Source of the DNA: an uncultured virus (IMG/VR IMGVR_UViG_3300022753_001683)
Taxonomy: Duplodnaviria; Heunggongvirae; Uroviricota; Caudoviricetes
Direction: 5' to 3' (one strand)
Length of the DNA: 64,000 bases
IMG/VR virus record: IMGVR_UViG_3300022753_001683
Part shown: positions 1 through 64,000 of the stretch, piece by piece
Position numbering within the stretch: position 1 is the stretch's first letter
How the letters are laid out: each line of letters opens with the position of its first letter
Made by a program: the position numbers and the translations under genes
The notes under the pieces: model-generated
What the model was told of the DNA's origin: nothing
Databases searched by the model: none
The model's input: the letters and a program-made list of their open reading frames with translations, nothing else

Positions 1-215
1 CTGGTCATATTCATAATGAACGTGCAGACTCTCTTGCTCAAGGTAAGGTTGAGCCAGATGCAAACACTTACTTGACAAACAGTAAAAAAAATGATAGAAT
101 ATATATTGAAGTAAGTGATATTTTCCTCAATTATGCAATGAAGAAAATCACTATTAAAGATGCAGTAATGAAAGTGGTAGAAATTATAAAAAGGGAGGGA
201 AATATTGATGAATGA
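1..215 (+). CDS. rnhA: Ribonuclease HI, C-terminal part (truncated by window start)
   Basis: Frame from nt 3 reads GHIHNERADSLAQG, matching the RNase HI GHxxNExADxLA motif; ends TGA 213-215, overlapping the gyrA start. Confidence 0.75.
   Translation, partial: GHIHNERADSLAQGKVEPDANTYLTNSKKNDRIYIEVSDIFLNYAMKKITIKDAVMKVVEIIKREGNIDE
72..100 (+). promoter_or_regulatory. sigma-A/70-type promoter upstream of gyrA
   Basis: TTGACA(72-77)-17 nt-TAGAAT(95-100) with TG extension. Confidence 0.6.
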
Positions 216-2583
216 TAATATTGTTCTTACTCCTGTAGTGGGAGAAGTAGAGCAATCATTTCTCGACTATTCTCTTTCTGTCATTACAGATCGTGCAATT
301 CCGGCAGTAGAAGATGGTTTAAAACCGGTTATGCGTCGTATTCTGTGGGAAATGCAGGAAGATGGCTTGGCGAGCAATAAACAGTATGTCAAGTGTGCAA
401 CTCCTGTTGGTAACACAATGGCTAAATATCATCCTCATGGTGATAGTTCAATTTATGGTGCTCTTGTTCATGCTTCACAGCCTTGGACTATGAGATACCC
501 TCTAATTGATTTTCACGGTAATAATGGTTCAAGAGATGGTGATGGACCTGCGGCACATCGTTATACTGAGTGTCGTCTAAGTCAAATTGCTGAATCTACT
601 CTTGAACATATTAAAAAGAACACTGTAGATTGGATTCCCAATTATAGTGAAACTGGTGAGGAGCCTGTTTATCTGCCAGGTCGATTCCCCAATCTACTTT
701 GTAATGGTACTACTGGTATTGCAGTTGCTATGGCTTGTTCTTTTGCTCCGCATAATCTGAATGAAGTCATGGAAGCCGCACAAAAGGTTTTGACTGGCGA
801 TTATACTGAAGATGAACTTCTTGAGTGTATCAAAGGCCCTGATTTTCCTACTGGCGGTATTATTGTAAATCAGAAAGAACTGCGTGATGCATATCGAACT
901 GGCAAGGGTCGAGTGCGTATTCGTGGTGAATATCATGTGGAATCCAAGAGCGGGCGTGATACTCTTGTTTTTGATTCCATTCCATATAAGATTTCTAAGG
1001 AAAACCTCATTCTTGAAATCGACACTTTGTGTGAAGAGAAGAAGATTGAAGGTATTACAGAAATCAGAGACGAAAGTAATAAAAAGGGCGTACGATTTGT
1101 CATTGAACTTGCAAAAGGCATTAATGGCGACGTAATTGCTAATAAGTTATATCGTCTCACAGAGCTTGAAACTACATATAGCATCAATCAAGTTGCTCTT
1201 GTAGATAAAACTCCTAGACTGCTGAGTTTTAAGACTCTTGTTGAAAAATACGTTGAACATCAAGAAGATGTTTTTCTGCGTCGTTTAAATTATGAACTTG
1301 AAAAGCTGAAAGATCGTATTCATATCCTTCATGGTCTGGCAAAAGCGGTTGAAGATATTGATCATGTAATTCAGTTGATCAAGAGTGCAGAAAATTCTAC
1401 TGACGCTAGCGTAAAACTGCGCGCCAAATATGGATTTACTGAAGTGCAGGCTAAAGCAATCTTGGATATGAAGCTGAGCAAGTTGGCTCATACTGAAAAG
1501 ATTGCGATTGAAAATGAGCTAGAAGAGAAACAGAAAAAGGCTGACGCATTGATTATTTTGATTGAAAATCGTGCGGCTCGCTGTGTAGCTCTTTCTGGTG
1601 AGTTTACAGAGTTTGCTAAGAAGTTTGGTGACGCTCGTAGAACTACTGTAACTAACATTGAAATGACCGCGGAAGAAAAAGAAGTTGCGGAAATTGTTCC
1701 TGAGAATTGCGTAGTTGTGATTACTGAAGCTGGTAATATTAAACGCATTCCTGCCACTTCTTATCGTACTCAAAAGAGAAATGGTAAAGGTATTAAGAAT
1801 CAGGATGAAGTAATTCAGAATGTAATTAAGACTAATACTATTGATAACCTGATGGTGTTCTCTTCTTTTGGTAAGGTATATCGACTTGCGGTAAATGATG
1901 TGCCAGTCGGCACTAATGCAACTCGTGGTACTTCTATTGAGACTCTTGTTGCCATGGATGTCGGTGAGAAATTTGTAACTTTGGCTTCTGTTGATCGCAC
2001 TGCACCGAATGGTCAGTATGTGTGGTTCATTACTAAAAATGGTGTAATCAAAAAGACTGGTTTGTCTGAATATGCTGGCATGAAGCGCAAGACTGGTGTT
2101 ATTGCGACGACTCTGCGCGAGGGTGATAGTCTGGTTAAGGTGTTTGTTGCTCCTGATTCTCAGCTGATTGTGTTCACCAAAAATGGTATGGGATTAAGAT
2201 TTGATGGTAAAAATGTCAGTGCATCTTCTCGTACTTCTATTGGTGTTAAAGCAATCAACATGAATGAGGGTGATTCTGTTGCAGATGTTGTGTATCTTTC
2301 TGGAGAGAAGGATATTATGATTTTTGCTCAGAATGGCATAGCTAAGAGAATACCATTGAGTGAATTTGTCTTACAGAATCGTGCAGGCAAGGGTTTAATT
2401 TGTCACAAACCTGGCGATGTGGTTGCGGCATGTCCTGTAAATGATGATCATATGATGCTTGTTGTTGGTGATGTAACAAGTATTTGTATTTCTGCTTCTG
2501 ATGTAACCGAAGGTAGCCGAGCAACTCAAGGCGTAATGGTTATTAAAGGAAGTAATATTCTTGGAGTAGCGAGGATTAATTAA
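208..2583 (+). CDS. gyrA: DNA gyrase/topoisomerase IV subunit A
   Basis: DGLKPVMRRIL, YHPHGDSSIY, AAHRYTE (catalytic Tyr), GPDFPTGG, and C-terminal beta-pinwheel repeats (QKRNGKG, QNRAGKG); SD GGGAGG upstream. Confidence 0.95.
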   Translation: MNDNIVLTPVVGEVEQSFLDYSLSVITDRAIPAVEDGLKPVMRRILWEMQEDGLASNKQYVKCATPVGNTMAKYHPHGDSSIYGALVHASQPWTMRYPLIDFHGNNGSRDGDGPAAHRYTECRLSQIAESTLEHIKKNTVDWIPNYSETGEEPVYLPGRFPNLLCNGTTGIAVAMACSFAPHNLNEVMEAAQKVLTGDYTEDELLECIKGPDFPTGGIIVNQKELRDAYRTGKGRVRIRGEYHVESKSGRDTLVFDSIPYKISKENLILEIDTLCEEKKIEGITEIRDESNKKGVRFVIELAKGINGDVIANKLYRLTELETTYSINQVALVDKTPRLLSFKTLVEKYVEHQEDVFLRRLNYELEKLKDRIHILHGLAKAVEDIDHVIQLIKSAENSTDASVKLRAKYGFTEVQAKAILDMKLSKLAHTEKIAIENELEEKQKKADALIILIENRAARCVALSGEFTEFAKKFGDARRTTVTNIEMTAEEKEVAEIVPENCVVVITEAGNIKRIPATSYRTQKRNGKGIKNQDEVIQNVIKTNTIDNLMVFSSFGKVYRLAVNDVPVGTNATRGTSIETLVAMDVGEKFVTLASVDRTAPNGQYVWFITKNGVIKKTGLSEYAGMKRKTGVIATTLREGDSLVKVFVAPDSQLIVFTKNGMGLRFDGKNVSASSRTSIGVKAINMNEGDSVADVVYLSGEKDIMIFAQNGIAKRIPLSEFVLQNRAGKGLICHKPGDVVAACPVNDDHMMLVVGDVTSICISASDVTEGSRATQGVMVIKGSNILGVARIN

Positions 2584-2943
2584 ATGAGAAAAATGATGAT
2601 TTCTGATGAATATTGGTTTGAAACGGCTGAGCTATATGTTGATGCTCAGCGAGTAATCGCAACAATTTATTTGATTGAAGCGATGCCTGATTGGATGGAA
2701 GAGATTACGCATCATTATCGAGACATTCTTGTGCGTCACATTTGTGAAAAACGTGGTTTTGATATTGATGTAAATCCTGAGTACTATGAAATTCTCGAAG
2801 ATGTACTTTGTGAAAAGATGGTAAATGATTGTGAGCCATATCACGAAGAGCGCCCTAATCGCGCACCAGATTGTAGAGAGTATGTTGAAGAGTTGTATCA
2901 ATATTTGATGGAGCTGCCTATTGTATTTACCGAAGGAGAATAA
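2584..2943 (+). CDS. Hypothetical protein (119 aa)
   Basis: ORF abuts the gyrA stop and is collinear in the operon; no motif recognised. Confidence 0.7.
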   Translation: MRKMMISDEYWFETAELYVDAQRVIATIYLIEAMPDWMEEITHHYRDILVRHICEKRGFDIDVNPEYYEILEDVLCEKMVNDCEPYHEERPNRAPDCREYVEELYQYLMELPIVFTEGE

Positions 2944-2944
2944 T

Positions 2945-4093
2945 ATGTATCCTGAAGCTCTTATTATTGAACCTATGAAAATTAACAAAATTCCAGAGGG
3001 GAAGGAACATATGTTTCCTTCCCTCTGCGAAAGCGGAGAGTATTTCGCCCAGCTAAAGAAAGATGGTTACTGGTATATGTATGAAAAGACTGAAAATCAT
3101 GCCTACCTTTTTAGTCGTACAACCAGTGCTGTTACTGGTACTCTTGCCGAGAAGGGTGCTAATGTACCTCATATTATGGAGGTTTTAAATCATCTTCCTG
3201 CGGGCACTATTTTGATTGGAGAAATTTATTATCCCGGCAAGAGAAGTAAAGATGTAACTCCTATCATGGGCAGTTTACCTGAAAAAGCTATTGAACGTCA
3301 GAACGGTGAATATGGTTATTTACATTACTATATCCATGATATGATTCGATACAAGGGAAAGGATCTGACTTCTTGTGGTGCAGGAATTCGTTACGATCTT
3401 CTCAAGAGAGTGTTCGATCTTCATTTACTGGGTAATTATACCATTGGTGATGATCATTTTATTGAACTTGCTGAACGAATTGATGAAAATATTCAAGAGT
3501 TTGTTGCTGACGCTCTTGAGCGAGGAGAAGAAGGAGCTGTCCTCAAAAAGAAAACCGCTCCATACACTCCAGGAAAACGACCCGCATGGGATACAATAAA
3601 AATTAAGAAAACTGATACTTGTGATGCTATTTGTATTGGTTTCTGTGCTCCAACCATTGAATATACTGGTAAAGAAATTGAAACTTGGCCGTATTGGTGC
3701 GCGTATATGGGTGAAAATGGTACAGGTGAAGAGGGAACAGATCGTACTGAATGGGTGCGCATGCCGCTCGACACTTATTATGAGCAGTCTAAACAAAATC
3801 CTGAGCTGTGGACTCCTGTAACTAAAGCGTATTATTATGGTTGGGTTACTTCTATGCGCGTTGGTGCATATGACGATAATGGTAAAGTTATTGAAATTGG
3901 TACTGTATCTTCTGGCATGACAGAAGAGCTTGAAGCAGATGCTGCGGCTCGTCCATGGATGTACCTTGGAAAAGTTGTTAAACTTGCAGGAATGGAAAAA
4001 GATCGAACTGCAAAAACTCTTCGACATTTCTATTTTAAAGGGTTTCATACAGATAAAGACCCTAGGGATTGTTTAATTAAAGAAATTTTTTGA
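2945..4093 (+). CDS. ATP-dependent DNA ligase
   Basis: KxDG motif (QLKKDGYW), LIGEIY, EGAVLK, IKIKK, and OB-fold IGTVSSG; SD AAGGAG before ATG 2945. Confidence 0.85.
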   Translation: MYPEALIIEPMKINKIPEGKEHMFPSLCESGEYFAQLKKDGYWYMYEKTENHAYLFSRTTSAVTGTLAEKGANVPHIMEVLNHLPAGTILIGEIYYPGKRSKDVTPIMGSLPEKAIERQNGEYGYLHYYIHDMIRYKGKDLTSCGAGIRYDLLKRVFDLHLLGNYTIGDDHFIELAERIDENIQEFVADALERGEEGAVLKKKTAPYTPGKRPAWDTIKIKKTDTCDAICIGFCAPTIEYTGKEIETWPYWCAYMGENGTGEEGTDRTEWVRMPLDTYYEQSKQNPELWTPVTKAYYYGWVTSMRVGAYDDNGKVIEIGTVSSGMTEELEADAAARPWMYLGKVVKLAGMEKDRTAKTLRHFYFKGFHTDKDPRDCLIKEIF

Positions 4094-4118
4094 CTTTTCA
4101 AAAAATTTTTAGTATAAT
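4090..4118 (+). promoter_or_regulatory. sigma-A-type promoter
   Basis: TTGACT(4090-4095)-17 nt-TATAAT(4113-4118). Confidence 0.75.
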
Positions 4119-4151
4119 ATATATGTAAGATGAAGAAAGGAAAAAATCACT

Positions 4152-4349
4152 GTGACTAAAAAACAGCTGAAACAGCTTGCTAAGAAGTTGGCAGATTATG
4201 AGTTCATTATTCAGACCTCAAATGACCCCTACAAGGTCAACGATGCTAAAGATCGTATTGCCCAGCTCACTGAATCTTCTGACCTCGAGATTGAAGATAT
4301 GGTAAAACTCGACGACATGATTCAAGCAATGCTCAGTGAAAAAATTTGA
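4152..4349 (+). CDS. Small hypothetical protein (65 aa)
   Basis: GTG start with SD AAGG, directly behind a promoter; typical codon usage. Confidence 0.7.
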   Translation: MTKKQLKQLAKKLADYEFIIQTSNDPYKVNDAKDRIAQLTESSDLEIEDMVKLDDMIQAMLSEKI

Positions 4350-4374
4350 CTTTTTTCAAAAAAAATTGTATAAT
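4346..4374 (+). promoter_or_regulatory. sigma-A-type promoter
   Basis: TTGACT(4346-4351)-17 nt-TATAAT(4369-4374). Confidence 0.75.
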
Positions 4375-4474
4375 ATATACAGTTAATAACTGATAGGCCC
4401 AGAAACCATCAGATTATTATATACAATAAAAATATTTTGAGATGCGGTAAAACCGCAAGAAGGAGATTACGATT

Positions 4475-4747
4475 ATGGCTATGAAGGAAAATACTAAGAC
4501 TGTTATCACTTATCTGCAGGGCCTGGACGAGTCCGTGAATGTTACCGCCGCTGATGTTGCTGCTGCTCTGAACCTTGAGAAGCGCTCCGTTGATGGCATT
4601 TTTACCTCCGCTGTACAGCGCAAGGGTTATGGTGTGCGTGTTGCCGCTGAGGTTGAGCTCGAGGATGGCACCCACAAGGCTGTTAAGTTCCTTAAGCTGA
4701 CTGATGCTGGTCGCCAGCTGGATGTCAACGCTGAGGACGCTGAGTAA
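4475..4747 (+). CDS. Small winged-helix-like DNA-binding protein, probably highly expressed
   Basis: VTAADVAAALNLEKRSVDGIF...LKLTDAGR resembles a wHTH; strongly biased codons; own promoter and terminator. Confidence 0.65.
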   Translation: MAMKENTKTVITYLQGLDESVNVTAADVAAALNLEKRSVDGIFTSAVQRKGYGVRVAAEVELEDGTHKAVKFLKLTDAGRQLDVNAEDAE

Positions 4748-4765
4748 TTTAAGCGTTAAATTCCC

Positions 4766-4802
4766 ATCGGGGCTGGTATTCGGTTATCAGCCCCGATTTT
4801 TC
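4766..4802 (+). terminator. Intrinsic terminator
   Basis: ATCGGGGCTG...CAGCCCCGAT stem followed by a T-run. Confidence 0.75.
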
Positions 4803-4817
4803 TAACTTGAGGTAGAT

Positions 4818-5777
4818 ATGACCGGATTATGGATTTTTGAAATTGCATTACTAGCTCTGATAATCGGTATGCTTTGCTGGTTCCGGTCACGGCACTACGC
4901 AAAGTGGTCTGAATATCAAGAGCTTAAAAAAAAATGTGAGCAAGCTATTAAGGGAAGACAAGAGGCGGAATGCGCAGCGTAGGCAGCGTTATCTGCAGAG
5001 ACGCTCGCTAAGTAGAACTTACAATCAATTAACGAAAATGTAAGACTTGGCAATGAATAGCTTCGCAACAATGAGCAAGCTTTAATAGATCAAGAGCGTA
5101 TTGTAAGAGAAAAAATTGAATATGAACGATCCATATGGTTAAAAAATATGGAAGAAGAGCAGCAAGCAATATTGCTTGAGACCCAAAAGGAGTTTGCAGA
5201 ACAGTTCGCCGCAAGCAATCAACAAAAACTCGCGGCCGCACGACAACTCACCGAACAAGTAATTCAGCTCAAGTCAACTGTTGCCTCTGCTGTCGAAATT
5301 GCAAAACATAAGATGGAAGAAGAATCTGCCGCAGAATTTTATAAATTACAATTGCCGCAAGAAAGTTTAAATGATATTGAAGCACTTCGTTCTATTGAAT
5401 CGCTCTTGCATAATTCAGAAGCGATTAATAAAGTGATTTGGAAGATGTATTATGAAAAACCTTATACAGACTTGATTGGTCGTATTGGACTTACAAGTAC
5501 TGTTTGTGGCATTTATAAAATTACCAATATTGAAAATCAGATGACATATGTTGGTTAGGCTGTAAATATCGCAGACCGTTGGAAACAACATATTAAGCGT
5601 GGTATTGGTGCAGATGCTCCTACATAGAACAAACTTTACCCCGCAATGAAAAAATTTGGTCCAGAAAATTTTACTTTTGAAATTATTGAAAAGTGTTCTC
5701 GTGATAAACTCAATGAGCGAGAAGATTACTGGCAAGAGTTTTATAAAGCAAAAGAATTTGGATACAGTATAAAGTGA
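4818..5777 (+). CDS. GIY-YIG endonuclease with N-terminal membrane anchor and coiled coil; 5 in-frame TAG read as Gln
   Basis: ATG 4818 with SD GAGG; one continuous frame with TAG at 4980, 5013, 5058, 5556, 5625; CGIYKITN...YVG(TAG)AVNIADRWKQH is the GIY-YIG YIGQ motif; stop TGA 5775-5777. Confidence 0.85.
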
Positions 5778-5786
5778 GGAAAGTAT

Positions 5787-6098
5787 ATGTATAGAATTAT
5801 TGATGGACGTGGTAGCGGTAAGACTAGCCGTTTGATGTTGCTCGCCAAGGAAAATGGAGCAACTCTTGTATGTAGTAATCCAAGAGCAATGGAAGCTAAG
5901 GCTCATGCATATGGCATTGTTGGTATTGACTTTATGAGTTATGCTGATGCTATTGATCATATGCGACACCCAGATAGTCGATATACTGCCGAAAATAGAC
6001 GACCTGCAATGGTTGTGGATGAAATTGAAGATTTTGTTCAGTGCGCTCTTGGTATGAATGGTCCGCTAATTGGCTATACATTAAGTAATGAGGATTAA
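5787..6098 (+). CDS. Small P-loop-containing hypothetical protein
   Basis: GRGSGKT Walker A-like and VVDE Walker B-like motifs in 103 aa. Confidence 0.65.
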   Translation: MYRIIDGRGSGKTSRLMLLAKENGATLVCSNPRAMEAKAHAYGIVGIDFMSYADAIDHMRHPDSRYTAENRRPAMVVDEIEDFVQCALGMNGPLIGYTLSNED

Positions 6099-6101
6099 AA
6101 T

Positions 6102-7100
6102 ATGAAGTTTGCAGAAACAGATGTTTGGGGTTTTGAACACGCATTGCGTGGTATGAGAAACCCAAAGAATAGTTGGAAGCAATCTGATAGTTGGGAAATG
6201 CCGTTCGATGATCCGGAAGGTCCTGCGCGCGGTTTTTATTGGATTGGTCCCAAGGATATGAAGCTCGCTCAGACTCTTATTAAGGCTGGCCCTGAGCATC
6301 GTAAGTTTTTACGTCAGATTTTTGTATCTGTCGATATTACCGCTCCTCTTTATTGGTGGAAGGAATTTGACACCTATAAGGTTGGCACTGTTGCAAATTC
6401 CACATCTACTATGCACAAGTTAATGAGTAAGCCAATTACTCGTGAGTCTTTTGAAATTGATGATTTTTGTGAAGATTTAAGTGTTCAAAAAGTTGATCAG
6501 AGCGGAGTCACCGAAGCCGGTCATGAAGTTGGATATCTTGACCATTGGCATATGGAAATGTTTACTGATCATTTGATTGAACATCTTGAAGATATTCGAC
6601 AGGATTATATTCGTTGGCAAGAAGCCGCTAAACTTCCCACTGGCGATGAAGAGTGGCTTGATCATTGCGAAGAAATGCAATATCATTTATGGAAAGAGCT
6701 TGTCCGCTGGCTGCCCGAAGGCTGGCTGCAGACTCGTACTGTTACCATGAATTATGAAAATCTTCTTGCAATGTGTTCCAAGGGTCAGCGTCGTTTCCAT
6801 AAATTAAATGAATGGTCTGGTAAAGAAGATCCGAATCTTACCAGTTTTATTGCTTGGGCTCGCACTCTTCCATATGCACAGGAGTTTATCTTTATTGATG
6901 AAATGTTCGTCCCAACTCCTGCAGAAGTTTGCGGAAAAGCGCTCCGCGAAATTTGTGGAAAACTCGCTGCGGCGCAAATGACAGAACAGGATTTCTCCGC
7001 TCTTGGTGTTACCGTTTTAAATCCAGATGGAACTTTCAAGTCTGTTTTTGAGATTTTCTCTGAACTTGCGAAGAAATTTGACAAAAATGAAATTTTTTGA
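6102..7100 (+). CDS. ThyX-like (flavin-dependent thymidylate synthase-related) phage protein with C-terminal extension
   Basis: HRKFLRQIFVSVDITAPLYWWKEFDTY, ANSTSTMHK and QRRFHKLNEW resemble divergent phage ThyX-like proteins. Confidence 0.6.
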   Translation: MKFAETDVWGFEHALRGMRNPKNSWKQSDSWEMPFDDPEGPARGFYWIGPKDMKLAQTLIKAGPEHRKFLRQIFVSVDITAPLYWWKEFDTYKVGTVANSTSTMHKLMSKPITRESFEIDDFCEDLSVQKVDQSGVTEAGHEVGYLDHWHMEMFTDHLIEHLEDIRQDYIRWQEAAKLPTGDEEWLDHCEEMQYHLWKELVRWLPEGWLQTRTVTMNYENLLAMCSKGQRRFHKLNEWSGKEDPNLTSFIAWARTLPYAQEFIFIDEMFVPTPAEVCGKALREICGKLAAAQMTEQDFSALGVTVLNPDGTFKSVFEIFSELAKKFDKNEIF

Positions 7101-7106
7101 TATAAT
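7078..7106 (+). promoter_or_regulatory. sigma-A-type promoter
   Basis: TTGACA(7078-7083)-17 nt-TATAAT(7101-7106), extended TG. Confidence 0.8.
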
Positions 7107-7159
7107 ATATATGTAAGGTTGATAAAGAACCGTCAAATAAATCAAAGGAGAAGAAAAAG

Positions 7160-7516
7160 ATGTCTAAACAGCAGGAATTTATTACTTGGGTCGAGGGAAT
7201 GATTTCCGAGAGTTCCATTGAACCCACCGATGGTGCTAAGGCTTATTGGGAGGCTCTCAAGAACGCTGATGTACCATCTGCCAAGCCTGCCTTTACCGAC
7301 AATGGTAAGCTAATTCTACAGCAACTCCAGCAGATGCCCGAGGGAATGTACAAGGCTCGAGACATTGCGGAAGCCCTGTTCATTGCTCCGAAGTCTGTTT
7401 CTGGCGCGATGCGTAAGCTCGTAACGGATGGATATGTTGAAAAGGTTGGCAAGGACCCTATTATGTATTCCATTACTGAAAAAGGTAAGAATGTTGATTT
7501 TGAAGGAGATAACTAA
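7160..7516 (+). CDS. Winged-helix DNA-binding protein
   Basis: KARDIAEALFIAPKSVSGAMRKLVTDGYVEK...YSITEKG wHTH signature. Confidence 0.75.
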   Translation: MSKQQEFITWVEGMISESSIEPTDGAKAYWEALKNADVPSAKPAFTDNGKLILQQLQQMPEGMYKARDIAEALFIAPKSVSGAMRKLVTDGYVEKVGKDPIMYSITEKGKNVDFEGDN

Positions 7517-7519
7517 TTT

Positions 7520-8461
7520 ATGAAGAAGATGATTAATACTACTCACATTGAGGGTCTGGTGTATGACCACAAGCTGGAGAAGAAGGTAAGCGGCGATACT
7601 TCCAAGAATCCCGGTACCGAGTTTATCAACGGCATTCTGAACGTGGCTACTGACGACAAGGGTATGAATGTTGTGCCCGTTCATTTCTCCTATGTGACTG
7701 CTACCACTTCTAAGGGTGGCACTAATAACACTTATAATGCGCTTGCTCGTATCATCGACGAGAATCCTTCTGTTGTGAAGGTTGGCCGCGATAATGCTAT
7801 GAAGGTTCGCATTGATTCTGCGGTTGGTCTGAATGAGTTCTTCGCAGATCTGAAGGACGAGAAACCTGTTTGCGCGAAGCGTAACGAGGGTGGTTTCGTT
7901 CACATTGTGAATGAGATTGATGAGGACGAGAAGAAGCGTTCCTATTTTGAAACCGATATGCTGATCACTGGTGTCCGTGATGTTGAGGCTGATCCTGAGC
8001 GTAATCTGCCTGCCAAGGTTGTTGTTATGGGATATGCATTCGACTTCCGTAATGCACTGCTTCCTGTTGAATATTCCGTTCTGAATGAGAATGGTATGAA
8101 GTACTTCCAGAAGCTAGATTGCTCTCCTGCGAATCCTACCTTTACCAAGGTTTGGGGTCGTCAGATTTCTCAGACTATTAAGACTGAGATTACTGAAGAG
8201 TCTGCATTCGGTGAGGCTTCTGTTCGCATTCGTGAGACCACCAATCGTGATTTCGTAATTACTGGTACTTCCAAGGTTCCTTATATGTGGGATGATGATA
8301 GCACCATCACCGCAATGGAAATGAAGAAGGCTCTGCAGGATCGTGAGATTTATCTTGCTGGCGTAAAGAAGCGTCAGGAGGACTACCAGAATTCCAAGAC
8401 TAACGGTGCGGCTGCTAAGACTGCTATGGCTAATACTGCTGCTTCCGGTTATAATTTCTAA
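7520..8461 (+). CDS. Putative single-stranded DNA-binding protein
   Basis: 313 aa, beta-rich, highly expressed codon bias, flexible tail ending in an aromatic residue; sits next to AAA ATPase and helicase. Confidence 0.5.
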   Translation: MKKMINTTHIEGLVYDHKLEKKVSGDTSKNPGTEFINGILNVATDDKGMNVVPVHFSYVTATTSKGGTNNTYNALARIIDENPSVVKVGRDNAMKVRIDSAVGLNEFFADLKDEKPVCAKRNEGGFVHIVNEIDEDEKKRSYFETDMLITGVRDVEADPERNLPAKVVVMGYAFDFRNALLPVEYSVLNENGMKYFQKLDCSPANPTFTKVWGRQISQTIKTEITEESAFGEASVRIRETTNRDFVITGTSKVPYMWDDDSTITAMEMKKALQDREIYLAGVKKRQEDYQNSKTNGAAAKTAMANTAASGYNF

Positions 8462-8480
8462 TTAAGGAGGAAGAAGTAAT

Positions 8481-9464
8481 ATGGCCAATGCTCTTACAAT
8501 GATTAAGCCACATGAGGTCTCTCGAGACCTCAGTGGTTACTCCGTTCTCTTCTATGGTACCCCTAAGTCTGGTAAGACTACCATTGCTTCTCATTTCCCC
8601 AAGTCCCTTGTATTTGCTTTCGAAAAGGGTTATTCCGCAATTCCCGGTATTATGGCTATTCCCGTTAATAGCTGGCGTGAGTTCCGTAGCTTCCTAATGG
8701 ATCTGCGCGAAGATGAAACCAAGGAAATGTACAAGACTGTGGTTATGGATACCGCAGACATTGCTTGGGATTATTGCACTGATTATGTCTGTCAGCAGAA
8801 TGGTGTATCCAAGATTGGCGACATTCCTTATGGCGGTGGTTATGCTCTTGCTCAGCGTGAGTTTGACACCTGTATTCGTAAGATTCTGCAGATGGATTAT
8901 GGCCTCGTTCTGATCTCTCACTCTAAGGAAAAGACCTTGAAGGATGAACAAGGTAATGAGTACGATCAGATTATGCCCACTCTTGAAAATAAGGCTCGCC
9001 TAATCTGTGAGCGTACCTGCGATATTATCGGTATGTGTCGTCCTGTTAAGGAAGCCGATGGTAGTGTTCAGACTCGTCTGTTCCTGCGCGAGACTCCTCG
9101 TTATGTCGCTGGTTCTCGTTTCAAGTATATTGTGGATTCCATCCCCTTCACCTATGATAATCTTGTAAAGGCAATTACTGATGCTATCGAGAAGGAAGCT
9201 CAGGAAACTGGAAACAAGTACGTTACCGCAACTAAGGCAAACCTGCATATTGCACCTGAAGCTAAGACCTATGATTTCAAGGCCCTGATTGATGAATTCC
9301 AGACTATCGTCGGTCAGCTTATGAGCAAGAGCCCGGCTAACCGTTCTAAGATTTCTGGCATCGTAGCCGAGTATCTGGGCGGCGAAAAGAAGGTTGGAGA
9401 TTGCACCGAAGATGATGCACCTCAGCTTGACCTGATCCTTCAGGAGCTCCGCACTCTAGCCTAA
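8481..9464 (+). CDS. AAA-family ATPase (Sak4/AAA_24-like recombination protein)
   Basis: YGTPKSGKTT Walker A, VVMDT Walker B, LISH, CDIIG. Confidence 0.8.
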   Translation: MANALTMIKPHEVSRDLSGYSVLFYGTPKSGKTTIASHFPKSLVFAFEKGYSAIPGIMAIPVNSWREFRSFLMDLREDETKEMYKTVVMDTADIAWDYCTDYVCQQNGVSKIGDIPYGGGYALAQREFDTCIRKILQMDYGLVLISHSKEKTLKDEQGNEYDQIMPTLENKARLICERTCDIIGMCRPVKEADGSVQTRLFLRETPRYVAGSRFKYIVDSIPFTYDNLVKAITDAIEKEAQETGNKYVTATKANLHIAPEAKTYDFKALIDEFQTIVGQLMSKSPANRSKISGIVAEYLGGEKKVGDCTEDDAPQLDLILQELRTLA

Positions 9465-9504
9465 TCTCTCTCATATACGAGCCACGGATGAAATACTCCG
9501 TGGC

Positions 9505-9533
9505 TTGACTTTTATTAAAAAATATGATATAAT
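9505..9533 (+). promoter_or_regulatory. sigma-A-type promoter overlapping an upstream hairpin (AGCCACGGA...TCCGTGGCT, 9480-9505)
   Basis: TTGACT(9505-9510)-17 nt-TATAAT(9528-9533). Confidence 0.75.
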
Positions 9534-9567
9534 ATATGTAGAAGGAATATAGAAAGGAGCGTCGGTG

Positions 9568-10086
9568 ATGGCACATGTAGTAAAATGCCCATATTGTGGC
9601 AAATCCTTCGATAGAGATAAAATGTTAGATTTTGTGCAGGTTAATTCTCGTCGATATGCACATACCCAGTGTCATGCAGAACACCTCGCTCAAATGTCTC
9701 AAGAGGAGAAAGACTTGATGGCGCTTGAGGCATACATCAAGAAACTACTCAATTTGGATACGATAAATGCGCGAGTGCGGAAACAAATTACTGATTATCA
9801 CAACAATCAGAATTATTCTTATACAGGAATTCTGAAAGCATTGACTTATTTCTATGAAGTCAAAGGTAATTCCACAGAAAAAGCCAACGGTGGTATTGGT
9901 ATTGTTCCATATGTATATCAAGATGCATTTAACTATTATTACCATATTTGGATGGCGAAACAAACCAATGAGGTAAAACCAATTGAGCAATATACCGCTC
10001 CTCCAAAGAGAGAAATTGTTATTCCTCGTCCAAAGAGAGTGGAAAAGAAAAGAAAATTATTTGCGTTTTTAGACGAGGAGGAGTAA
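9568..10086 (+). CDS. Hypothetical protein with N-terminal zinc-binding motif (possible helicase loader/replication factor)
   Basis: CPYC...HTQC; immediately upstream of the helicase. Confidence 0.6.
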   Translation: MAHVVKCPYCGKSFDRDKMLDFVQVNSRRYAHTQCHAEHLAQMSQEEKDLMALEAYIKKLLNLDTINARVRKQITDYHNNQNYSYTGILKALTYFYEVKGNSTEKANGGIGIVPYVYQDAFNYYYHIWMAKQTNEVKPIEQYTAPPKREIVIPRPKRVEKKRKLFAFLDEEE

Positions 10087-10089
10087 CCA

Positions 10090-11637
10090 ATGGGTTCTAA
10101 ATATGTAGATAGCACAGCGATAATGCAAGTCATTGGTTGTGTATATAATGAACCTAAACTGCTCGACATGCAAGAAGCATATGTTGTAACTGAGGAAGAT
10201 TTTCCAGAAGATTTCCATAAGATTGTTTATGGTACAATTTATAAGTTGCATGAGTCTGGCGTTAAGTCTATTACTCTTGAAGCAATCAATGACTTTCTAG
10301 ATACCAAGCCTAAGAAAAAGGCAATCTTTGACGTAAATAAAGGTAATGAGTATCTGCAAAAAGTGGGCGCAATTGCATCTACAACCACATTTAAATATTA
10401 TTATGATAGACTGAAGAAAATGACTCTTCTACGCGCATATGATAATTTTGGTTTGGATGTATCTTTCTTGTATGACCCTGACAATATTTTGGATTTGAAA
10501 AAGAAAGAAGCTCAAGAGGAATGGTTTGATAATGTATCACTCGAAACTATCGCTGATACTATTGATAGCAAAATCGCTACTATTAGGGAAGAGTACGCAG
10601 AAGGCGAGGGTCTTTATGGAGCGTCTTACCCTGCAGGCGATGGTATTGAAGAACTGATTCGACGTTTTGAAGAAGTGCCTGATGTTGGTGTTCCTCTATT
10701 TGGTAATTATATTAACACCATTACAAGAGGGGCAAGACTTGGCAAGTTTTATCTACGATCTGCTCCCACTGGCGTTGGTAAGACTCGTAGTATGATTGCC
10801 GATGCATGTTTTATCGGCTGTAATCGTTTTTATGATGAAGAATTTGGATGGGTAAAGAATGGTCAAGCTTTGCCAACTTTGTTCATCGGCACTGAACAGG
10901 ATAAAGATGAAATTCAAACAATGATGCTCGCATTTTTGTCTAACGTAAATGAAGAGCATATTCTGAATGGTCAGTATGATCCTGGCGAAAGAGATAGAGT
11001 ATTTGAGGCAGCAAGAATCATTAAAGAGTCTCCGCTTTATATCGAAGAACTGCCAGAGTTTAATCTACAGGATGTTGAAAATGTAATCAAACGTAATCTG
11101 CGTGAAAGAGACATTCAGTATGTATTTCATGATTACATTCACACTAGTCTGAAAATCTTGGAAGAGATTAGTAAGAAAGCTGGCAAGGTTGCACTTCGTG
11201 AAGATAATATCTTGTTTATGCTGTCTGCGCGCATTAAGGAGATCTGCGTGAAGCATAATGTTTTCATTATGTCTGCGACTCAATTAAATGGTGATTATCA
11301 GGACGCGAAAACTCCTGACCAGAATCTTCTGCGTGGTGCAAAGGCTATCGCTGATAAGATTGACTATGGTTCTATTTTACTTCCTGTAAAAGAAGTTGAT
11401 TTGGCATCTCTTGAGAATGTGCTTTCTCGCAATCCTAATTTTGGCACGCCAAATATCAAACTATCTATTTATAAGAATAGACGAGGTCGATATAAAGGAG
11501 TTATTCTTTGGTGTAAGGCAGATTTGGGAACTTGCCGCATTCAGCCAGTATTTTTAACTGACTTTATGTATGAACTACAAACGATTGAAGATATAAAAGT
11601 GCTGACACAAGAGGAATCAGCATTTGAGGAGGATTAA
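10090..11637 (+). CDS. dnaB: Replicative DNA helicase, DnaB-like
   Basis: SAPTGVGKT Walker A, FHDYIH Walker B, SATQLN, LRGAKAIADKID, KNRRG arginine finger. Confidence 0.9.
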   Translation: MGSKYVDSTAIMQVIGCVYNEPKLLDMQEAYVVTEEDFPEDFHKIVYGTIYKLHESGVKSITLEAINDFLDTKPKKKAIFDVNKGNEYLQKVGAIASTTTFKYYYDRLKKMTLLRAYDNFGLDVSFLYDPDNILDLKKKEAQEEWFDNVSLETIADTIDSKIATIREEYAEGEGLYGASYPAGDGIEELIRRFEEVPDVGVPLFGNYINTITRGARLGKFYLRSAPTGVGKTRSMIADACFIGCNRFYDEEFGWVKNGQALPTLFIGTEQDKDEIQTMMLAFLSNVNEEHILNGQYDPGERDRVFEAARIIKESPLYIEELPEFNLQDVENVIKRNLRERDIQYVFHDYIHTSLKILEEISKKAGKVALREDNILFMLSARIKEICVKHNVFIMSATQLNGDYQDAKTPDQNLLRGAKAIADKIDYGSILLPVKEVDLASLENVLSRNPNFGTPNIKLSIYKNRRGRYKGVILWCKADLGTCRIQPVFLTDFMYELQTIEDIKVLTQEESAFEED

Positions 11638-11638
11638 T

Positions 11639-11821
11639 ATGGCTAATACTAATAAGGTTATTTGGGGACGTGAACTGGAATATGTGATGCCTCGTGGCAT
11701 GTATGAGGATCTGCGTGAGCAGGCTCCCAAGAATGTTAATACCAAGGATTGGGTCATGGACTATATCAATGATACTTTTGGTCTGCTCGGCACGGTGACG
11801 GAGATTCGTATCGAAGGGTAA
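11639..11821 (+). CDS. Small hypothetical protein
   Basis: ATG 11639 after SD GGAGG; typical codon usage. Confidence 0.65.
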   Translation: MANTNKVIWGRELEYVMPRGMYEDLREQAPKNVNTKDWVMDYINDTFGLLGTVTEIRIEG

Positions 11822-11827
11822 AATTTT

Positions 11828-12928
11828 ATGATGAAATATGACAAGGATGAAATCAAAGGAAAATTAACCACCGATATGGTGTTTGATATTGTTGAAGAAT
11901 TGGGCGGCGACCCTCGCAAAACAGATTTTGGTTTTATCTCTGCCACTATTTGTCATAATGAGCCGGGCGAGGGCTCTCACAAATTATATTATTATGAGAA
12001 CACCGCCCTATTTCGTTGTTATACTGGCTGTGACAGCTATTTTGATATATTCGAGTTAATTGCAAAAATAAAAGAAGTTCGTAGCTCAGAGGAATGGGGT
12101 CTATATGACTCTGTTCGCTGGGTTGCTGGACGTTACGGCTGGGGTCCAACTGTCGAAGATGATGAGGACGTTCCAAATCTCGCAGACTGGAAGTTATTAG
12201 AAAAATATGATAAACTCCATACTGAGAAAAAGGAAAGTCGAAACATTCAATTACCAGAATACGATCAAACAATTCTAAAAAATCTTTCATATCCAAATAT
12301 CGCCGATTGGACGGATGAGGGAATTACAAGAGAGGTTCAACTGGCTAATCTTATTGGATATTATCCATCAGGTGAACAAATTACGATTCCACATTTTGAT
12401 ATTAATGGACGTTTTGTTGGATTGCGCGGAAGATCTTTAGGACAAGATGATGCAGATCGTTTTGGTAAATATCGACCCCTAATAGTTGGTAAGGAAATGT
12501 ATAATCATTCTCTTGGCTTGAATCTGTATAATATCAATAATAGCGCTCCACATATCAAAGTAGCTAAAACTGCAATTGTGTTTGAAGGCGAAAAATCATG
12601 TCTTTTGTATCAATCTTATTTTGGACGAGAGAATGATATTTCTGTGGCCTGTTGTGGCTCTGCTGTCAGCTCAATCCAAATGTCAATTCTTCTAAATCTT
12701 GGTGTAAAAGAAATAGTAATTGCTTTTGATAGGCAGTTCCAAAAGAAGAATGATGAAGAGTTCAAACGCTTGGTAAAAAATTTAAAGGCTATAAAAGCAC
12801 GATATGGACAGTATGCAACTATATCTTTTATGTTCGATACAGAAGATGTATTACCTTATAAAGCATCTCCCATTGACTGCGGGCCAACGGTATTTTTAGA
12901 TATGTTTAAGAAGAGGATTATTTTGTAA
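11828..12928 (+). CDS. DNA primase (zinc finger + TOPRIM)
   Basis: CHN...CYTGC zinc site, IPHFDINGRFVGLRGR, VFEGEKS, IAFD TOPRIM motifs. Confidence 0.85.
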   Translation: MMKYDKDEIKGKLTTDMVFDIVEELGGDPRKTDFGFISATICHNEPGEGSHKLYYYENTALFRCYTGCDSYFDIFELIAKIKEVRSSEEWGLYDSVRWVAGRYGWGPTVEDDEDVPNLADWKLLEKYDKLHTEKKESRNIQLPEYDQTILKNLSYPNIADWTDEGITREVQLANLIGYYPSGEQITIPHFDINGRFVGLRGRSLGQDDADRFGKYRPLIVGKEMYNHSLGLNLYNINNSAPHIKVAKTAIVFEGEKSCLLYQSYFGRENDISVACCGSAVSSIQMSILLNLGVKEIVIAFDRQFQKKNDEEFKRLVKNLKAIKARYGQYATISFMFDTEDVLPYKASPIDCGPTVFLDMFKKRIIL

Positions 12929-14664
12929 TGAATTATAAATTAATAGCACCAAGAGATGATGAGCTTACTGCAATTGAGCAGGTGCTTGTAAATAGAGGGA
13001 TTCCCTATAAAGATATTCGTTTATATTTGAATCTTAATGATTCAGTTATTCAAGACCCATATGGTCTTACCAACATTGAATTGGGCGCGAGACGATTGCT
13101 CCAAGCGATGTTGAGACAAGAGGAGATTTATGTTCAAGTCGATAGTGACTGCGATGGTTACACGTCTGCGGCGGTTCTTATTAATTACCTACATCGTGTG
13201 TTCCCTTCAATTGTGGAAAATAAAGTACGATATGGGTTGCATACGAAAAAGCATCACGGAATTGCGGTGGAAGATATTCCCAGTGGATGTACGTTGGTGG
13301 TGGCACCTGATTCGTCATCAAATGAAGCGGATATTCACAGAGAACTCAAAGCTAATGGAATCGATGTACTCGTCCTGGATCACCACCACGCAGAACCCGA
13401 CGGACAAGACCCAGCAATAATTGTTAATAACCAGATGTGCGACTATGATAATAAGTGTCTATCTGGTGTTGGTGTAGTCTATAAATTTTGTAAAGTTTTA
13501 GATGATCTAATTGGTGTATCATATGCTGACGATTTCCTTGATTTGGTCGCTCTTGGAATGGTTGCTGATATGATGGATTTGCGTTCTTTTGAAACGAAGC
13601 GATTGATTGATATTGGATGCACAGAAATTCATAATCCGTTCTTTGTCCATATGGCGAAAAAGAATGATTATTCTATGAAGAGTAAAATTAATCCATTTAC
13701 AATTTCATTTTATGTAGCTCCATTTATTAATGCAATCACTCGTAGTGGTAATGATGCAGAAAAGTTGCTGATCTTTGAATCTCTATTAGATCATCGAGCA
13801 ATGCGATTAATTCCATCTGGTAATCGCAATCGTAAAGGATTAGAAGATTTACTTGTGGTTGAAGCAATCCGCGTTGCTGGTAATGTTAAAAAGCATCAGG
13901 ATGATGCAAAAGTTAAGGCACTTGATGATTTACGATTCCGCATTAATTCTGGAGAATGCGATTTTGGTATCTTGATTATCACTCTTGATAATCCTATTGA
14001 TACCAATCTTACTGGTTTGTTAGCAAACCAAATTATGGCTGAATATGGTAAACCAACTTTGATTTTAAACAAGAGGATAAACAATGAAACAGGAGAAATC
14101 ACTTGGGAAGGTTCTGGCCGAGGCTTCATTACTCCTCATGTTAATGATTGGCGTGCTTATCTTGAACAATACGCTATGTATGCAGAAGGTCATGCGATGG
14201 CTTTCGGAGTTGGTTTTATCCCTGATCAGCTGACAGACTTTAAGCATTTAATGACCACTAGCCCAATGGATATTACAAAGTCTTATGATGTTGATTTTGT
14301 ATTCCAAATGACTGATAATTTTGATGCCGACATTCTTGATGTTGCAAAATATGATGAAATGTGGGGTCAAGGTTTAACTCAGCCGATGGTGGCTATTAAA
14401 AATATTTCTTTGAAGAAAGACGACATTCTTCTGCAGGGTAAAGGCACATTAAAACTTAAACTTGGTAATCATCGTACTACATGCATTAAGTTTGGTGGAA
14501 CCGATATTTATAATGAATTACAGTCTTTGTTCCCGTCTGATGATGCTACAATTAAGCTCAATCTAATCGGCACCTGTGCTTTAAATGATTGGGGTGGAAG
14601 CATTTCTCCCCAGCTAAAGCTGGTTGATTATGATGTGTCATATGTAGATACTTGGGGTTTTTAA
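12928..14664 (+). CDS. recJ: RecJ-like single-stranded DNA exonuclease (DHH family)
   Basis: DSDCDG, LDHH, LSGVGVVYK, LVALGMVADMMDL, GSGRG, GHAMAFG. Confidence 0.9.
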   Translation: MNYKLIAPRDDELTAIEQVLVNRGIPYKDIRLYLNLNDSVIQDPYGLTNIELGARRLLQAMLRQEEIYVQVDSDCDGYTSAAVLINYLHRVFPSIVENKVRYGLHTKKHHGIAVEDIPSGCTLVVAPDSSSNEADIHRELKANGIDVLVLDHHHAEPDGQDPAIIVNNQMCDYDNKCLSGVGVVYKFCKVLDDLIGVSYADDFLDLVALGMVADMMDLRSFETKRLIDIGCTEIHNPFFVHMAKKNDYSMKSKINPFTISFYVAPFINAITRSGNDAEKLLIFESLLDHRAMRLIPSGNRNRKGLEDLLVVEAIRVAGNVKKHQDDAKVKALDDLRFRINSGECDFGILIITLDNPIDTNLTGLLANQIMAEYGKPTLILNKRINNETGEITWEGSGRGFITPHVNDWRAYLEQYAMYAEGHAMAFGVGFIPDQLTDFKHLMTTSPMDITKSYDVDFVFQMTDNFDADILDVAKYDEMWGQGLTQPMVAIKNISLKKDDILLQGKGTLKLKLGNHRTTCIKFGGTDIYNELQSLFPSDDATIKLNLIGTCALNDWGGSISPQLKLVDYDVSYVDTWGF

Positions 14665-14665
14665 T

Positions 14666-14694
14666 TTGACAACTTCAAAAAGAAATGGTATAAT
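14666..14694 (+). promoter_or_regulatory. sigma-A-type promoter
   Basis: TTGACA(14666-14671)-17 nt-TATAAT(14689-14694), extended TG. Confidence 0.8.
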
Positions 14695-14727
14695 ATAATT
14701 GTAGAAAATAGGAAAGTAGGAACTTAA

Positions 14728-15888
14728 ATGATACTGACTGCTAAGCAAGAAGAAGGTCTTAAGATTGCGGTCAAGCGTTATAAGGACCACGAACCTTATA
14801 CTTGTATTGCTGGTTATGCCGGGACAGGTAAAAGCACACTTATTCGATTTATTATCAGTGCATTGAATATTGATCCTGATGATGTGTGTTATGTAGCCTA
14901 TACCGGCAAAGCCGCGCAGGTTTTGCGTTCAAAAGGATGCCCGAATGCAATGACCGCACATAGATTACTATATAAATCTGTACAAAAGGATGATGGAACA
15001 TTTGTTCATTTTCCGAAGCGTCCATTATTTCCTTTTGCTCTAATTGTTGTAGATGAAATTTCCATGCTACCAAAACCAATGTGGGAACTTTTATTATCTC
15101 ATCGAATTCATGTAATCGCTCTTGGTGATCCCGGTCAGCTTCCGCCTGTTATGGCTGAAAGTAATGGTGTGTTGGATACCCCGCATATTTTTCTGGATGA
15201 AGTTATGCGACAGGCTGCCGAAAGTGAGATTATCCGTTTAACAATGGATATTCGTGCAGGAAAAGGTTTGACTCCTATGTTGGGCCAAGAGGTAAGAATT
15301 GTAGGGCGTGAAGAACTCCTACAACCTGGTTTTCTTGCATGGGGAGATCAGATTATTTGCGGTAAAAATGAAACCCGCAATCAAATTAATAGAGTAATGC
15401 GACAGATCAAAATGAATACTGAAGGAATTGAACCTTTAGTAGGAGACCGAATTATCTGTCTGCATAATGAATGGGAATGTATAAATCTAACTGGTGATGC
15501 TCTTGTAAATGGTTTGAGTGGCACAATTACTGATTTGAAATATACAAATGATAACCCATTTATGGAGAAAACTCCCATCATCGACTTCCAGCCTGATATT
15601 GATGACAGTGACACCTTTAGAGGATTAGAAGTCGATTATAAGCTTTTCACTGAACATGTGCCGACTGTGAACAAAGAAACCTTCAAGAAAATTCCTAAGT
15701 TCTATCGACCCAAGGAGTTTGATTATGGATATTGCATTACTTGCCATAAAGCGCAAGGTAGCGAATATGATAAGGTTATTGTTCTTGAGGAATACTTGAG
15801 AGGTGAAAGCAAAGATGGTCATTCTCGTTGGCTTTATACTGCTGCTACTCGCGCTGCCAAGAAATTAATTATTGTGAGGAATTATTAA
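14728..15888 (+). CDS. RecD/Dda-like SF1B helicase
   Basis: GYAGTGKS, AYTGKAA, VVDEISM, GDPGQLPPV, YCITCHKAQGSEY, LYTAATRA. Confidence 0.9.
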   Translation: MILTAKQEEGLKIAVKRYKDHEPYTCIAGYAGTGKSTLIRFIISALNIDPDDVCYVAYTGKAAQVLRSKGCPNAMTAHRLLYKSVQKDDGTFVHFPKRPLFPFALIVVDEISMLPKPMWELLLSHRIHVIALGDPGQLPPVMAESNGVLDTPHIFLDEVMRQAAESEIIRLTMDIRAGKGLTPMLGQEVRIVGREELLQPGFLAWGDQIICGKNETRNQINRVMRQIKMNTEGIEPLVGDRIICLHNEWECINLTGDALVNGLSGTITDLKYTNDNPFMEKTPIIDFQPDIDDSDTFRGLEVDYKLFTEHVPTVNKETFKKIPKFYRPKEFDYGYCITCHKAQGSEYDKVIVLEEYLRGESKDGHSRWLYTAATRAAKKLIIVRNY

Positions 15889-16637
15889 TGATTATGATCG
15901 CCGGCCCATGCGCCGTGGAAACTGCGACTGACACTTATAAAATCGCAGAGGAATTAAGTAAATATGATAAAAAAATCATTCTGCGTGGCGGTTGCTGGAA
16001 ACCCCGCACTAGACCAGATTCCTTCCAGGGGCTCGGAGAGGTCGGCGTTGATATGCTTGTTGCTGCGTATGAATTATATGGACTACAAGGGTGCTGTTTA
16101 GAGGTAATGAGTAAAAAACATTTGGATTATGTTATTAATCATTATCCAGAAAAAAACATTATTCTTCAAATTGGCTCTCGTAATATGCAAAATTTTGAAC
16201 TACTTAAATTAGTAAGTTCTTATTCTAAGGAATATGGTAATACAGTACTTCTAAAGCGAGGCTTTGGAAATACCGTTGATGAAATGTGTGGAGCGAGGGA
16301 TTATTTACAGCATGACAATGTTATCTTATGTGAGCGTGGTATTAGGACTCTGTCTGATGCTAGTCGTTTCACTTTGGATTTGTCCGCCATCCCTGTGTTA
16401 CAGCAAAAAACTGGGTGTCGAGTTATCGTGGACCCATCCCACGCTGCTGGAGAGAGAAGTCTGGTATCCGGATTGGCACGGGCTGGTATCGCCGCAGGAG
16501 CAGATGGCTTGGAAATTGAGGTAAAATCAATGTTTGCCAAGTGTCCGCGTAAATGCGATGAAGCACAAGCTCTCCCCATAGATGAATTTTATGTTTTAGC
16601 ACATGTGTGTGAAGATATTGACAAAATCTTAAAATAA
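15888..16637 (+). CDS. aroF: 3-deoxy-D-arabino-heptulosonate 7-phosphate (DAHP) synthase, type I-beta, catalytic barrel only
   Basis: IAGPCAVE, RGGCWKPRT...FQGLG, QIGSRNMQNFELL, LLKRG, CERGIR, DPSH; the KPRT motif favours DAHP over KDO8P synthase (KANRS); start overlaps the helicase stop (TAATG). Confidence 0.85.
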   Translation: MIMIAGPCAVETATDTYKIAEELSKYDKKIILRGGCWKPRTRPDSFQGLGEVGVDMLVAAYELYGLQGCCLEVMSKKHLDYVINHYPEKNIILQIGSRNMQNFELLKLVSSYSKEYGNTVLLKRGFGNTVDEMCGARDYLQHDNVILCERGIRTLSDASRFTLDLSAIPVLQQKTGCRVIVDPSHAAGERSLVSGLARAGIAAGADGLEIEVKSMFAKCPRKCDEAQALPIDEFYVLAHVCEDIDKILK

Positions 16638-16646
16638 TAATATAAG
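16618..16646 (+). promoter_or_regulatory. Possible sigma-A-type promoter for the DUF262 gene
   Basis: TTGACA(16618-16623)-17 nt-TATAAG(16641-16646). Confidence 0.5.
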
Positions 16647-16657
16647 AGGTATATAGT

Positions 16658-17662
16658 ATGCAATATGCTGATAGCAAAAATTTATTTGACCAACTATCTG
16701 AAGATTTTTCCAGAAAGTGTACAACAACTTCTCAGCCTATTAATTATCTAAAATTCTGTAATAACAATGGCCAAATTAATACTGATTTGGATATTCAGCG
16801 AGGTTACCAATGGGATGAAAAACGTCAGCAAGAGATGTGGAACAGTTTGCTGCTTAATGCTCATATTCCTGAATTCCATGCATTAATCCGCAATGATATT
16901 TACGACATTATTGATGGTAAACAGCGACTATTAACGATCTTTAAAATCATCAATGATGAAATTCCTCTGAAATACAGCTATGCAGGTCCCGAGCTGCACT
17001 GGCTTTTTACTCAAGGAAAAAATAAAGATGCTCTTGTCCGACAGATTAATTTTTCTTGTTTACCAAAGGAGTTGCAATATCGTATTTATAATACTACGAT
17101 TTTGATTACTACTTACTCTAATCTTGACAGAGATGAACAAATTATGCTCTTTAAAAAAATTAATAATGGTAAAGCATTAAGTGATTTTGCAAAAGGATTG
17201 TGCGAAAATTTCTTTATCCGCAAGGATGGTACTGCTGAAATGCTAAAGCATTCTGTGTTTAAAAATTCAGAATGGAAAGATGAAGAACAAGAGGCAATTG
17301 AGAAAGCGTTAGTTCGCTTTATGATTCTTAAGCATAAAAATATGGTAGTTTCTCTAGAACCCACAAAGATGATTAGTTACTATCCTGAATTTGATCGTGA
17401 CGTATTAAATTTGAGCGTTAAGCAAGTAAATGCTGTCTTAGATCGTATTCCCACTTTGCATAAAATTCTTAAATGCCGCGCTTGGGAATCTTATTTTCCA
17501 GCATTTTTAATAGTAGTTGATCGTCATCCTGAGCTTACAGCAGAACAAATTGACACCATGCTTGTAAAAATTCGTTCTTGTACTGCTGGGCGCGGAGCTG
17601 ATTTAAGAGCCAGTATTGTTGCTGAACGCATCGACACTGTAGAATCTTTAATTGACAATTAA
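16658..17662 (+). CDS. DUF262 (GmrSD/ParB-like) domain protein
   Basis: DIQRGYQW, IIDGKQRL and FKKIN are the three conserved DUF262 motifs; no C-terminal HNH seen. Confidence 0.8.
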   Translation: MQYADSKNLFDQLSEDFSRKCTTTSQPINYLKFCNNNGQINTDLDIQRGYQWDEKRQQEMWNSLLLNAHIPEFHALIRNDIYDIIDGKQRLLTIFKIINDEIPLKYSYAGPELHWLFTQGKNKDALVRQINFSCLPKELQYRIYNTTILITTYSNLDRDEQIMLFKKINNGKALSDFAKGLCENFFIRKDGTAEMLKHSVFKNSEWKDEEQEAIEKALVRFMILKHKNMVVSLEPTKMISYYPEFDRDVLNLSVKQVNAVLDRIPTLHKILKCRAWESYFPAFLIVVDRHPELTAEQIDTMLVKIRSCTAGRGADLRASIVAERIDTVESLIDN

Positions 17663-17680
17663 ACAAAATTATGATATAAT
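17652..17680 (+). promoter_or_regulatory. sigma-A-type promoter for dnaE
   Basis: TTGACA(17652-17657)-17 nt-TATAAT(17675-17680), extended TG. Confidence 0.8.
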
Positions 17681-17707
17681 ATATACAGAAATGATAGAAA
17701 GAGGTTC

Positions 17708-20700
17708 TTGGATATGTTTTTTAACTGTCATAATCATACGATGTATTCAAACCTCAGACTTCTGGACTGTATCATCAAACCGAAAGACCTAATCGACCGT
17801 GCGATCGAATTAGGCCTTTCTGGTATTGCGATTACCGACCATGAAGCACTGAGCGCTCATATGGAAGTAAACATGTATGCGAAGAAAATTCGTGAAAAGC
17901 ATCCTAATTTTACTATTGCGCTCGGTAATGAGATTTATTTGACTGACACAAGAGAGAAAGGTCAGCCATACTATCACTTTATTTTGATTGCTAAAGATGC
18001 TATTGGTCACAAAGGTTTGCGTGAGCTTAGCTCTAAGGCATGGTATAATTCTTATTTTGATCGAGGTATGGAGCGTGTTCCTCTGCTCAAGAGCGAGTTA
18101 GAAGAAATTATGACTCGATACAAAGGTCATATTATGGGTACTACTGCCTGTATGGGCGGTGAGCTGTCTAAACTGATTGTGGAATATCAGATTCTCAAAG
18201 AAATGAATCAGCCCAATCAGGAAATATTTTATAAGATGCAGGATTTCATTCAGTTCTGCATGAGAGTATTTGGTCCAGATGATTTCTATATTGAATGTGC
18301 GCCATCTACAATGAAAGATCAGATCATGGTCAATCGGTGTCTCGGTGAAATGGCACAACTTTATGGATTGAATTTGGTGCCGGCTACCGACTCTCATTAT
18401 CTCAGTCCTGAAACAAGATTTGCGCATAAGGCATATTTGAACTCTAAGGGCGGAGATCGAGAAGTTGATAGCTTCTATGAATTTGCGCGTTTGATGGATG
18501 AAAAAGAAGTGAGAGAACTTCTACTTCATTCTTTTGAAGAAACTACTGTTGATATGATGATGCATATGACAGAAGATATGCGTCAGAAAATTGAGTGGTA
18601 TTCTTTGGAAAAACCGCAGCAGATTCCTGTTGTAGAAGTTCCAACTAGAAACGCTGGCTTTCTTGGGTGGGGAATTTGGCAAGAATATCCCACGCTTTAT
18701 GATATTAACCTTAATGGCAATGAACAAGAGCAATATTGGCTTGATTGTTGCATGGAAGCTTTGGTAAATAAAGGACTTGGTGAAGATGTCTACCTCGAAA
18801 GACTCGAAATTGAAGCAGACGTTATTCGATATATTGGCAATCGTCTTGGGACTTGTTTGTTTGCCTACTTTAATACTTTCAAGCACTATATTGATTTGTT
18901 CTGGGAGTGTGGTAGCATCGTCGGTCCTGGCCGTGGATCTGCCACTGGTTTTCTGTCTAATTATCTCCTTGGTATTACTCAGCTAAATCCTATCAAGTGG
19001 AATCTTCCTTGGTGGCGTTTCTTGAATAAAGAACGTGCGGAATTGCCTGATATTGATATCGACCTTGCTCCTTCCAAGCGAGCTGAAATCTTTCAGCGTA
19101 TTCGTGAAGAACGTGGAGAAATGGGACTGATTCAGGTTATTACATTCGGTACTGAAGGTTCTAAGTCTGCAATCTTGACCGCCTGTCGTGGTTATAGAAT
19201 GTTAGATGAAGATGGAATTGAAATGTTTCCTGATGGTATTGATGTTGACGTCGCTCAGTATATTGCATCTTTGATTCCATCCCATCGCGGTTTCCTTTGG
19301 AGCATCAAGGATGTTGTATATGGCAATAAGGATGAAGATCGTCAGCCTATTGCCGCATTCAAGAGAGAAGTTGACAAGTATCCTGGACTTTTAGATATTA
19401 TCTTTGCGATTGAAGGAATCGTGAAGCAGCGTGGTTGTCATGCATCTGGTGTCATTATGTATGAAGAGGATAAGATTTATGACACCGCGGCGATTATGAG
19501 AACTCCTTCTGGTGATCTTGTAACCTGTTATGACCTTCACATGGCAGAGGCTGCTGGTGACACTAAATACGACTTCCTTGTAACCGAAGTTTCTGACAAA
19601 ATCATTAAGGCTCTTGAACTGATGCAAGAGGATGAAGTAATTGATCCTGATATGAGTTTGCGTCAGATGTATGAAGAGTTCTTGCATCCTGAGCATATTG
19701 ATACAACCGATCCCGAAATTTGGGAAGCACTTGCAGAGGGTAGCGTATTGGATGTATTCCAGTTCAGCGGTGGCGTTGGTTTGGCGATTGCAAAGAAGCT
19801 TCGTCCAACTGATCCTCTGGAAATGACCGCAGCGAATGCAATGATGAGACTTATGTCTGAAAAGGGTAAAGAGTCTCAGCAGGATAGATATGCTCGTATC
19901 AAGAGTCAAGGAATCAGAGTCTTCGATATGGAAATGAAAGAGCATAATCTGCCGAACAGCATGATTAAAGCAATGCATAAACATTGCGACAAGTATTATG
20001 GCTGTTGCGCAATTCAGGAACAGATGATGGAGATTCTGATGGATCCTGAGATTGCAAGTTTCAGTTTGAAAGAGGCAAATGATGCTCGTAAGATTGTTGC
20101 TAAGAAGCAAATGTCTCGTATTCCCGAGCTTAAAGGTAAGGTTTATGATGTAATGGATCAGCGACTCGCTGACTATGTGTGGGAAGTTGCGGTAGCTCCT
20201 CAGTTGGGTTATGCATTCTCCATGAATCACTCTCTGCCTTATTCTTTCGTCGGTATTCAGACAATTATCTTAGCACGAAAGTTTGATCCGATTTATTGGA
20301 ACACTGCATGTTTGATTGTAAACAGTGGTGCAACAGATGAAGATCTTGAAGGTACAACGAACTATGGAAAAATCGCAAAAGCCATTGGTGACATTCGAAG
20401 TGCAGGAATTGCAGTCTCCACGGCAGACATTAATAAATCTAAATATGGATTTTCTCCAGACGTTGGAGAGGGCACAATCACCTACGGACTTAAAGGTCTA
20501 CTCAATGTTGGAGACGATGTCATCGCAGACATTATTGACAAACGCCCTTTCACTAGCTTCGGAGATTTCCTTGGCAGAGTCAAGTGCGGAAAACAGGCAG
20601 TAATTTCTCTTATCAAGGGTGGCGCATTTGATAGCTTTGGTGAGCGTAAGCGCATTATGGCTGAATATTTGTGGTTGAACTGCGATAAGAAAAAGAGAAT

Positions 20701-21568
20701 CACACTTCAGAATATGAATGGTTTGATTCAAAGAGGTCTGCTGCCTGATCATCTTAGTCTGCAGAGCAAGGTTTTTGAGTTTAATCGTTACTTGAAAAAT
20801 GTATGTAAGTTGACTGACGGTTATTATGTTCTGGATGATAGAGCGTATGGATTCATCGACAGATTCTTCCCTGATGTTCCTCTGGAAGTATTTGGTCCGA
20901 CTTATGCAATGAATCAGAAGTTGTGGGAAAAGGTATATCAACAGCAAATGGATTTTGTGCGTGAGTGGATGAAAGCTAATCAGGACGAAGTTCTATATCA
21001 GCTGAATAAGAACATTTTTGAGGAAGAGTGGAAGAAATATGCTTCTGGTAATTATTCTTCTTGGGAAATGGAAGCATTATGTTTCTATTATCATGAGCAT
21101 GAGTTGAAGAACGTCAATCGCGCACGATATGGAATTAGCAATTTCTTCGATCTGCCAGAAGAGCCGATTATCGAAAAGACATTTAAGCGTGGCGGTATTG
21201 AAATTCCGATTTATCGTTTGAATAGAATCTGCGGCACATGCATCGCTAAGAATAAAACAAAAGGTACAGTATCTCTGTTGACTCCTGAGGGTGTTGTCGA
21301 AGTTAAGTTTAGAAATGAATATTTCAGTTTGTTCGACAAGCAGATTTCTGTGCGTGGCGCTGATGGCGTAAAGCATGTTGTGGAAAAGTCTTGGTTCAAT
21401 CGTGGTTCTATGATTATGGTAACTGGTATTCGCCGTGGTGATGATTTCATTCCGAAGAAATATGCAAGCACAGTTGGTCATCAGCTGTATAAGATTGAAA
21501 ACATCACTTCTAATGGTAGCCTGACTCTTAAAACGGAGCGCGCAAGCGGGGAGGCCGAAGAAGAATGA
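17708..21568 (+). CDS. dnaE: DNA polymerase III alpha subunit (family C)
   Basis: PHP domain HNHTMYS, AITDH, TDSHY; GPGRGSA; PDIDID catalytic motif; HASGV; YAFSMNHS. Confidence 0.95.
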   Translation: MDMFFNCHNHTMYSNLRLLDCIIKPKDLIDRAIELGLSGIAITDHEALSAHMEVNMYAKKIREKHPNFTIALGNEIYLTDTREKGQPYYHFILIAKDAIGHKGLRELSSKAWYNSYFDRGMERVPLLKSELEEIMTRYKGHIMGTTACMGGELSKLIVEYQILKEMNQPNQEIFYKMQDFIQFCMRVFGPDDFYIECAPSTMKDQIMVNRCLGEMAQLYGLNLVPATDSHYLSPETRFAHKAYLNSKGGDREVDSFYEFARLMDEKEVRELLLHSFEETTVDMMMHMTEDMRQKIEWYSLEKPQQIPVVEVPTRNAGFLGWGIWQEYPTLYDINLNGNEQEQYWLDCCMEALVNKGLGEDVYLERLEIEADVIRYIGNRLGTCLFAYFNTFKHYIDLFWECGSIVGPGRGSATGFLSNYLLGITQLNPIKWNLPWWRFLNKERAELPDIDIDLAPSKRAEIFQRIREERGEMGLIQVITFGTEGSKSAILTACRGYRMLDEDGIEMFPDGIDVDVAQYIASLIPSHRGFLWSIKDVVYGNKDEDRQPIAAFKREVDKYPGLLDIIFAIEGIVKQRGCHASGVIMYEEDKIYDTAAIMRTPSGDLVTCYDLHMAEAAGDTKYDFLVTEVSDKIIKALELMQEDEVIDPDMSLRQMYEEFLHPEHIDTTDPEIWEALAEGSVLDVFQFSGGVGLAIAKKLRPTDPLEMTAANAMMRLMSEKGKESQQDRYARIKSQGIRVFDMEMKEHNLPNSMIKAMHKHCDKYYGCCAIQEQMMEILMDPEIASFSLKEANDARKIVAKKQMSRIPELKGKVYDVMDQRLADYVWEVAVAPQLGYAFSMNHSLPYSFVGIQTIILARKFDPIYWNTACLIVNSGATDEDLEGTTNYGKIAKAIGDIRSAGIAVSTADINKSKYGFSPDVGEGTITYGLKGLLNVGDDVIADIIDKRPFTSFGDFLGRVKCGKQAVISLIKGGAFDSFGERKRIMAEYLWLNCDKKKRITLQNMNGLIQRGLLPDHLSLQSKVFEFNRYLKNVCKLTDGYYVLDDRAYGFIDRFFPDVPLEVFGPTYAMNQKLWEKVYQQQMDFVREWMKANQDEVLYQLNKNIFEEEWKKYASGNYSSWEMEALCFYYHEHELKNVNRARYGISNFFDLPEEPIIEKTFKRGGIEIPIYRLNRICGTCIAKNKTKGTVSLLTPEGVVEVKFRNEYFSLFDKQISVRGADGVKHVVEKSWFNRGSMIMVTGIRRGDDFIPKKYASTVGHQLYKIENITSNGSLTLKTERASGEAEEE

Positions 21569-21789
21569 TGAACGAGAAAGTGATGAAGTGGCGATCGTCG
21601 CCACTTCATCGTAAATGTATTTTTTGTAAACACTTAAAATTTATAACCATACCGGCTCATCTGCCATGTAATGATTACTATAAATGTGTTGCTAAAGACA
21701 AATATATTGATTATTGTTTGCCAGATATGACAAGAGCTCCAAGACCGTTTTGTAAATTATTTGAATTAAATACGGAGATAAAAGAATGA
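21565..21789 (+). CDS. Small Cys-rich hypothetical protein
   Basis: CIFCKH...C...C; overlaps both neighbours by ATGA. Confidence 0.55.
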   Translation: MMNEKVMKWRSSPLHRKCIFCKHLKFITIPAHLPCNDYYKCVAKDKYIDYCLPDMTRAPRPFCKLFELNTEIKE

Positions 21790-22382
21790 AATATATTGTA
21801 GCACTTATTGGCAAGGCAGGAGCGGGAAAAGATACAATTGCTCAGGGCTTAGCTACACTCAATCCTGACTGGAATATGATTGTCTCTTGTACAACCCGCC
21901 CTCGTCGAGAAAATGAAGTTGAAGGTATCAACTATTATTATCTTACAAATGAGGAGTTTGCGCAGAAAGTACTGAATGGCGATATGCTTGAAGCTACTTA
22001 TTTCAACGATTGGCATTATGGTACTATGGCTTCTTCTCTTCACGAAGGTGTAAACATTGGTGTTTTCAATCCTGAAGGCTACGATTGTCTTACAGAGATG
22101 GGCGGCGGAGAAATCAAAGTTATTGGCTTCTATATCAATAGCGATGATAAAACTCGTCTACTGCGCCAGCTTAATCGCGAAGAAAACCCTGATGTTCATG
22201 AGATCGTCCGCCGCTTTAGCGCAGATGAAGAAGATTTTTATGATATTGATAACGATCCAGACTATCCTGTATATGTAATTCAAAATGGAAGAGATACTTC
22301 TCTACCATATGTTGTACATGAAGTCAATAAAATCATTCACGCGGTTCTAGATATTGTGCCTCTTGTGGGCAGTCATGAATAA
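21786..22382 (+). CDS. gmk: Guanylate kinase
   Basis: GKAGAGKDT P-loop, SCTTRPRRENEVEGINYYY, WHYGT. Confidence 0.9.
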   Translation: MKYIVALIGKAGAGKDTIAQGLATLNPDWNMIVSCTTRPRRENEVEGINYYYLTNEEFAQKVLNGDMLEATYFNDWHYGTMASSLHEGVNIGVFNPEGYDCLTEMGGGEIKVIGFYINSDDKTRLLRQLNREENPDVHEIVRRFSADEEDFYDIDNDPDYPVYVIQNGRDTSLPYVVHEVNKIIHAVLDIVPLVGSHE

Positions 22383-22445
22383 TTTATTGGGCGAAATTTT
22401 GAAATATCATGTCTACCCTATTTTATAACTCAGGAGGTCAATGAA

Positions 22446-24647
22446 ATGTTAGTAACTAAACGTGATGGACGCCAAGTCCTTTTTAATGTTCAGAAAATTG
22501 AAAACGCAATCGGCAAGGCATATTGGGACAAAGATTGGTCTCCCGACAAACCTAACCCACCATATGCTGGACATATTGCCGATAAAATTTCTCAGTCTAA
22601 TCAAGACTATACTGTAGAACAGATTCAGGATCTTGTTGAACGAGAACTTATGGCTTGTGATCCTGATGTTGCAAAAGCATATATTCTATATCGTAATAAG
22701 CGTACTCGTGCAAGAGAACAACAGAGCCGTATTATTAATGCGGTAAAGAGCCGTTTGGAAGCTCGTAATGTGCAGAATTCCAATGCCAATGTTGATGAAC
22801 GCTCTTTCTCTGGTCGTGAAAAAGAATCTCAGTCTGATATTCACAAGATTATCGCTCTTGAAGATGGCAGCTATCTAAGTGAAGAAGTTGCAAATGCTCA
22901 CAAAAACATGCTTCTTTATCAGCATGACTTAGAGAAGGCTCCTGTTGGAGAGCATAATTGTTTAAATATTGATTTCAAGAAACTATTCACCGAAGGTTTC
23001 GCAACCCGCAATGGCGATATTCGTGTTCCTACATCCTATGCCACTGCTTGTCAACAAGTTGCTGTTATTTTCCAATGTCAGTCTCAAGTGCAGTTTGGTG
23101 GAGTCGGTAGCGTTCATATTGACTATGATCTTACTCCTTTTGTAAGAATGAGTTTTGCTAAGCACTTCCTTGATGGTATGGAATGGCTTTGCGACAATGG
23201 TGTAGAATATGATAAGGAAGAGCTTTTAAATCTTCCAATTGATGCGCCACTATATGATGAACAGCCAAAAGTAAAGAAATATGCTATGGCTATGTTGAAA
23301 AAGGAGATGCGTCAGAGTGCAGAAGCTCTCTACCACAACCTCAACTCCCTCGAATCCCGTGCGGGGTCTCAGGTCCCGTTTACCTCTATTAACTTCGGAC
23401 GAGACACCACTATCGAAGGAAGAATGGTTTCAGAGTCTATGCTCAGAGCTAGTCTCGCAGGAATCGGAAAATTCCACAGAACCGCTATCTTCCCAATTTC
23501 AATTTTCCAGTATAAAACCGGAAACAATGCAAACCCTGCAGACCCAAACTATGACCTTAAGCAATTGGCATTGGAATCCCTCTCTAAACGAATTTATCCC
23601 AACTTCTGTAACTGTGACTGGTCCCAGGCCCACGAAGATCTCTCCGATCCCGACACCTATTTCTCTACAATGGGATGCCGAACCATGCTTGGTTACGATA
23701 GACATGGACTTGGATATCGTAGAGTCGGACGAGGCAATAACGTTCCAAATACCATTATTCTCCCAAAGCTTGGAATTGAATACGGAATTGCTCTCGGAAA
23801 GCGCGATAAAGCAGATCTTGAAGGATTCTGGATGGCATTTGAAGACACTCTCAAACTCGCAGAGCAAGGACTCCTTGAAAGATTCGATGTAATGGTCAAT
23901 CAAGCTGCAACAGCTGCACCATTTATGTATGAGAATGGAACTATTGCTGATGGTCAAAAGTGTAATATGAGTGTATATCAATCTCTAAAACATAATACGC
24001 TTGCGATTGGCTATATTGGTATTGCAGAAATGTGTGAAGCATTGTTTGGTGTCAATCATGCTCGCAGCAAGGAAGCTCATGCATTTGCTCTTTCTGTTGT
24101 GCAGCGCATTAATGAGTTTGCAAAAGAAGCAAGTGAACGTAATGATCTTAACTTCTCTTGCTATGCAACTCCTGCAGAAGGACTTTGTTCCACTGCTTTA
24201 AAAGCACTTCGTCGTCAGTATGGTATTCTACCTCGCATTACTGACAGAGAATTTATTACCAATAGTCATCATGTCCCGGTTTGGGAAGAAATTGGTATTT
24301 TTGAAAAATTGGAGTTGGAAGCTCCATTCTGTAAGTACCCAACAGGAGGATGTATCACATATGTTGAATTGGATGCAACGTTTGTTCAGAACACGAAAGC
24401 AATCGAACAAATCATCGACTACGCGTTCAAAACGCTCGACATCCCATACCTCGCGTTCAACTTCCCAATCGACTCTTGCCTATCTTGCGGCTATCAAGGT
24501 GAATTCAATGACCGCTGCCCTGAATGCGGTTCTACCAACATTCAACAGTTACGAAGAGTAACTGGTTATCTCACTACAGATTACCACAAGTTTAATGAAG
24601 GTAAGCAGGACGAAGTTTTACATAGATTTAAACATTCAAGAAAGTAA
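22446..24647 (+). CDS. nrdD: Anaerobic ribonucleoside-triphosphate reductase with N-terminal ATP cone
   Basis: VTKRDGR ATP cone, YQHDL, MGCRT, ATPAEG, TNSHHV, CxxC...CxxC, RRVTGYL glycyl-radical motif. Confidence 0.95.
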   Translation: MLVTKRDGRQVLFNVQKIENAIGKAYWDKDWSPDKPNPPYAGHIADKISQSNQDYTVEQIQDLVERELMACDPDVAKAYILYRNKRTRAREQQSRIINAVKSRLEARNVQNSNANVDERSFSGREKESQSDIHKIIALEDGSYLSEEVANAHKNMLLYQHDLEKAPVGEHNCLNIDFKKLFTEGFATRNGDIRVPTSYATACQQVAVIFQCQSQVQFGGVGSVHIDYDLTPFVRMSFAKHFLDGMEWLCDNGVEYDKEELLNLPIDAPLYDEQPKVKKYAMAMLKKEMRQSAEALYHNLNSLESRAGSQVPFTSINFGRDTTIEGRMVSESMLRASLAGIGKFHRTAIFPISIFQYKTGNNANPADPNYDLKQLALESLSKRIYPNFCNCDWSQAHEDLSDPDTYFSTMGCRTMLGYDRHGLGYRRVGRGNNVPNTIILPKLGIEYGIALGKRDKADLEGFWMAFEDTLKLAEQGLLERFDVMVNQAATAAPFMYENGTIADGQKCNMSVYQSLKHNTLAIGYIGIAEMCEALFGVNHARSKEAHAFALSVVQRINEFAKEASERNDLNFSCYATPAEGLCSTALKALRRQYGILPRITDREFITNSHHVPVWEEIGIFEKLELEAPFCKYPTGGCITYVELDATFVQNTKAIEQIIDYAFKTLDIPYLAFNFPIDSCLSCGYQGEFNDRCPECGSTNIQQLRRVTGYLTTDYHKFNEGKQDEVLHRFKHSRK

Positions 24648-24680
24648 GAGGGTGGCGTCCTCTTTTAAAGGAGAAATAAT

Positions 24681-25163
24681 ATGCGATATGCTAACGTAAT
24701 TTGGAATGACATTGTTGCCGGCGACGGTTTATGTGTGTCATTTTATACGCAAGGTTGTCCGCATCGGTGTCCGGGTTGTCATAACCCGGAGACCTGGGAC
24801 TTTGAAGGAGGACAAGAATTCCCCGCATCCCTTTTGGACGACCTAATCCGAGGTCTTACCGCACAAGGTATTCAAAGACCCTTGTGCATCCTAGGCGGTG
24901 AACCGCTTTGTCCCGAGAATATTTTTCTTACTACACTATTAATTCGTACAGTGCGGGACAAGCTACCAGATACGCCTATATATGTGTGGACTGGTTATCT
25001 TTATGAAGATCTTCAAAAGATAGGTTCATCCCCACATTTATCATATATCCTTGATAACATTGACTATTTGATTGATGGCCCATATGATGCGACTAAGAGA
25101 AATATTACTCTTGGTTTGCGTGGTAGCGAGAATCAGAGAGTTTTCAAGTTTGACAGAAAATAA
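24681..25163 (+). CDS. nrdG: Anaerobic RNR activating protein (radical SAM)
   Basis: GCPHRCPGCHN, LGGEPL, IDGPY, LRGSENQR; adjacent to nrdD. Confidence 0.93.
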   Translation: MRYANVIWNDIVAGDGLCVSFYTQGCPHRCPGCHNPETWDFEGGQEFPASLLDDLIRGLTAQGIQRPLCILGGEPLCPENIFLTTLLIRTVRDKLPDTPIYVWTGYLYEDLQKIGSSPHLSYILDNIDYLIDGPYDATKRNITLGLRGSENQRVFKFDRK

Positions 25164-25178
25164 ATTTTATGATATAAT
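25150..25178 (+). promoter_or_regulatory. sigma-A-type promoter
   Basis: TTGACA(25150-25155)-17 nt-TATAAT(25173-25178), extended TG. Confidence 0.8.
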
Positions 25179-25208
25179 TGATATATCAAGAGAAAAAGGA
25201 GAATTCTC

Positions 25209-25772
25209 ATGAAGGAAACACCTAATGCTATTTATATGGAGCCTGAAGAGTATGAGGCTTACTTAAAGGAGCAAGAGGAAAAGCAAGAAAAACTTAAGGC
25301 GTATTATGAGTCCTTGAAAGAAGGTAATGATAATGTTGATGGTCCAAGTCTATATGAATTGAACCAGCAAATTATTGCAAAAATGCCTGCTCTGGACGGC
25401 GACGGGGTGCGCGATTGCTCTGGGAAAATTTTAAAGTGGTTGGACACACATCCCGATCCTTATTATATGCTCCTATGTAATGAGCTTAGTTATTACACTT
25501 TATTCCATATTACTTCTGCAAAGTATAATGCTGGCGGCAACTTGATGATTAGTCGAGGTGCAATGCGAGATTTAACAGATGAAATTCTTGATATTGTTGC
25601 TAATCTTGGTGATGTACGCGTTATTGAAGAAGATAATAATGGAGCAATTTCTGTGTGGAGTTCTCTCAAGCCCGCACATTATGAAGCACTATCTGATGAA
25701 GCTAAAGCAGAAGCTGACATCGTACATTGTTTCTATTTATTCCCATATGGAAGGGGAGTCGTTGAAGTATGA
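25209..25772 (+). CDS. Hypothetical phage protein (187 aa)
   Basis: SD AAGGAG; ORF directly behind a promoter. Confidence 0.75.
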   Translation: MKETPNAIYMEPEEYEAYLKEQEEKQEKLKAYYESLKEGNDNVDGPSLYELNQQIIAKMPALDGDGVRDCSGKILKWLDTHPDPYYMLLCNELSYYTLFHITSAKYNAGGNLMISRGAMRDLTDEILDIVANLGDVRVIEEDNNGAISVWSSLKPAHYEALSDEAKAEADIVHCFYLFPYGRGVVEV

Positions 25773-26029
25773 ACTCTGCATATTGGATGACTAATAAATT
25801 TACAAATCATTCTTCTGTATTAATTCACACAAAAGAAAATACTGCAAGAGTAGATTTGTTTGGTGAGACTATTGAAGATCATATTATGTCTTTGGCAAAT
25901 GTAATTGCCTCATATGGTCTTACTACTGTTAAAACAGATAAAGAATATTTGGTGTTTGAAGCACCACTAAATGCTCTACTTGCACAAAATTATAATTATC
26001 AGAATGGCGTAAAATTGGAGGAAGTCTAA
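25769..26029 (+). CDS. Hypothetical protein (86 aa)
   Basis: ATGA overlap with the previous gene. Confidence 0.65.
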   Translation: MNSAYWMTNKFTNHSSVLIHTKENTARVDLFGETIEDHIMSLANVIASYGLTTVKTDKEYLVFEAPLNALLAQNYNYQNGVKLEEV

Positions 26030-26030
26030 G

Positions 26031-26261
26031 ATGAAGTATTTGCTGAATGTTGTTGAAACTTACCGTGTTGATACCGTAGAAGAGGCTCTGGCTATGCGCG
26101 ATGAAATGGCCGCAGCTCATGAATATGAACTTCAGTCTTTCCAGTATACTACCAAGTTTAATAAAAAGACTGAAGAAGAGTATCAGGTTGTAAAAGCTAA
26201 GAAGGTTATCAATAGTGAAAAGGAACCCAATTGTGGGGTAATGGTGCGATATGAATATTGA
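26031..26261 (+). CDS. Hypothetical protein (76 aa)
   Basis: SD GGAGG; typical codon usage. Confidence 0.7.
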   Translation: MKYLLNVVETYRVDTVEEALAMRDEMAAAHEYELQSFQYTTKFNKKTEEEYQVVKAKKVINSEKEPNCGVMVRYEY

Positions 26262-26841
26262 TGCGACTTTTGAAAAGATTAGTAAATATGCTGATGACAA
26301 CTTGGTCGTCATCCCAACTCGCAAAACTGCCGAGTCAGCGGGGTACGACTTTTGTGCAGCAGAAGATACGATAATTCCTCCATTTGTTGAGATGGTCGAA
26401 GATGCAATGCTTGAGGATATTAACTCTCGCAAAGCGCAGTATGCCGATGTAAAAGAGTTTATGGCAGCTGAATACCCTTATACTCTCGACAAGATTGCGG
26501 CGATCACTAAGCAGTATGATGCTAAGGTCGCTCTTGTGCCAACTGGTATTAAGTGTAAGATTCCGGGTGGTTATTATCTTCAGCTAAGTGTACGTAGTTC
26601 TTTGCCGCTTAAGCACTGGTTGATTCTGGGTAATGGTGTTGGTATCATCGACGCGGATTATTATAATAACCCAGATAATGAAGGACATATTTATTTCCAG
26701 ATCATTAATCTGTTACCGGTTCCCATTAAGATTCAGAAGGGTGAATGCTTCGGTCAGGGTGTTCTTCTTCCTTATGGTGTTGCTACTGGTGACAATGTAA
26801 CCGCTACTCGCGAGGGCGGATTCGGTTCTACCAATGGGTAA
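26251..26841 (+). CDS. dut: Trimeric dUTPase
   Basis: SAGYDF, VRSS, GIIDADY, GQG, REGGFGSTN (motifs I-V). Confidence 0.92.
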   Translation: MNIDATFEKISKYADDNLVVIPTRKTAESAGYDFCAAEDTIIPPFVEMVEDAMLEDINSRKAQYADVKEFMAAEYPYTLDKIAAITKQYDAKVALVPTGIKCKIPGGYYLQLSVRSSLPLKHWLILGNGVGIIDADYYNNPDNEGHIYFQIINLLPVPIKIQKGECFGQGVLLPYGVATGDNVTATREGGFGSTNG

Positions 26842-27322
26842 GATTATATTAGCTTTAGATCAGGCCACTCGCGACAGCGGGTGGTCTATCTTTGATAATG
26901 GAGAACTGATCGACTTCGGCCACTGGAGTTTCTCCCACGACGACGTAGCAATGCGTATCCATAGGCTTTGCTAGGAAATTGAGAAGAAAATTGAGGAATA
27001 TGAACCAGAGCTCATCGCTATTGAAAATATTTAGCTACAGTAGAACGTAGAGATGTTTCAAAAGCTAGCTTGGGTTCAAGGTGCTTTAATGCGCACCTGC
27101 GTTGCAAAAGGAGTTCCATATTAGTTAGTTCGTCCGTCCGAGTGGCGTGCGGAATGTGCTTTCCTTAAAGGCAATGATAAACATAGAGATAATCAAAAAA
27201 AAGTTGCGCAAACCTGGGTAATGGAAACCTTCGGTAAGAAATGTACGCAAGATGAATCGGATGCGATTTGTATTGGTTATGCTCTATCTAAACAAGAGGA
27301 TAACAATTGGGATTTTGAATGA
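26834..27322 (+). CDS. ruvC: RuvC-like Holliday junction resolvase; 4 in-frame TAG read as Gln; absent from the ORF track
   Basis: MGKIILALDQATRDSGWS...IAIENI(TAG)LQ(TAG)N...PSEWR...DESDAICIG; TAG at 26972, 27032, 27041, 27122; stop TGA 27320-27322. Confidence 0.85.
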
Positions 27323-27387
27323 TTGGGCTAATTAGGTTCACTCTTTTCTCTTGATTTTTATAATCAGAGAAAGGGGATGACTTTTGC

Positions 27388-27909
27388 ATGGAGTATGATT
27401 TATTTGATTATTTCCTCAAATGGCTCATTCCATTCGTCTGTTCAGGTCTCTTCGCGGCAATCGTTATTCCAGTATGGAACAGATATAAGCATGGACGCGA
27501 CGCAGAATTAAAAGACAAATGGAATGTATATGCACAAGAAACCAAGAATGATATTGAAGCATTCAAAATCGAATCCAAAAAGAAAGACGTTGAATTAGAA
27601 AAGAAAATTGTCGACGTCTAGACTGCACTGCTTGATAAGATCGAACAAAATACCGCTGGTATACGTCAGGCGATTTTGCAGTCTCATTTAAGAGAATTGA
27701 TTATTGATGGTAAAATGTATCTAAAGAATGAATATATTACTCTTGAGCAATTGGCAGATTATGAGGAACGTTTCTTAACTTATAAGACACTAGGCGGTAA
27801 CGGACATGTGGATCCATGGATCGCTAAAATTCGTCAATTGCCTAATACTCCTCCGGAGCAAGTGGAAGAAACCGATTTTTCCGCACGCTCTAAATATCAT
27901 CATGTGTAA
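27388..27909 (+). CDS. Membrane-anchored, possibly lysis-associated (holin-like) protein; 1 in-frame TAG
   Basis: ORFs 27388-27621 and 27676-27909 are one frame joined through TAG 27619; N-terminal TM helix, coiled coil and YKTLGGNG motif. Confidence 0.65.
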
Positions 27910-27960
27910 AAAAAAATAAGGGAGACTAGATATTTTATCTAGTCTCCCTATTTTTTTTTA
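27908..27960. terminator. Bidirectional intrinsic terminator where the + and - transcription units converge
   Basis: A-run, AGGGAGACTAGAT/ATCTAGTCTCCCT perfect stem, T-run. Confidence 0.85.
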
Positions 27961-28092
27961 TGTTATATCGTCAAAAATCTAATTCGTATTAAATAAAATT
28001 TCTTTGCCAAATGTAGCAATTAAATCAGCGACCATTTCTTCTTGTTCTATAGTCATATTGACATTATAACTAAACATAGCAGCATGAACTAT
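27958..28092 (-). pseudogene. 3' remnant of a probable HExxH metallopeptidase-like phage gene
   Basis: Frame reads IVHAAMFSYNVNMTIEQEEMVADLIATFGKEIL...TAA, with no SD or convincing start; begins abruptly inside the upstream gene. Confidence 0.45.
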
Positions 28093-28322
28093 TGACCGTA
28101 TTTCCTGCGGAAAGCCTAAAATTCAGTATCGAAGTCCTTACCTTGCTCGCGCATAAGGTTGCGGGCAATCTGTTCAATTTCTGCACTTCTATTGTTTTTG
28201 GCCAAGTTCAATAGATTTACTCCCATTGGAGTATTTTGCATACCCTGTAACAGATTCATCATTACTTGTTGCGGGTTCTAACCATTTTTAATCATACCGA
28301 TAATCTAGTTCATCTGAACCAT
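28053..28322 (-). CDS. Small Gln/Met/Asn-rich hypothetical protein with in-frame TAGs
   Basis: SD GGAGG; MVQMN(TAG)IIGMIKNG(TAG)NPQQVMMNLL...IEQIARNL; TAG at 28305, 28278, 28116, 28089; 3' end uncertain (possible deletion junction). Confidence 0.65.
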
Positions 28323-28339
28323 TCGTGCTTCCCCTCCTC

Positions 28340-28717
28340 TCAAAACTGGGATGCAACATCATTTAGCTATTGTTTAGTCTCCTTCGGTGGGATAATCATT
28401 TGATTCATTGCCATTTGAATTTGCTACATTGCCTATTCAAATTCTTCTCTAGTTATAAAATTTAAATTGGCTTCATTAGTAAGAGGAATATTTTTTAGTT
28501 CGTATACATTCAGCGCAGCCGTTCCATCCATATTGATTTGTTTAGTGTAAATTCGCTTATTAGCTAAGTCTGGAAAGTAAAACACTGAACCATCGAAGTC
28601 AATTGAGGCGCCTCTGACTTCATCGAGAGAGGAGACTGGTCTTCCCTTTAATGCCATAGAAACGGGTCGGGAAGCCGGCTATTGAGCCTAAAAATAATTT
28701 GGATAAGTTGGATACAT
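28340..28717 (-). CDS. Hypothetical protein (125 aa); 5 in-frame TAG
   Basis: ATG 28717 with SD GAGG; extends ORF 28433-28657 at both ends through TAG at 28688, 28679, 28433, 28424, 28367; stop TGA. Confidence 0.7.
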
Positions 28718-28902
28718 TTTATCCCTCTTTTCTGGAAGTTGTCTCTATCACTTCCATTATATAATGAAAATGCCGATAGATCCGTTGGTCACATTTGTCT
28801 CGTGGTAACTATGAGGATTACCCCTCTGGATGAAGGGTGCATTAGAAGATGTAGTCACAGGCAAGCTCTCTGTCTCGCGTCAAGGACACTTCTAACAACG
28901 AC

Positions 28903-28931
28903 AAAAAAGGGAGACCTTTAAAGGTCTCCCT
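28903..28931 (-). terminator. Intrinsic terminator after the holin genes
   Basis: GGGAGACCT/AGGTCTCCC stem with T-run on the - strand. Confidence 0.8.
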
Positions 28932-28936
28932 GTTAA

Positions 28937-29341
28937 TTAACTAGCAGCTGCAAGCTTATTTACTTGTACCTGGGCTTCAATCAAAGTAGTCAAGTACTGA
29001 TCGAAATCTCCAAGGGCACTAGCAAGATACTCTTTAGCATCATCTGTAAGAATGGCTAAAACCGCACTCTTAGTCATTTCAAAAGCTTTCTTCTGTGCCT
29101 CAGGATCAAAAGCATTTTGACCCTTAAGAGCATCTACATATGTTTGAGTTGTGGTTAAAACGCAATCGGTTACAGTCTCCTGTAACATAAGCACATACTT
29201 ATCATGCTTATCATTATCAACACGATTAATCAACTCGTTGCTCTTAGCATTAATAAACTTAATAAAATAAGTGCTCAATACAACCAAGAGCGGAATGATT
29301 ACTAGTTCAAAAATTTGTTGAGCCATTTCCATCCATTCCAT
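28937..29341 (-). CDS. Holin-like protein (LL-H-like)
   Basis: N-terminal TM helix; QTYVDALK...AQKKAF...IEAQV pattern; downstream of the endolysin. Confidence 0.7.
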   Translation of the reverse strand: MEWMEMAQQIFELVIIPLLVVLSTYFIKFINAKSNELINRVDNDKHDKYVLMLQETVTDCVLTTTQTYVDALKGQNAFDPEAQKKAFEMTKSAVLAILTDDAKEYLASALGDFDQYLTTLIEAQVQVNKLAAAS

Positions 29342-29353
29342 AAAAAGACCTCC

Positions 29354-29707
29354 TTATCCGCAAGACTCCTCATCAGTCTCAGGATCTTGACCTACTTGCT
29401 CACGCAGTAGGGCTGTAATAAGTTTTCTTTGTGTGTCTAACTTAATTTCATTTTCAGCTTTTGCTTTATATGAATAAAAACCGGTCACTGTCGCACACTC
29501 AGCAAAGACCGCGGGAATTAGGTACATAAGCGCATCAATGTTATTAAAATACCACATTGCAATGCAAGAAAAGATGGTGATGGCAAGAGTGACAGCGCAA
29601 ACTGCGATCACAAGAATTTTGCTGAAAGACCATTTCTTCTCCACCTTGGGAGAAAAAATGGTTTCAACATATTGAGTAGTCGCGCTTTTAATTCTGCGAG
29701 GAATCAA
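29354..29707 (-). CDS. Two-TM membrane protein, probable holin/antiholin
   Basis: FSKILV-TM1-TM2-FYSYKAKAEN; lies between lysin and holin; start codon uncertain. Confidence 0.6.
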   Translation of the reverse strand: MIPRRIKSATTQYVETIFSPKVEKKWSFSKILVIAVCAVTLAITIFSCIAMWYFNNIDALMYLIPAVFAECATVTGFYSYKAKAENEIKLDTQRKLITALLREQVGQDPETDEESCG

Positions 29708-31678
29708 TTAAGCAACCGCCTTTGCAAGAGCTTCCCAAGTCTTGGGACCGCAAATGCCATCGACCTTAATATTTACTTTCTTCTGGAATGCGCGAACTGC
29801 ATTCACAGTTTTAGTGCCATAGTCACCATCAATACCATCTTTATTTTCGCCATAAGTACCAAGATCATATCCAAGTTTCTTCAAATTAGTTTGAAGAATT
29901 TTTACATAATCATTTTCAGCGCCTTTACGGATTGTTGGATATTTACTGAAATCAAGAGAAGGAGTGATTACGTTTTCATTATCATCATCAGAATCATCCT
30001 TACCTTGCGCAGCTTGAAGCTTTTTAAGAAGTTCTGCATCAACAATACCATCTGCCAAGATGCCATTATCACGTTCAAATTCTTTAACTGCAGTTGCGGT
30101 TTGAGAACCAAACTGACCATCAGCCTTATCTTCAAGTTCATATCCCAAATCCATTAAGATTTCCTGAAGTTCTTCAACATCAGCGCCAGTCATACCTTCT
30201 TTCAAAGGTAGACGCTCGCCAAGATCATAATCAGTCTTTTCGCCATCAAAAACAAGGAATGTATTCATAACATAACCATACTTGCCGTCAAAATAAGTTT
30301 TGCTCCAAGTTTCTTCACGCTCGTAAACATTAACCTTCTGGCCTTTAGGAATGCGAGCAAGAATGGACGCAGAGGTTGATTTGCCAGCACGCAAATTGAG
30401 TCTTCCAGAGACTGTAGTTACTACCGCAGTAGCAATAGGCTTAGGAGCTTCTACTTCTGGTTCTTCTGCTTTATATTCTCCAGATACGTATTTAATACCC
30501 GGAAATTCATACCAATCAGTCCAAGGACGTTTATTTAAATCGGTAATGATAATACCCTTAGCAAACCCATAAGCTTCAACAACTTTACCATTACCAATAT
30601 AATAGCCAACATGACCATCCTTGCGCACAGCAAGCCCAGGCACTTCTGGGATAGTTGCAATCTTACCATATTTTAAACCCTTGCTCTTGGCATAAGTGAA
30701 CATACTATTTGCAGATTTATCAGGGCAGTTATTTCCATATTTACTCTTGAAGGTCTTATCAGTACCAATAGATTCGATAACACCTTCACCGCCATAAGTC
30801 CAATTGTATCCTTTACCAAGTCCCACACAATCAGCAGAAACCATCTTCTTAGAAATGTGAGATTTATATGTAGCAGTACGATCACTACCATAATGAGAAG
30901 GATATTGATTAGTTTTACTCTTTAAAGTAGAAGTTGTACATTTATATACACAAGTGCCATACCAATATGGCTGGCCAACCATTGCTTTCAAAAATTCTAC
31001 AAAATGTAAGTTAGTATATTTTTCATATTGAGACATAACATTCCCTCCTTGGGGTTTACCTTCCGTCGTCCCGACGATAGGTTCGCTCGGTTGGGTTACC
31101 ACTACCTCGCCATAATTCTTGCGAATTTCTGTACCTGGATAGTAGAATGCCAAAATTTCATCATATTTAACACCAATAGAAGCTGCATACTTAGCGCCGG
31201 TTTGACTCATACCAACACCATGTCCATTCTTCTTGCCCTATGAGACGGCATAATCCCACGGGTCTTCTTGGGCGATTAAATATGCTCGCTTTCCGCCCCA
31301 CTTTTCCTCACTTGAGTAGGTGCGGCCGCCGTTCATAGCACTGTAATGTGCATTTGTAACGATCTTGTTATTATAATAAAGAACTTCACCCTTCGTCTCT
31401 TCAACTGCTTGATGTGCTCTTGCATATGAATTAGAGAAGCGTGAAGCGCGGAATGCCTAATCTGTTGAGGATTTGTCGCTAATAGATCCTTTACTCTAAT
31501 AGCGATATAAAGCGAAAGTGCGGGCCGCAACAGCTTGAGCTTTACCTGCTTCAAGAGCAGCATTACCTACTTCTGCGGGAACCACACCTTTTAGATATTC
31601 TTCAATATCAATTTCAATTTCATCTTTACCATAATAGTCAAGATTTTCGGAGCGAGTAAGTTTTACTTTAATTAGCAT
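29708..31678 (-). CDS. Multidomain endolysin (656 aa): SpoIID/LytB domain + NlpC/P60-like peptidase + SH3b + two peptidoglycan-binding domains; 3 in-frame TAG
   Basis: EEYLKGVVPAE...KAQAVAARTFA and GHGVGMSQTGA are SpoIID motifs, joined through TAG 31496, 31457, 31238; ADCVGL...GHVGYYIG; LNLRAG SH3b; DGQFGSQT and DGDYGTKT PG-binding repeats. Confidence 0.88.
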
Positions 31679-31692
31679 GCTTATTCCTCCTT

Positions 31693-31727
31693 AAAAAAAG
31701 AAGAGGGTTGTTTATTACAACCCTCTT
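31693..31727 (-). terminator. Intrinsic terminator closing the radical SAM operon
   Basis: AAGAGGGTTGT/ACAACCCTCTT stem with T-run on the - strand. Confidence 0.8.
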
Positions 31728-31731
31728 TACA

Positions 31732-32046
31732 TTATTCAACAATCTTCTTTAAGCGAAGATTTACTTCACGACGGTCAATTTCTTCATTCATGGTATCAAA
31801 CAAAGTATCAATCTTGAAATTATCAACCACATCGTACAAGAGCTCACCGTTCTTATCAAAAACATGTACAGCCTTAATAGTGATACCAACATAAGACTTA
31901 ATATCTTCGATGGTGTCTGCAAGACTAGCTGCTGTGTTATCAAGGTAGCAGTTAAAATCATTGCCGAGCTCGCCATTTTCAATATGGCTATAATTTACGC
32001 TACGAACGTCATAACGTGTTGCAGAATCGTTGAAACTAATAAACAT
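31732..32046 (-). CDS. Hypothetical protein (104 aa), last gene of the radical SAM operon
   Basis: SD AAGGAG, highly expressed codon bias, stop TAA. Confidence 0.75.
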   Translation of the reverse strand: MFISFNDSATRYDVRSVNYSHIENGELGNDFNCYLDNTAASLADTIEDIKSYVGITIKAVHVFDKNGELLYDVVDNFKIDTLFDTMNEEIDRREVNLRLKKIVE

Positions 32047-32062
32047 GTTTTATTCTCTCCTT

Positions 32063-32743
32063 TTAGTTTGCTGGTGGAGGTGGTGGAGGCGGGGGAGGAT
32101 TACATCCACACTCCTCGGGTTTACTTCCATTCCAATCAGAGTTTTTTGGCCCTTCCTCAGGCTTTACTAAACCAAGCGCAGTTAAATAAGTTTGAGAAAG
32201 GCGAAGAGAAGCAGGACGAGACTGACGCCAAGATCTGAGTTCTTTAACAATGCTAGAAGAAGCTTGCATTAATTCAAGATAACCAGCGCCCATTTGTGCC
32301 AATGTATATGTTGGCGCAAGAGTGTCTTGAATCAAACCAATGCGCTGGGCAATAGTCTGACTACGTTCATCTTCTGGACCATTAGACAATTTAAAGTCTA
32401 AATAGTTACCAAATACAGAGCAATATTGATGAACAATCGCGCACCAGGCACTCATAAAATCATTCCAGGGAAGCTTATCCTCAGTAAGAATAAGAGTTGG
32501 AAATTCATGTTCAATACGAATGAACATGTCTAAAGTGTCCTGAGAAATTGTAAATGCACCATCGTCCTCTCCCGGTTCCCAAGCTGTGATGGCATCAATT
32601 TGCTCCAATACTCTAATCATAATTAATGAAAGTTGCGGCTGAATGGCTGTTAAAATACGACCAATAGGACCCAAAGTATCAATTTCTTTCATCACATGAT
32701 AGCGGGCCTCGCCATAAGAAAAATTACGAATTTCAGTTAACAT
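32063..32743 (-). CDS. Hypothetical helical accessory protein (226 aa) with CGC-polyproline tail
   Basis: Start overlaps the end of the radical SAM gene; ends EECGCNPPPPPPPPPAN. Confidence 0.75.
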   Translation of the reverse strand: MLTEIRNFSYGEARYHVMKEIDTLGPIGRILTAIQPQLSLIMIRVLEQIDAITAWEPGEDDGAFTISQDTLDMFIRIEHEFPTLILTEDKLPWNDFMSAWCAIVHQYCSVFGNYLDFKLSNGPEDERSQTIAQRIGLIQDTLAPTYTLAQMGAGYLELMQASSSIVKELRSWRQSRPASLRLSQTYLTALGLVKPEEGPKNSDWNGSKPEECGCNPPPPPPPPPAN

Positions 32744-34121
32744 TTAACTCCGTTACCTCCTCAAGATATTTGAATTGCACTTTCTTTTCTTCAGACAAAT
32801 CTCTCCAAACTACACTCCACACCCCATGTTCTTGTAGCCATTTCATTTCAGTATAAATCATAGCATGAGCTACTGCACATACAGTAGGAATTGGAGTAAT
32901 TAAATTACGAGTGCATTCATATTGAGCACCAAGACAGGTGCCAGTACATAATTCATTAATAGGACATTGCGCACAATGCGGCAAAGATGCTTTATGCATA
33001 GAATATGTTGAAATTAACAATTCCGGATTGATGCATTCAAATTTCAAAATTTCTTTTTCATCAGGCACCAATTTACCATAATACATATCTTCATATCCTG
33101 TGCGGTGACATGGATACATCATTAAGTCACTTACACGTAATGTAAATTGGCTTTGAATACCGCAGGTAAGACCACGTCCACAAGTTGTTAAAGGCTGACT
33201 AAACATATTAAAACCATTTGCTTTAACTAACCAGCCTGCCATAGCATATGGATCTTTATTAATTTTATTTTCCCATACCCAATCAAGAACAAATCTCATA
33301 AATTTACACAAAGACTGAACTTGATCATAATTCCATTCTTCATTGCGGACATGCAATAAATACAGGCTCTCCCATGGGATATTGTGTTTTTCCATCATTT
33401 CTTGGAACCACAAGAAATTTTGAGGCCATGCATCAATATTTCTACTATATACCATTGGATGCAAGCCACCATGAATCATATGAGAAAATTGAAATGCACG
33501 ATCATAGTACTCGTCATCTCGCACACCACCACCCAAATCCACATCTAGATCATGTAGATAAGGACGATTGTCTTCCATATATTTTCCATCAAAACTCGCA
33601 CTAAGACCTAGAGTAATACCTATACTTTCGAATTTAGCATGAAGTTCTTTTACTCTTGCAGTTGCTTCTTCAGAACACACAAAAGTAAAATTAGTAGGAA
33701 TTACAATTTCAATTGGACGATATAAAGGATCTAAATCCTTAAAATGTTCATAAATAGTTTCTAATACTTTATATCCAACTTCTTGAGCTAATAATTCACC
33801 AGAGAAAATTTCAATGTTAGCGTTCCAATCATTATGAGTGTACCATTGTAAAATAGTTTTTAGATTTTCAATAGTACGCTCTTCGTTGAAACAATCTTCA
33901 CTAAAAATCTTTTTGCGATGACGATGTAAATAACAATATCTACAACCTAAATTGCAACGCGGTGAAATAATTAACTCAATATTTTTCATTTTCTGATCTC
34001 TTGGGGTATCAATAGAGAAATCATCATAAAAATATTTCTCAATTACCCAAGCGCCCAATTCATGATTTTCTTTTTGATATTGAGACAAACCAGTATCATT
34101 TACATTGCAATGCTCGGCCAT
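32733..34121 (-). CDS. Radical SAM/SPASM-domain peptide maturase-like enzyme
   Basis: CNLGCRYC; FSGELL, PTN, SFDG; SPASM cysteines CG...YPCHR...CAQCPINELCTGTC...C. Confidence 0.9.
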   Translation of the reverse strand: MAEHCNVNDTGLSQYQKENHELGAWVIEKYFYDDFSIDTPRDQKMKNIELIISPRCNLGCRYCYLHRHRKKIFSEDCFNEERTIENLKTILQWYTHNDWNANIEIFSGELLAQEVGYKVLETIYEHFKDLDPLYRPIEIVIPTNFTFVCSEEATARVKELHAKFESIGITLGLSASFDGKYMEDNRPYLHDLDVDLGGGVRDDEYYDRAFQFSHMIHGGLHPMVYSRNIDAWPQNFLWFQEMMEKHNIPWESLYLLHVRNEEWNYDQVQSLCKFMRFVLDWVWENKINKDPYAMAGWLVKANGFNMFSQPLTTCGRGLTCGIQSQFTLRVSDLMMYPCHRTGYEDMYYGKLVPDEKEILKFECINPELLISTYSMHKASLPHCAQCPINELCTGTCLGAQYECTRNLITPIPTVCAVAHAMIYTEMKWLQEHGVWSVVWRDLSEEKKVQFKYLEEVTELNVN

Positions 34122-35512
34122 GGTTTCATCGCTCCTCTATTTACTAAAATTTTATAATATCGCATCATTTCTTCCACAGCACCATTGCCTAATAAACGCA
34201 AATAACTGCAAGGTACAATAGAAGGATTAGTTGTATAGTCTTCCTCAACGCCAATATGACAATATAATCCACAAGTCATCATAAACATTAATAAACGATC
34301 ATCTTCATTATATGCATATTTACTGTTGATTTGTCCAGCGCAAGCCATTGTTACAGCCATTTGATCAAAGAAATATTTTCTAGACATAATATCGGCATGG
34401 AAAGACATAGAACCATAAGTGCGTTTCATCCAAACCTTATCATTAGTATTCATATTACATCCACTTTGCATTGCATGCTTAGTCTTCATTTTTTCATCAA
34501 GAGCTGCATTACGACAGAGACGATTACAAGTATAAATATTTCCTTCATGATCAATAGTAATATTATTCTTACTAGCGGAACAAGAATAAGAATTTTCTTG
34601 TGTCGCAATAGGATTGCCAGCTTCTGCTTGGAAAAATACTTCAGGTCCATTAAATAATTGACCAAAAAGAGGGCGACCATCATAGCAAGGTTTATCTTGT
34701 ACATTTACTCTCGGTAAAAAGCTAAGCCATTTTGCAAATGTCTCACCATCTTCTTGAGTATAATAGCCTGGGTCAACCAAAGTTGGGCAACCCGCAATTT
34801 GTAAACTAATATTTTTTTTACCTTCAATTAATTTATCGCATTCAACTTGTAAATCATTGAAGAATTTATAATACCAGTTAAATGAATCAATTCCTCTCTC
34901 ATTCATAATTTTCATATAACTAACATCTAATGTAGCTTTAGTATTAATTACAAGAGAGAAATATTCCATATCTGCAGGACAACGAGTTAAAATTTCTTTC
35001 ATAGTTTTAATTGTGCTCGCAGTCGCTCCAGGATGACGAGAATCATCATTAAATTCAGGTGGACCATCTAAAGACATTTGAAGATTAAAAGTGATTTTAC
35101 GTTTGTGGTGAGTTGCATAAACCATCATTGGCAAGAAAAAATCTTCATAAATGCGATCGCCCAAAAGAGCATTAGTAGAAAACATTACATCTTTAGCATT
35201 TGGATAATAGTCAAATAATGCTTCAAATGTTGCTCGCCAGTACTGACTATTAATTGTAGGTTCTGCGCCCCACAAACTTACATTTTCAATAGCATCACGG
35301 ATGCCTGCGGTGACACGTTTAACATTTTCTACAAAAGTTCCATCTTCAAGTGCTTGACGAATATCTCTATTATAAGAAGCCATGCACTTTTTTTCTTTTT
35401 CAATATAACAATATTTACATGCCATATTGCAATCTGATGACCAGTGTAGGCTGACGCTGGCTATATTAGCCAGCGCTTCGCCTAAATAATCAAGAGAAGG
35501 AATTTGTTTCAT
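34100..35512 (-). CDS. Radical SAM enzyme with Twitch/degenerate SPASM domain
   Basis: CNMACKYC; WGAEPT, STN, SLDGP; CSASKNNITIDHEGNIYTCNR; lacks the CxxC-x5-C-x3-C cluster. Confidence 0.88.
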   Translation of the reverse strand: MKQIPSLDYLGEALANIASVSLHWSSDCNMACKYCYIEKEKKCMASYNRDIRQALEDGTFVENVKRVTAGIRDAIENVSLWGAEPTINSQYWRATFEALFDYYPNAKDVMFSTNALLGDRIYEDFFLPMMVYATHHKRKITFNLQMSLDGPPEFNDDSRHPGATASTIKTMKEILTRCPADMEYFSLVINTKATLDVSYMKIMNERGIDSFNWYYKFFNDLQVECDKLIEGKKNISLQIAGCPTLVDPGYYTQEDGETFAKWLSFLPRVNVQDKPCYDGRPLFGQLFNGPEVFFQAEAGNPIATQENSYSCSASKNNITIDHEGNIYTCNRLCRNAALDEKMKTKHAMQSGCNMNTNDKVWMKRTYGSMSFHADIMSRKYFFDQMAVTMACAGQINSKYAYNEDDRLLMFMMTCGLYCHIGVEEDYTTNPSIVPCSYLRLLGNGAVEEMMRYYKILVNRGAMKPWPSIAM

Positions 35513-35533
35513 ATCTCCGTTTTCTCCTCTCGC

Positions 35534-37027
35534 TTAATTCGAGTAATTTCTTGAATAATAATTACTAGTATAATTACCAGTTTTATTGCCAGAATTATAT
35601 GTAGAATAGTTACCAGACTTATAAGTGGTATGATAACCTGTCTTATAGCTAGTATAATCCGCGGTATCATAACTATGATTGGTGCCATTATGAGAACTCT
35701 TGGCGCCACTGTCATTAGAAGAATAATAACTTCCATGATGGGAGGTATAATCCGCGCTATCATAGCTATAATTACTCGTTTTATAAGTTGTATAATGCGT
35801 TTTTGCGCTTGCATTATAACCACCATGATTACTTGTGTAATCTGCACTATCGTGAGAATATTTTCCACCATAGTGAGTAGTATAATTTGCGCCTTTTGCA
35901 GATGCATTATAAGTAGCAAAATTGCTGCCATTATATCCGGCATAATGAGTGTACTTTCCACTGTTATATCCAGTATAATCTCCACCATTAGCAGATGCGT
36001 AATATGAGCCTTTGTGCGTAGCATAGTTTGTGCTATGATAGGCATAATTACCACCATTGTGGACGGAATAATGTGCATTTGCTGTTGTATAATATCCGCC
36101 AAAATTATTAGTATTATAAGAACTTAAGTGACCAACTTTTTCACTCTAATAATGTGTACTATTATGACCAGATTTATGTGTAATATAATATGTTTCATAA
36201 TGAGCAGTATTTTGCCCAGTATAATGATTAACATAATAAGAAGTTTTTACTGTGGCATTATAATTAGTATAGTTTGCAGTATCATAAGTTACATAATGAG
36301 TAGTATAATATGTGGCATTATTTGAAGTATTGTAGCCTGCATAATGGCTATATTTTTGCGCACCATTATGTGTATCAAATTCAGTACTAAATTGATTACC
36401 AAAATGATCTGGACAATGTGAAGTATTATAAATTTGATAGTGCGTAGTATAATAATTAGTATAATACGCTTTATGGTTACTACTATAATCCGCAGACTTA
36501 TGAAGACGATTGCCCGTATAATAAGTTCCATGGAACTAATAATGAGCACTCTTATACGTTACATAATTTGTTGTATTATGTTCATAATTTCCACCAAAAT
36601 AAGAATAATAATGAGTACCATTATGAGTAGTATAATAATCTGCATAATGATTCGTATAATAACTTGCATTATGACCATATCGATGACTGTTAAAATACTC
36701 AGTATAATAAGAATTATGCCAAGCTGTCCAGTTATTAATATCATATCCGGTATAATAATTTACTAAATGCCCTGTATAATAAGCATCATTATATCCAGAT
36801 TTATGACCTGATTTATAAGATGAAAGATGCCCGTTATAATATGTACCTTTTTCACCATTGTGATGGGTAGCATAATGTCCACTATAATGTGAACTTAAAT
36901 GTCCGCTCAAGTGCCCTGAATAATATGCAGGGCAATGAGCAGCTTCTTGGGCCTAAATTGCAGTTAATGGATTATTTAAGTCAGAAGGAATAATTTTATT
37001 TCCTTTGACTGCTGTTGAAGTCGCCAT
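35534..37027 (-). CDS. Tyr/His/Asn-rich tetrapeptide-repeat protein B (497 aa), putative radical SAM substrate; 3 in-frame TAG
   Basis: SD AAGGAGG, ATG 37027; MATSTAVKGNKIIPSDLNNPLTAI(TAG)AQEAAHCPAY YSGH LSGH LSSH YSGH YATH...; open through TAG 36953, 36536, 36146 to TAA 35534; only the fragment 36536-36910 is in the ORF track. Confidence 0.85.
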
Positions 37028-37049
37028 TGTGGATTATTCCTCCTTTTTA

Positions 37050-38666
37050 TTAAGTTACAGTAACATTATGCGATTTATTACCAGCACGATAAGCGGTATA
37101 ATTAGAAGTATTATAAGTGCCATAATTAGCAGTATAATAACCTGTCTTATAATTACTATGGTTACCACTATTATAACCACTCCAGTGAGAATTACGAGCA
37201 GCATTTTGACCACTATTATAAGAGCTATCATGTCCACTCTTATTACCTGAATAATGACCACTATTATATCCGCTCCAGTGAGAACGCTGTGCAGTTAAAT
37301 TAGAGTTATTATATGTTGCATAGTTACCGCTTAAATGACTTGTATAATAACCACTATTATAACCACTCCAATGATTATTATAAGTGGAATAATTTGAACC
37401 ATTATGACTGGTGTAATGACCACTTAAATGTCCTGTATAATTACCATTATTTTCAGAGCTTCTATGAGAAGTATATACAGTCTTATTATGATTAGTGTAA
37501 TGCGTAGCATAATAACCACTTAAATGCCCTGTATAATCACCTGCATTGTGAGATACATAATGAGCTCTATAACCAGTTTGATATCCCATATTATGACTAG
37601 AATATCGTCCTGTATAATGAGTAGTATAATTATTACTATTATAAGTTGAATAATGATTATTTTTTCCTGTGTATTGAGCAGTATAATTAGAGCTTAAATA
37701 GCCAGAATTGTATCCAGTATAATTAGCTGCATCACGACTAGTGTATTGAGTACCATTATGCCCTGAATAATGCGTTTTTTGTCCTGCTTTATTTGTACTA
37801 TTATAGGTCGAATAATGAGTTGTATAATTAGTAGTTTTTGCTCCACTATTATAGGTGGAATAATGAGAGCTTCTGTGAGCATAATCATATGTTTCAAAAT
37901 GACTATCATAAGCAACAGCACGGTGAGATTTTGCTCCAATATGATAAGTGGTATATTGAGTACCGTAATAGCCAGTATAATGACTATTTTGATTAGTATA
38001 ATGACTATAATAATAATTATTATAATTAGTACTCTTATAAGAACTATCATGTGAACTATAATAACCACTATAATATTCTGCATTATGACTTTCAAATTCT
38101 GCCGCTCTATGATAAAAATGACTTTTTTCAGTAGTATTGCGAGTTGTATAATGAGTTGCATAATAAGTAGCATTTCTACCGCTGTAATGTGGAGCAAAAT
38201 ACGTATTATAATGAGCTTCACGATGAGCAGAATAATAAATACCACATGCTGCCCAGTTATCAAAATATTGCCAATTACTATGATGAGATCCATAGAAATC
38301 GGAATTATGAGTTGTATAATAGCTACTATAATGACTACTCTTATAACTACTTTCTCTGCCGCTATAATATGTTGCATTATATGAAGTATATTGTGTTGCA
38401 TAAACCGTAGATTTATGCGCATTTAAATATCCTGCATTATAAGCGGCACAACCGTAATTGATAGAACCAGCTTGGCTATCAATAACATCCGATAATTCTT
38501 TAGGCGAATTATAATTTAATTTAGAATTATAAACTGCAATAGGATCATGTTGCCAATTATATTTGGCTAAACCCAATTTATCAGTTCTAAAATTATCAAT
38601 TCGATTTCGAACTAATAAATAATCAGAATATGCAGTTTTCTAACCCGTTGAAACTGGTACCGCCAT
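37050..38666 (-). CDS. Tyr/His/Asn-rich tetrapeptide-repeat protein A (538 aa), putative radical SAM substrate; TAG at codon 9
   Basis: SD AAGGAGG, ATG 38666; MAVPVSTG(TAG)KTAYSDYLLVRNRID... continues in frame into the 508-aa ORF 37050-38576. Confidence 0.85.
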
Positions 38667-38695
38667 TCGTTCGCCCTCCTTTATCTCTATAAAAT

Positions 38696-38724
38696 ATTAT
38701 AACAAAAATTTTTATCTATGTCAA
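38696..38724 (-). promoter_or_regulatory. Perfect sigma-A promoter driving the repeat-protein/radical SAM operon
   Basis: Minus strand TTGACA(38724-38719)-17 nt-TATAAT(38701-38696) with TG extension, 30 nt before ATG 38666. Confidence 0.85.
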
Positions 38725-38758
38725 AAAAAAATATGGCCGCAATTAAGCGGCCATATTT
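38723..38758 (-). terminator. Intrinsic terminator after the tail fibre gene; its T-tract runs into the -35 box of the next promoter
   Basis: AAATATGGCCGC/GCGGCCATATTT stem with a long T-run on the - strand. Confidence 0.8.
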
Positions 38759-38946
38759 ACTATAAAATTTTAACATAAAGTTAAAATATATATATTCACA
38801 TTTACCGCAATCACCATGGGTTGCGTGATGTGGGATTTATCGGACAACATTCAAAATTTAATGTCTATGAAGTAATAGATAAATACCACCAAATCTGTTA
38901 AACAGCAATTTTTCAATCAATTGGTGTGTATTTTATATAAAAATTA

Positions 38947-41900
38947 TTAACGAACTTTAATCCAGATTCGTCCATTTACTTCAACATTACCAGTGCCCCA
39001 AGTCTCATAATTAGGGATTTCAGAAACAGTGCCAACAATACGATCAGGATACATCATAATTTCTTCTCTTGTCATTAAACTAACAGTGCCATTCGGACCA
39101 GTACATACTGCTGCACCAAGAGGATAAGAATTTCTATCTTCATAAGTATATGCTAAAGCACGTCCAGCAACCGCCAAAGGAGTTTTACATTCGTTTGTTT
39201 CACCCATAGCAGAACCAAAAGTATCAGATACAATACTTGCCCCAGCCTACAGTCTCTCTGTTGAAATTTTCATTTCTCCAGAAATATCTTCTATTACCAC
39301 TCGGCCTGGCTCAACTGTTTCTGCTTTTCTAAATTCAGCATAGTCATTCCAAACAGCATTATATACTTTAGTACCATAAATAGCTCCAGCAACACCAAGA
39401 CCACCAGATACTTTTAATGCACCAGAAGTAGTATTTGTTGCTGCGGTAGTATTTGTAATAGATACTACACCAGTAAATGTTTTAGTACCAGCAAAAGATT
39501 GTGTGCCGGTAGTTACAACGCCAGCTTGATTTGTTGCAGCATTAGGAACATATAATGTAGCAACGCCAGTGCCAGTAGCAATACTTAATCCACCAGTATA
39601 AGTCGGAGTATGATAATAGTTAGTGTTAGTATTTGGATTTGCTGGCATAGTTACCTTTAAGTCTACTCCAGCGACAGTACCAATAGTACTTGTTTGTCCC
39701 CATGCTAAAGTAGGGCCGCTATTAGTTACCGCTTTCCAAGAAGGAGCGGCAGAAGAGCCACCACTTGTTAAAATCTAACCCGCAGTTCCTGTACCCAAAG
39801 AAGCAAGAGCAGAAGAACTTGATGCATATACTAATCCATATGCTGTCCAAGATGTTTTTCCAGTACCGCCGTGACCGACCCCTAAAGTGCCAGTAATACC
39901 AGGACGTGGGCTCGCCGCAAATACGTTAGCCGCGGTAGTAGAGCCAAGATTAACCAACATGGATGGATTTGAAGTAATTCCAGTACCACCATAAGCTACA
40001 GCAAGAGCATTGGTTAATTGTAAAGTAGGAATGGAGGTTGTACCATAAAATGTTACATCTTTATTATCCATTCCAATTCGCATTGCATTATTAAAAGTTG
40101 CTTCTGTGCTGGTGTTAGTTCCAGAACCAGAGGTTTGAAGCACAAAATAATTTGCATTAGATGATCCAGTTCCTAAAACACCCGCACGCCATTCTGCCCC
40201 ATAATTGGTAGTTTGATGTTCCCAAATAATAAACTTATCAGTATCACCAGTTAAAATACGAATATCGTCATTAAAGGTTTTTGCACCAGCAAATGTTTGC
40301 GCGCCAGTGGTGACAACGCCTCCTTGCGTAGCATTTGCTGCATCAAGCGTAACAGTTCTATTTTTTCCTGCGACAGTAATAGATAAAGTTTCACCATTAG
40401 CTCCTGCAGTAGAACTAAAGTTGCTAAATAGTGAGCTCGCATCACAAGATGTTATTATACCACCGTTTAAATAAACTGGTACACTTGCACTACCAGCTGT
40501 TCCAGTTAATGCTTTAATTTCACCACTAGACATATAGACAGGCTGAGTAGTTGAACCAAGAGTGGAGGATGATGCTGTTAATGTACCAGCATTTAAGAAG
40601 ATTGGTTTTGCGCTTGCACCAACACTGGCGCCAGAAGCCTTAATTATACCATCTTCCATATAAATTGGTTTAGTCGCGCTACCAATATCTGAGGTAGACG
40701 CTGTGATTGTACCACTATTTAAAAATACTGGATTATTAGATGCACCAACAGTAGAGGACGATGCTGTTAATGTACCAGCATTTAGATACATAGGAACAAT
40801 ACCAGATCCAACCGTAGAAGTGGATGCTGTTGCTGCACCATCTGCTGCGATATATACAGGCTTTACTCCAGAACCAATTGCAGTATCATTGGTATGAACT
40901 ACAAACTGATATCCCGTAGTAGATGCTGCGACATTAGGTAAATTAAATACGTTACTATTCGCCGTACCAGAATCAATGCGAACGTCATAATCAGCAGTAG
41001 AAGCATTGGTCTTATGAAAGTCTAAATAACGACCAATTTCACTTACACCAGATCCATTAACAGTAACAAAACCATTGTTAAACCATGCGCCAGATTTTGG
41101 TAAAGTAATAGTAATAGTTTCATCCGCGCCCTTATTGGTATGACCATAAGTATCAACAGTAATCTGCGGAATGGCAAAAGAGGTTGCGGCTCCAGTTAAT
41201 GTTGTAACAGTATTGCCGCTAGTATAACCACTACTTGGTCCCTTCTTAGCATGCTTTGCGTCATAGGTGACTCCGTTAGTTCCAGCAGTACCAGTTAAAA
41301 CAACAATATCATCATCTGTTGCTGTTGCACTAATATTAATCTATACATTCTTTTTAGTGACAGTAATTTTACCATTGGTATCTTGGCTAATAGTATCAAT
41401 AAAAGCGGATGCATTACCTGATGTACCTGGGCTAGACACAGCAGTTTGAAGAACCTTGTAGCTACCTTCATCACCAAGCAATTCCCAGCGACTATTGTAA
41501 CTATTCCAAACATATTCTTTTGTGCCATAAATAACCACATCGCCAGCTAAACGATCATCGGGCCAAGTATATCCAGAAATTTTAGGATCAGTATTACTTT
41601 GATTTGTGATAGCTACGGTAGCAACACCGATATAATGCATTGCATTTGTTAAACCAAGATTAATACGTAGCTGCTCGGCAGTAATTGAACCTCCAAGAGA
41701 AACACTTGTGCCTGCAATATTAACTGAAGAATTAACTAATTTATTATTAGCAATTGATCCCGCTAACATAGCATTGGTAACTTTACCAGTGCCAATAGTA
41801 GTAGTGATGTTCCAATCGGCACTTCCATTAGAAGAGCCTGTGCCACCTACGTCTCCACTTAAAGTAACTGCTCGTGATGCATTAAGTTTAGAAGCAGAAG

Positions 41901-43281
41901 TGGCATTACCACTGAATGTAGTTGCATATACAGTTCCTTGCGCATAAATATTCTTCCATCTAGCAGTATCTGTACCAAGACTATATGTATTATGTGCAGA
42001 AGGATTAATATGTTGAGCAGTGGTAGTTCCACCAATTGTAGCACCACTCGCACCAATTTCTGCCTTTTTAGCAACAATAGTTTCACCAAATGTTGCACCA
42101 CCAGTAACGGTTAATGCTTGTGTAGCATGATTACTACCAATAACTGCTGTTCCAGTACTTGTTAACTTTGCAGAAGCAGTAATATATGGAGCAGAAATAG
42201 TGCCTTCAGAACTAATATTTCCAACCGCTGCAATAGTAGAAGATGCACTTATAGCACCAGTAAAAGAAGATGTTTCAGTTACAGCAAGAGTGCTTTGTAA
42301 TGTGGTTGCGCCAGTTGCTTTTAAAGTTCCATTAGCAACAATATTTTTTAAATTTGCAACGCCAGCTCCACTAACATAATATGTTGTACCACCAAAATAT
42401 AAAGAAGTGCCTGACGCTACAGTTGTTTTATTATTTAAAGCTACTGTATTAGTAAAAGTAGTAGCTCCATTGAAAGCCGCAGTTCCAGAGGCGGTCAAAT
42501 TAGAAGCAATAGCTACAGGAACCGCTGCGATGTTTAATGTATTTGTTGTGTCAGAAAGAGTTTGATAAATAATAAATTGAGAGGCTTTATTATCAAAGAT
42601 ACCTCTTGTTACAGAAGTTGCTTTCATTTGCCATCCATGAGAACTGTTTTTCACATTAACATAAGCATCTCCACTAGAAGTGTTGATTGTTAATGGACCA
42701 GTCATCGTATCGCCATCAATATTCACATATAAATCATCTAAAGCAGCTTCACAGTTTGTTAAAAAATTATTAACTGTTAAAATCGGACTATTATTGTGAT
42801 ATAAATTGCTAGCATCACTTGTATATAAATACAACCCTCCAACTTGAGGATTTGTAGATTCTGCCAAACTTAAAATTGCCTTACCAGCGCTATCTTTAAT
42901 AGCTTGCCCACTACTAAGAGTGACACCAGAAGACAGAACAGGGGAGGACTTAAAAGTCTTCACTCCATAAATTTCTTGAGCAACTAAGCTCAAAACACCA
43001 GAATGGTCTGATGAAGCATATGGCAATTCTCTAATTGCCTCTTGACCACCAACTTCTAATTTAATACAGCTGGCTTTTTCATCGTCGCCATCTGCTTTCA
43101 CAAAAGTGATTACAGGCGCACCTGTTAATAAATCTGCGTACTAAGCATTTAACGGCACTCTCTCTGTGGCAGTATCAATATAAAACTTACCATTATCAGG
43201 AGTAAAATAAGCATAACCTTCAGTTATTTTTTGATTACCTAAGCTTGCCGCAGGACCTTTAAAAATCTTAAAAAGAGCCAA
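38947..43281 (-). CDS. Long tail fibre/spike protein (1444 aa) with C-terminal intramolecular-chaperone-like domain; 4 in-frame TAG
   Basis: TTG 43281 with SD GGAGG; four track ORFs fuse in one frame via TAG 43141, 41341, 39775, 39247; Gly/Thr/Ser/Ala-rich; GRYLDFH...DYDVRI, GTAG(TAG)ILTSGG, VWNDYAE...PLAVAGR. Confidence 0.85.
40450..40885 (-). repeat. About 7 tandem ~21-aa repeats within the tail fibre (GSxxxPVYLNxGxxTASSSTV-like)
   Basis: GSGVKPVYIAADG, GSGIVPMYLNAG, GASNNPVFLNSG, GSATKPIYMEDG, GASAKPIFLNAG, GSTTQPVYMSSG, GSASVPVYLNGG. Confidence 0.8.
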
Positions 43282-43312
43282 TCTTCAGCCCTCCCCTGCT
43301 TATTTATTATTC

Positions 43313-43906
43313 TTATGAAATATATAATTCATGCCAACGTACCGCTTTATCTTCTAAGATAGCAATACGGGCAAGTAATTCCTCAACGCCATCCACGCTT
43401 AAGTCCTCTTGTTCAGCACCCATTTCATTAGTTGGGAAACCTTTAAGAATATTTGCAGCACAGGCTTGAGTACTTAAATTATATACATAAATATCTTCTG
43501 CGGGATCAATAGTATAGAAACGAACAACGAATTTAATTGGACCCGCACTTTTGGTTGCCCCTTTTCCAAGTTTCCAACCAAAATAAATTTTATTAGGATC
43601 GGTAGTAGTGTCCATATCTAAGACAGGACAAATTCTTCCTTCCTTGCTTGCGTTTAAATATTCAATAACACAAGTCATTGTAGATAAGTCTACTGAATCA
43701 AAATACCGATCAGCACAAAAATATACTGTATCCGCTTGGTGGTCATTTTCCACACCGAGGAAAGACTGGTACTCAGTAGGCAAAGTTAGCTTACGAGAGT
43801 TCCAGTCAATCTCGATAATGGGCTGAGCTAATTCAACATGATCAGCAAGCATAATGGTGGTATTTTGAATAGACTTTAACACCTTATCATAATTAGAAAA
43901 AGCCAT
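43313..43906 (-). CDS. Baseplate upper protein (BppU-like) domain protein
   Basis: GVENDHQADTVYF..DRYFDSVDL...W......T...G.IKFVVRF; paralogous to the N-terminal half of the next gene. Confidence 0.55.
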   Translation of the reverse strand: MAFSNYDKVLKSIQNTTIMLADHVELAQPIIEIDWNSRKLTLPTEYQSFLGVENDHQADTVYFCADRYFDSVDLSTMTCVIEYLNASKEGRICPVLDMDTTTDPNKIYFGWKLGKGATKSAGPIKFVVRFYTIDPAEDIYVYNLSTQACAANILKGFPTNEMGAEQEDLSVDGVEELLARIAILEDKAVRWHELYIS

Positions 43907-43925
43907 TCAAAACTCCTCCATTTAA

Positions 43926-45695
43926 TTATTCTTCGTATTCAACAGTAACTTTTCCGTTACGATCTTTCTTTAAAGTAACCTTCTTAGATTCGGTAAGTTC
44001 ACCGCTAACAACCATATTAGTACCATCAAATACCTTATGATAAATCTTACATCTGTAGCTATAAGAGTTATAGGTTGCATTTGCTGGCTGTTCCAAAACA
44101 GGAGTAATGGTGAGAGTGGTGTCAGATAGATTGCTGACACCAGTGGCTTTTTCTGTAACCTTGTCACAAGTCCAGCTAATTACCCATTCTTCTGGATGGA
44201 TTGCAGATTTACTATCTAATGGGAAAATAGGCTCTGCAGTAATCTTAGAATCATTATAAGTCAACTTAACTTCAGTTGGCTTATCTGGCCAAGCGCGCAA
44301 AACGCAAGGGGTGCCAACTGCCAATGGCTCAGACTTTGTATTGTTGCGATAATTAATTGCATGGCAAGAAACAATACCTTCTGTATCCTTTGGAGGAATA
44401 TAAGTATTTCCGTCTACGCCATCAGTTACTTCTACATCGTCAAGAGTCCAAGTATACTTCACATCTGCAGGCTTATTGTAGCCAGTGACATCAAAGATTA
44501 ACTTATTGGTATAAGTAGTTTGTCCTTCTTCTGCGGATGGAGTCTCACCCAAGGAATACATTTTAATTGGGAACTTACTAATATCACCATGCTTCAATTC
44601 TGCGGCAGCAGGAATTGTTGCGGTCTTAGTGTTAATCCAACGAGTACCGGAAGCTGCAGTCTTATTACCAATTTGTGCGAAATAAGTACCAGCAGTGGTA
44701 ACTACATATTCCTCATCTTCTTCTACAACATTCTCAAGAACGTCATAAAGTTGTTCTTTACCACGATACCAGCGATATACAACTTCACCGCCCTGATCCT
44801 TGTTTGGAGATTCGCCTTTAACAGCTAAACGAAGAATACCATCTGGGTACAATAGATTACCATCTTCATCCTTTAATTCGGCATAATCTTCATAACCCTC
44901 AACATCAGTACTAAGTTCATATTCAACGGTATTATCCAAATCAAGAACAATAGTAGGTGCAGCACCATCAAGAGAGTTAATTACACCAGAGTATACTGGA
45001 CGAGTACGAATCAAGTTCTCCAAGTCAGTATCTAATTCGGCACCAACCACATCAAGATCAAGAGTACCCTTAATTGCGCAAGAGCTCTTCTGAGTAGCAA
45101 CACTATAAGTGATTGTTGCAGGATCGGTACCATAGTCAAGAGCGTAGAAACGAAGAGCAAATTCGATAGAGCCGCTCTGCTCAGTCATCTCATTAGTAAT
45201 AACCCAACCAAGAAGAACAAAGTCATGAGACTCGGTCTCACCAGTCTCAGCGTTAATTACAACTTCCTCTGAATAAACGTCAGTTAAAATAACAGGAGAG
45301 TTGCCCTGCTTTACCTTCTTGTTATTTGCATTGTACCACTGTACCACGCATAGAGTTTCATTTAAGTCCATTGCATCAAACCAACGAGGGACTTTAAAGA
45401 AAATAATTTCAGCATTGGTATCGCCCTTAACACCAACACCAACATTTTTGAATTCGTTGGGTACGGTAATTGTACGGGCATCCATGTCAACTTCAAAAGG
45501 TGGCTCCTCTAATGGGAGACGATAAAACTTATTACTTAAGTTCTTACCATGCTCTCTTGCAACCTGTAAGGCGTTAAAATAAGTAGCTAATTCACCCTCT
45601 TGAAGAGAAACACCATATTGAGCTACATCAATCTGTAAATCATCAAAGAGTTTCTTATATTCTTCCTTGAATTTCTTAGTAATTACTACTTTCAT
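43926..45695 (-). CDS. Baseplate/tail-associated protein: BppU-like N-domain plus Ig-like modules (589 aa)
   Basis: GVKGDTNAEIIFFKVPRWFDAMDL...GSIEFALRF; Ig-like YRWYR/YTWT modules. Confidence 0.55.
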   Translation of the reverse strand: MKVVITKKFKEEYKKLFDDLQIDVAQYGVSLQEGELATYFNALQVAREHGKNLSNKFYRLPLEEPPFEVDMDARTITVPNEFKNVGVGVKGDTNAEIIFFKVPRWFDAMDLNETLCVVQWYNANNKKVKQGNSPVILTDVYSEEVVINAETGETESHDFVLLGWVITNEMTEQSGSIEFALRFYALDYGTDPATITYSVATQKSSCAIKGTLDLDVVGAELDTDLENLIRTRPVYSGVINSLDGAAPTIVLDLDNTVEYELSTDVEGYEDYAELKDEDGNLLYPDGILRLAVKGESPNKDQGGEVVYRWYRGKEQLYDVLENVVEEDEEYVVTTAGTYFAQIGNKTAASGTRWINTKTATIPAAAELKHGDISKFPIKMYSLGETPSAEEGQTTYTNKLIFDVTGYNKPADVKYTWTLDDVEVTDGVDGNTYIPPKDTEGIVSCHAINYRNNTKSEPLAVGTPCVLRAWPDKPTEVKLTYNDSKITAEPIFPLDSKSAIHPEEWVISWTCDKVTEKATGVSNLSDTTLTITPVLEQPANATYNSYSYRCKIYHKVFDGTNMVVSGELTESKKVTLKKDRNGKVTVEYEE

Positions 45696-45700
45696 TAAGA

Positions 45701-46168
45701 TTATTCCCCTTTCTCAATTTTAACCAATTGTTGGAATAATTCAACAATTTCAGTGTAATAGCTTTGAACTTGAGCACCAAGAGCCTGAGTTAAATAAATC
45801 TAACGAGTAATTTCAAAATTAGTCGCTTTTAAATCAATAGTAAACTCAGAAGACAACCGATAATCTGATGTCCCTGGAGCCAAAGTCATAAGCTGAAGAG
45901 TCGTTTTTCCAGAAATTAAACGGACCGGTTGCCGCAAAGACACTCTGTAAATGTTGTAAGCTGTATCTGCGGCTGGCTGCTTAAATTCCAACTCAACTAC
46001 ATCCCGCATCCCCTTATCATCTGTCATAATTAAAAAGACTTGATCAAGAATTCTCGGATTCTTATTTTTAGATACATGAAATTCAATATCAACCAAATCA
46101 GTTCCTGAAGCAAAACCTCTTGCAGGATTTAATTTGTCAAGTCTATCAAAATACATAATTGCGGCCAT
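45701..46168 (-). CDS. Hypothetical protein (155 aa); 1 in-frame TAG
   Basis: SD AGGAGG, ATG 46168; readthrough of TAG 45800 reaches TAA 45701, just before the next gene. Confidence 0.7.
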
Positions 46169-46243
46169 AGTTGTTATCCTCCTAAAATAATGGGAGAACT
46201 TTATTTGAAAGTTCTCCCACATTCTAGATTATATTAAAAATTA

Positions 46244-46465
46244 TCAAGACTTTTTACTAGAATCTGTCCATCCAATTTCAGTCCACTGATCCAACTCATC
46301 CTCTGGAATAGTGACAACTTTTTTTGTAAGTACTCCATTGGTGAGAGTTTTACCTGAATCAGCAATTAATCTCAATAAACGGACATGGTAAACGTCTTCA
46401 AGGTGAATGGGGGTGTCGAGCACCCCATTCGTACCTAAATAACGATATAAAACTGTTTTTTTCAT
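46244..46465 (-). CDS. Small hypothetical protein (73 aa) downstream of the giant protein
   Basis: SD AAGGAG; LIADSGKTLTNG motif. Confidence 0.7.
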   Translation of the reverse strand: MKKTVLYRYLGTNGVLDTPIHLEDVYHVRLLRLIADSGKTLTNGVLTKKVVTIPEDELDQWTEIGWTDSSKKS

Positions 46466-46483
46466 ATCCCTATTCTCCTTTTA

Positions 46484-49400
46484 TTAAGCTTGCATAATTT
46501 GGACAAGATTTGGATTAGCTGTAATATGAAGATCATAGTTAGTAATCCAATCATCTACATAGGAAAGAATTTCATCATATGAAGTACTGTTATTATCGTA
46601 AGTAACAACAAAACTACTTAAAGATAAATATTCTTGAGAGCTTGCACCAAACATGGCATTTGTTGACAACCAAGTTAAAGCGTTTGCATTAATTGGTCTT
46701 TGAGCGGTGCCAAAATTAATAATAGACCAACCACAGTTTTGGAATGTCTTATTACCATAAGCAGCACCAAAATCTTCAATACCATCATTGTTAGTGTCTC
46801 CAAGACTGTACTCATTATAAGGAACAGTAAGAACAACACAATCCTTATTTCGGCATGCATTTGCAAATGCACTATTGCCAAAATAGCTAACATTGTTAGT
46901 ATTGTCAACCACTAAATTAGTACAATTTCTGAAGCAGAAAGTTCCAATAGTAGTTAGTGAGTCAGGGAAATCAACATGAACTAAGCTGGTTGCTTTATCA
47001 AATGCAAAATCATTAAATTTATAAATCTTACTTAAATTCTCTGCATTTTCTTGACAACCTAAGAAGAACACAGCGTACAGATCAGTATTTTGACACATAC
47101 CATTAGATACAGAGCCTGTTGCAGAAGTACCTGCAGCAATTTCTAAGATCGGCCATTCGACACCTTGTTCATCAAATACGGTAATTGGGAAACAAACTTT
47201 TCCACCAATGCCATAAGTAGGATCAAGACCAACAATAGCATAATTGCCAAGAACGGCGTCTGTTTTATAAGTAATATTTAAATACTGCTGATCAATTATA
47301 TTGTCATAAACACTACTTTCCATGTAAACCGCATAGAAGTTCATGTCGCTACCTGCTAAAATACGATTTAAATCGGTGGTGTCAGTAGAAGAAGTAAGAG
47401 AAGTATGCCAACCAATAAATTTATAACAAGAAGTCAAAGCCAAAGAGGTGCTATCTCTTTGAGGAATTCTAGTAGGAGTAATAATTGGCTTACCAGCAGG
47501 AGTTTCAATTTCTTCAAACAAAGAGCCATCATAATTATAAAAGCTCATAGTATAACCATGCACTTTATATACTGCAACAACAGTTACGCGTCCACCATCA
47601 ATAGCAGATAAGACGTGAGTATTTAATTCATTAGTTGCATAAAGTGTAACTTTATCATTATCGGTAATTACGGAATGTGCCGCTCTAAAATCAAATGTGC
47701 CATCTTCAATTGCCCAACCAACAAAGTCATAATGCAATCTAGAAGGTTCTTCTCCTTCGTAAACTACTGGGGACTCAGCATATCCATAAGGATACTTTAA
47801 CCATCCAAGTGTCTTTTGAACACCTTCTGCATTATATTCAACAAAATGAACAGAATAAGCAGGATTTACTTTGTCACCAGTAATTTCAAGATCTGGATAA
47901 AGTGCATTATAACGTTTCCACAAAGTATATTCGTCTAATGCATCTCCCTCTTCCTGATTGTTCACGTGCATACGACCAGTTAAGCCTGGAAGAATTTTAG
48001 TATTTGGTAAAAGTTCATTATAAGTTAAGAAAGAGCGGTAACGATAAGTATCAGTTTCCACAGTTGCGGTTTTATCCTCATACATATCTAAGAAAGCTGT
48101 TACAATATCAAGATTTTTAATGACGTTTGTATCAAAAGCATCATCAAAAGTATAAATTACACCATCATTAAGTTTATTGATCCAGCCTTCCTCATAATAA
48201 CCAGTAGCTCCGTTAGGATCATGGTATACTTCGTAAGTGGTTTGATTTTTTAATTCATAATACTTTGTTGCACGATCGAAAGATGTACCAATTTCAACTA
48301 ATTTATATGGAGACCATTCCACATCGGTAAAGTCACACTTTAAAATAGGTGTGGTATTTCCATCAGTAATAATGCCATTGTGTTTAGCTTCTTTTACTTT
48401 ATATAAGTAATCTAACAAACGATAAGAATCAATACCCATTTTACTTCTGTCTAATACAAATGTCTCAATATTACAAGTTGTATTAGCATTAGGAGTAGTG
48501 GTATATTTATCTGTTAAATTCTTAATATATAAACCAGTTGGAGTATTATCAATGGTTGGAGCTGTTTCTACAATACCCCTTAATTCAAGAGGTTGTTTCA
48601 AAACAAAGGAGGTAATTGTTTCTGGCAAGTACAAGGTCTTTAACAAGTTACCTTCAGTAAACTCGACAGAACTTAATTGTGTACCTGTTGCCATAAAAGT
48701 ATTAATTTTTTCAGCACCAGTTAATTGAAGAGAACCAGCCAACTTAGTTAAATTAGATAGGTCCATATATGTCAAAAGTCCTTTTGGACTTGTAGCAGTG
48801 ATAGCCAAAGCATCAATAAATTTATCTGTGATACCATCATTGCGATAGCCATCTATCAAAGAACCAAGTGTGAAAGTACGCAAACGAATTGCTTGAGAAT
48901 AGTCAATTTCATTAAGGTACTTGTCACTTAAGTTGCCAAGATCCGCGATATATTCTGGACCGCGAATATAAGCCAACTGTTGAGACAATGGAACGCCATC
49001 GTCTAAGCGGTTTTTAATAGAAGATGGTGGGTCAATAAGAACAGGATCGTCTTGACCGGCAACATAAGGCTTAGGCGTGGTAGCAGTTTCATCATATACT
49101 ACAGATAGATACTGAGATAAGTATCCATGTAGATTGAATGATGCACTTGCCTGCAAACCTTCTACTAAGTTACCTTCTTCATCTTTAGTATCATCAGAAG
49201 TACGAGCAAGGTCGTTTGCATTATAACGCAATTTAATTTGCTTCTTAATAAATTCAGGATTATAAGAACCACCTAACCACTGAGAGTCAAGATAATTCAA
49301 ACGATTGCGGAAGAATGCTTGACGATTTAAAGTTCTATCACCTTGCAAGCAGTAGAAATAACCTTCAGTTTGAGAAATAGTTCCTTCTTGATCGGTATAT

Positions 49401-52400
49401 CCTGTAGTTGCAGGAGAGATATATTTATAATCAGCGTCAATGTTCTTCATAATTTCGCTCCACTTGTCAGAACCATTGGTATTATAATGTTCATTAAGTG
49501 TATCGAGTTCAATCGCACCTTCATTGCGTAAGCCGCGATAAATTGCTAAAATTTTGTCCATCATTAATCCAGCGAAGTTGATCCATAAAACTGAACCAGC
49601 ACCAGAGAAGATGGAAGCATCTTTAAATGCATGACCTGTGTCGTCATAAATATCAGGATCTTCAGATACTAATGTTGCATCAGTGTTGTAGTCCCAAGAA
49701 ACATGTCCGGAATTGTTTACACCTAACTGAGTATCAATATCGTAGAAAATTGGGAACCAAATAAAATCACCGTTAGCATTAGACTTAGCAGTTGGACCCC
49801 ATGTTGCAATCATCATATTCTTTTGACGAGAGTCATAGCACAAAAGCAATTCAGTCATAATGAAATAGATTGCACAATAATCAAGATCAAAGTGCTCAGT
49901 AAATTCATTTCTGAACTTAGCTTTTCTATAGCGGATAGAGTCAGTATCAAATTTCTCATAAAGATCTGCGCTAAAACCTTCCCAGACCAAATTTACTTCA
50001 ATAGTAAATTCATCACGAGCATAGTTTTCACTAATCTCTAATCCACAATTTGCAACTGCCTCTTGGTCACTACCTTCAGGCATTTCGTAATAGAATAATC
50101 CATCTTCATGTTTTACAAAAGTATAAGGTCCAACGTATTTCTCATAATCATGAGTCATACCATTAGCTTTATCTTCTTCAGTCAGAGTGCCATTTACAGC
50201 TACTAAGAAATCAGTAAATGTCTTAAGATTATTAACAATTACGCTATTTGCATTATCTGTTTCATTCAAAGTCTGATAAGCAGCTTGAATGGTAGGAGTA
50301 ATATTTGCTTTTGTATAAGTCTGATCTGCGCCAAGAGTATAATAAGTAACACCATGCTCATATTGAGAAGATAAGGTTAAATAATATTTGGTCGCATCTA
50401 ATGCACTACCAGTGAACTTTGTGGTATCTGTGCTATGTACCCAATCCCACATTACCTTAAAATTCTTGGTATGATCTTTAATATACTGATTTGCTACACC
50501 AATCTCATTATCTTTATAAACATCTCCGATATCCCAGTCTTCATAAGTATAACGAGGCTCGAAATGATTATAAATTTGTAGACGACCAGCATTTTCTTCA
50601 GTGTTAGGAATTAATTCGTAGAAACCATTCACATCATCGCTTTGGAATTTACCAAGACCAGACTGGTTCTGGCAGAATTCCCAACATTCGGCTAACTCGC
50701 CAAAAGTACTCTTACGAGGCGTAGTTTCTTCTCTTAGCTCTTCATCATCGCTTAATTCATCGACCTTCTGCCAAGAGGTATGAATCTTTTCTACGGAATA
50801 TGGATTATATACACGTTTTGTTGGGTCTAAATCCCATCCAAAGTCAAAGCCAAATGTATTGGTAGCACCCTTATCAAGATTAAAATTGTACTTACCAACA
50901 TACTCAATATTACCATCAATGTCTTCCCAGAATACCAAAATTGGGAATCCGAAAACAGTGGTTCTATAATCTTTGGTTTGACCAAAATATTTCTTTAATG
51001 GATGTCTCAAGTCTGCACTCTTGTCACTGCCAGTTTGATTTGCAATAGTCTGGATCAAATTGGCAAATTGCGTATTATGTGTACTTGAACTTTCCATATA
51101 GTCAGCTTTTAAACAGAAAGTCTTCGCGGCGATACCATTACCAATATCAATTTTAGAAATCATTTTACTTTCGTCATTATGATCTTGATACCAGTAATCT
51201 TTCTTGTTTTCGTCGCCATCCCAAGTTTCAAAGCGGAAAGGTTTGTCCCAACTTGTAATACCAGAAACTTTTTCTTGGGTCTTTAACTTATAATTACGAC
51301 GTGGATAACCCTGAGAAGAAGTTCCTTGCACGTCCAATTCAACATTCTGACAATGGAAGCCTTGACTTGGTTTAGCTGGATTCCAGAAACGAATACCAAC
51401 AGCTTTCTTGTTTCCTTTTGCGTAAGGAAGTTTATTGTCAGCCGTAGCACCTACATCAGAATTTTTATAAGTTGTAATAACCATTGTTGGGATAATATCT
51501 GCTTGACGCACTTTAGCATAATCAATTTTATTACTTTCAACAATAGAACCATTGCGATTATAACGATTATGTCTCTCATCAAGAGTTGGAGCATCACCAA
51601 TCCAGTTTTGAGTAATCGCAGAATAATTTAATGCATTTGTGTAAACACGAATATTAAAAATATCAACATCACAATAATCAGAGTTAATAACAATCTTATC
51701 AACGGAAGCGCTAAAGTCATCATTAGAAGTAAATTTCATAATATTGGTCAAAACACCATTAACATATAAATAAATTAATGGAATAGTATTTGAAGTTGGA
51801 GCACCAGTTTCTGTATTATAAATCTGAGTAAATTTACCAGCTGCATCTACTACGATAGAAATTTTTACTCTTTCATCATCGGTATAACGAGCATTAACAA
51901 CTTTAGTTTTAGAAAGACTGAAGAAAGCCTCTTGAGTACCAAGCATAAAACCACGATAGTTGCTAGGATTAAAATATGTTAAAAATGCTCCTTCGCCACT
52001 AGATACAGTTTTTACCTGTTCAGTTTCTGGAGTTCCATCTTCGTCGAACATTGGGTTGCCATTAGCATCAATCTTTTGTACTGCTTTTTCAATAATTAAG
52101 CGAGAGTAATCAACAGCATTACGAACTTTAAAATCAAATTCATAAGTACGAGAAGCCGCTTTGACAGTAGACATCGCTGCTAAAGGAATTTCAACAGAAG
52201 CACCATTGCTAACTCTTAAACAAGTACCTTCAGATTCATCCTCAATCCAACCATTATTAGCCCAGTTAAAATTATTAAATTTAATTTCTCCAAGACCAAT
52301 AGTATCATCTTGAGTTTCTGCTTTGTTTGGCCATTGTTGACGTTTATTTGGGGTTTCTAGATTAGAACGTCCAAGAGCATTCAAATATAAAACTGCACCT

Positions 52401-53797
52401 TTTGTAGCGTCAAGGTCCATCTTATAATTTGGAACAATGAACACTTGGAATTCTTTATAAGTTAAACCGCACTGTAAAATGAAAGAGTTCATTTCATTTA
52501 CATTATAAGTAGCGATAGTCCATGGTTGCCATTCGGTTTCAGAATAAGTTACAGTAACACCAATTTGTTCTTCACCATTGATGTAATATTCAACATACGC
52601 TTTACCATCATTACGAGTTGGATCATATACATTATAAGGAATCTTAATAATTGTATAATTTTCCTCTTCTGTCTTATTATATGGAGACCAAATAATTGGT
52701 ACAGCTTTTTCACCAGAAGTGATATTTCTAAATACACCAATACCGTAATGATAATCACCAACAACAACTTCACTCGTGCCGATCATCATTGTCGCGTGAA
52801 CATCTAATGTATGACCACCTTGATCTACGTTAGACAATAAATCATTTAATTTAAAGGCGCCACTTTGAGAAGTAACAACATCGCTTACTTCATAGCTAAG
52901 TCCGCTTAATCCATCAGTGAGCGTATAAACAACATTAATACTCCAGTCGTCAGGAAGCTTAGATCCTTGTCCGGCATAAACTTTATAATAATATTGCACA
53001 TCTTGTTCTTCTGGTTTTAAGAGTGCAATTGGATTCCATTGATTTGTTGGCTCATAGTGAACATCAACACAAGTAACTTGACGAGTTACTGGAGAGCTAT
53101 AGCGGAGATCTACTTCTACTTGGAAAAGGAAATAGTTCTGATCACCAGCAACCACATCATCGGCATTTAGCTCAATATCAAACCAATCTCCAACATCAAC
53201 GGTAAAACTCTTTGTAAAACGAGGAGCAATACCTTCTTTATATTCTCCAACGTTATTATAAATTTGCAAAGTAAAAGTACCAGATTGACCTCCGCGGGCA
53301 TCAGTAACTTTACCTTTACCAATTAACTTTGTTCCATATGGATGATATTTAGGAAAATCAATAGAAAGCAAAATGCTGGAATCGAAGATTTCATCTCCAT
53401 CTCCATCGCCGATTCCACCACCACCGCCACCGGCAATGAGAAGCTTTTCGCAATAAGCAAGAACATCATCCATCTGCACAATCTTATAGAACGTATTATC
53501 AGAATTAATAATAATACTACCAACAAGATAGTGATCTTCTAAAATATTCTCACGAGGAAATGGATATAGTGCTGTTTCAGGATCTAAAACAAGCTCTTCG
53601 GGTGGAGTGTCACCATAAACGAAAAGGATACCATTTCCGCTCATTTGATAACGGTTACCATTTACATCGAAGAAGATTTTTCTATTATCATAAGCAAAAT
53701 AAACGGCGCCGTTTCTTTTAATCGCGGCATTAACCATTTCTTCTGTACCATGATAAGGACTAAAAGCATCAGTAGAGATTCTTTCAGATACATTCAT
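46484..53797 (-). CDS. Giant virion-associated protein (2437 aa): LamG-like domain, CotH-like kinase-fold region, InlB-B-like repeats and BspA-type LRRs
   Basis: LYVNGV...IFNIRVY (LamG); QGTSSQGYPRRNYK, LKADYMESS, DSRQKN...WFPIFYDIDT (CotH-like); YDFVGW/YKFIGW; FPDSLTTIGTFCFRNC (LRR_5). Confidence 0.7.
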   Translation of the reverse strand: MNVSERISTDAFSPYHGTEEMVNAAIKRNGAVYFAYDNRKIFFDVNGNRYQMSGNGILFVYGDTPPEELVLDPETALYPFPRENILEDHYLVGSIIINSDNTFYKIVQMDDVLAYCEKLLIAGGGGGGIGDGDGDEIFDSSILLSIDFPKYHPYGTKLIGKGKVTDARGGQSGTFTLQIYNNVGEYKEGIAPRFTKSFTVDVGDWFDIELNADDVVAGDQNYFLFQVEVDLRYSSPVTRQVTCVDVHYEPTNQWNPIALLKPEEQDVQYYYKVYAGQGSKLPDDWSINVVYTLTDGLSGLSYEVSDVVTSQSGAFKLNDLLSNVDQGGHTLDVHATMMIGTSEVVVGDYHYGIGVFRNITSGEKAVPIIWSPYNKTEEENYTIIKIPYNVYDPTRNDGKAYVEYYINGEEQIGVTVTYSETEWQPWTIATYNVNEMNSFILQCGLTYKEFQVFIVPNYKMDLDATKGAVLYLNALGRSNLETPNKRQQWPNKAETQDDTIGLGEIKFNNFNWANNGWIEDESEGTCLRVSNGASVEIPLAAMSTVKAASRTYEFDFKVRNAVDYSRLIIEKAVQKIDANGNPMFDEDGTPETEQVKTVSSGEGAFLTYFNPSNYRGFMLGTQEAFFSLSKTKVVNARYTDDERVKISIVVDAAGKFTQIYNTETGAPTSNTIPLIYLYVNGVLTNIMKFTSNDDFSASVDKIVINSDYCDVDIFNIRVYTNALNYSAITQNWIGDAPTLDERHNRYNRNGSIVESNKIDYAKVRQADIIPTMVITTYKNSDVGATADNKLPYAKGNKKAVGIRFWNPAKPSQGFHCQNVELDVQGTSSQGYPRRNYKLKTQEKVSGITSWDKPFRFETWDGDENKKDYWYQDHNDESKMISKIDIGNGIAAKTFCLKADYMESSSTHNTQFANLIQTIANQTGSDKSADLRHPLKKYFGQTKDYRTTVFGFPILVFWEDIDGNIEYVGKYNFNLDKGATNTFGFDFGWDLDPTKRVYNPYSVEKIHTSWQKVDELSDDEELREETTPRKSTFGELAECWEFCQNQSGLGKFQSDDVNGFYELIPNTEENAGRLQIYNHFEPRYTYEDWDIGDVYKDNEIGVANQYIKDHTKNFKVMWDWVHSTDTTKFTGSALDATKYYLTLSSQYEHGVTYYTLGADQTYTKANITPTIQAAYQTLNETDNANSVIVNNLKTFTDFLVAVNGTLTEEDKANGMTHDYEKYVGPYTFVKHEDGLFYYEMPEGSDQEAVANCGLEISENYARDEFTIEVNLVWEGFSADLYEKFDTDSIRYRKAKFRNEFTEHFDLDYCAIYFIMTELLLCYDSRQKNMMIATWGPTAKSNANGDFIWFPIFYDIDTQLGVNNSGHVSWDYNTDATLVSEDPDIYDDTGHAFKDASIFSGAGSVLWINFAGLMMDKILAIYRGLRNEGAIELDTLNEHYNTNGSDKWSEIMKNIDADYKYISPATTGYTDQEGTISQTEGYFYCLQGDRTLNRQAFFRNRLNYLDSQWLGGSYNPEFIKKQIKLRYNANDLARTSDDTKDEEGNLVEGLQASASFNLHGYLSQYLSVVYDETATTPKPYVAGQDDPVLIDPPSSIKNRLDDGVPLSQQLAYIRGPEYIADLGNLSDKYLNEIDYSQAIRLRTFTLGSLIDGYRNDGITDKFIDALAITATSPKGLLTYMDLSNLTKLAGSLQLTGAEKINTFMATGTQLSSVEFTEGNLLKTLYLPETITSFVLKQPLELRGIVETAPTIDNTPTGLYIKNLTDKYTTTPNANTTCNIETFVLDRSKMGIDSYRLLDYLYKVKEAKHNGIITDGNTTPILKCDFTDVEWSPYKLVEIGTSFDRATKYYELKNQTTYEVYHDPNGATGYYEEGWINKLNDGVIYTFDDAFDTNVIKNLDIVTAFLDMYEDKTATVETDTYRYRSFLTYNELLPNTKILPGLTGRMHVNNQEEGDALDEYTLWKRYNALYPDLEITGDKVNPAYSVHFVEYNAEGVQKTLGWLKYPYGYAESPVVYEGEEPSRLHYDFVGWAIEDGTFDFRAAHSVITDNDKVTLYATNELNTHVLSAIDGGRVTVVAVYKVHGYTMSFYNYDGSLFEEIETPAGKPIITPTRIPQRDSTSLALTSCYKFIGWHTSLTSSTDTTDLNRILAGSDMNFYAVYMESSVYDNIIDQQYLNITYKTDAVLGNYAIVGLDPTYGIGGKVCFPITVFDEQGVEWPILEIAAGTSATGSVSNGMCQNTDLYAVFFLGCQENAENLSKIYKFNDFAFDKATSLVHVDFPDSLTTIGTFCFRNCTNLVVDNTNNVSYFGNSAFANACRNKDCVVLTVPYNEYSLGDTNNDGIEDFGAAYGNKTFQNCGWSIINFGTAQRPINANALTWLSTNAMFGASSQEYLSLSSFVVTYDNNSTSYDEILSYVDDWITNYDLHITANPNLVQIMQA

Positions 53798-53820
53798 AAA
53801 ACGATTTTCTCCTTCCTCTC

Positions 53821-53860
53821 AAAAAATAAAAAGGGCAAAGTGCAGTGTCACTTTGCCCTG
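53821..53860 (-). terminator. Intrinsic terminator
   Basis: AGGGCAAAGTG/CACTTTGCCCT stem with T-run on the - strand. Confidence 0.75.
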
Positions 53861-53878
53861 TGTAGTAAAATTTATAAA

Positions 53879-55525
53879 TTAGGCGAATTCTCCCCAGACA
53901 AGATCAATAGTAACTGCAGAACCAGAAGCGGTTACAGTTAAGTTATTACTCTTAACGGAGAAGGAGCCTTCTACTTCCTCACCAGACTGCTGAGCCACGA
54001 CAGTCTTAACAGTCGCGGTATTGCTTGCAGCGGATGCAGAATAAGCAATACTGCTAAGAGTGTGATTGGCTACAGAATAAGTACCAGTGGTGATAGCAGT
54101 TACATGGCCATACTCATCATAAGTTACGCCACTAATCGCAGCGAAGGTTTGAGTGGTACCAGCAGTAGTAAGATTTGCAGTACTGGTCTTTGCCTGTACG
54201 GTCTTAGTTGGGTGAGCAATAGTTAAAGTAGTACCACTAGCGCTGCCAGTTAAGCCACTACCAACTGCAATAGAACCAACATTAGACTCTTCACTTGCAA
54301 AGCTCTGAACAAGAGTGAATTCAGAATCAGAAACAGCAGCTGTATACTGATACAAATCATCATTGCCTGCAGGTACGTACTTCCACTCAAGAGCAGCAGT
54401 AATCTTACCGTCGGTCTCAGTACCAGTTGCAATGAACAAATCACCGACCTTGGCGCCAGCTTGTACCAAAGCACCAGAAGTATTCTTGATATCGCCAGCG
54501 GTACTTACAATGTAAGTATCACCAACTGCAACACCAGAATTAGCAACTGGAAGATTGGTAGTTCCGCCAACCGCGCCAATAAATGTCATTGCATTCGCAG
54601 TCTTTAGCTGTGCGGTAATTGCAGCATCAACTTCAGTCTTAGTGTAAAGATCAGCAAGAGTTGCAGTACCATTTACAAACTGAGCAGTCGCCTTTGCTGC
54701 GCCATAACCATACTTAATAATCGGAGTGATACCGGTGCTAGCAACTTCCTCACCATCAGCAAGCTGAATAGTAGTCTTAAAGGCACCATTATTATCAAAA
54801 GCATTGGTAATGCTCTGAGGGGCAACATTCAAATTAATTTGATTTGTGCCAGTTGCAGTAATCGCAACACCGCCACCATTATTTAACTTTAAGGTATGGT
54901 TGGTAGTGCTTGCAGTTTTTGCAGTACCATCTGCATTATAACCACTCTTGATTTCACCCAAGGTGATAGTAGCCACATTACTTGCAACGCTTGCGCCCAA
55001 GCTATTGCTGGTAATAGTATCTGCAGAAGTGATGACAATACCATTGCTATCAGCATTAACATTGGTAGTCGCGGTATTACCACTTGCAATAATTAAGCTA
55101 AATCCATCGGTTACATCTGTGCCATTCTTGTCATACAAAGAAAGCTTAGCCTTAGCCTTCTCGCCATCAGTTACTTCTGAATATACAGTTTCGCTGCTGG
55201 CAATAATATTCTCAAGAACAGGAGCAGCATTAATTTGTACCCATTGAGAATTGTTTTCAGTTGTATTATAGCAACACAAAATGTTATCCTTGCGGACATA
55301 GTAAAGAGCAGTCTTACGCTCCTCAGGTGGATAAGTAGGCAAATCCGCAGTGGTATTTACCATAACAATATCACTTAAACGAAGTCTCTTGCCACCCAAG
55401 TCAGCATACATAATATGCTCATCGGTCGTAACATACACATTACCATTAGTAATGTCAACCTTACTTAGATTAGTAGATAAACCACTTAAAAAGCGAAGTT
55501 TGTTATCTGTTGCATTAATCGCCAT
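53879..55525 (-). CDS. Tail fibre/structural protein (548 aa)
   Basis: Ala/Thr/Gly-rich; AMTFIGAV...GDTYIV and YDEYGHVT fibre motifs. Confidence 0.65.
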   Translation of the reverse strand: MAINATDNKLRFLSGLSTNLSKVDITNGNVYVTTDEHIMYADLGGKRLRLSDIVMVNTTADLPTYPPEERKTALYYVRKDNILCCYNTTENNSQWVQINAAPVLENIIASSETVYSEVTDGEKAKAKLSLYDKNGTDVTDGFSLIIASGNTATTNVNADSNGIVITSADTITSNSLGASVASNVATITLGEIKSGYNADGTAKTASTTNHTLKLNNGGGVAITATGTNQINLNVAPQSITNAFDNNGAFKTTIQLADGEEVASTGITPIIKYGYGAAKATAQFVNGTATLADLYTKTEVDAAITAQLKTANAMTFIGAVGGTTNLPVANSGVAVGDTYIVSTAGDIKNTSGALVQAGAKVGDLFIATGTETDGKITAALEWKYVPAGNDDLYQYTAAVSDSEFTLVQSFASEESNVGSIAVGSGLTGSASGTTLTIAHPTKTVQAKTSTANLTTAGTTQTFAAISGVTYDEYGHVTAITTGTYSVANHTLSSIAYSASAASNTATVKTVVAQQSGEEVEGSFSVKSNNLTVTASGSAVTIDLVWGEFA

Positions 55526-55544
55526 AAGTTAGTCCCTCCTATTT

Positions 55545-56900
55545 TTAATTATCAGAAATTGCAGACCAAGTCATAGTCATGCTAGAAGAACGAGCATCGA
55601 CATACTCGGTAACAGTAGTATAAGTAACTCCATCAAAAGTAAGATTTCCAATGCGACTATCCATCGGTTGAGCCCAATTGCCTTGAGCAGTTAATACATA
55701 CATATTATCTGTATCGGCAACAACACCAGCTGATGGAACAGGCACTAAACCAGCTAAGCCTTGACTCTTAGTAAAATCATAAAGTAAAGCTTTACCGTCA
55801 GACTCAGGAACATCTGTACCATTAATACGAACACCATTAATATAATCTAATCCGCCAATTTGATTTTGTAGATTTTCTAAGGAGCCAAGAATGCCTGAGG
55901 CAATAATTGGATTGCCTTCTGCATCAGTACCGGAAGCAGTTCCGATAATTGAGGCTAAACCATCTACATCAGTACGTAACGTACCAATATTAGTTTGTGC
56001 AATTTTAACAGAACTTTCTAATGTGCCAGTACGAGACTCTAAATTGGCAATAGATGTATTTAATGTCCCAACAGTTGTTTTTAAACCAGAAACATCTGTC
56101 TCAAGTGTTCCTATACGAGTTTCAAAACTAGAAAGATCAACTGGGCTACCCAACTCTTCCCATTTTTGTCCATCGTAGATATATTCTGTTGAAGTTTCTT
56201 TTACGATATAAATATCGCCAGATTCTGCTGTTTCTGGAAGATCATCTTCTGTTTCAACAGAACCGCGATAATGAGTTGCTCCAGCGAATTCCGCTTGAGC
56301 CTCTTCCTTAGTATAATAATTATTGGTTAGATTGGATTTAACACCTGCGACCTCAGTTTGCAATGCAGTAATTGCGGTTTGAAGTCCATCTACAGTAGTT
56401 GGATTTGGTTCATACCAACCTAAAACGAAAGTTGTACCATCTTCATCAAGAGTAACCTGAGGAATTAATCCTGCTTTCCAAGGGTACTCATCATTAACTT
56501 CTTGAAGCACGTAAGCGGCAGGAACTTCTGCCCCAGACTCATCTTCATGAGCAGCAACATAACGATAATACTTAGATCCAAAATCTCGTAAAGTCAAAAG
56601 ACCCTGATCATCAAGAACAATAGTATTTTCGTCTACATTAACTGCGTCTCCACCTGCTCCAGAACCAACTTCAAGTAAAGTGCCAGCAGTATCGGAAATT
56701 ACATATACCGTAGAGGTGTTATCTGTTTCATTAACATAAGTAACAATTTGACCAACATAAGCAACTGTGCTTGTGCTTGCATATGTTACAAGAGCGTCAT
56801 AATCATACCAAATAGAAGTGGAATCTAATGGAATAGGGTTACCACGCTTGATATTAATCGGAAGAGGCATAAATCCGCCGTCTTTTTTAATTACAGCCAT
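55545..56900 (-). CDS. Tail-associated structural protein with coiled-coil segment (451 aa)
   Basis: PIPLD...AYVGQIV N-terminus; HYRGSV...GDIYIV...WEELG; heptad repeats. Confidence 0.65.
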   Translation of the reverse strand: MAVIKKDGGFMPLPINIKRGNPIPLDSTSIWYDYDALVTYASTSTVAYVGQIVTYVNETDNTSTVYVISDTAGTLLEVGSGAGGDAVNVDENTIVLDDQGLLTLRDFGSKYYRYVAAHEDESGAEVPAAYVLQEVNDEYPWKAGLIPQVTLDEDGTTFVLGWYEPNPTTVDGLQTAITALQTEVAGVKSNLTNNYYTKEEAQAEFAGATHYRGSVETEDDLPETAESGDIYIVKETSTEYIYDGQKWEELGSPVDLSSFETRIGTLETDVSGLKTTVGTLNTSIANLESRTGTLESSVKIAQTNIGTLRTDVDGLASIIGTASGTDAEGNPIIASGILGSLENLQNQIGGLDYINGVRINGTDVPESDGKALLYDFTKSQGLAGLVPVPSAGVVADTDNMYVLTAQGNWAQPMDSRIGNLTFDGVTYTTVTEYVDARSSSMTMTWSAISDN

Positions 56901-56914
56901 TTCTTTTCTCCTCC

Positions 56915-58132
56915 TTATCCTAAAGTAATTACGTAGTTTTCAGTTGGATCGAGAGCTGCTGGCTCATATACCCAAACTTTATAGTCTACTGCCTGGTAAC
57001 CGCTCTTGCCTTCAACTTGTACGTAATCCTCTTGAAGTTTGAACTCAGAAGTAATATCTGCGTTCTGACTGACAGGCATAGTAACTTTCTTAACACCAAT
57101 AGAGCTTGTCGCAGGAATTGCAACAACTACCTTCGCGGCATTCGCCACTGAACTTGCCTCATATTGAGGCAATGTTTTTGCGGAAACTGCTGCATTACTA
57201 TTTGTTAATTTTCTAATATTGGCAGAATTTAAGGCTGTACCTGCAGTCATTGCACCATAGAAAAATTGACGATAGCCATAAAGCTTACCGCTCTTAGCTG
57301 TTGCAGTTCCTTCTTTAATGCGATAGCCTGCAACTGCATTACCCAAATTATTAACAGGAATGTCACCTTGAGTATATTCTGCAGTAGCATTAATGTAATA
57401 AGCAGTATCATCAGTTACAGTCAAAGCTGGGAATGTACCAGTAGTTGCTGTCTGAGCAGTATTGCCAATGGTATCAGTGACAGAATAAGTTGCAGTGACA
57501 CCAGTTGGACTAGGACCATATTCATAAGAGCCTGGATTAAAAGTCAAAGTATAGCTTGGGGTCACAGTACTGCCAACTTCATAGGCTTTGTTTTGTGCTG
57601 CGGCGATACTTAAACCTGGCTGAGTAACATCAGGATTTTCTGGTTGAGAGAACAACATTTCAAAAACTTCTTTAACATTTTTGCCTTGTGTTTGTACAAC
57701 CTCAGAACCAGAAGCACCAATCTCAACATATCCTACGTCAGTAGTAAATGTTAAATTCTGGTCAAAATAAACGTTTTCAGCGTTATAATTGCCATCCATG
57801 GCTTTCCAGTGAATGCCGTCATAAACATAAGCTGTATGACTATAAGAATCACCAAAAAGTAATTCCTTAATTACACATACATCATTTTTAATGAGTGTGG
57901 CACCAGCAGTAACTCTTGCAATTGCTTCTTCCTTAGACTCAGTAAACACGCCATTTTCTTGAAGGCGTACGCCTTCATAAAAATTAGCTTGAGCTAAATT
58001 TTTTTCTCCTCGAAGCAATTCTCCGGTATCTGTTAAGAAGTATAATGCATTACTTTGTTTAGAAGCTAAAGCATTATATTCTGCTCGCGTACCAAATTTA
58101 AAGAGTACGGGACTATTAGTTGCCATAAGCAA
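56915..58132 (-). CDS. Tail-associated structural protein (405 aa)
   Basis: N-terminal GT..EY.AL.....ALYF anchor motif, Ig-like C-terminal part; structural-gene context. Confidence 0.6.
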   Translation of the reverse strand: MLMATNSPVLFKFGTRAEYNALASKQSNALYFLTDTGELLRGEKNLAQANFYEGVRLQENGVFTESKEEAIARVTAGATLIKNDVCVIKELLFGDSYSHTAYVYDGIHWKAMDGNYNAENVYFDQNLTFTTDVGYVEIGASGSEVVQTQGKNVKEVFEMLFSQPENPDVTQPGLSIAAAQNKAYEVGSTVTPSYTLTFNPGSYEYGPSPTGVTATYSVTDTIGNTAQTATTGTFPALTVTDDTAYYINATAEYTQGDIPVNNLGNAVAGYRIKEGTATAKSGKLYGYRQFFYGAMTAGTALNSANIRKLTNSNAAVSAKTLPQYEASSVANAAKVVVAIPATSSIGVKKVTMPVSQNADITSEFKLQEDYVQVEGKSGYQAVDYKVWVYEPAALDPTENYVITLG

Positions 58133-58222
58133 TTTACCCCCTTCTTTATTATAAATAAAATGTTGAGCTACGCTCTTTTTTCTATCAAATTATGACTAAT
58201 TCAATTATCTAATACAACCCAT

Positions 58223-58612
58223 TTATGCAGCTGTATCATAAGTATAATCAATGAATAGATAAAGAGGATCGTCATTATCTAAAATGCGGTTTGCATTTAG
58301 AAAATTCTAAATTGAGTTAGCATCAAAGCGTAAGCTATAAATAGGTACTTGCATTACATTAGTGGTATCAAAAGACCACTTGCCTCGAGTATCTTCTTTA
58401 TATAGACCATTCACGCGCGTGCTTAATGGAGTAGGAGTGTCATTTAAATAAAATTTAATTCCAAATACTCCTCCAGAGATAGTTAAAGCTGAAATACGAA
58501 TGGAACTATCAAACATAGAACCACTAATTAACATTTCTGCAGTTAAATTGGCAGGATAATTACGACTATCTCCATCTTTAACATATCGCATTTGTTTTGT
58601 TTTTGTTGCCAT
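58223..58612 (-). CDS. Hypothetical structural protein (129 aa); 1 in-frame TAG
   Basis: SD AAGGAGG; readthrough of TAG 58307 gives ...YLFIDYTYDTAA, ending TAA 58223. Confidence 0.7.
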
Positions 58613-58623
58613 AATATCCCTCC

Positions 58624-61323
58624 TTAGAAGATTCTATCTTCTGCTTTCGTAGCAGTGATATTCATAGTTCCATCATGAGAGAAAGAATAACTAAAAGATT
58701 TTACAAAATATTCTCCTCGAATTCCAGTTATATCATCTGAAACAGATATGCGCACATTTGGTTCAAAATAATAAACTGGCAAAGAATTTAAAGTAATAGT
58801 TTCTTGATAATAAGTATATTGATATACCATATTATCTAAAACTTCTTTAGCACTTTTTCCCTAGCCACTTAAAGTAAAATAATTAAGTAATCCACCCACC
58901 AAATTTAATTTTACATAATTCAATGTAGATTCAGTTGGTTGAGTGTCTGTAGGATCAATAAACAATATTTCAGGAGTATCTCTAAAAAATATCGCTTTTA
59001 CATCGTTATCATTAACAACTTTCGGCCGTCTACCGATTTTATCCATACGGTATTTCTCTAATTCGCTACCCTCGCCAATAAAATCAATCCAAAACAACAA
59101 TTTACCTGGATCTTTAAAATATAAAGTATGTGGTAAATTATGTCCTTCACTATCAAGTTCAGCCTAACAGTAAATAATATCGGGATGCCAATATTTATTC
59201 TCAAACCACTCATTATGTCGTTTAATACGATCTTCTTTTTCTGAATCAGTTAAAGAATTATCTTTTTCAATTTCACTAATTGAACGATTATCATATACCA
59301 ATCGCCAAAAGGCTAACATATCAGCATAACAATAATCATAACCAGTATTCCAAGTATTTTGCCATTTATCAATTAATTCAATATGAGTACTACTCATAAA
59401 TAAATCAGCATCGCTACCATCAGCAGCCGGAATTCCAAAAATCATTGAGCCTTTTTCTTGTAAATATTCAATAGACTTTCCAGTGTTTTTGTCTGTCATT
59501 TCTAAAACTGGATGTTTCCAAGATTTTTCATCAGCATCATAATAATAACATTTTGCGGGAACATTTAATTTAGCACCTGTTTTATATGGATAATATCCTT
59601 TATTCATGGCTAACGTTAATTGTTCTATATATGCAGAAGCTCTTGAATTATCATAGGCCATACGGTATAAAATTTCTCGCCAGTCCACAATCTAAAAATT
59701 ATTAGTATCCCACTGTAAAGCATCTAAATTCACAGTAACTATAACTGTTTGATTAATATATTCAGGCTTTTCTGGGATAGTAATACCAAAATAATCAGAA
59801 TATCGGCTACGACCATCAGCCAAGAAATATTGCCATTTATTAGAATAAGTTCCATCTCCATTGTCGACATATACCCAATGAAAAGAATAATAACCATTCA
59901 ACTCAGTTGTGCCAAGAGTTTCTGTCATTGCAGATAAGAAATTCTCTTCATTAACAATAACATCATGACAATTAAGACCGTTATTGCGACCTGGCTCAAA
60001 ATAAATCTTTTTCCCAATTTCGCCAAAACGCCAATTATCTTCTGTATAATAAGTGATACCATTAAATAAACAGAAATATTCTTGCGGTTTATTATCAATA
60101 GCATAACGTAAATGTATTGGTGCATCAGTTGAAGTTGTGCCCCATACAACAAAATCATTACGAATATTACTTAATAAAGGCTTATTTGCAAATGAGTTAA
60201 TCAAAAAACCATTAATAAATTCATATTGAGTCTAAGTACTATTTAAACTATCATAATAAGTACTTTCACCTTCATTTGTAATTGCACCATGCCAAGCAAT
60301 ATTATGATAAATACGCTTTCTTTGAAAAACAAATCTACCCCAAATATCATAGAAATATTCAAATTCACCAAGCATATTTACAATAGCATCAAGAGCTTGT
60401 GTGACTGGACTACCAGCATTTACAATTAATTCACCTGGATAAGTAAGTTCTGTTTCACGATATCCTGCAGTATCACCATATTCTACAAATTTAATAATAC
60501 GATAATAAATTCCATTTAGTTCAAATGGCTCATAAGGAATATAGTAATCAGGATCATCTTCTGTAGCGCCTTCTTTTTTGGGTGCAGCTTGAATAAAATC
60601 ATTAGCCAAAGCAGATCCTTCAAATACCATTTGACTAGTATAAAACTTAAAATCAGATGATGTAGAAATATCATAAATAAATAAGCCTTTATCAGCTACT
60701 TTATAATCTAATAATTCTACTGCGCAATCATCTAAATCTGCAATTATAATATTTTCGTAAGATTCAAGAGCATAAGTGTGTACGGCGTCTCTGACAATTT
60801 CTTTGATAGCAATTTCTTTGCGGTAAGTGGTGCCATCACCATTAATAATTTCAATATCACTAAAGCTGTGATCGGCAAATAAACTTCCTCCAATTGAACC
60901 ATCTAACATGCACATTTTATCTTTTCCCTAAATAGAAATTGATAATCCAGATGTATTGGAGGTCTAAGAGAAAGAAGTAATAATAAATACTCCCTGTTGA
61001 AACCAAATAATTTCATCATGAATTGTATCAATGTAGTTTCGTAATCCAATTAAAACCGCAAATTTAGTATGTAATCCCCAATAAATTTCATTTAATTCTG
61101 AATTGGTATTATCTGTTGTAATATTGAGGCTGCAAGTGCGGCGGGTGGCTGAAGAGCCATCCACAGAAATATTGCCAGATACAATATTACCGGTAATTTC
61201 TGCGATGGCTCGTTCATCCCAGTCTAATGAAATTAATTTAGCAAATACTTCACGTTGAGTATAATTATCTAACTGCTTTAAAAAGACATTATCTAAAGAA
61301 GCTTGAGAAGTACCAATAAACAT
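58624..61323 (-). CDS. Tail/baseplate hub-like protein (DUF5048-like, 899 aa); 6 in-frame TAG
   Basis: Six track ORFs in one frame joined by TAG 60964, 60928, 60232, 59692, 59164, 58861; GNISVDGSSATRRTCSL, ISI(TAG)GKDKMC, EYFYDIWGRFVFQ, PVYYFEPN. Confidence 0.75.
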
Positions 61324-64000
61324 TATCTAACTACCTCCACTTCTTTTTCTTCCTCTTCAAGGACTTGTCGTAAATAATTATTCAAACGGTCACGATTAAC
61401 AAGCCAATTTAACCGCAATGTTTCAACATCATTCTCAGAAATAATTTGTGGATAAGCCTAAACATAAATTCTATATCCACCTTGATAATAGTTTTCCACT
61501 TGAATTGCATTAATTTCAATCATTTGTCGATTATTAAATATATAGAAGAAATTATAATTCTCAATATCACCCAATGGTTTATTAATGTTTTCTGGGTCTG
61601 CTATTACAGTAAAATTAAAGCGAGCTGCCAAATAATCTTCATAAGCTCGTAACTCAAGCTTTGTTAAATTATCTTTATCACCATATTGTTCTTCTAATGT
61701 ATAAGTTCTAGTTTCAGCTTTGCAATAAACATATACCTAAATACCAGATTGAACTCTTAAATCTAAATCTCCATGAACATTCAATGGTAAATTATAGAAA
61801 TAATGAGCTAAACCATTATCCTCATTATTATCTGTAAATAATGCTTCTGCATCAAAAGCTGTTGAACCAAACAGTACATAAGTACCATATTCAATCTCTT
61901 CAAAATCCGCGTCTGTAACAGCTGGATATTGTCCTGTTGTAGGATCCACAATACCATGTGCAGGATTTGGAATATATCTCCAATAAGTATTATCACTTTT
62001 ACGCAATAAAATACTATTACCATATTGTAATGCTGCAGGCCAATTACCATAATTTAAATCATTATTCCAAACATAAGATAATTTCTTTACGCCACATTCG
62101 TAAATTGGAATTGAGCGATATTGAATATATACAATACTTGGAATAGTTGCTTTTAAGCCATTCCAGCCTTCAAATAGATTTCGACTAAAAACACCAGATT
62201 TAGTTTCATAAATTTTTTCTTTTGTAATAGGATCTAAGGCGTATGAACCATCTGCCTCTAACTTATATTCATCAATATCATAAGTATATAGTTCTTGTTT
62301 TTCAGTTAGACCATATAATCCATATCCTACATAAGTCTGAGCATGAATATCTTGAATGGCTTCAAGATTATCTTCGTCTATATTTTCAACTGTTAAAATT
62401 AAATATCCTTTTACCAAACTTAAAATATCTGGAGGATTAATATATCGTAATGGCGCGGTTGAATAAGTATCTAGTTCTAATTCATAAGTGCCAGTTTTAT
62501 TAATGGCAAAATTATATTCTCCCCACTCAAAGCTCATACCATATGTGCTTGCTTTATTTATTGTATTTGTAGGATCTAAATCATAAATAAATTCAATCTT
62601 GCGACATCCAGCACCTTCTGTTAAATCATATTCAGAAAATTCTTTTGAATTTTTCATTACTCTTGCAAGATCGCTTAAAGAAATTGTTTTTTTCATATCA
62701 ATATGAACGATTTCGTCTTGAGCATTTAATAAAGAATAATTCGCAAGTGTACTAATATTAAATTTATCTACCTCTGATGCAGTACAAGAAAAGCTATGTA
62801 ACATTCTACTTATGGTATCATTAGGAGTCAGACTAACGTTGGTTAATCGAACAATATAACTACCTTCTTGTGGAGATTTAAATAATTTAATCTTACCATT
62901 ATTTAGCCATTCTAAAACGGCTAACTTAAATTTCCGCTCATAAGTGAAATTTTCGTCTGTAAGGGCAGTACCAGGTTCAATGAATGCACTGCGGATAAGA
63001 GTCTTATCTTCTTTAGTTCCAAACCATTCAAGGTCATCGCCAGTAAGAATCCAACTTTTATCAAGATCAGTTTTTTTCATAAATAATTGATCATTATCCA
63101 TATGATATGAAATTAAACCATTAATTGGAAACTCTTTATAATTTAAAATACCATTTCGTAAAATAAAAGGATATTGTCTACCAAGCGTAGTTTTTTTAGT
63201 TTCAGATAAAACTGACTTAAAAGAAGAAATTTTTGGATTAAAACGAATACGCAATTGTTTGTCACCATCATACAGAAAAGCATCTTCAAATACTGGAATT
63301 GTTAAATTAGCAGTAGATACTCTCTTAGAATAAATATTGCGTGAATTTACTTTTTGCAAAGAATACATATACTTTGCACCAGATTCAATAGCATAATCAA
63401 TATACTGATAACTACGAGTTTTTGATAATGCCATATTAATAGGAAGTTCTGCAATCGTTTCCCAAAGTCGATTTTCGCTCTAAAAGTCTTGTCTACAAAT
63501 AACAAAATTACCAATTAGAGGATATTCTTCTATTTTATTTTCTATTAAATATTTTGATTCAGGATAAATATGTAGAATTACACGAGCATTTTCATTATCT
63601 ACCTCTGTAGCTAAATATACATTTAATGTACTAATAGTGACTGTGGTTTGGGTAATTTCATAATTAACAGTATTTACTACTAATCCATTATTAGTAATAA
63701 TGCTGTACTATACTCGATAAATTTCGCCTTCTGTTAAATTAAATGTTAAAATACATTCATCTGAAGAAGCATCTAAATCGGTATCAGTTTGAGTATTATG
63801 AATTAACCATCCAGTATTTTGTAATTCTGCACCTTCACTATTAGAAAAAATAAAACGATATTGATATACTTTTTCTGATTCATCCTCATTCTGATAAGTG
63901 CCAATAAAAGATGTGTGTGAAATTGCAGTAATTGATTGCATATTTAAACCAGCAATTTCTACGATTGGCTTTGATGTATATTTTACAATAGCAACAGTAG
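61323..64000 (-). CDS. Large tail/baseplate structural protein (5' end beyond window); at least 4 in-frame TAG
   Basis: One frame through TAG 63708, 63480, 61737, 61458 to TAA overlapping the next ATG (TAATG); YKEFPINGLIS, ERKFK...WLNNGKIKLFKSPQEG. Confidence 0.7.

Follow-up and report, generated by a model that had tools for sequence, protein, structure and literature searches.

A cassette on the minus strand of a large gut phage, in which the stop codon TAG is read as an amino acid, sets two radical SAM enzymes beside two giant low-complexity repeat proteins and raises the question of what the enzymes modify. The analysis points to a putative phage-borne radical SAM system that modifies whole proteins, a reading to which we give a probability of about 0.6, with the repeat proteins A and B most likely the substrates of the enzymes rSAM1 and rSAM2.

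Layout and decoding of the cassette

The window (the whole stretch of 64,000 nucleotides analysed) holds the cassette and its neighbours as follows, in order along the minus strand:

38947..43281, minus strand: tail-fibre protein directly upstream of the cassette, 1444 aa, 4 TAG codons
38729..38758, minus strand: upstream intrinsic terminator, 12-bp stem with 6 GC pairs, then a T run
38696..38724, minus strand: sigma-70-type promoter, TTGACA, 17-nt spacer, TG-TATAAT (12/12 match plus extended -10 element)
37050..38666, minus strand: repeat protein A, 538 aa, TAG at codon 9
35534..37027, minus strand: repeat protein B, 497 aa, TAG at codons 25, 164 and 294
34100..35512, minus strand: rSAM1, 470 aa, radical SAM enzyme
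32733..34121, minus strand: rSAM2, 462 aa, radical SAM enzyme, probably of SPASM type
32063..32743, minus strand: p226, all-helical accessory protein
31732..32046, minus strand: p104, small protein inside the transcription unit
31701..31727, minus strand: downstream intrinsic terminator, 11-bp stem, then a T run
29708..31678, minus strand: endolysin directly downstream, SpoIID, SH3_3 and PG_binding_1 domains, 3 TAG codons

The six genes lie behind the promoter with a terminator at each end; rSAM1 shares 22 nt with rSAM2, and rSAM2 shares 11 nt with p226. Each gene has a GGAGG-type Shine-Dalgarno sequence upstream and ends in TAA or TGA. The upstream terminator closes off tail-fibre transcription and shields the cassette from it. 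Promoter-like sites as a whole show no excess (41 observed, 44.6 in shuffled controls); only the perfect promoter, the sole such site within 31000–39500 and placed straight after the terminator, stands out from the background. The gene coordinates, strand, terminators, perfect promoter and overlaps given by the sequence-only reading were all recovered. Contigs of two further runs span the cassette at ~98.3% identity with zero indels; the cassette is kept intact across related contigs and its gene architecture is established.

A and B are open over their full length only with TAG read through (one TAG in A, three in B), and rSAM1, rSAM2, p226 and p104 contain none. Codon 74 of the lysin, a TAG, aligns with Gln in two solved SpoIID sequences, which backs the earlier choice of table 15 and makes Gln a reasonable reading of TAG. 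Since TAG is present in the presumed substrates and absent from the enzymes, production of A and B would have to wait for active TAG suppression, and the timing of their translation would depend on it.

Repetitive AT-rich DNA opens long spurious frames, here also in other frames and on the opposite strand, and the frames of A and B might be chance products of it rather than genes. This can hardly be maintained: each frame starts with ATG behind a strong ribosome-binding site, loci L046, L045, L004 and L003 encode homologous A' and B' proteins whose leaders are conserved (A' homologues being present in the first three), the N-terminus of A matches a family leader profile built from other phages (20.6 bits), and the contigs of ~98% identity run through the region with no indels.

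The enzymes and the conservation of the module

rSAM1 carries a CxxxCxxC motif (C28, C32 and C35) and a WGAEPT motif; its C-terminal cysteine set is reduced to three invariant residues (C311, C329 and C418), and the C-terminus appears to be a twitch-like or partial SPASM domain. In the Pfam, TIGR04085 and TIGR04115 searches proposed by the sequence-only reading, rSAM1 scores 32.4 bits against PF04055 (cut-off 29.5), which places it in the radical SAM superfamily. rSAM2 reaches 24.9 bits, below the same cut-off; across 26 sequences its C56, C60 and C63 do not vary, and seven C-terminal cysteines are also invariant (C320, C338, C383, C386, C392, C396 and C415, including a CX2CX5CX3C arrangement). 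Against the SPASM model TIGR04085, rSAM2 scores 21.8 bits (cut-off 27) and its relative in L037 28.0 bits. The membership of the enzymes in the radical SAM class is established. Relatives fall into 73 unnamed protein clusters for rSAM1 and at least 404 clusters for rSAM2. The best curated matches are the peptide and protein maturases PapB, anSME, YhhB and HxsB, and the best solved relatives are the ChlB radical SAM domain, 8vpo, anSME and CteB. As all curated-family scores (56 bits or less) lie far below the cut-offs of 170–855, homology does not reveal which chemistry the enzymes perform.

The rSAM1–rSAM2 pair is present in 53 of 60 loci holding a family member and repeat proteins of the A/B design in 48 of the 60 (all collections), counts that overstate independence because many loci come from few phage lineages (L005–L008 are nearly identical to one another, and L047 closely resembles L004). 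Both enzymes are present in all 31 viral loci, adjacent in 28 and ~1.3 kb apart in three. A same-strand low-complexity ORF lies within 3 kb of the pair in 29 of 30 distinct viral loci, as compared to 3 of 30 for the far flanks, and the linkage holds at rSAM1 identities down to 23%. Gene order varies: the repeat ORFs are found upstream of, between and downstream of the enzymes. L051 has rSAM1 and a p226-type gene without rSAM2, and no repeat ORF was seen in the 2.3 kb of upstream sequence of L058. The sequence-only reading would have been refuted by homologues lacking a repeat protein; the homologues almost always occur as a pair and adjoin repeat proteins of the same design, and this supports its inference that A and B are the substrates.

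GenBank phage records gave no match. In cellular genomes the module is almost absent: 13 metagenome-bin (MAG) contigs carry it among 185,579 species genomes, and in one phylum sampled it occurs in 1 of 401 genomes. The layout is common to many uncultivated phages, and this conservation, which is established, is the main new result. In other loci, too, homologues of this phage's fibre stand just ahead of the module, and at least 17 loci have one upstream; 8 of the 9 nearest upstream neighbours with a functional PHROG label are tail or virion-structural proteins; 61 of the 83 flanking ORFs have no PHROG match at all.

A and B could still be unmodified low-complexity structural proteins that happen to lie beside a pair with some other target, such as a host protein, a cofactor or a nucleotide. 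Radical SAM enzymes with unrelated roles are known from phages, among them the NrdG-type activase at 24681–25163 in the same 64-kb stretch, and the enzymes give weak matches to the viperin and MoaA models. These matches are confined to the N-terminal cluster-binding region, and the enzymes score best (though below cut-offs) against peptide and protein maturases, not against the cofactor and nucleotide families that the sequence-only reading had named as evidence against itself. With the repeat linkage kept across divergent loci of varied gene order, and a conserved recognition domain directly N-terminal of every core, we regard mere coincidence as highly improbable.

The repeat proteins and their family

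A begins with a long recognition domain (residues ~14–92) that ends in Cys and is followed by a tetrad-repeat core of ~455 aa; B has a short leader ending in a His-Cys-Pro motif (residues 31–33) and a core of ~467 aa. The leaders thus measure ~80 aa and ~32 aa, and the HCP junction is kept in six of eight aligned B-type leaders. The eight residues Y, S, N, T, H, G, A and K account for 81% of A and 85% of B, an enrichment that bears out the earlier description, although its "almost only" was somewhat generous. The autocorrelation of small residues is +0.66 at lag 4 and −0.69 at lag 2 in A, and +0.57 and −0.62 in B; the period of four is real. The unit is [Y/H/N/Q/R]-[Y/N/K/D/L]-[S/T/A/G]-[G/S/T/A], with ~115 units per protein. 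Tyr, His, Trp or Phe occurs in 50 of 57 strict tetrads in A and 38 of 43 in B. Each protein has only two Cys.

A search with the leader profile gave 901 protein clusters of median length ~160 aa, which makes A and B the largest members among those examined. The design is shared: a leader domain ending in Cys, then a core of small-small-X-X tetrads, with a long-leader and a short-leader paralogue present at the loci and Cys at the end of each leader. Period 4 is found in 112 of 136 cores of leader-profile matches and is preserved despite widely differing composition, which establishes the repeat grammar. The richness in Tyr and His named in the sequence-only reading is confined to this phage lineage; family-wide the two residues occupy 31% of first repeat positions, and the common trait is the tetrad period. 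A His-Tyr or cyclophane link in each unit would hence be no property of the family, and the low share of first-position aromatics argues against a cyclophane at every unit. For the leader, AlphaFold2 (AF2) gives pLDDT 92–97 over residues 1–70, and for the repeat core low confidence. What had been called a short leader is thus predicted to fold as a domain, one that some relatives carry within larger proteins: in L012 a Laminin_G_3 domain, and in P0259 galactose-binding-type domains, precede the leader and core, which occupy the C-terminus. Fold searches with the leader domain gave no informative match.

These features bear on whether A and B are classical multi-core RiPP precursors, from which a host or distant phage protease would remove the leader and free ~100 units at lysis as bioactive peptides. 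A leader with a repetitive core is what such precursors have, the enzymes are probably SPASM/twitch maturases, and the tetrads often fit aromatic-X-X, given as the triceptide motif in PMC11499958 (75 Tyr/His-x-Ser/Thr sites in A, 69 in B). The units vary freely, with no conserved cleavage sites among them, the leader domain may be internal, and core length ranges from ~50 to ~470 aa among relatives whose enzymes are 51–55% identical. In agreement with the sequence-only reading, no protease or exporter family was found among the family matches of the cassette proteins; none was noticed on reading the ORFs beside the relatives' modules, where the sole protease-type PHROG match lies ~1.3 kb downstream in L010. 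Release as peptides is thus improbable.

Relation to known systems

The sequence-only reading did not recognise a described family; a published architectural analogue exists in the HXS anti-phage system (Li et al., Nat Commun 2026, PMC13128918; NCBIfam TIGR03976–03979). HXS combines a repeat protein (HxsA) with a small helper and a pair of radical SAM enzymes encoded side by side; HxsC binds HxsD (PMC13128918). The system is chromosomal, and 99.7% of it lies in Pseudomonadota (PMC13128918). In HxsA, a peptidoglycan-binding domain accompanies five His-x-Ser repeats. HXS would be the nearest known system in architecture, and the likeness is one of layout only (a repeat-bearing whole-protein substrate, an enzyme pair and a small helper). 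The module described here is phage-borne and differs in gene order, and A and B have ~115 tetrads each, with no peptidoglycan-binding domain found by Pfam. Membership fails at the profile level: none of the six cassette proteins attains an Hxs model, the best score being that of rSAM2 against HxsB (TIGR03978) with 25.6 bits (cut-off 370), neither enzyme matches HxsC (TIGR03977, cut-off 267.9) at E≤0.01, and A and B against HxsA (TIGR03979, NF038309 and NF038313) and p226 against HxsD (TIGR03976) give no match, nor do these three match any other NCBIfam family at E≤0.01.

By analogy, the enzyme pair and helper may mature A and B, as HxsB, HxsC and HxsD mature HxsA, into intracellular or cell-wall-associated effectors that block the DNA entry of competing phages (superinfection exclusion) or counter host defence. 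The four-part architecture is identical, and a strong promoter of its own between two terminators is a moron-like layout. Some relatives also come nearer than this phage: among distant ones, the L037 and L053 precursors score 55.6 bits (cut-off 65) and 51.1 bits (cut-off 55) against HxsA3 and HxsA4, the L024 precursor has literal His-x-Ser runs and approaches the same models below cut-off, and L017 relatives reach 38.7 bits for HxsB and 27.7 bits for HxsC. Besides the missing Hxs matches, A and B lack the N-terminal signal-like segment that the L037 precursor carries, the module sits among late tail genes, and it is nearly absent from cellular genomes. In charge the cores span His-rich sequences and strongly acidic ones with as much as 28% Asp, so charge-based DNA binding would be no common mechanism. 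We therefore consider an HXS-like effector unlikely.

Triceptide synthases (YhhB, GrrM/OscB, XyeB, HaaB, HtkB and ChlB) are SPASM-type enzymes acting on repeated aromatic-X-X, including His and Tyr. The cores of A and B are rich in Tyr/His-x-Ser/Thr, and among solved structures the rSAM1 profile finds its best relative in an entry entitled "ChlB radical SAM domain", which we take to be the triceptide enzyme. Here, in contrast, there are two enzymes and a helper instead of one enzyme, substrates of 100–540 aa with a folded recognition domain, and first-position aromatics that are not conserved across the family. Membership among the cyclophane synthases (YhhB, GrrM/OscB, XyeB, AmcB and FxsB) was rejected (YhhB 29.7 bits, cut-off 445; GrrM 32.7 bits, cut-off 310; others at most 32.7 bits). 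The top NCBIfam match of both enzymes is the PapB-type ranthipeptide maturase (49 and 48 bits, cut-off 340); with two Cys each, A and B could not carry repeated thioethers. The substrates of anSME and QhpD are whole proteins, not short peptides; no sulfatase motif is present here. The CXXX-repeat maturases (TIGR04115) likewise combine a radical SAM maturase with a substrate of tetrapeptide period; rSAM1 scores 25.6 bits (cut-off 350), and the repeats here are small-small-X-X without periodic Cys.

Proposed action and the accessory proteins

For the modification of whole proteins that we favour, rSAM1 and rSAM2, each probably paired with a p226-type helical helper, would recognise the folded, Cys-ending domain N-terminal of the repeat cores and act repeatedly along the ~115 tetrads of each protein. 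The enzymes may abstract hydrogen from a carbon in the side chain or backbone of a repeat residue, and the outcome may be cross-links or epimerised residues. The lack of a protease or exporter, together with the position of domain and core C-terminal to lectin domains in relatives, makes a heavily modified, full-length, fibre-like protein of the tail-fibre/host-contact module the most likely product; the lectin-domain fusions and the neighbouring tail-fibre and lysis genes likewise favour it over a cleaved peptide. It is a tentative extension, with the odds somewhat against it, that ~100 radical SAM modifications along these ~500-residue proteins harden the host-contact appendages of the virion or make them adhesive, with translation of the substrates gated by recoding. 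If so, A and B would be by far the largest RiPP-like substrates and, to our knowledge, the first virus-particle proteins matured post-translationally by radical SAM enzymes.

The helper role would fall to p226, whose family is represented at 36 of 70 loci; L014, L015 and L025 carry a separate p226-type copy for each of the two enzymes. The AF2 model (pLDDT 79.5) is all-helical with nine helices. Family searches gave no match for p226, no PqqD-like RRE was matched by Pfam or NCBIfam in the six cassette proteins, and fold searches with p226 returned uninformative, generic helical matches. p104 has homologues in just four loci, representing two distinct phage types; of the six-gene operon first proposed as the unit, p226 belongs to the conserved module and p104 does not. 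Near its C-terminus p226 carries the motif P-x-x-(F/Y/L)-x-(L/I)-S-(K/R)-x-Y-L; its poly-Pro tail is limited to this phage lineage.

Organisation of the cassette and TAG recoding

The cassette forms one minus-strand unit of six genes, and calls of ORFs, promoters and terminators bear out the order of genes and elements proposed in the sequence-only reading.

38758-38729, - strand, upstream terminator
38724-38696, - strand, promoter (12/12 match, extended -10)
37050-38666, - strand, repeat protein A
35534-37027, - strand, repeat protein B
34100-35512, - strand, radical SAM enzyme rSAM1
32733-34121, - strand, radical SAM enzyme rSAM2
32063-32743, - strand, helper candidate p226
31732-32046, - strand, small protein p104
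31727-31701, - strand, downstream terminator

A GGAGG-type ribosome-binding site precedes each of the six genes, and the stop codons are TAA or TGA throughout. rSAM1 overlaps rSAM2 by 22 nt, and rSAM2 overlaps p226 by 11 nt. The neighbours of the cassette are a tail fibre upstream and an endolysin downstream. Genes for replication are found in the plus-strand half of the window, among them those for an anaerobic ribonucleotide reductase and the corresponding activase. The same group of genes contains a DAHP-synthase-family member (15828-16637) and a gene (16658-17662) coding for an N-terminal GmrSD domain. The window further encodes a 2437-aa late protein (46484-53797) in which a region of BspA-type leucine-rich repeats lies close to the C-terminus.

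TAG is a sense codon in this phage. Read-through gives the tail fibre as a single 1444-aa frame and a lysin of 656 aa, the SpoIID, SH3 and peptidoglycan-binding domains of which lie in one frame spanning three TAG codons. For L001, the IMG/VR locus identical to the window, ORFs of at least 150 aa sum to 6571 aa with TAG read-through as compared to 4873 aa with table 11. Within the cassette, in-frame TAG is found in A (codon 9) and B (codons 25, 164 and 294) and is absent from rSAM1, rSAM2, p226 and p104; synthesis of the presumed substrates would therefore need suppression, and that of the enzymes would not. The tRNA search found none in the window and none in the 112.8-kb record. A 168.7-kb virus record (G001), near-identical to the window phage and 100% identical over the cassette, has a tRNA array (37 tRNA-model matches) with one tRNA of anticodon CUA (L078:2764-2854). 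The variable arm of this 91-nt tRNA is long, like that of class II tRNAs, which suggests that TAG might be decoded as serine. However, it resembles the phage's own tRNA-Gln(CUG) in the D-arm, the anticodon arm, G73 and the mismatched 1:72 pair, and TAG codon 74 of the lysin is aligned opposite a conserved Gln of two solved SpoIID sequences. Given this alignment, glutamine would be a reasonable working reading of TAG.

Repeat proteins and their N-terminal domain

A is rich in Tyr (17%), Ser (14%), Asn (12%), Thr (11%), His (8%) and Gly (8%), and B is similar. The small residues (Gly, Ser, Thr and Ala) recur with period 4 (lag-4 autocorrelation +0.66 in A and +0.57 in B; lag-2 -0.69 and -0.62), giving the unit [Y/H/N/Q/R]-[Y/N/K/D/L]-[S/T/A/G]-[G/S/T/A], and an aromatic residue or His occurs in 50 of the 57 strictly delimited units of A and 38 of the 43 of B. 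Neither protein has a match in Pfam, NCBIfam, PHROGs or PADLOC; among 24 precursors compared with PHROGs, 21 had no match and three had weak, unrelated ones.

Most loci encode two repeat-protein paralogues, with an N-terminal domain (the leader) of approximately 72 aa in one and 35 aa in the other. The consensus of the longer domain is MxFxWT..G..I...NEVKTN.D..Y..LG...W..LPV..G..I.....ELR.A.DYA.D.N.C. Both leader types end in Cys, directly followed by the repeats, and an HCP junction is common to B and its closest relatives. The leader profile, against which A scores 20.6 bits, defines a large family of 901 clusters at E<=1e-3 (197 at E<=1e-10) among 1.84 billion representatives, none of them annotated. 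The best 150 of these clusters carry the domain at the N-terminus and have a median length of about 162 aa; apart from two long proteins, the longest has 330 aa. Of 136 cores in this set, 112 have period 4. P0341, a 1480-aa match with HAMP repeats, was rejected as a false positive. The pair in the window is the largest among those examined.

Lengths of paired repeat proteins in the window and its nearest relatives
Locus: A-type; B-type
L003: 171 aa; 99 aa
L045: ~225 aa; ~190 aa
L004: 364 aa; 286 aa
L046: 400 aa; 353 aa
Window: 538 aa; 497 aa

The composition of the core is free: Tyr/His/Asn-rich in the window, Asp/Tyr/Val-rich or Thr/His/Asn-rich elsewhere. A tally of 759 units in 148 proteins gives Tyr (21%), Val (18%), Asn (11%), Asp (11%) and His (10%) at the first position, Asn (24%), Asp (23%) and Tyr (14%) at the second, and Ser (43%) at the third. 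The family is defined by the tetrad period and the small positions, not by aromatic residues. In sub-clades of other periods (3, 5 or 7) the third gene differs. In a third precursor type (L037:5146-5577, L053:2822-3433 and L043:4916-5653), the N-terminus is rich in Lys, a hydrophobic segment is present and the cores are His-x-Ser or Cys/Asp-rich; this type adjoins the same rSAM1-rSAM2-p226 set and falls just under the cut-off of NCBIfam HxsA3 and HxsA4.

AlphaFold2 predicts the long leader with a pLDDT of 92-97, as compared to about 45-55 for the repeat core. The domain model had no match in BFVD at E<=1e-3, and its best VIA-wide Z was 5.2. Three larger proteins end in the leader domain and repeat core: a 594-aa protein with a preceding Laminin_G_3 lectin domain (L012:5778-7559), a 482-aa protein (L057:800-2245) and P0259, with preceding DUF5000/galactose-binding-type domains. 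The sequence-only reading had pointed to the lack of a protease or exporter, and family searches likewise detected none in the window cassette; none was noticed on reading the ORFs beside modules in other loci. From the predicted fold, the fusions and the lack of a detected protease or exporter, the leader is read as a recognition domain that would be retained, the product being the full-length protein.

Radical SAM enzymes, candidate helper and conservation of the module

rSAM1 scores above the Pfam radical SAM cut-off, and 27 aligned homologues share the cluster motif, a WGAEPT motif and three more invariant Cys. rSAM2 keeps the cluster motif and has seven invariant C-terminal Cys, including CX2CX5CX3C, the SPASM pattern. 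The best curated matches of both enzymes are peptide or protein maturases, namely PapB (49 and 48 bits), anSME, twitch-domain proteins, YhhB, HxsB and DynA, with curated-family scores far under the cut-offs of 170-855 bits. PADLOC matched the enzymes only to viperin models, through the N-terminal cluster region. The nearest solved relatives of the rSAM1 profile, over the N-terminal half only, are the entry 'ChlB radical SAM domain' (E 3.8e-7), 8vpo, anSME and CteB; we take the first to be the triceptide synthase ChlB. That synthase is described as acting on a YDR motif (PMC11499958), and 8VPO is cited in a paper on cyclopropyl synthases (PMC10878394).

The 70 loci compared (31 viral, 13 species-genome contigs, all metagenome bins, and 26 metagenome loci) represent fewer independent ones, since L002 and L001 are the same, L005-L008 differ only slightly and L047 closely resembles L004. 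Homologous clusters number 73 for rSAM1 and at least 404 for rSAM2, nearly all unnamed and metagenomic. Both enzymes are encoded in all 31 viral loci, adjacent in 28; in the other three (L014, L015 and L025) they are approximately 1.3 kb apart, with the precursors between the two enzyme genes and a p226-type gene behind each. A family member (E<1e-10) is present in 60 of the 70 loci and both enzymes in 53 of these 60. Of the seven without the full pair, six are truncated where the contig stops. The remaining one (L051:313-7696) lacks rSAM2; behind its rSAM1 come a p226-type gene and four radical SAM ORFs of different types. L059:800-8946 holds two complete modules (precursors, rSAM1, rSAM2 and p226-type gene) in tandem on one contig.

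The linkage of repeat ORFs to the enzymes, proposed from the window, was checked in the viral loci and holds for nearly all of them: of 30 distinct ones, 29 have a low-complexity ORF on the same strand no more than 3 kb from the pair (far flanks, 3/30). Over all collections, 48 of 60 loci have a repeat or leader ORF. In L028 and L053 repeat ORFs are present but were missed by the filter, and nine further loci have little or no upstream flank. In L058, the 2.3 kb of sequence upstream contain no repeat ORF.

A p226-type gene follows rSAM2 in most loci (40 ORFs in 36 loci). The AlphaFold2 model of p226 is confident, with nine helices (pLDDT 79.5). A word-index search gave five close clusters. Foldseek found no fold relative at E<=1e-3, the ESM Atlas gave no usable match, and the VIA-wide search gave generic helical matches only (best Z 8.9). 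p226 (C-terminus at 32063-32110) and its four closest relatives end in runs of 8-9 Pro, some with a second Pro run; these C-terminal runs are absent from more distant members. Homologues of p104 were found in four loci only, and it is therefore not counted in the module.

Putative modification, product and distribution

We rate the module as probably belonging to the radical-SAM maturation of repeat-bearing precursor proteins, a kind already known. It stands apart in being phage-borne, in having paired presumed substrates that carry a folded recognition domain, and in how extremely large A and B are; our search of the literature on phage-encoded radical SAM/RiPP systems found no description of it. 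The enzymes and p226-type helpers most likely dock on the recognition domain and, once docked, would most likely act repeatedly along the tetrads. Cross-links on Tyr/His-x-Ser/Thr would suit the window locus but not the family as a whole, for which epimerisation or oxidation acting on the conserved small positions would be the better match. Enzyme homology supports neither.

At least 17 loci have a homologue of the window fibre upstream of the module. The nearest flanking ORFs had a PHROG match in 22 of 83 cases; eight of the nine functionally labelled upstream neighbours are tail or virion-structural proteins and one is a lysin/peptidase, and endolysins account for two of the downstream neighbours. 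About 1.4 kb upstream of one module, a protein (L011:5651-6532) has a long Gly-Tyr/Phe-Ser triplet run (period 3), then an ordinary C-terminal domain. Because of the position among tail-fibre and lysis genes and the lectin-domain fusions, a fibre-like or host-contact protein is the favoured product, tentatively, at a probability of about 0.35-0.4. The main rival is an effector like that of HXS, the anti-phage system in which, according to its 2026 description, a His-x-Ser repeat effector is matured by HxsB and HxsC plus HxsD, with HxsC binding HxsD (PMC13128918). The HxsA3- or HxsA4-like precursors of some relatives, just under cut-off, speak for such an effector, but the window proteins fail every Hxs model.

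If the enzymes modify A and B, phages would apply peptide-antibiotic-type radical chemistry to their own large proteins, a class of maturation, of virion proteins or effectors, that cultured phages have not shown. Enzymes and substrates would then make up a natural, processive system in which the recognition domain is portable and the repeat grammar simple, attractive for enzymology and the making of modified protein polymers. The module would also be a concrete case of TAG recoding separating enzyme from substrate synthesis in time.

No match to the module was found in GenBank phage records (tblastn) or in the plasmids searched, nor in a first scan of metagenomes with a single-protein query. 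rSAM2 is present in one of 401 sampled genomes of one phylum, the genome from which sampling started. The cassette or its parts were found in runs of 15 studies, from animal gut or faeces by their records, with no RNA run among those listed. Two contigs from further runs cover 7066 and 6321 nt of the cassette, with 120 and 113 substitutions, respectively, and no indels.

What the first reader, a model, noticed from the sequence alone, without database searches (positions are those of the whole stretch)
35534..37027. Hidden 497-aa repeat protein visible only with TAG readthrough, with a strong 4-residue register
The standard ORF track shows only a 124-aa fragment plus Ile-rich shadow frames. 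With three TAGs read through, the frame runs from an AAGGAGG-preceded ATG to a TAA 21 nt before rSAM1. The core parses as YSGH LSGH LSSH YSGH YATH HNGE KGTY YNGH LSSY KSGH KSGY NDAY YTGH..., consensus (Y/N/K)-(S/T)-(G/S/T)-(H/Y/N), with occasional 3-residue slips. This is the same 4-residue spacing as CXXX-repeat radical SAM targets, but with His/Tyr/Asn in place of Cys. The DNA is not a perfect tandem repeat, which points to selection at the protein level. Three longer units recur near the C-terminus (YSHDSADYTS, YSYDSADYTS, HSYDTADYTS).
Basis: seen in the sequence. Interest (0 to 1): 0.85.

Follow-up and report, generated by a model that had tools for sequence, protein, structure and literature searches.

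The report
Phage radical-SAM-linked Tyr/His repeat protein
A gut phage that reads the stop codon TAG as glutamine encodes a real 497-residue protein built from about 115 four-residue Tyr/His-Ser/Thr-Gly units; it sits with a twin beside two radical SAM enzymes, in a gene cassette shared by many uncultured phages, and is probably their substrate.

Summary
On the minus strand (37027 to 35534) a frame runs 497 codons with three TAG, no TAA and no TGA. Shuffles expect 28.7 TAA+TGA; 0 of 2000 had none. TAG means Gln here. The nearest phage record carries a tRNA-CTA, and TAG codons align mostly with Gln in conserved columns.

The period-4 register is strong: score 345 against 147±10.5 for shuffles, with 10 slips. 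The consensus is (Y/H/N)(Y/N/K)(T/S)(G/S/T).

Strain variants from four studies gave 38 listed differences in the gene. Thirty are synonymous and 8 are conservative; there are no indels.

The gene is one of two paralogues (497 and 538 aa). They lie directly upstream of two radical SAM enzymes, one with a canonical 7-Cys SPASM domain, and a conserved helical protein. The cassette sits between tail-fibre and lysis genes.

The same cassette occurs in many uncultured phage contigs. It always has a conserved N-terminal leader, a junction Cys (16 of 16; 11 of 12 in a second set) and a hypervariable polar repeat core of 25-490 aa.

No curated family matches the repeat protein, and six literature searches found no description.

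Best reading: a giant RiPP-like substrate protein. The chemistry and the role are untested.

The parts
35534..37027 (-). A497: 497-aa repeat protein gene (precursor 2 of the cassette), read with 3 TAG as Gln, stop TAA
   Evidence: open frame; period 4; 30 syn / 8 nonsyn variants, no indels
37039..37045 (-). Shine-Dalgarno AAGGAGG, 11 nt upstream of the ATG
36935..37027 (-). Leader, codons 1-31 (holds TAG codon 25); matches the leader profile built from phage relatives, E 1e-11 (it was one of the 19 seeds)
36932..36934 (-). Junction Cys32, invariant in 16 of 16 aligned leaders
   Evidence: alignment A3; 11 of 12 in A6
35537..36931 (-). Core: 465 aa, about 115 units (Y/H/N)(Y/N/K)(T/S)(G/S/T), 10 register slips; a second Cys in an HCP motif near residue 205
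36953..36955 (-). In-frame TAG, codon 25
36536..36538 (-). In-frame TAG, codon 164 (context H-Y-TAG; the same H-Y-Q occurs with CAA at codon 198)
36146..36148 (-). In-frame TAG, codon 294 (context H-Y-TAG)
37050..38666 (-). B538: paralogous 538-aa repeat protein (precursor 1). It has an extra ~42-aa N-terminal part, a leader-like segment, Cys73 and the same period-4 core; one TAG at codon 9
   Evidence: BLASTP to A497 E 4e-25, 31 % identity, leaders aligned
34100..35512 (-). rSAM1: 470-aa radical SAM enzyme with the motif CxxxCxxC (C32 and C35 invariant in A1), invariant C311/C329/C418 that could serve an auxiliary cluster, and no TAG
32733..34121 (-). rSAM2: 462-aa radical SAM enzyme with a canonical 7-Cys SPASM motif (C320, C338, C383, C386, C392, C396, C415 invariant in 23 sequences); overlaps rSAM1 by 22 nt
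32063..32743 (-). acc1: 226-aa conserved helical partner protein (C-terminal motif PPxxELSxxYLxxL, poly-Pro tail); overlaps rSAM2 by 11 nt
31732..32046 (-). acc2: 104-aa protein; a sequence relative was found only in L007, so its membership in the cassette is uncertain
38947..43281 (-). Context: 1444-aa tail-fibre-like gene (4 TAG) whose C-terminal domain ends in GRIWIKVR; this domain's gene lies just upstream of the cassette in many relatives
29708..31678 (-). Context: endolysin (SpoIID, SH3_3, PG_binding_1; 3 TAG), followed by a holin at 28937-29341

Best explanation
A497 is a genuine late gene of a large phage that reads TAG as Gln. The nearest record is 168.7 kb and 88 % complete, and the host is an anaerobic gut bacterium.

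A497 is the second of two paralogous, precursor-like proteins. Each has a ~31-residue leader that is conserved across many phages and a conserved junction Cys. A long, natively unstructured core of about 115 four-residue units (Y/H/N)(Y/N/K)(T/S)(G/S/T) follows.

The two proteins are most likely the substrates of the enzyme module encoded immediately downstream. That module is rSAM1, rSAM2 (a full SPASM enzyme) and a conserved helical partner protein.

Inferred mechanism: the leader docks the protein on the enzyme module. Radical chemistry is then repeated along the register, one event per 4-residue unit. The most plausible event is a cross-link from the aromatic/His position a to the Ser/Thr position c two residues on, as in triceptide cyclophanes. 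A separate event may occur at the junction Cys, such as a thioether. This would turn a floppy polar chain into a rigid, cross-linked rod or mesh.

The product is made late, together with tail fibres and lysis proteins, and there is no transporter or peptidase gene in the cassette. It would therefore act outside the cell, either on the virion (a tail-fibre accessory or adhesin) or released at lysis.

SHOWN: the gene is real and under purifying selection; exact period 4; paralogy; conserved leader and Cys; fixed synteny with the rSAM pair and acc1.

INFERRED: the substrate relation, the chemistry and the biological role.
For: The gene is real. The frame has 0 TAA/TGA where 28.7 are expected. All six cassette genes have SD sequences.

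TAG is read as Gln. The nearest record (100 % identical over window 31700-38700) has 33 tRNAs including one with anticodon CTA. Residues opposite TAG codons in five protein alignments are Q in 38 of 168 cases; the next is E with 15, and S has 8. These include the invariant Q145 column of rSAM1. The motif H-Y-Q occurs twice with TAG and once with CAA.

Selection. Contigs from 4 runs in 4 studies were laid on the region. Of the 38 listed differences inside A497, 30 are synonymous third-position changes. The other 8 are conservative (K>R, T>S, Y>H twice, S>A, N>D, T>A, Y>F). None hits a TAG and there are no indels; the binomial P is 1.8e-8 against the 34 % expected for transitions.

Cassette. The rSAM1 family has 73 protein clusters. 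I scanned 97 loci (96 fetched plus the window). Of these, 49 hold at least one protein matching the leader profile at E<=1e-3, giving 63 distinct proteins. Their cores are 25-490 aa long, and the best periods are mostly 4, 8 or 12. Forty loci hold rSAM1, rSAM2 and a leader protein together. rSAM2 follows rSAM1 in essentially every locus that is long enough. acc1 has 28 distinct homologues.

Short relatives look like classical RiPP precursors: 63-112 aa in L008, L009, L032 and L083.

A distant branch adds a YcaO gene (E 1e-35 to 1e-40). Another branch fuses a Hint autoprocessing module directly behind the core.

rSAM2 has the canonical 7-Cys SPASM pattern. The best NCBIfam hits for both enzymes are peptide maturases: PapB, YhhB, HxsB and the SCIFF maturase.

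Precedents. rSAM enzymes mature a repeat-bearing protein in HXS (PMC13128918, sections 9-10 read). TvgB modifies each TVGG unit (PMC9062424, passages). Triceptide synthases act on HTK, HAA and HNR motifs (PMC11499958, passages). CrpC cross-links a large protein (PMC13692751, abstract).
Against: No modification has been observed.

All hits of the two enzymes to named maturase families are far below the family cut-offs: best 49 bits against 340. This gives no guide to the chemistry.

Positions a and b are aliphatic or acidic in some relatives, for example NLSGVLTT in L035 and the Asp-rich cores of L042 and L062. An aromatic cyclophane therefore cannot be the universal reaction.

Neither enzyme has room for an N-terminal RRE domain: the CxxxCxxC motif starts near residues 28 and 56.

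A conserved N-terminus with a hypervariable C-terminus is also the architecture of ordinary phage receptor-binding proteins.

The 19 seed sequences are among the 49 loci with profile hits, and many loci are the same phage sampled twice.

Only 40 of 123 variant rows were printed.
Confidence: 0.6

Rival explanations
1. An unmodified low-complexity structural protein. A497 and B538 are ordinary tail-fibre, spacer or decoration proteins. Their conserved N-terminus anchors them to the virion and their polar repeats form a flexible stalk. The neighbouring radical SAM pair acts on something else.
For: The cassette sits inside tail-fibre modules. By an automatic rule, the gene with the GRIWIKV-type fibre C-domain ends less than 800 nt upstream of the first profile-detected precursor in 10 of 26 non-redundant loci. 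By eye it is also next to precursor 1 in the window, L007, L023 and L024, and one small ORF away in L008. A conserved N-terminus with a variable C-terminus is typical of receptor-binding proteins. AlphaFold2 gives no fold.
Against: Relatives as short as 63-112 aa have the same leader and Cys. That is too short for a stalk but typical of RiPP precursors. The leader and Cys are more conserved than anything in the core. No locus scanned showed leader proteins without the rSAM pair, although loci were fetched through rSAM1, so this is biased. YcaO and Hint modules are attached in side branches. No other candidate substrate lies in the cassette.
Confidence: 0.15
2. A phage-borne counterpart of the bacterial HXS system. 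The rSAM-matured His/Tyr repeat protein would be an effector that blocks the DNA entry of competing phages (superinfection exclusion), or otherwise acts in phage-phage or phage-host conflict, and is not a virion part.
For: The architecture matches. HXS has two adjacent rSAM enzymes, a small partner and a repeat-bearing protein effector whose His-X-Ser repeats are each essential (PMC13128918, abstract and sections 9-10). The related loci L017 and L066 carry a true His-X-Ser repeat protein a few kb upstream of a distant homologue of the rSAM pair. rSAM2 gives a weak hit to HxsB, E 4.8e-6.
Against: The HxsB score is 25.6 bits against a cut-off of 370. There is no HxsC hit at E<=1 among the 25 best families shown for each enzyme (30 matched rSAM2) and no HxsD hit. 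A497 has no signal peptide or peptidoglycan-binding domain. The repeats have period 4, not 3, and number about 115, not 5. The substrate genes carry TAG codons and lie among late genes, which fits poorly with exclusion early in infection. PADLOC gives only weak viperin-core hits.
Confidence: 0.12
3. A polyprotein for many small products. The core would be modified unit by unit and then cut into many small cross-linked peptides, as was proposed for TvgA. These would be released at lysis as antibacterial or signalling molecules.
For: The repeat-unit logic is that of TvgA/TvgB, where multiple small products were proposed (PMC9062424, discussion passage). Core length varies 20-fold between relatives with no change in the leader. 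This is easy to understand if copy number only sets the yield.
Against: There is no peptidase or transporter gene in the cassette. The units are not identical, and lysines or other cleavage marks are not in register. The non-synonymous variants tolerated are conservative, so individual positions matter.
Confidence: 0.08
4. Not a gene. The TAGs would be true stops, and the frame would be a decayed or chance-open low-complexity stretch.
For: No database family or homologue was found by whole-protein searches: 0 Pfam, PHROG, NCBIfam or PADLOC families, and 1 weak hit among 1.84 billion representatives.
Against: No TAA/TGA in 497 codons (0 of 2000 shuffles). Variants are 30 synonymous and 8 conservative non-synonymous, with no indels. 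The nearest record has a suppressor tRNA. TAG aligns with Gln in conserved genes. Related recoded phages keep orthologous open frames: L007, L023 and L024, with 2-8 TAG each and no TAA/TGA.
Confidence: 0.01

Closest known systems
HXS antiphage system (HxsA effector, HxsB and HxsC radical SAM enzymes, HxsD partner)
   Same: Two adjacent radical SAM genes, a small non-enzymatic partner, and a protein substrate (not a small peptide) with short-period His/Ser-rich repeats whose maturation needs the enzymes (PMC13128918).
   Different: HXS is bacterial (99.7 % Pseudomonadota by that paper), not phage-borne. It has period 3 and five repeats, against period 4 and about 115. HxsA has a peptidoglycan-binding domain and is exported. 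The window's enzymes do not reach the HxsB cut-off, show no HxsC hit among the families listed, and acc1 does not match HxsD.
Triceptides / three-residue cyclophane-forming rSAM-SPASM enzymes (YhhB, HaaB, HtkB, XyeB, OscB/GrrM, FxsB)
   Same: An rSAM/SPASM enzyme acts repeatedly on short aromatic-X-X motifs, including His and Tyr motifs (HTK, HAA, HNR; PMC11499958). In A497, register positions a-b-c read (Y/H)-x-(T/S).
   Different: The maturase scores are 13-30 bits against cut-offs of 310-450. Known precursors are short peptides. Some relatives of A497 have non-aromatic residues at position a. The chemistry is untested.
TvgA/TvgB poly-cyclopropylglycine system
   Same: A four-residue repeat unit (TVGG, two small residues per unit) is modified once per unit by an rSAM/SPASM enzyme (PMC9062424). 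The only solved-structure sequence match of rSAM2 is 8vpo (E 7.8e-5, rSAM core only). That code occurs in the cyclopropyl synthase paper PMC10878394 (search listing only).
   Different: A497 has no Val in register. The Tvg cluster has an oxygenase, a peptidase and a transporter, none of which is present here. Tvg is bacterial.
CXXX-repeat radical SAM target family (maturase model TIGR04115; the description of the target is recalled)
   Same: The same 4-residue spacing of the repeated residue; an rSAM/SPASM maturase is encoded next to it.
   Different: A497 has only 2 Cys, neither in register. TIGR04115 scores 25.6 bits against 350.
CrpA/CrpC protein thioether system of methanogens; PapB ranthipeptide maturases
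   Same: A SPASM enzyme works on a large protein substrate and engages it through N-terminal parts (PMC13692751, abstract and section titles). PapB is the best-scoring NCBIfam model for both window enzymes.
   Different: Those substrates are Cys-rich. A497 has one conserved Cys at the leader-core junction. The PapB scores are 48-49 bits against 340.
TAG-to-Gln (code 15) recoded gut phages
   Same: In-frame TAG in late genes, a phage suppressor tRNA, and TAG aligned with Gln. The phenomenon is described in bioRxiv 10.1101/2021.08.26.457843 and PMC9523058 (listings and abstract starts seen).
   Different: Nothing about the code itself differs. The suppressor tRNA here is unusual: 91 nt with a long variable arm.

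Membership tests
TAG->Gln recoded phage (genetic code 15) | In-frame TAG inside conserved genes that are otherwise open | tested here: met
   Tail fibre 4, endolysin 3, A497 3, B538 1 TAG, all ending in TAA; the replication genes are mostly free of TAG
TAG->Gln recoded phage (genetic code 15) | Phage-encoded suppressor tRNA with anticodon CTA | tested here: met
   Not in the window or in the 112.8-kb record. Present in the nearest record G001, which is 100 % identical over the cassette
TAG->Gln recoded phage (genetic code 15) | TAG positions align with Gln in homologues | tested here: met
   Q in 38 of 168 aligned residues, the commonest; it dominates in conserved columns such as QLSLD and AGQI of rSAM1
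Radical SAM / SPASM peptide-modifying enzymes (the neighbours, rSAM1 and rSAM2) | CxxxCxxC cluster motif and a match to PF04055 | tested here: met
   rSAM1 scores 32.4 bits against a cut-off of 29.5. rSAM2 scores 24.9 bits, below the cut-off, but C56/C60/C63 are invariant in 23 sequences
Radical SAM / SPASM peptide-modifying enzymes (the neighbours, rSAM1 and rSAM2) | Seven-Cys SPASM motif (C..G....C / CxxCxxxxxCxxxC / C) | tested here: met
   rSAM2: C320, C338, C383, C386, C392, C396 and C415 are invariant. rSAM1 has only C311, C329 and C418 invariant, so a partial or twitch-like set is inferred
RiPP-like precursor (leader plus core next to its maturase) | N-terminal region more conserved than the core across relatives, and encoded beside the maturase | tested here: met
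   The leader profile hits 63 distinct proteins in 49 of 97 loci. Cores are 25-490 aa with differing composition. The junction Cys is present in 16 of 16 sequences
RiPP-like precursor (leader plus core next to its maturase) | Post-translational modification of the core by the neighbouring enzyme | not testable with these tools
   Needs mass spectrometry after co-expression
CXXX-repeat rSAM target system | Cys at every fourth residue of the target | tested here: not met
   A497 has 2 Cys (residues 32 and about 205), neither in register
CXXX-repeat rSAM target system | Maturase reaches the TIGR04115 cut-off | tested here: not met
   25.6 bits against 350
HXS system | HxsB and HxsC equivalog matches; HxsD partner | tested here: not met
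   HxsB scores 25.6 bits against 370 for rSAM2 only. No HxsC among the families listed (25 of rSAM2's 30 are shown). acc1 and 21 relatives give no HxsD hit at E<=1
HXS system | His-Xaa-Ser period-3 repeats and a peptidoglycan-binding domain in the effector | tested here: not met
   Period 4; no Pfam domain in A497
Triceptides (3-CyFE) | Aromatic1-X2-X3 motifs in the core | tested here: met
   Position a is Y or H in 64 % of units, and position c is T/S/A/G in 78 %. This is a sequence pattern only
Triceptides (3-CyFE) | Maturase belongs to a known cyclophane synthase family | tested here: not met
   YhhB 24-30 bits against 445, XyeB 13-15 against 450, GrrM/OscB 16 against 310, FxsB 15-18 against 370, AmcB 23 against 425
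Triceptides (3-CyFE) | Aromatic-to-C-beta cross-link | not testable with these tools
   Needs MS and NMR

The most novel reading that the evidence does not exclude
Phages build part of their infection apparatus by RiPP chemistry. On this reading, A497 and B538 are stitched by the two radical SAM enzymes into a rigid, cross-linked Tyr/His polymer of about a hundred small rings in a row. The polymer rides on or beside the tail fibres as a fibre, adhesive or wall-penetrating element. It would be the first virion component matured by radical SAM enzymes and the largest RiPP-like product known. The hypervariable cores of relatives (Tyr/His, Asp/Ser, Cys-every-fifth, His-X-Ser, some with YcaO or Hint modules) would be a diversification system for host recognition.
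Probability: 0.25. Interest if true: 0.92.

Novelty: new variant of a known kind. Interest (0 to 1): 0.8.

Why it matters
Radical SAM/SPASM enzymes that work along repeat motifs are known from bacteria. Their substrates are almost always peptides of tens of residues.

Here the same logic appears in viruses, on substrates of about 500 residues, in a conserved four-gene module lodged among tail-fibre and lysis genes of many uncultured phages. Some of those phages read TAG as Gln, so standard gene callers shred the substrate genes.

If the proteins are modified, three things follow. A new enzyme clade with unknown chemistry on Tyr/His/Ser/Thr units would be opened. Phages could be shown to use RiPP-type maturation for their own late functions. 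It would also explain a class of 'hypothetical' low-complexity genes next to tail fibres.

The link to the recently described HXS defence system, in which an rSAM-matured repeat effector blocks phage DNA entry, suggests that both sides of the phage-host conflict may use related machinery.

The cassette was not found in 50,697 GenBank phage records. The first experimental system will therefore have to be heterologous.

Tried and rejected
Family and homology searches for A497.
- Pfam, PHROGs, NCBIfam and PADLOC gave 0 families.
- Ten other precursors gave only chance hits in Pfam and NCBIfam.
- An exhaustive HMMER search of 1.84 billion representatives gave 1 hit, E 7.6e-4, which I did not follow up. 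Composition correction and the fragmentation of recoded genes in databases probably hide relatives.

GenBank phage records (INPHARED).
- No DNA match for window 32000-39000.
- No tblastn match for A497, rSAM1, rSAM2 or the L032 rSAM2.

Structure and binding.
- AlphaFold2 of A497, single sequence: pLDDT 32.7, no secondary structure. This is uninformative about a solenoid or fibre.
- The job with table-11 homologues of locus L032 (rSAM1, rSAM2 and the 77-aa precursor) gave 'no answer', score 0.00.

acc1.
- The Atlas gave no usable feature hit.
- The AlphaFold2 model was good (pLDDT 87). Foldseek against the PDB gave nothing at E<=0.001.
- VIA-align wide gave a best Z of 8.9, among generic helical bundles and below the level that is meaningful for helical proteins.
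- acc1 and its relatives gave no HxsD hit.

Solved structures by sequence: none for rSAM1, and only 8vpo for rSAM2 at E 7.8e-5.

TAG read as Ser.
- I considered this because the suppressor tRNA is 91 nt with a long variable arm and G73.
- Both core TAGs also fall at register position c, where Ser/Thr dominate.
- I rejected it because TAG aligns with Gln in conserved columns; Ser appears in only 8 of 168 cases.
- H-Y-Q also occurs with a CAA codon, and the tRNA's other arms are most like tRNA-Gln(CTG) at 68 %.

Apparent natural fusions.
- Three fusions appeared under TAG=Q: leader-core to rSAM1 (L047, L040), fibre to precursor (L088, L055) and precursor to precursor (L061).
- I rejected them because each junction holds a TAG in a phage that shows little other sign of recoding.

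Expression: no RNA holder was listed for the stretch.

Tools that were not available.
- The search of earlier findings was not open.
- No whole genome is held for the window.

Literature.
- Six searches for a description of phage radical SAM / SPASM / RiPP / YcaO cassettes found none.
- PMC11118758 has no occurrence of 'phage-encoded' or 'viral RiPP'; the passages I read do not treat such a cassette.
Full report
WHAT IS THERE

The finding's coordinates are exact, but the gene lies on the minus strand. It runs from ATG 37027 to TAA 35536-35534. AAGGAGG lies 11 nt upstream of the ATG, and the stop lies 21 nt before the start of the next gene.

Table 11 breaks the frame at three TAG codons (codons 25, 164 and 294). 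Read with TAG as a residue, the frame is one 497-aa ORF.

The frame holds no TAA or TGA in 497 codons. Base shuffles expect 28.7, and none of 2000 shuffles was free of them. The other five frames carry 7 to 95.

IS TAG REALLY READ, AND AS WHAT?

The window is a phage. One arm holds a replication module: topoisomerase II, ligase, DnaB, primase, RecJ, a Dda-like helicase, a 1286-aa polymerase and anaerobic NrdD/NrdG. The other arm holds tail, tail-fibre and lysis genes.

In-frame TAGs are concentrated in the late arm: fibre 4, endolysin 3, two tail proteins 4 and 6.

The window and the 112.8-kb IMG/VR record hold no tRNA. The nearest virus record is 168.7 kb and 88 % complete by CheckV. It is 100 % identical over window 31700-38700. 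It carries 33 tRNA genes by ARAGORN, one with anticodon CTA.

I aligned five proteins of this phage and of related recoded phages (L007, L008, L020 and others). The residues opposite TAG are Gln in 38 of 168 cases, followed by Glu 15, Asn 14, Leu 14 and Ser 8. Gln dominates in conserved columns, for example the invariant Q145 of rSAM1. In A497 the motif H-Y-Q occurs twice with TAG and once with CAA.

So TAG=Gln is justified. TAG=Ser, which the odd class-II-like shape of the suppressor tRNA suggested, is not supported.

THE REPEAT

The composition is Y 92, T 63, S 58, N 58, H 47 and G 46 of 497 residues.

- Autocorrelation of the Y/H/N/K class gives z = +11.1 at lag 4 and -11.7 at lag 2, against 1000 shuffles. 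The paralogue gives +8.2 and -8.8.
- A register-tracking parse of the 465-residue core scores 345, against 147±10.5 for shuffles, with only 10 slips.
- Position a is Y/H/N in 82 % of units and b is Y/N/K/H in 82 %. Position c is T/S/G/A in 78 % and d is G/S/T/A in 89 %.
- TRF sees only short, weak period-12/15/24 arrays.

SELECTION

Contigs of four public runs from four studies (animal faeces or gut, by record) were laid on 35400-38700.

- One contig spans the whole stretch with 62 differences and no gap. Another covers 35400-38013 with 57 differences and no gap. No insertion or deletion was reported.
- The tool printed 40 of 123 difference rows, and 38 of these lie in A497.
- Thirty are synonymous third-position changes. 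Eight are non-synonymous and all conservative: K>R, T>S, Y>H twice, S>A, N>D, T>A and Y>F. None touches a TAG.
- Random transitions would be synonymous 34 % of the time; the binomial P is 1.8e-8.

The frame is translated and under purifying selection. The caveat is that the 83 unprinted rows could not be classified.

THE NEIGHBOURHOOD

Reading the minus strand, the order is:

- a 1444-aa tail-fibre-like gene;
- B538, a 538-aa paralogue of A497 (BLASTP E 4e-25, 31 % identity, with the leader of A497 aligned to residues 43-73 of B538);
- A497;
- rSAM1 (470 aa);
- rSAM2 (462 aa, overlapping rSAM1 by 22 nt);
- acc1 (226 aa, overlapping rSAM2 by 11 nt);
- acc2 (104 aa);
- endolysin, a 117-aa protein and a holin.

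All six cassette genes have Shine-Dalgarno sequences.

rSAM1 reaches the Pfam Radical_SAM cut-off. rSAM2 is just under it, but it has the three cluster cysteines and a textbook seven-Cys SPASM pattern, invariant in 23 sequences.

The two enzymes are barely alike (E 2e-4 over 51 residues). Their best NCBIfam hits are peptide maturases: PapB at 48-49 bits, YhhB, HxsB and the SCIFF maturase. All are far below the family cut-offs.

THE CASSETTE IS WIDESPREAD IN UNCULTURED PHAGES

rSAM1 has 73 relatives at E<=0.001 in the 5.8-billion-protein collection, many on contigs of 100-275 kb. Using an alignment of 28 of them, I fetched 18 loci from IMG/VR, 76 from metagenome contigs and 80 from genome contigs.

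I scanned L007-L102 plus the window, 97 loci in all. The 76 weaker genome-contig loci L103-L178 were left out.

- A profile built from 19 N-termini finds a leader in 63 distinct proteins in 49 of the 97 loci. The seeds are included, and several loci are the same phage sampled twice.
- Forty loci hold rSAM1, rSAM2 and a leader protein together.
- rSAM2 follows rSAM1 wherever the contig goes on.
- acc1 has 28 distinct homologues. acc2 has only one, in L007.

The leader reads roughly M-A-F-x-W-...-G-x-x-I-...-L-x-E-(I/L)-R-x-N-x-D-...-N-x-x-C. The Cys is invariant in 16 of 16 sequences in one alignment and in 11 of 12 in another. Precursor 1 usually carries two leader copies.

Behind the Cys the cores differ wildly. 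They are 25 to 490 residues long. The types seen are:

- Tyr/His/Ser/Thr, as in the window (L007, L023, L024);
- Asp/Ser/Gly/Tyr (L042 and L062, 425-534 aa);
- NLSGVLTT (L035);
- short and Cys-rich (L009, L027).

Distant branches with another N-terminus have Cys-every-fifth (TCSNG), WSQGVGS, NSYGDSNAR or true His-X-Ser repeats. The best S/T/G period is 4, 8 or 12 in most cores. Period 4 is therefore a property of the family, not only of this gene.

Side branches add hallmarks of peptide natural-product pathways. L020 and L021 have a YcaO gene (E 1e-35 and 1e-40). L074 and L076 fuse a Hint autoprocessing module directly behind a short core (sub-threshold Pfam hits to three Hint models at the same place).

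The cassette sits in tail-fibre modules. A gene with the same fibre C-terminal domain ends less than 800 nt upstream of the first profile-detected precursor in 10 of 26 non-redundant loci. By eye it is also next to precursor 1 in the window, L007, L023 and L024.

Only four genome-contig loci (L099-L102) match over most of rSAM1. L099 and L100 are Clostridia MAG contigs, L101 a Saccharibacteria MAG contig and L102 an unclassified bacterium. No GenBank phage record matches.

WHAT IT MOST LIKELY IS

The features are a conserved leader and Cys, a hypervariable core, a fixed position beside two radical SAM genes and a partner protein, short relatives of 63-112 aa, and YcaO and Hint add-ons. Together these are the signature of a ribosomal precursor and its maturases. 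Here the substrates have grown to protein size.

I therefore read A497 and B538 as substrates of rSAM1, rSAM2 and acc1 (confidence about 0.6).

The chemistry is open. The register (Y/H)-x-(T/S)-small fits the aromatic-X-X motif of triceptide cyclophanes. Those include His and Tyr motifs (PMC11499958, passages). One event per four-residue unit has a precedent in TvgB on TVGG (PMC9062424, passages).

However, relatives with Val, Leu or Asp at position a show that no single aromatic reaction can serve the whole family. The Cys, the one nearly constant core residue, may be the site of a second reaction; thioethers are the commonest SPASM product.

Work on protein-sized substrates has precedents in HxsA (PMC13128918, sections 9 and 10 read) and CrpA (PMC13692751, abstract).

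In the window the enzymes carry no TAG while both substrates do. The enzymes could therefore be made before the substrates, once the suppressor tRNA acts. This is an inference, and it does not hold in L007 or L008, whose enzymes also carry TAG.

ROLE

There is no transporter or peptidase gene. Expression is late and the cassette is embedded among tail fibres. This points to action outside the cell, either on the virion or on release at lysis.

I cannot decide between a fibre-associated structural or adhesive element, an HXS-like conflict effector and a polyprotein for small products. These are listed as rivals, each with a test.

WHAT GAVE NOTHING

These steps gave no usable result:

- AlphaFold2 of A497 (pLDDT 32.7);
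- the complex prediction (no answer);
- fold searches with the good acc1 model (pLDDT 87);
- the exhaustive protein search;
- the search for RNA runs.

NOVELTY

Six full-text searches found no description of phage radical SAM / SPASM / RiPP / YcaO cassettes of this kind. No curated family covers the precursors or acc1.

The kind is known: repeat-motif substrates of rSAM/SPASM enzymes. This variant differs from every described member in being phage-borne, with two enzymes, substrates of about 500 residues and a Tyr/His period-4 core.

Noticed in passing
L209:8137-8227 (record G001, minus strand): The suppressor tRNA (anticodon CTA) is 91 nt long with a long variable arm, an A1-C72 mismatch and G73. 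Its acceptor, D and anticodon arms are most like the phage's own tRNA-Gln(CTG), at 68 % identity. It looks like a tRNA-Gln that acquired a class-II-type extra arm. How it keeps Gln identity is unexplained.
   Followed up: partly
L009:8293-10110 (also L010-L012): rSAM2 of this standard-code relative is 605 aa. A Hint/intein-like insert (three Pfam Hint/intein models, sub-threshold, residues 41-140) sits right inside the CxxxCxxC cluster motif.
   Followed up: partly
L074:303-1163; L076:69-929: A precursor with a leader, a ~50-aa Tyr/His/Cys core and then a C-terminal Hint module that begins with Cys. This is a true fusion with no TAG. A Hint domain could cleave the modified core or hand it on as a thioester. 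Similar C-terminal sequence follows the core in L061 and L088.
   Followed up: partly
L020:4030-5910; L021:4383-6173 (also L080): A YcaO gene (E 1e-35 and 1e-40) lies directly upstream of a 257-337-aa Cys/His-rich repeat protein and a distant homologue of the same rSAM pair, in phage contigs of 130-190 kb.
   Followed up: partly
L017:4098-4838 (= L066:3098-3838): A 246-aa protein has true His-X-Ser runs at both ends (HSSHSSHSDHSSH...). It lies about 2 kb upstream of a distant homologue of the rSAM pair in a ~159-235-kb phage contig. This is reminiscent of HxsA of the bacterial HXS defence system.
   Followed up: no
L101:5270-6010; L044:1914-2390: Two relatives, one binned in a Saccharibacteria MAG and one on an unassigned metagenome contig, have precursors with a quite different N-terminus (MKxKKxPQIKKxIxSFLNSEEGKITK, then a hydrophobic stretch). 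From memory it resembles the leaders of GG-type rSAM peptide families, and it is followed by Asp/Ser/Gly/Tyr/Cys cores.
   Followed up: no
window 32063-32150 (minus strand, C-terminus of acc1): acc1 of the window ends in ...CGCNPPPPPPPPPAN, a run of nine prolines that is absent from the 21 aligned relatives.
   Followed up: no
window 46484-53797 (minus strand): A 2437-aa ORF without any TAG lies among recoded late genes. It matches only PHROGs of unknown function and is probably a giant fibre or tail protein.
   Followed up: no
window 4818-5777 (plus strand): A GIY-YIG homing-endonuclease-like gene with five in-frame TAG codons sits in the otherwise almost TAG-free replication arm.
   Followed up: no
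window 32733-35512 versus 35534-38666: Both rSAM genes of the window are free of TAG, while both substrate genes carry TAG. In L007 and L008 the enzymes carry TAG too, so the pattern is not general.
   Followed up: partly
window 22446-25163 (plus strand): Anaerobic ribonucleotide reductase NrdD and its activase are present. This fits a strictly anaerobic host, in which oxygen-sensitive radical SAM enzymes can work.
   Followed up: no
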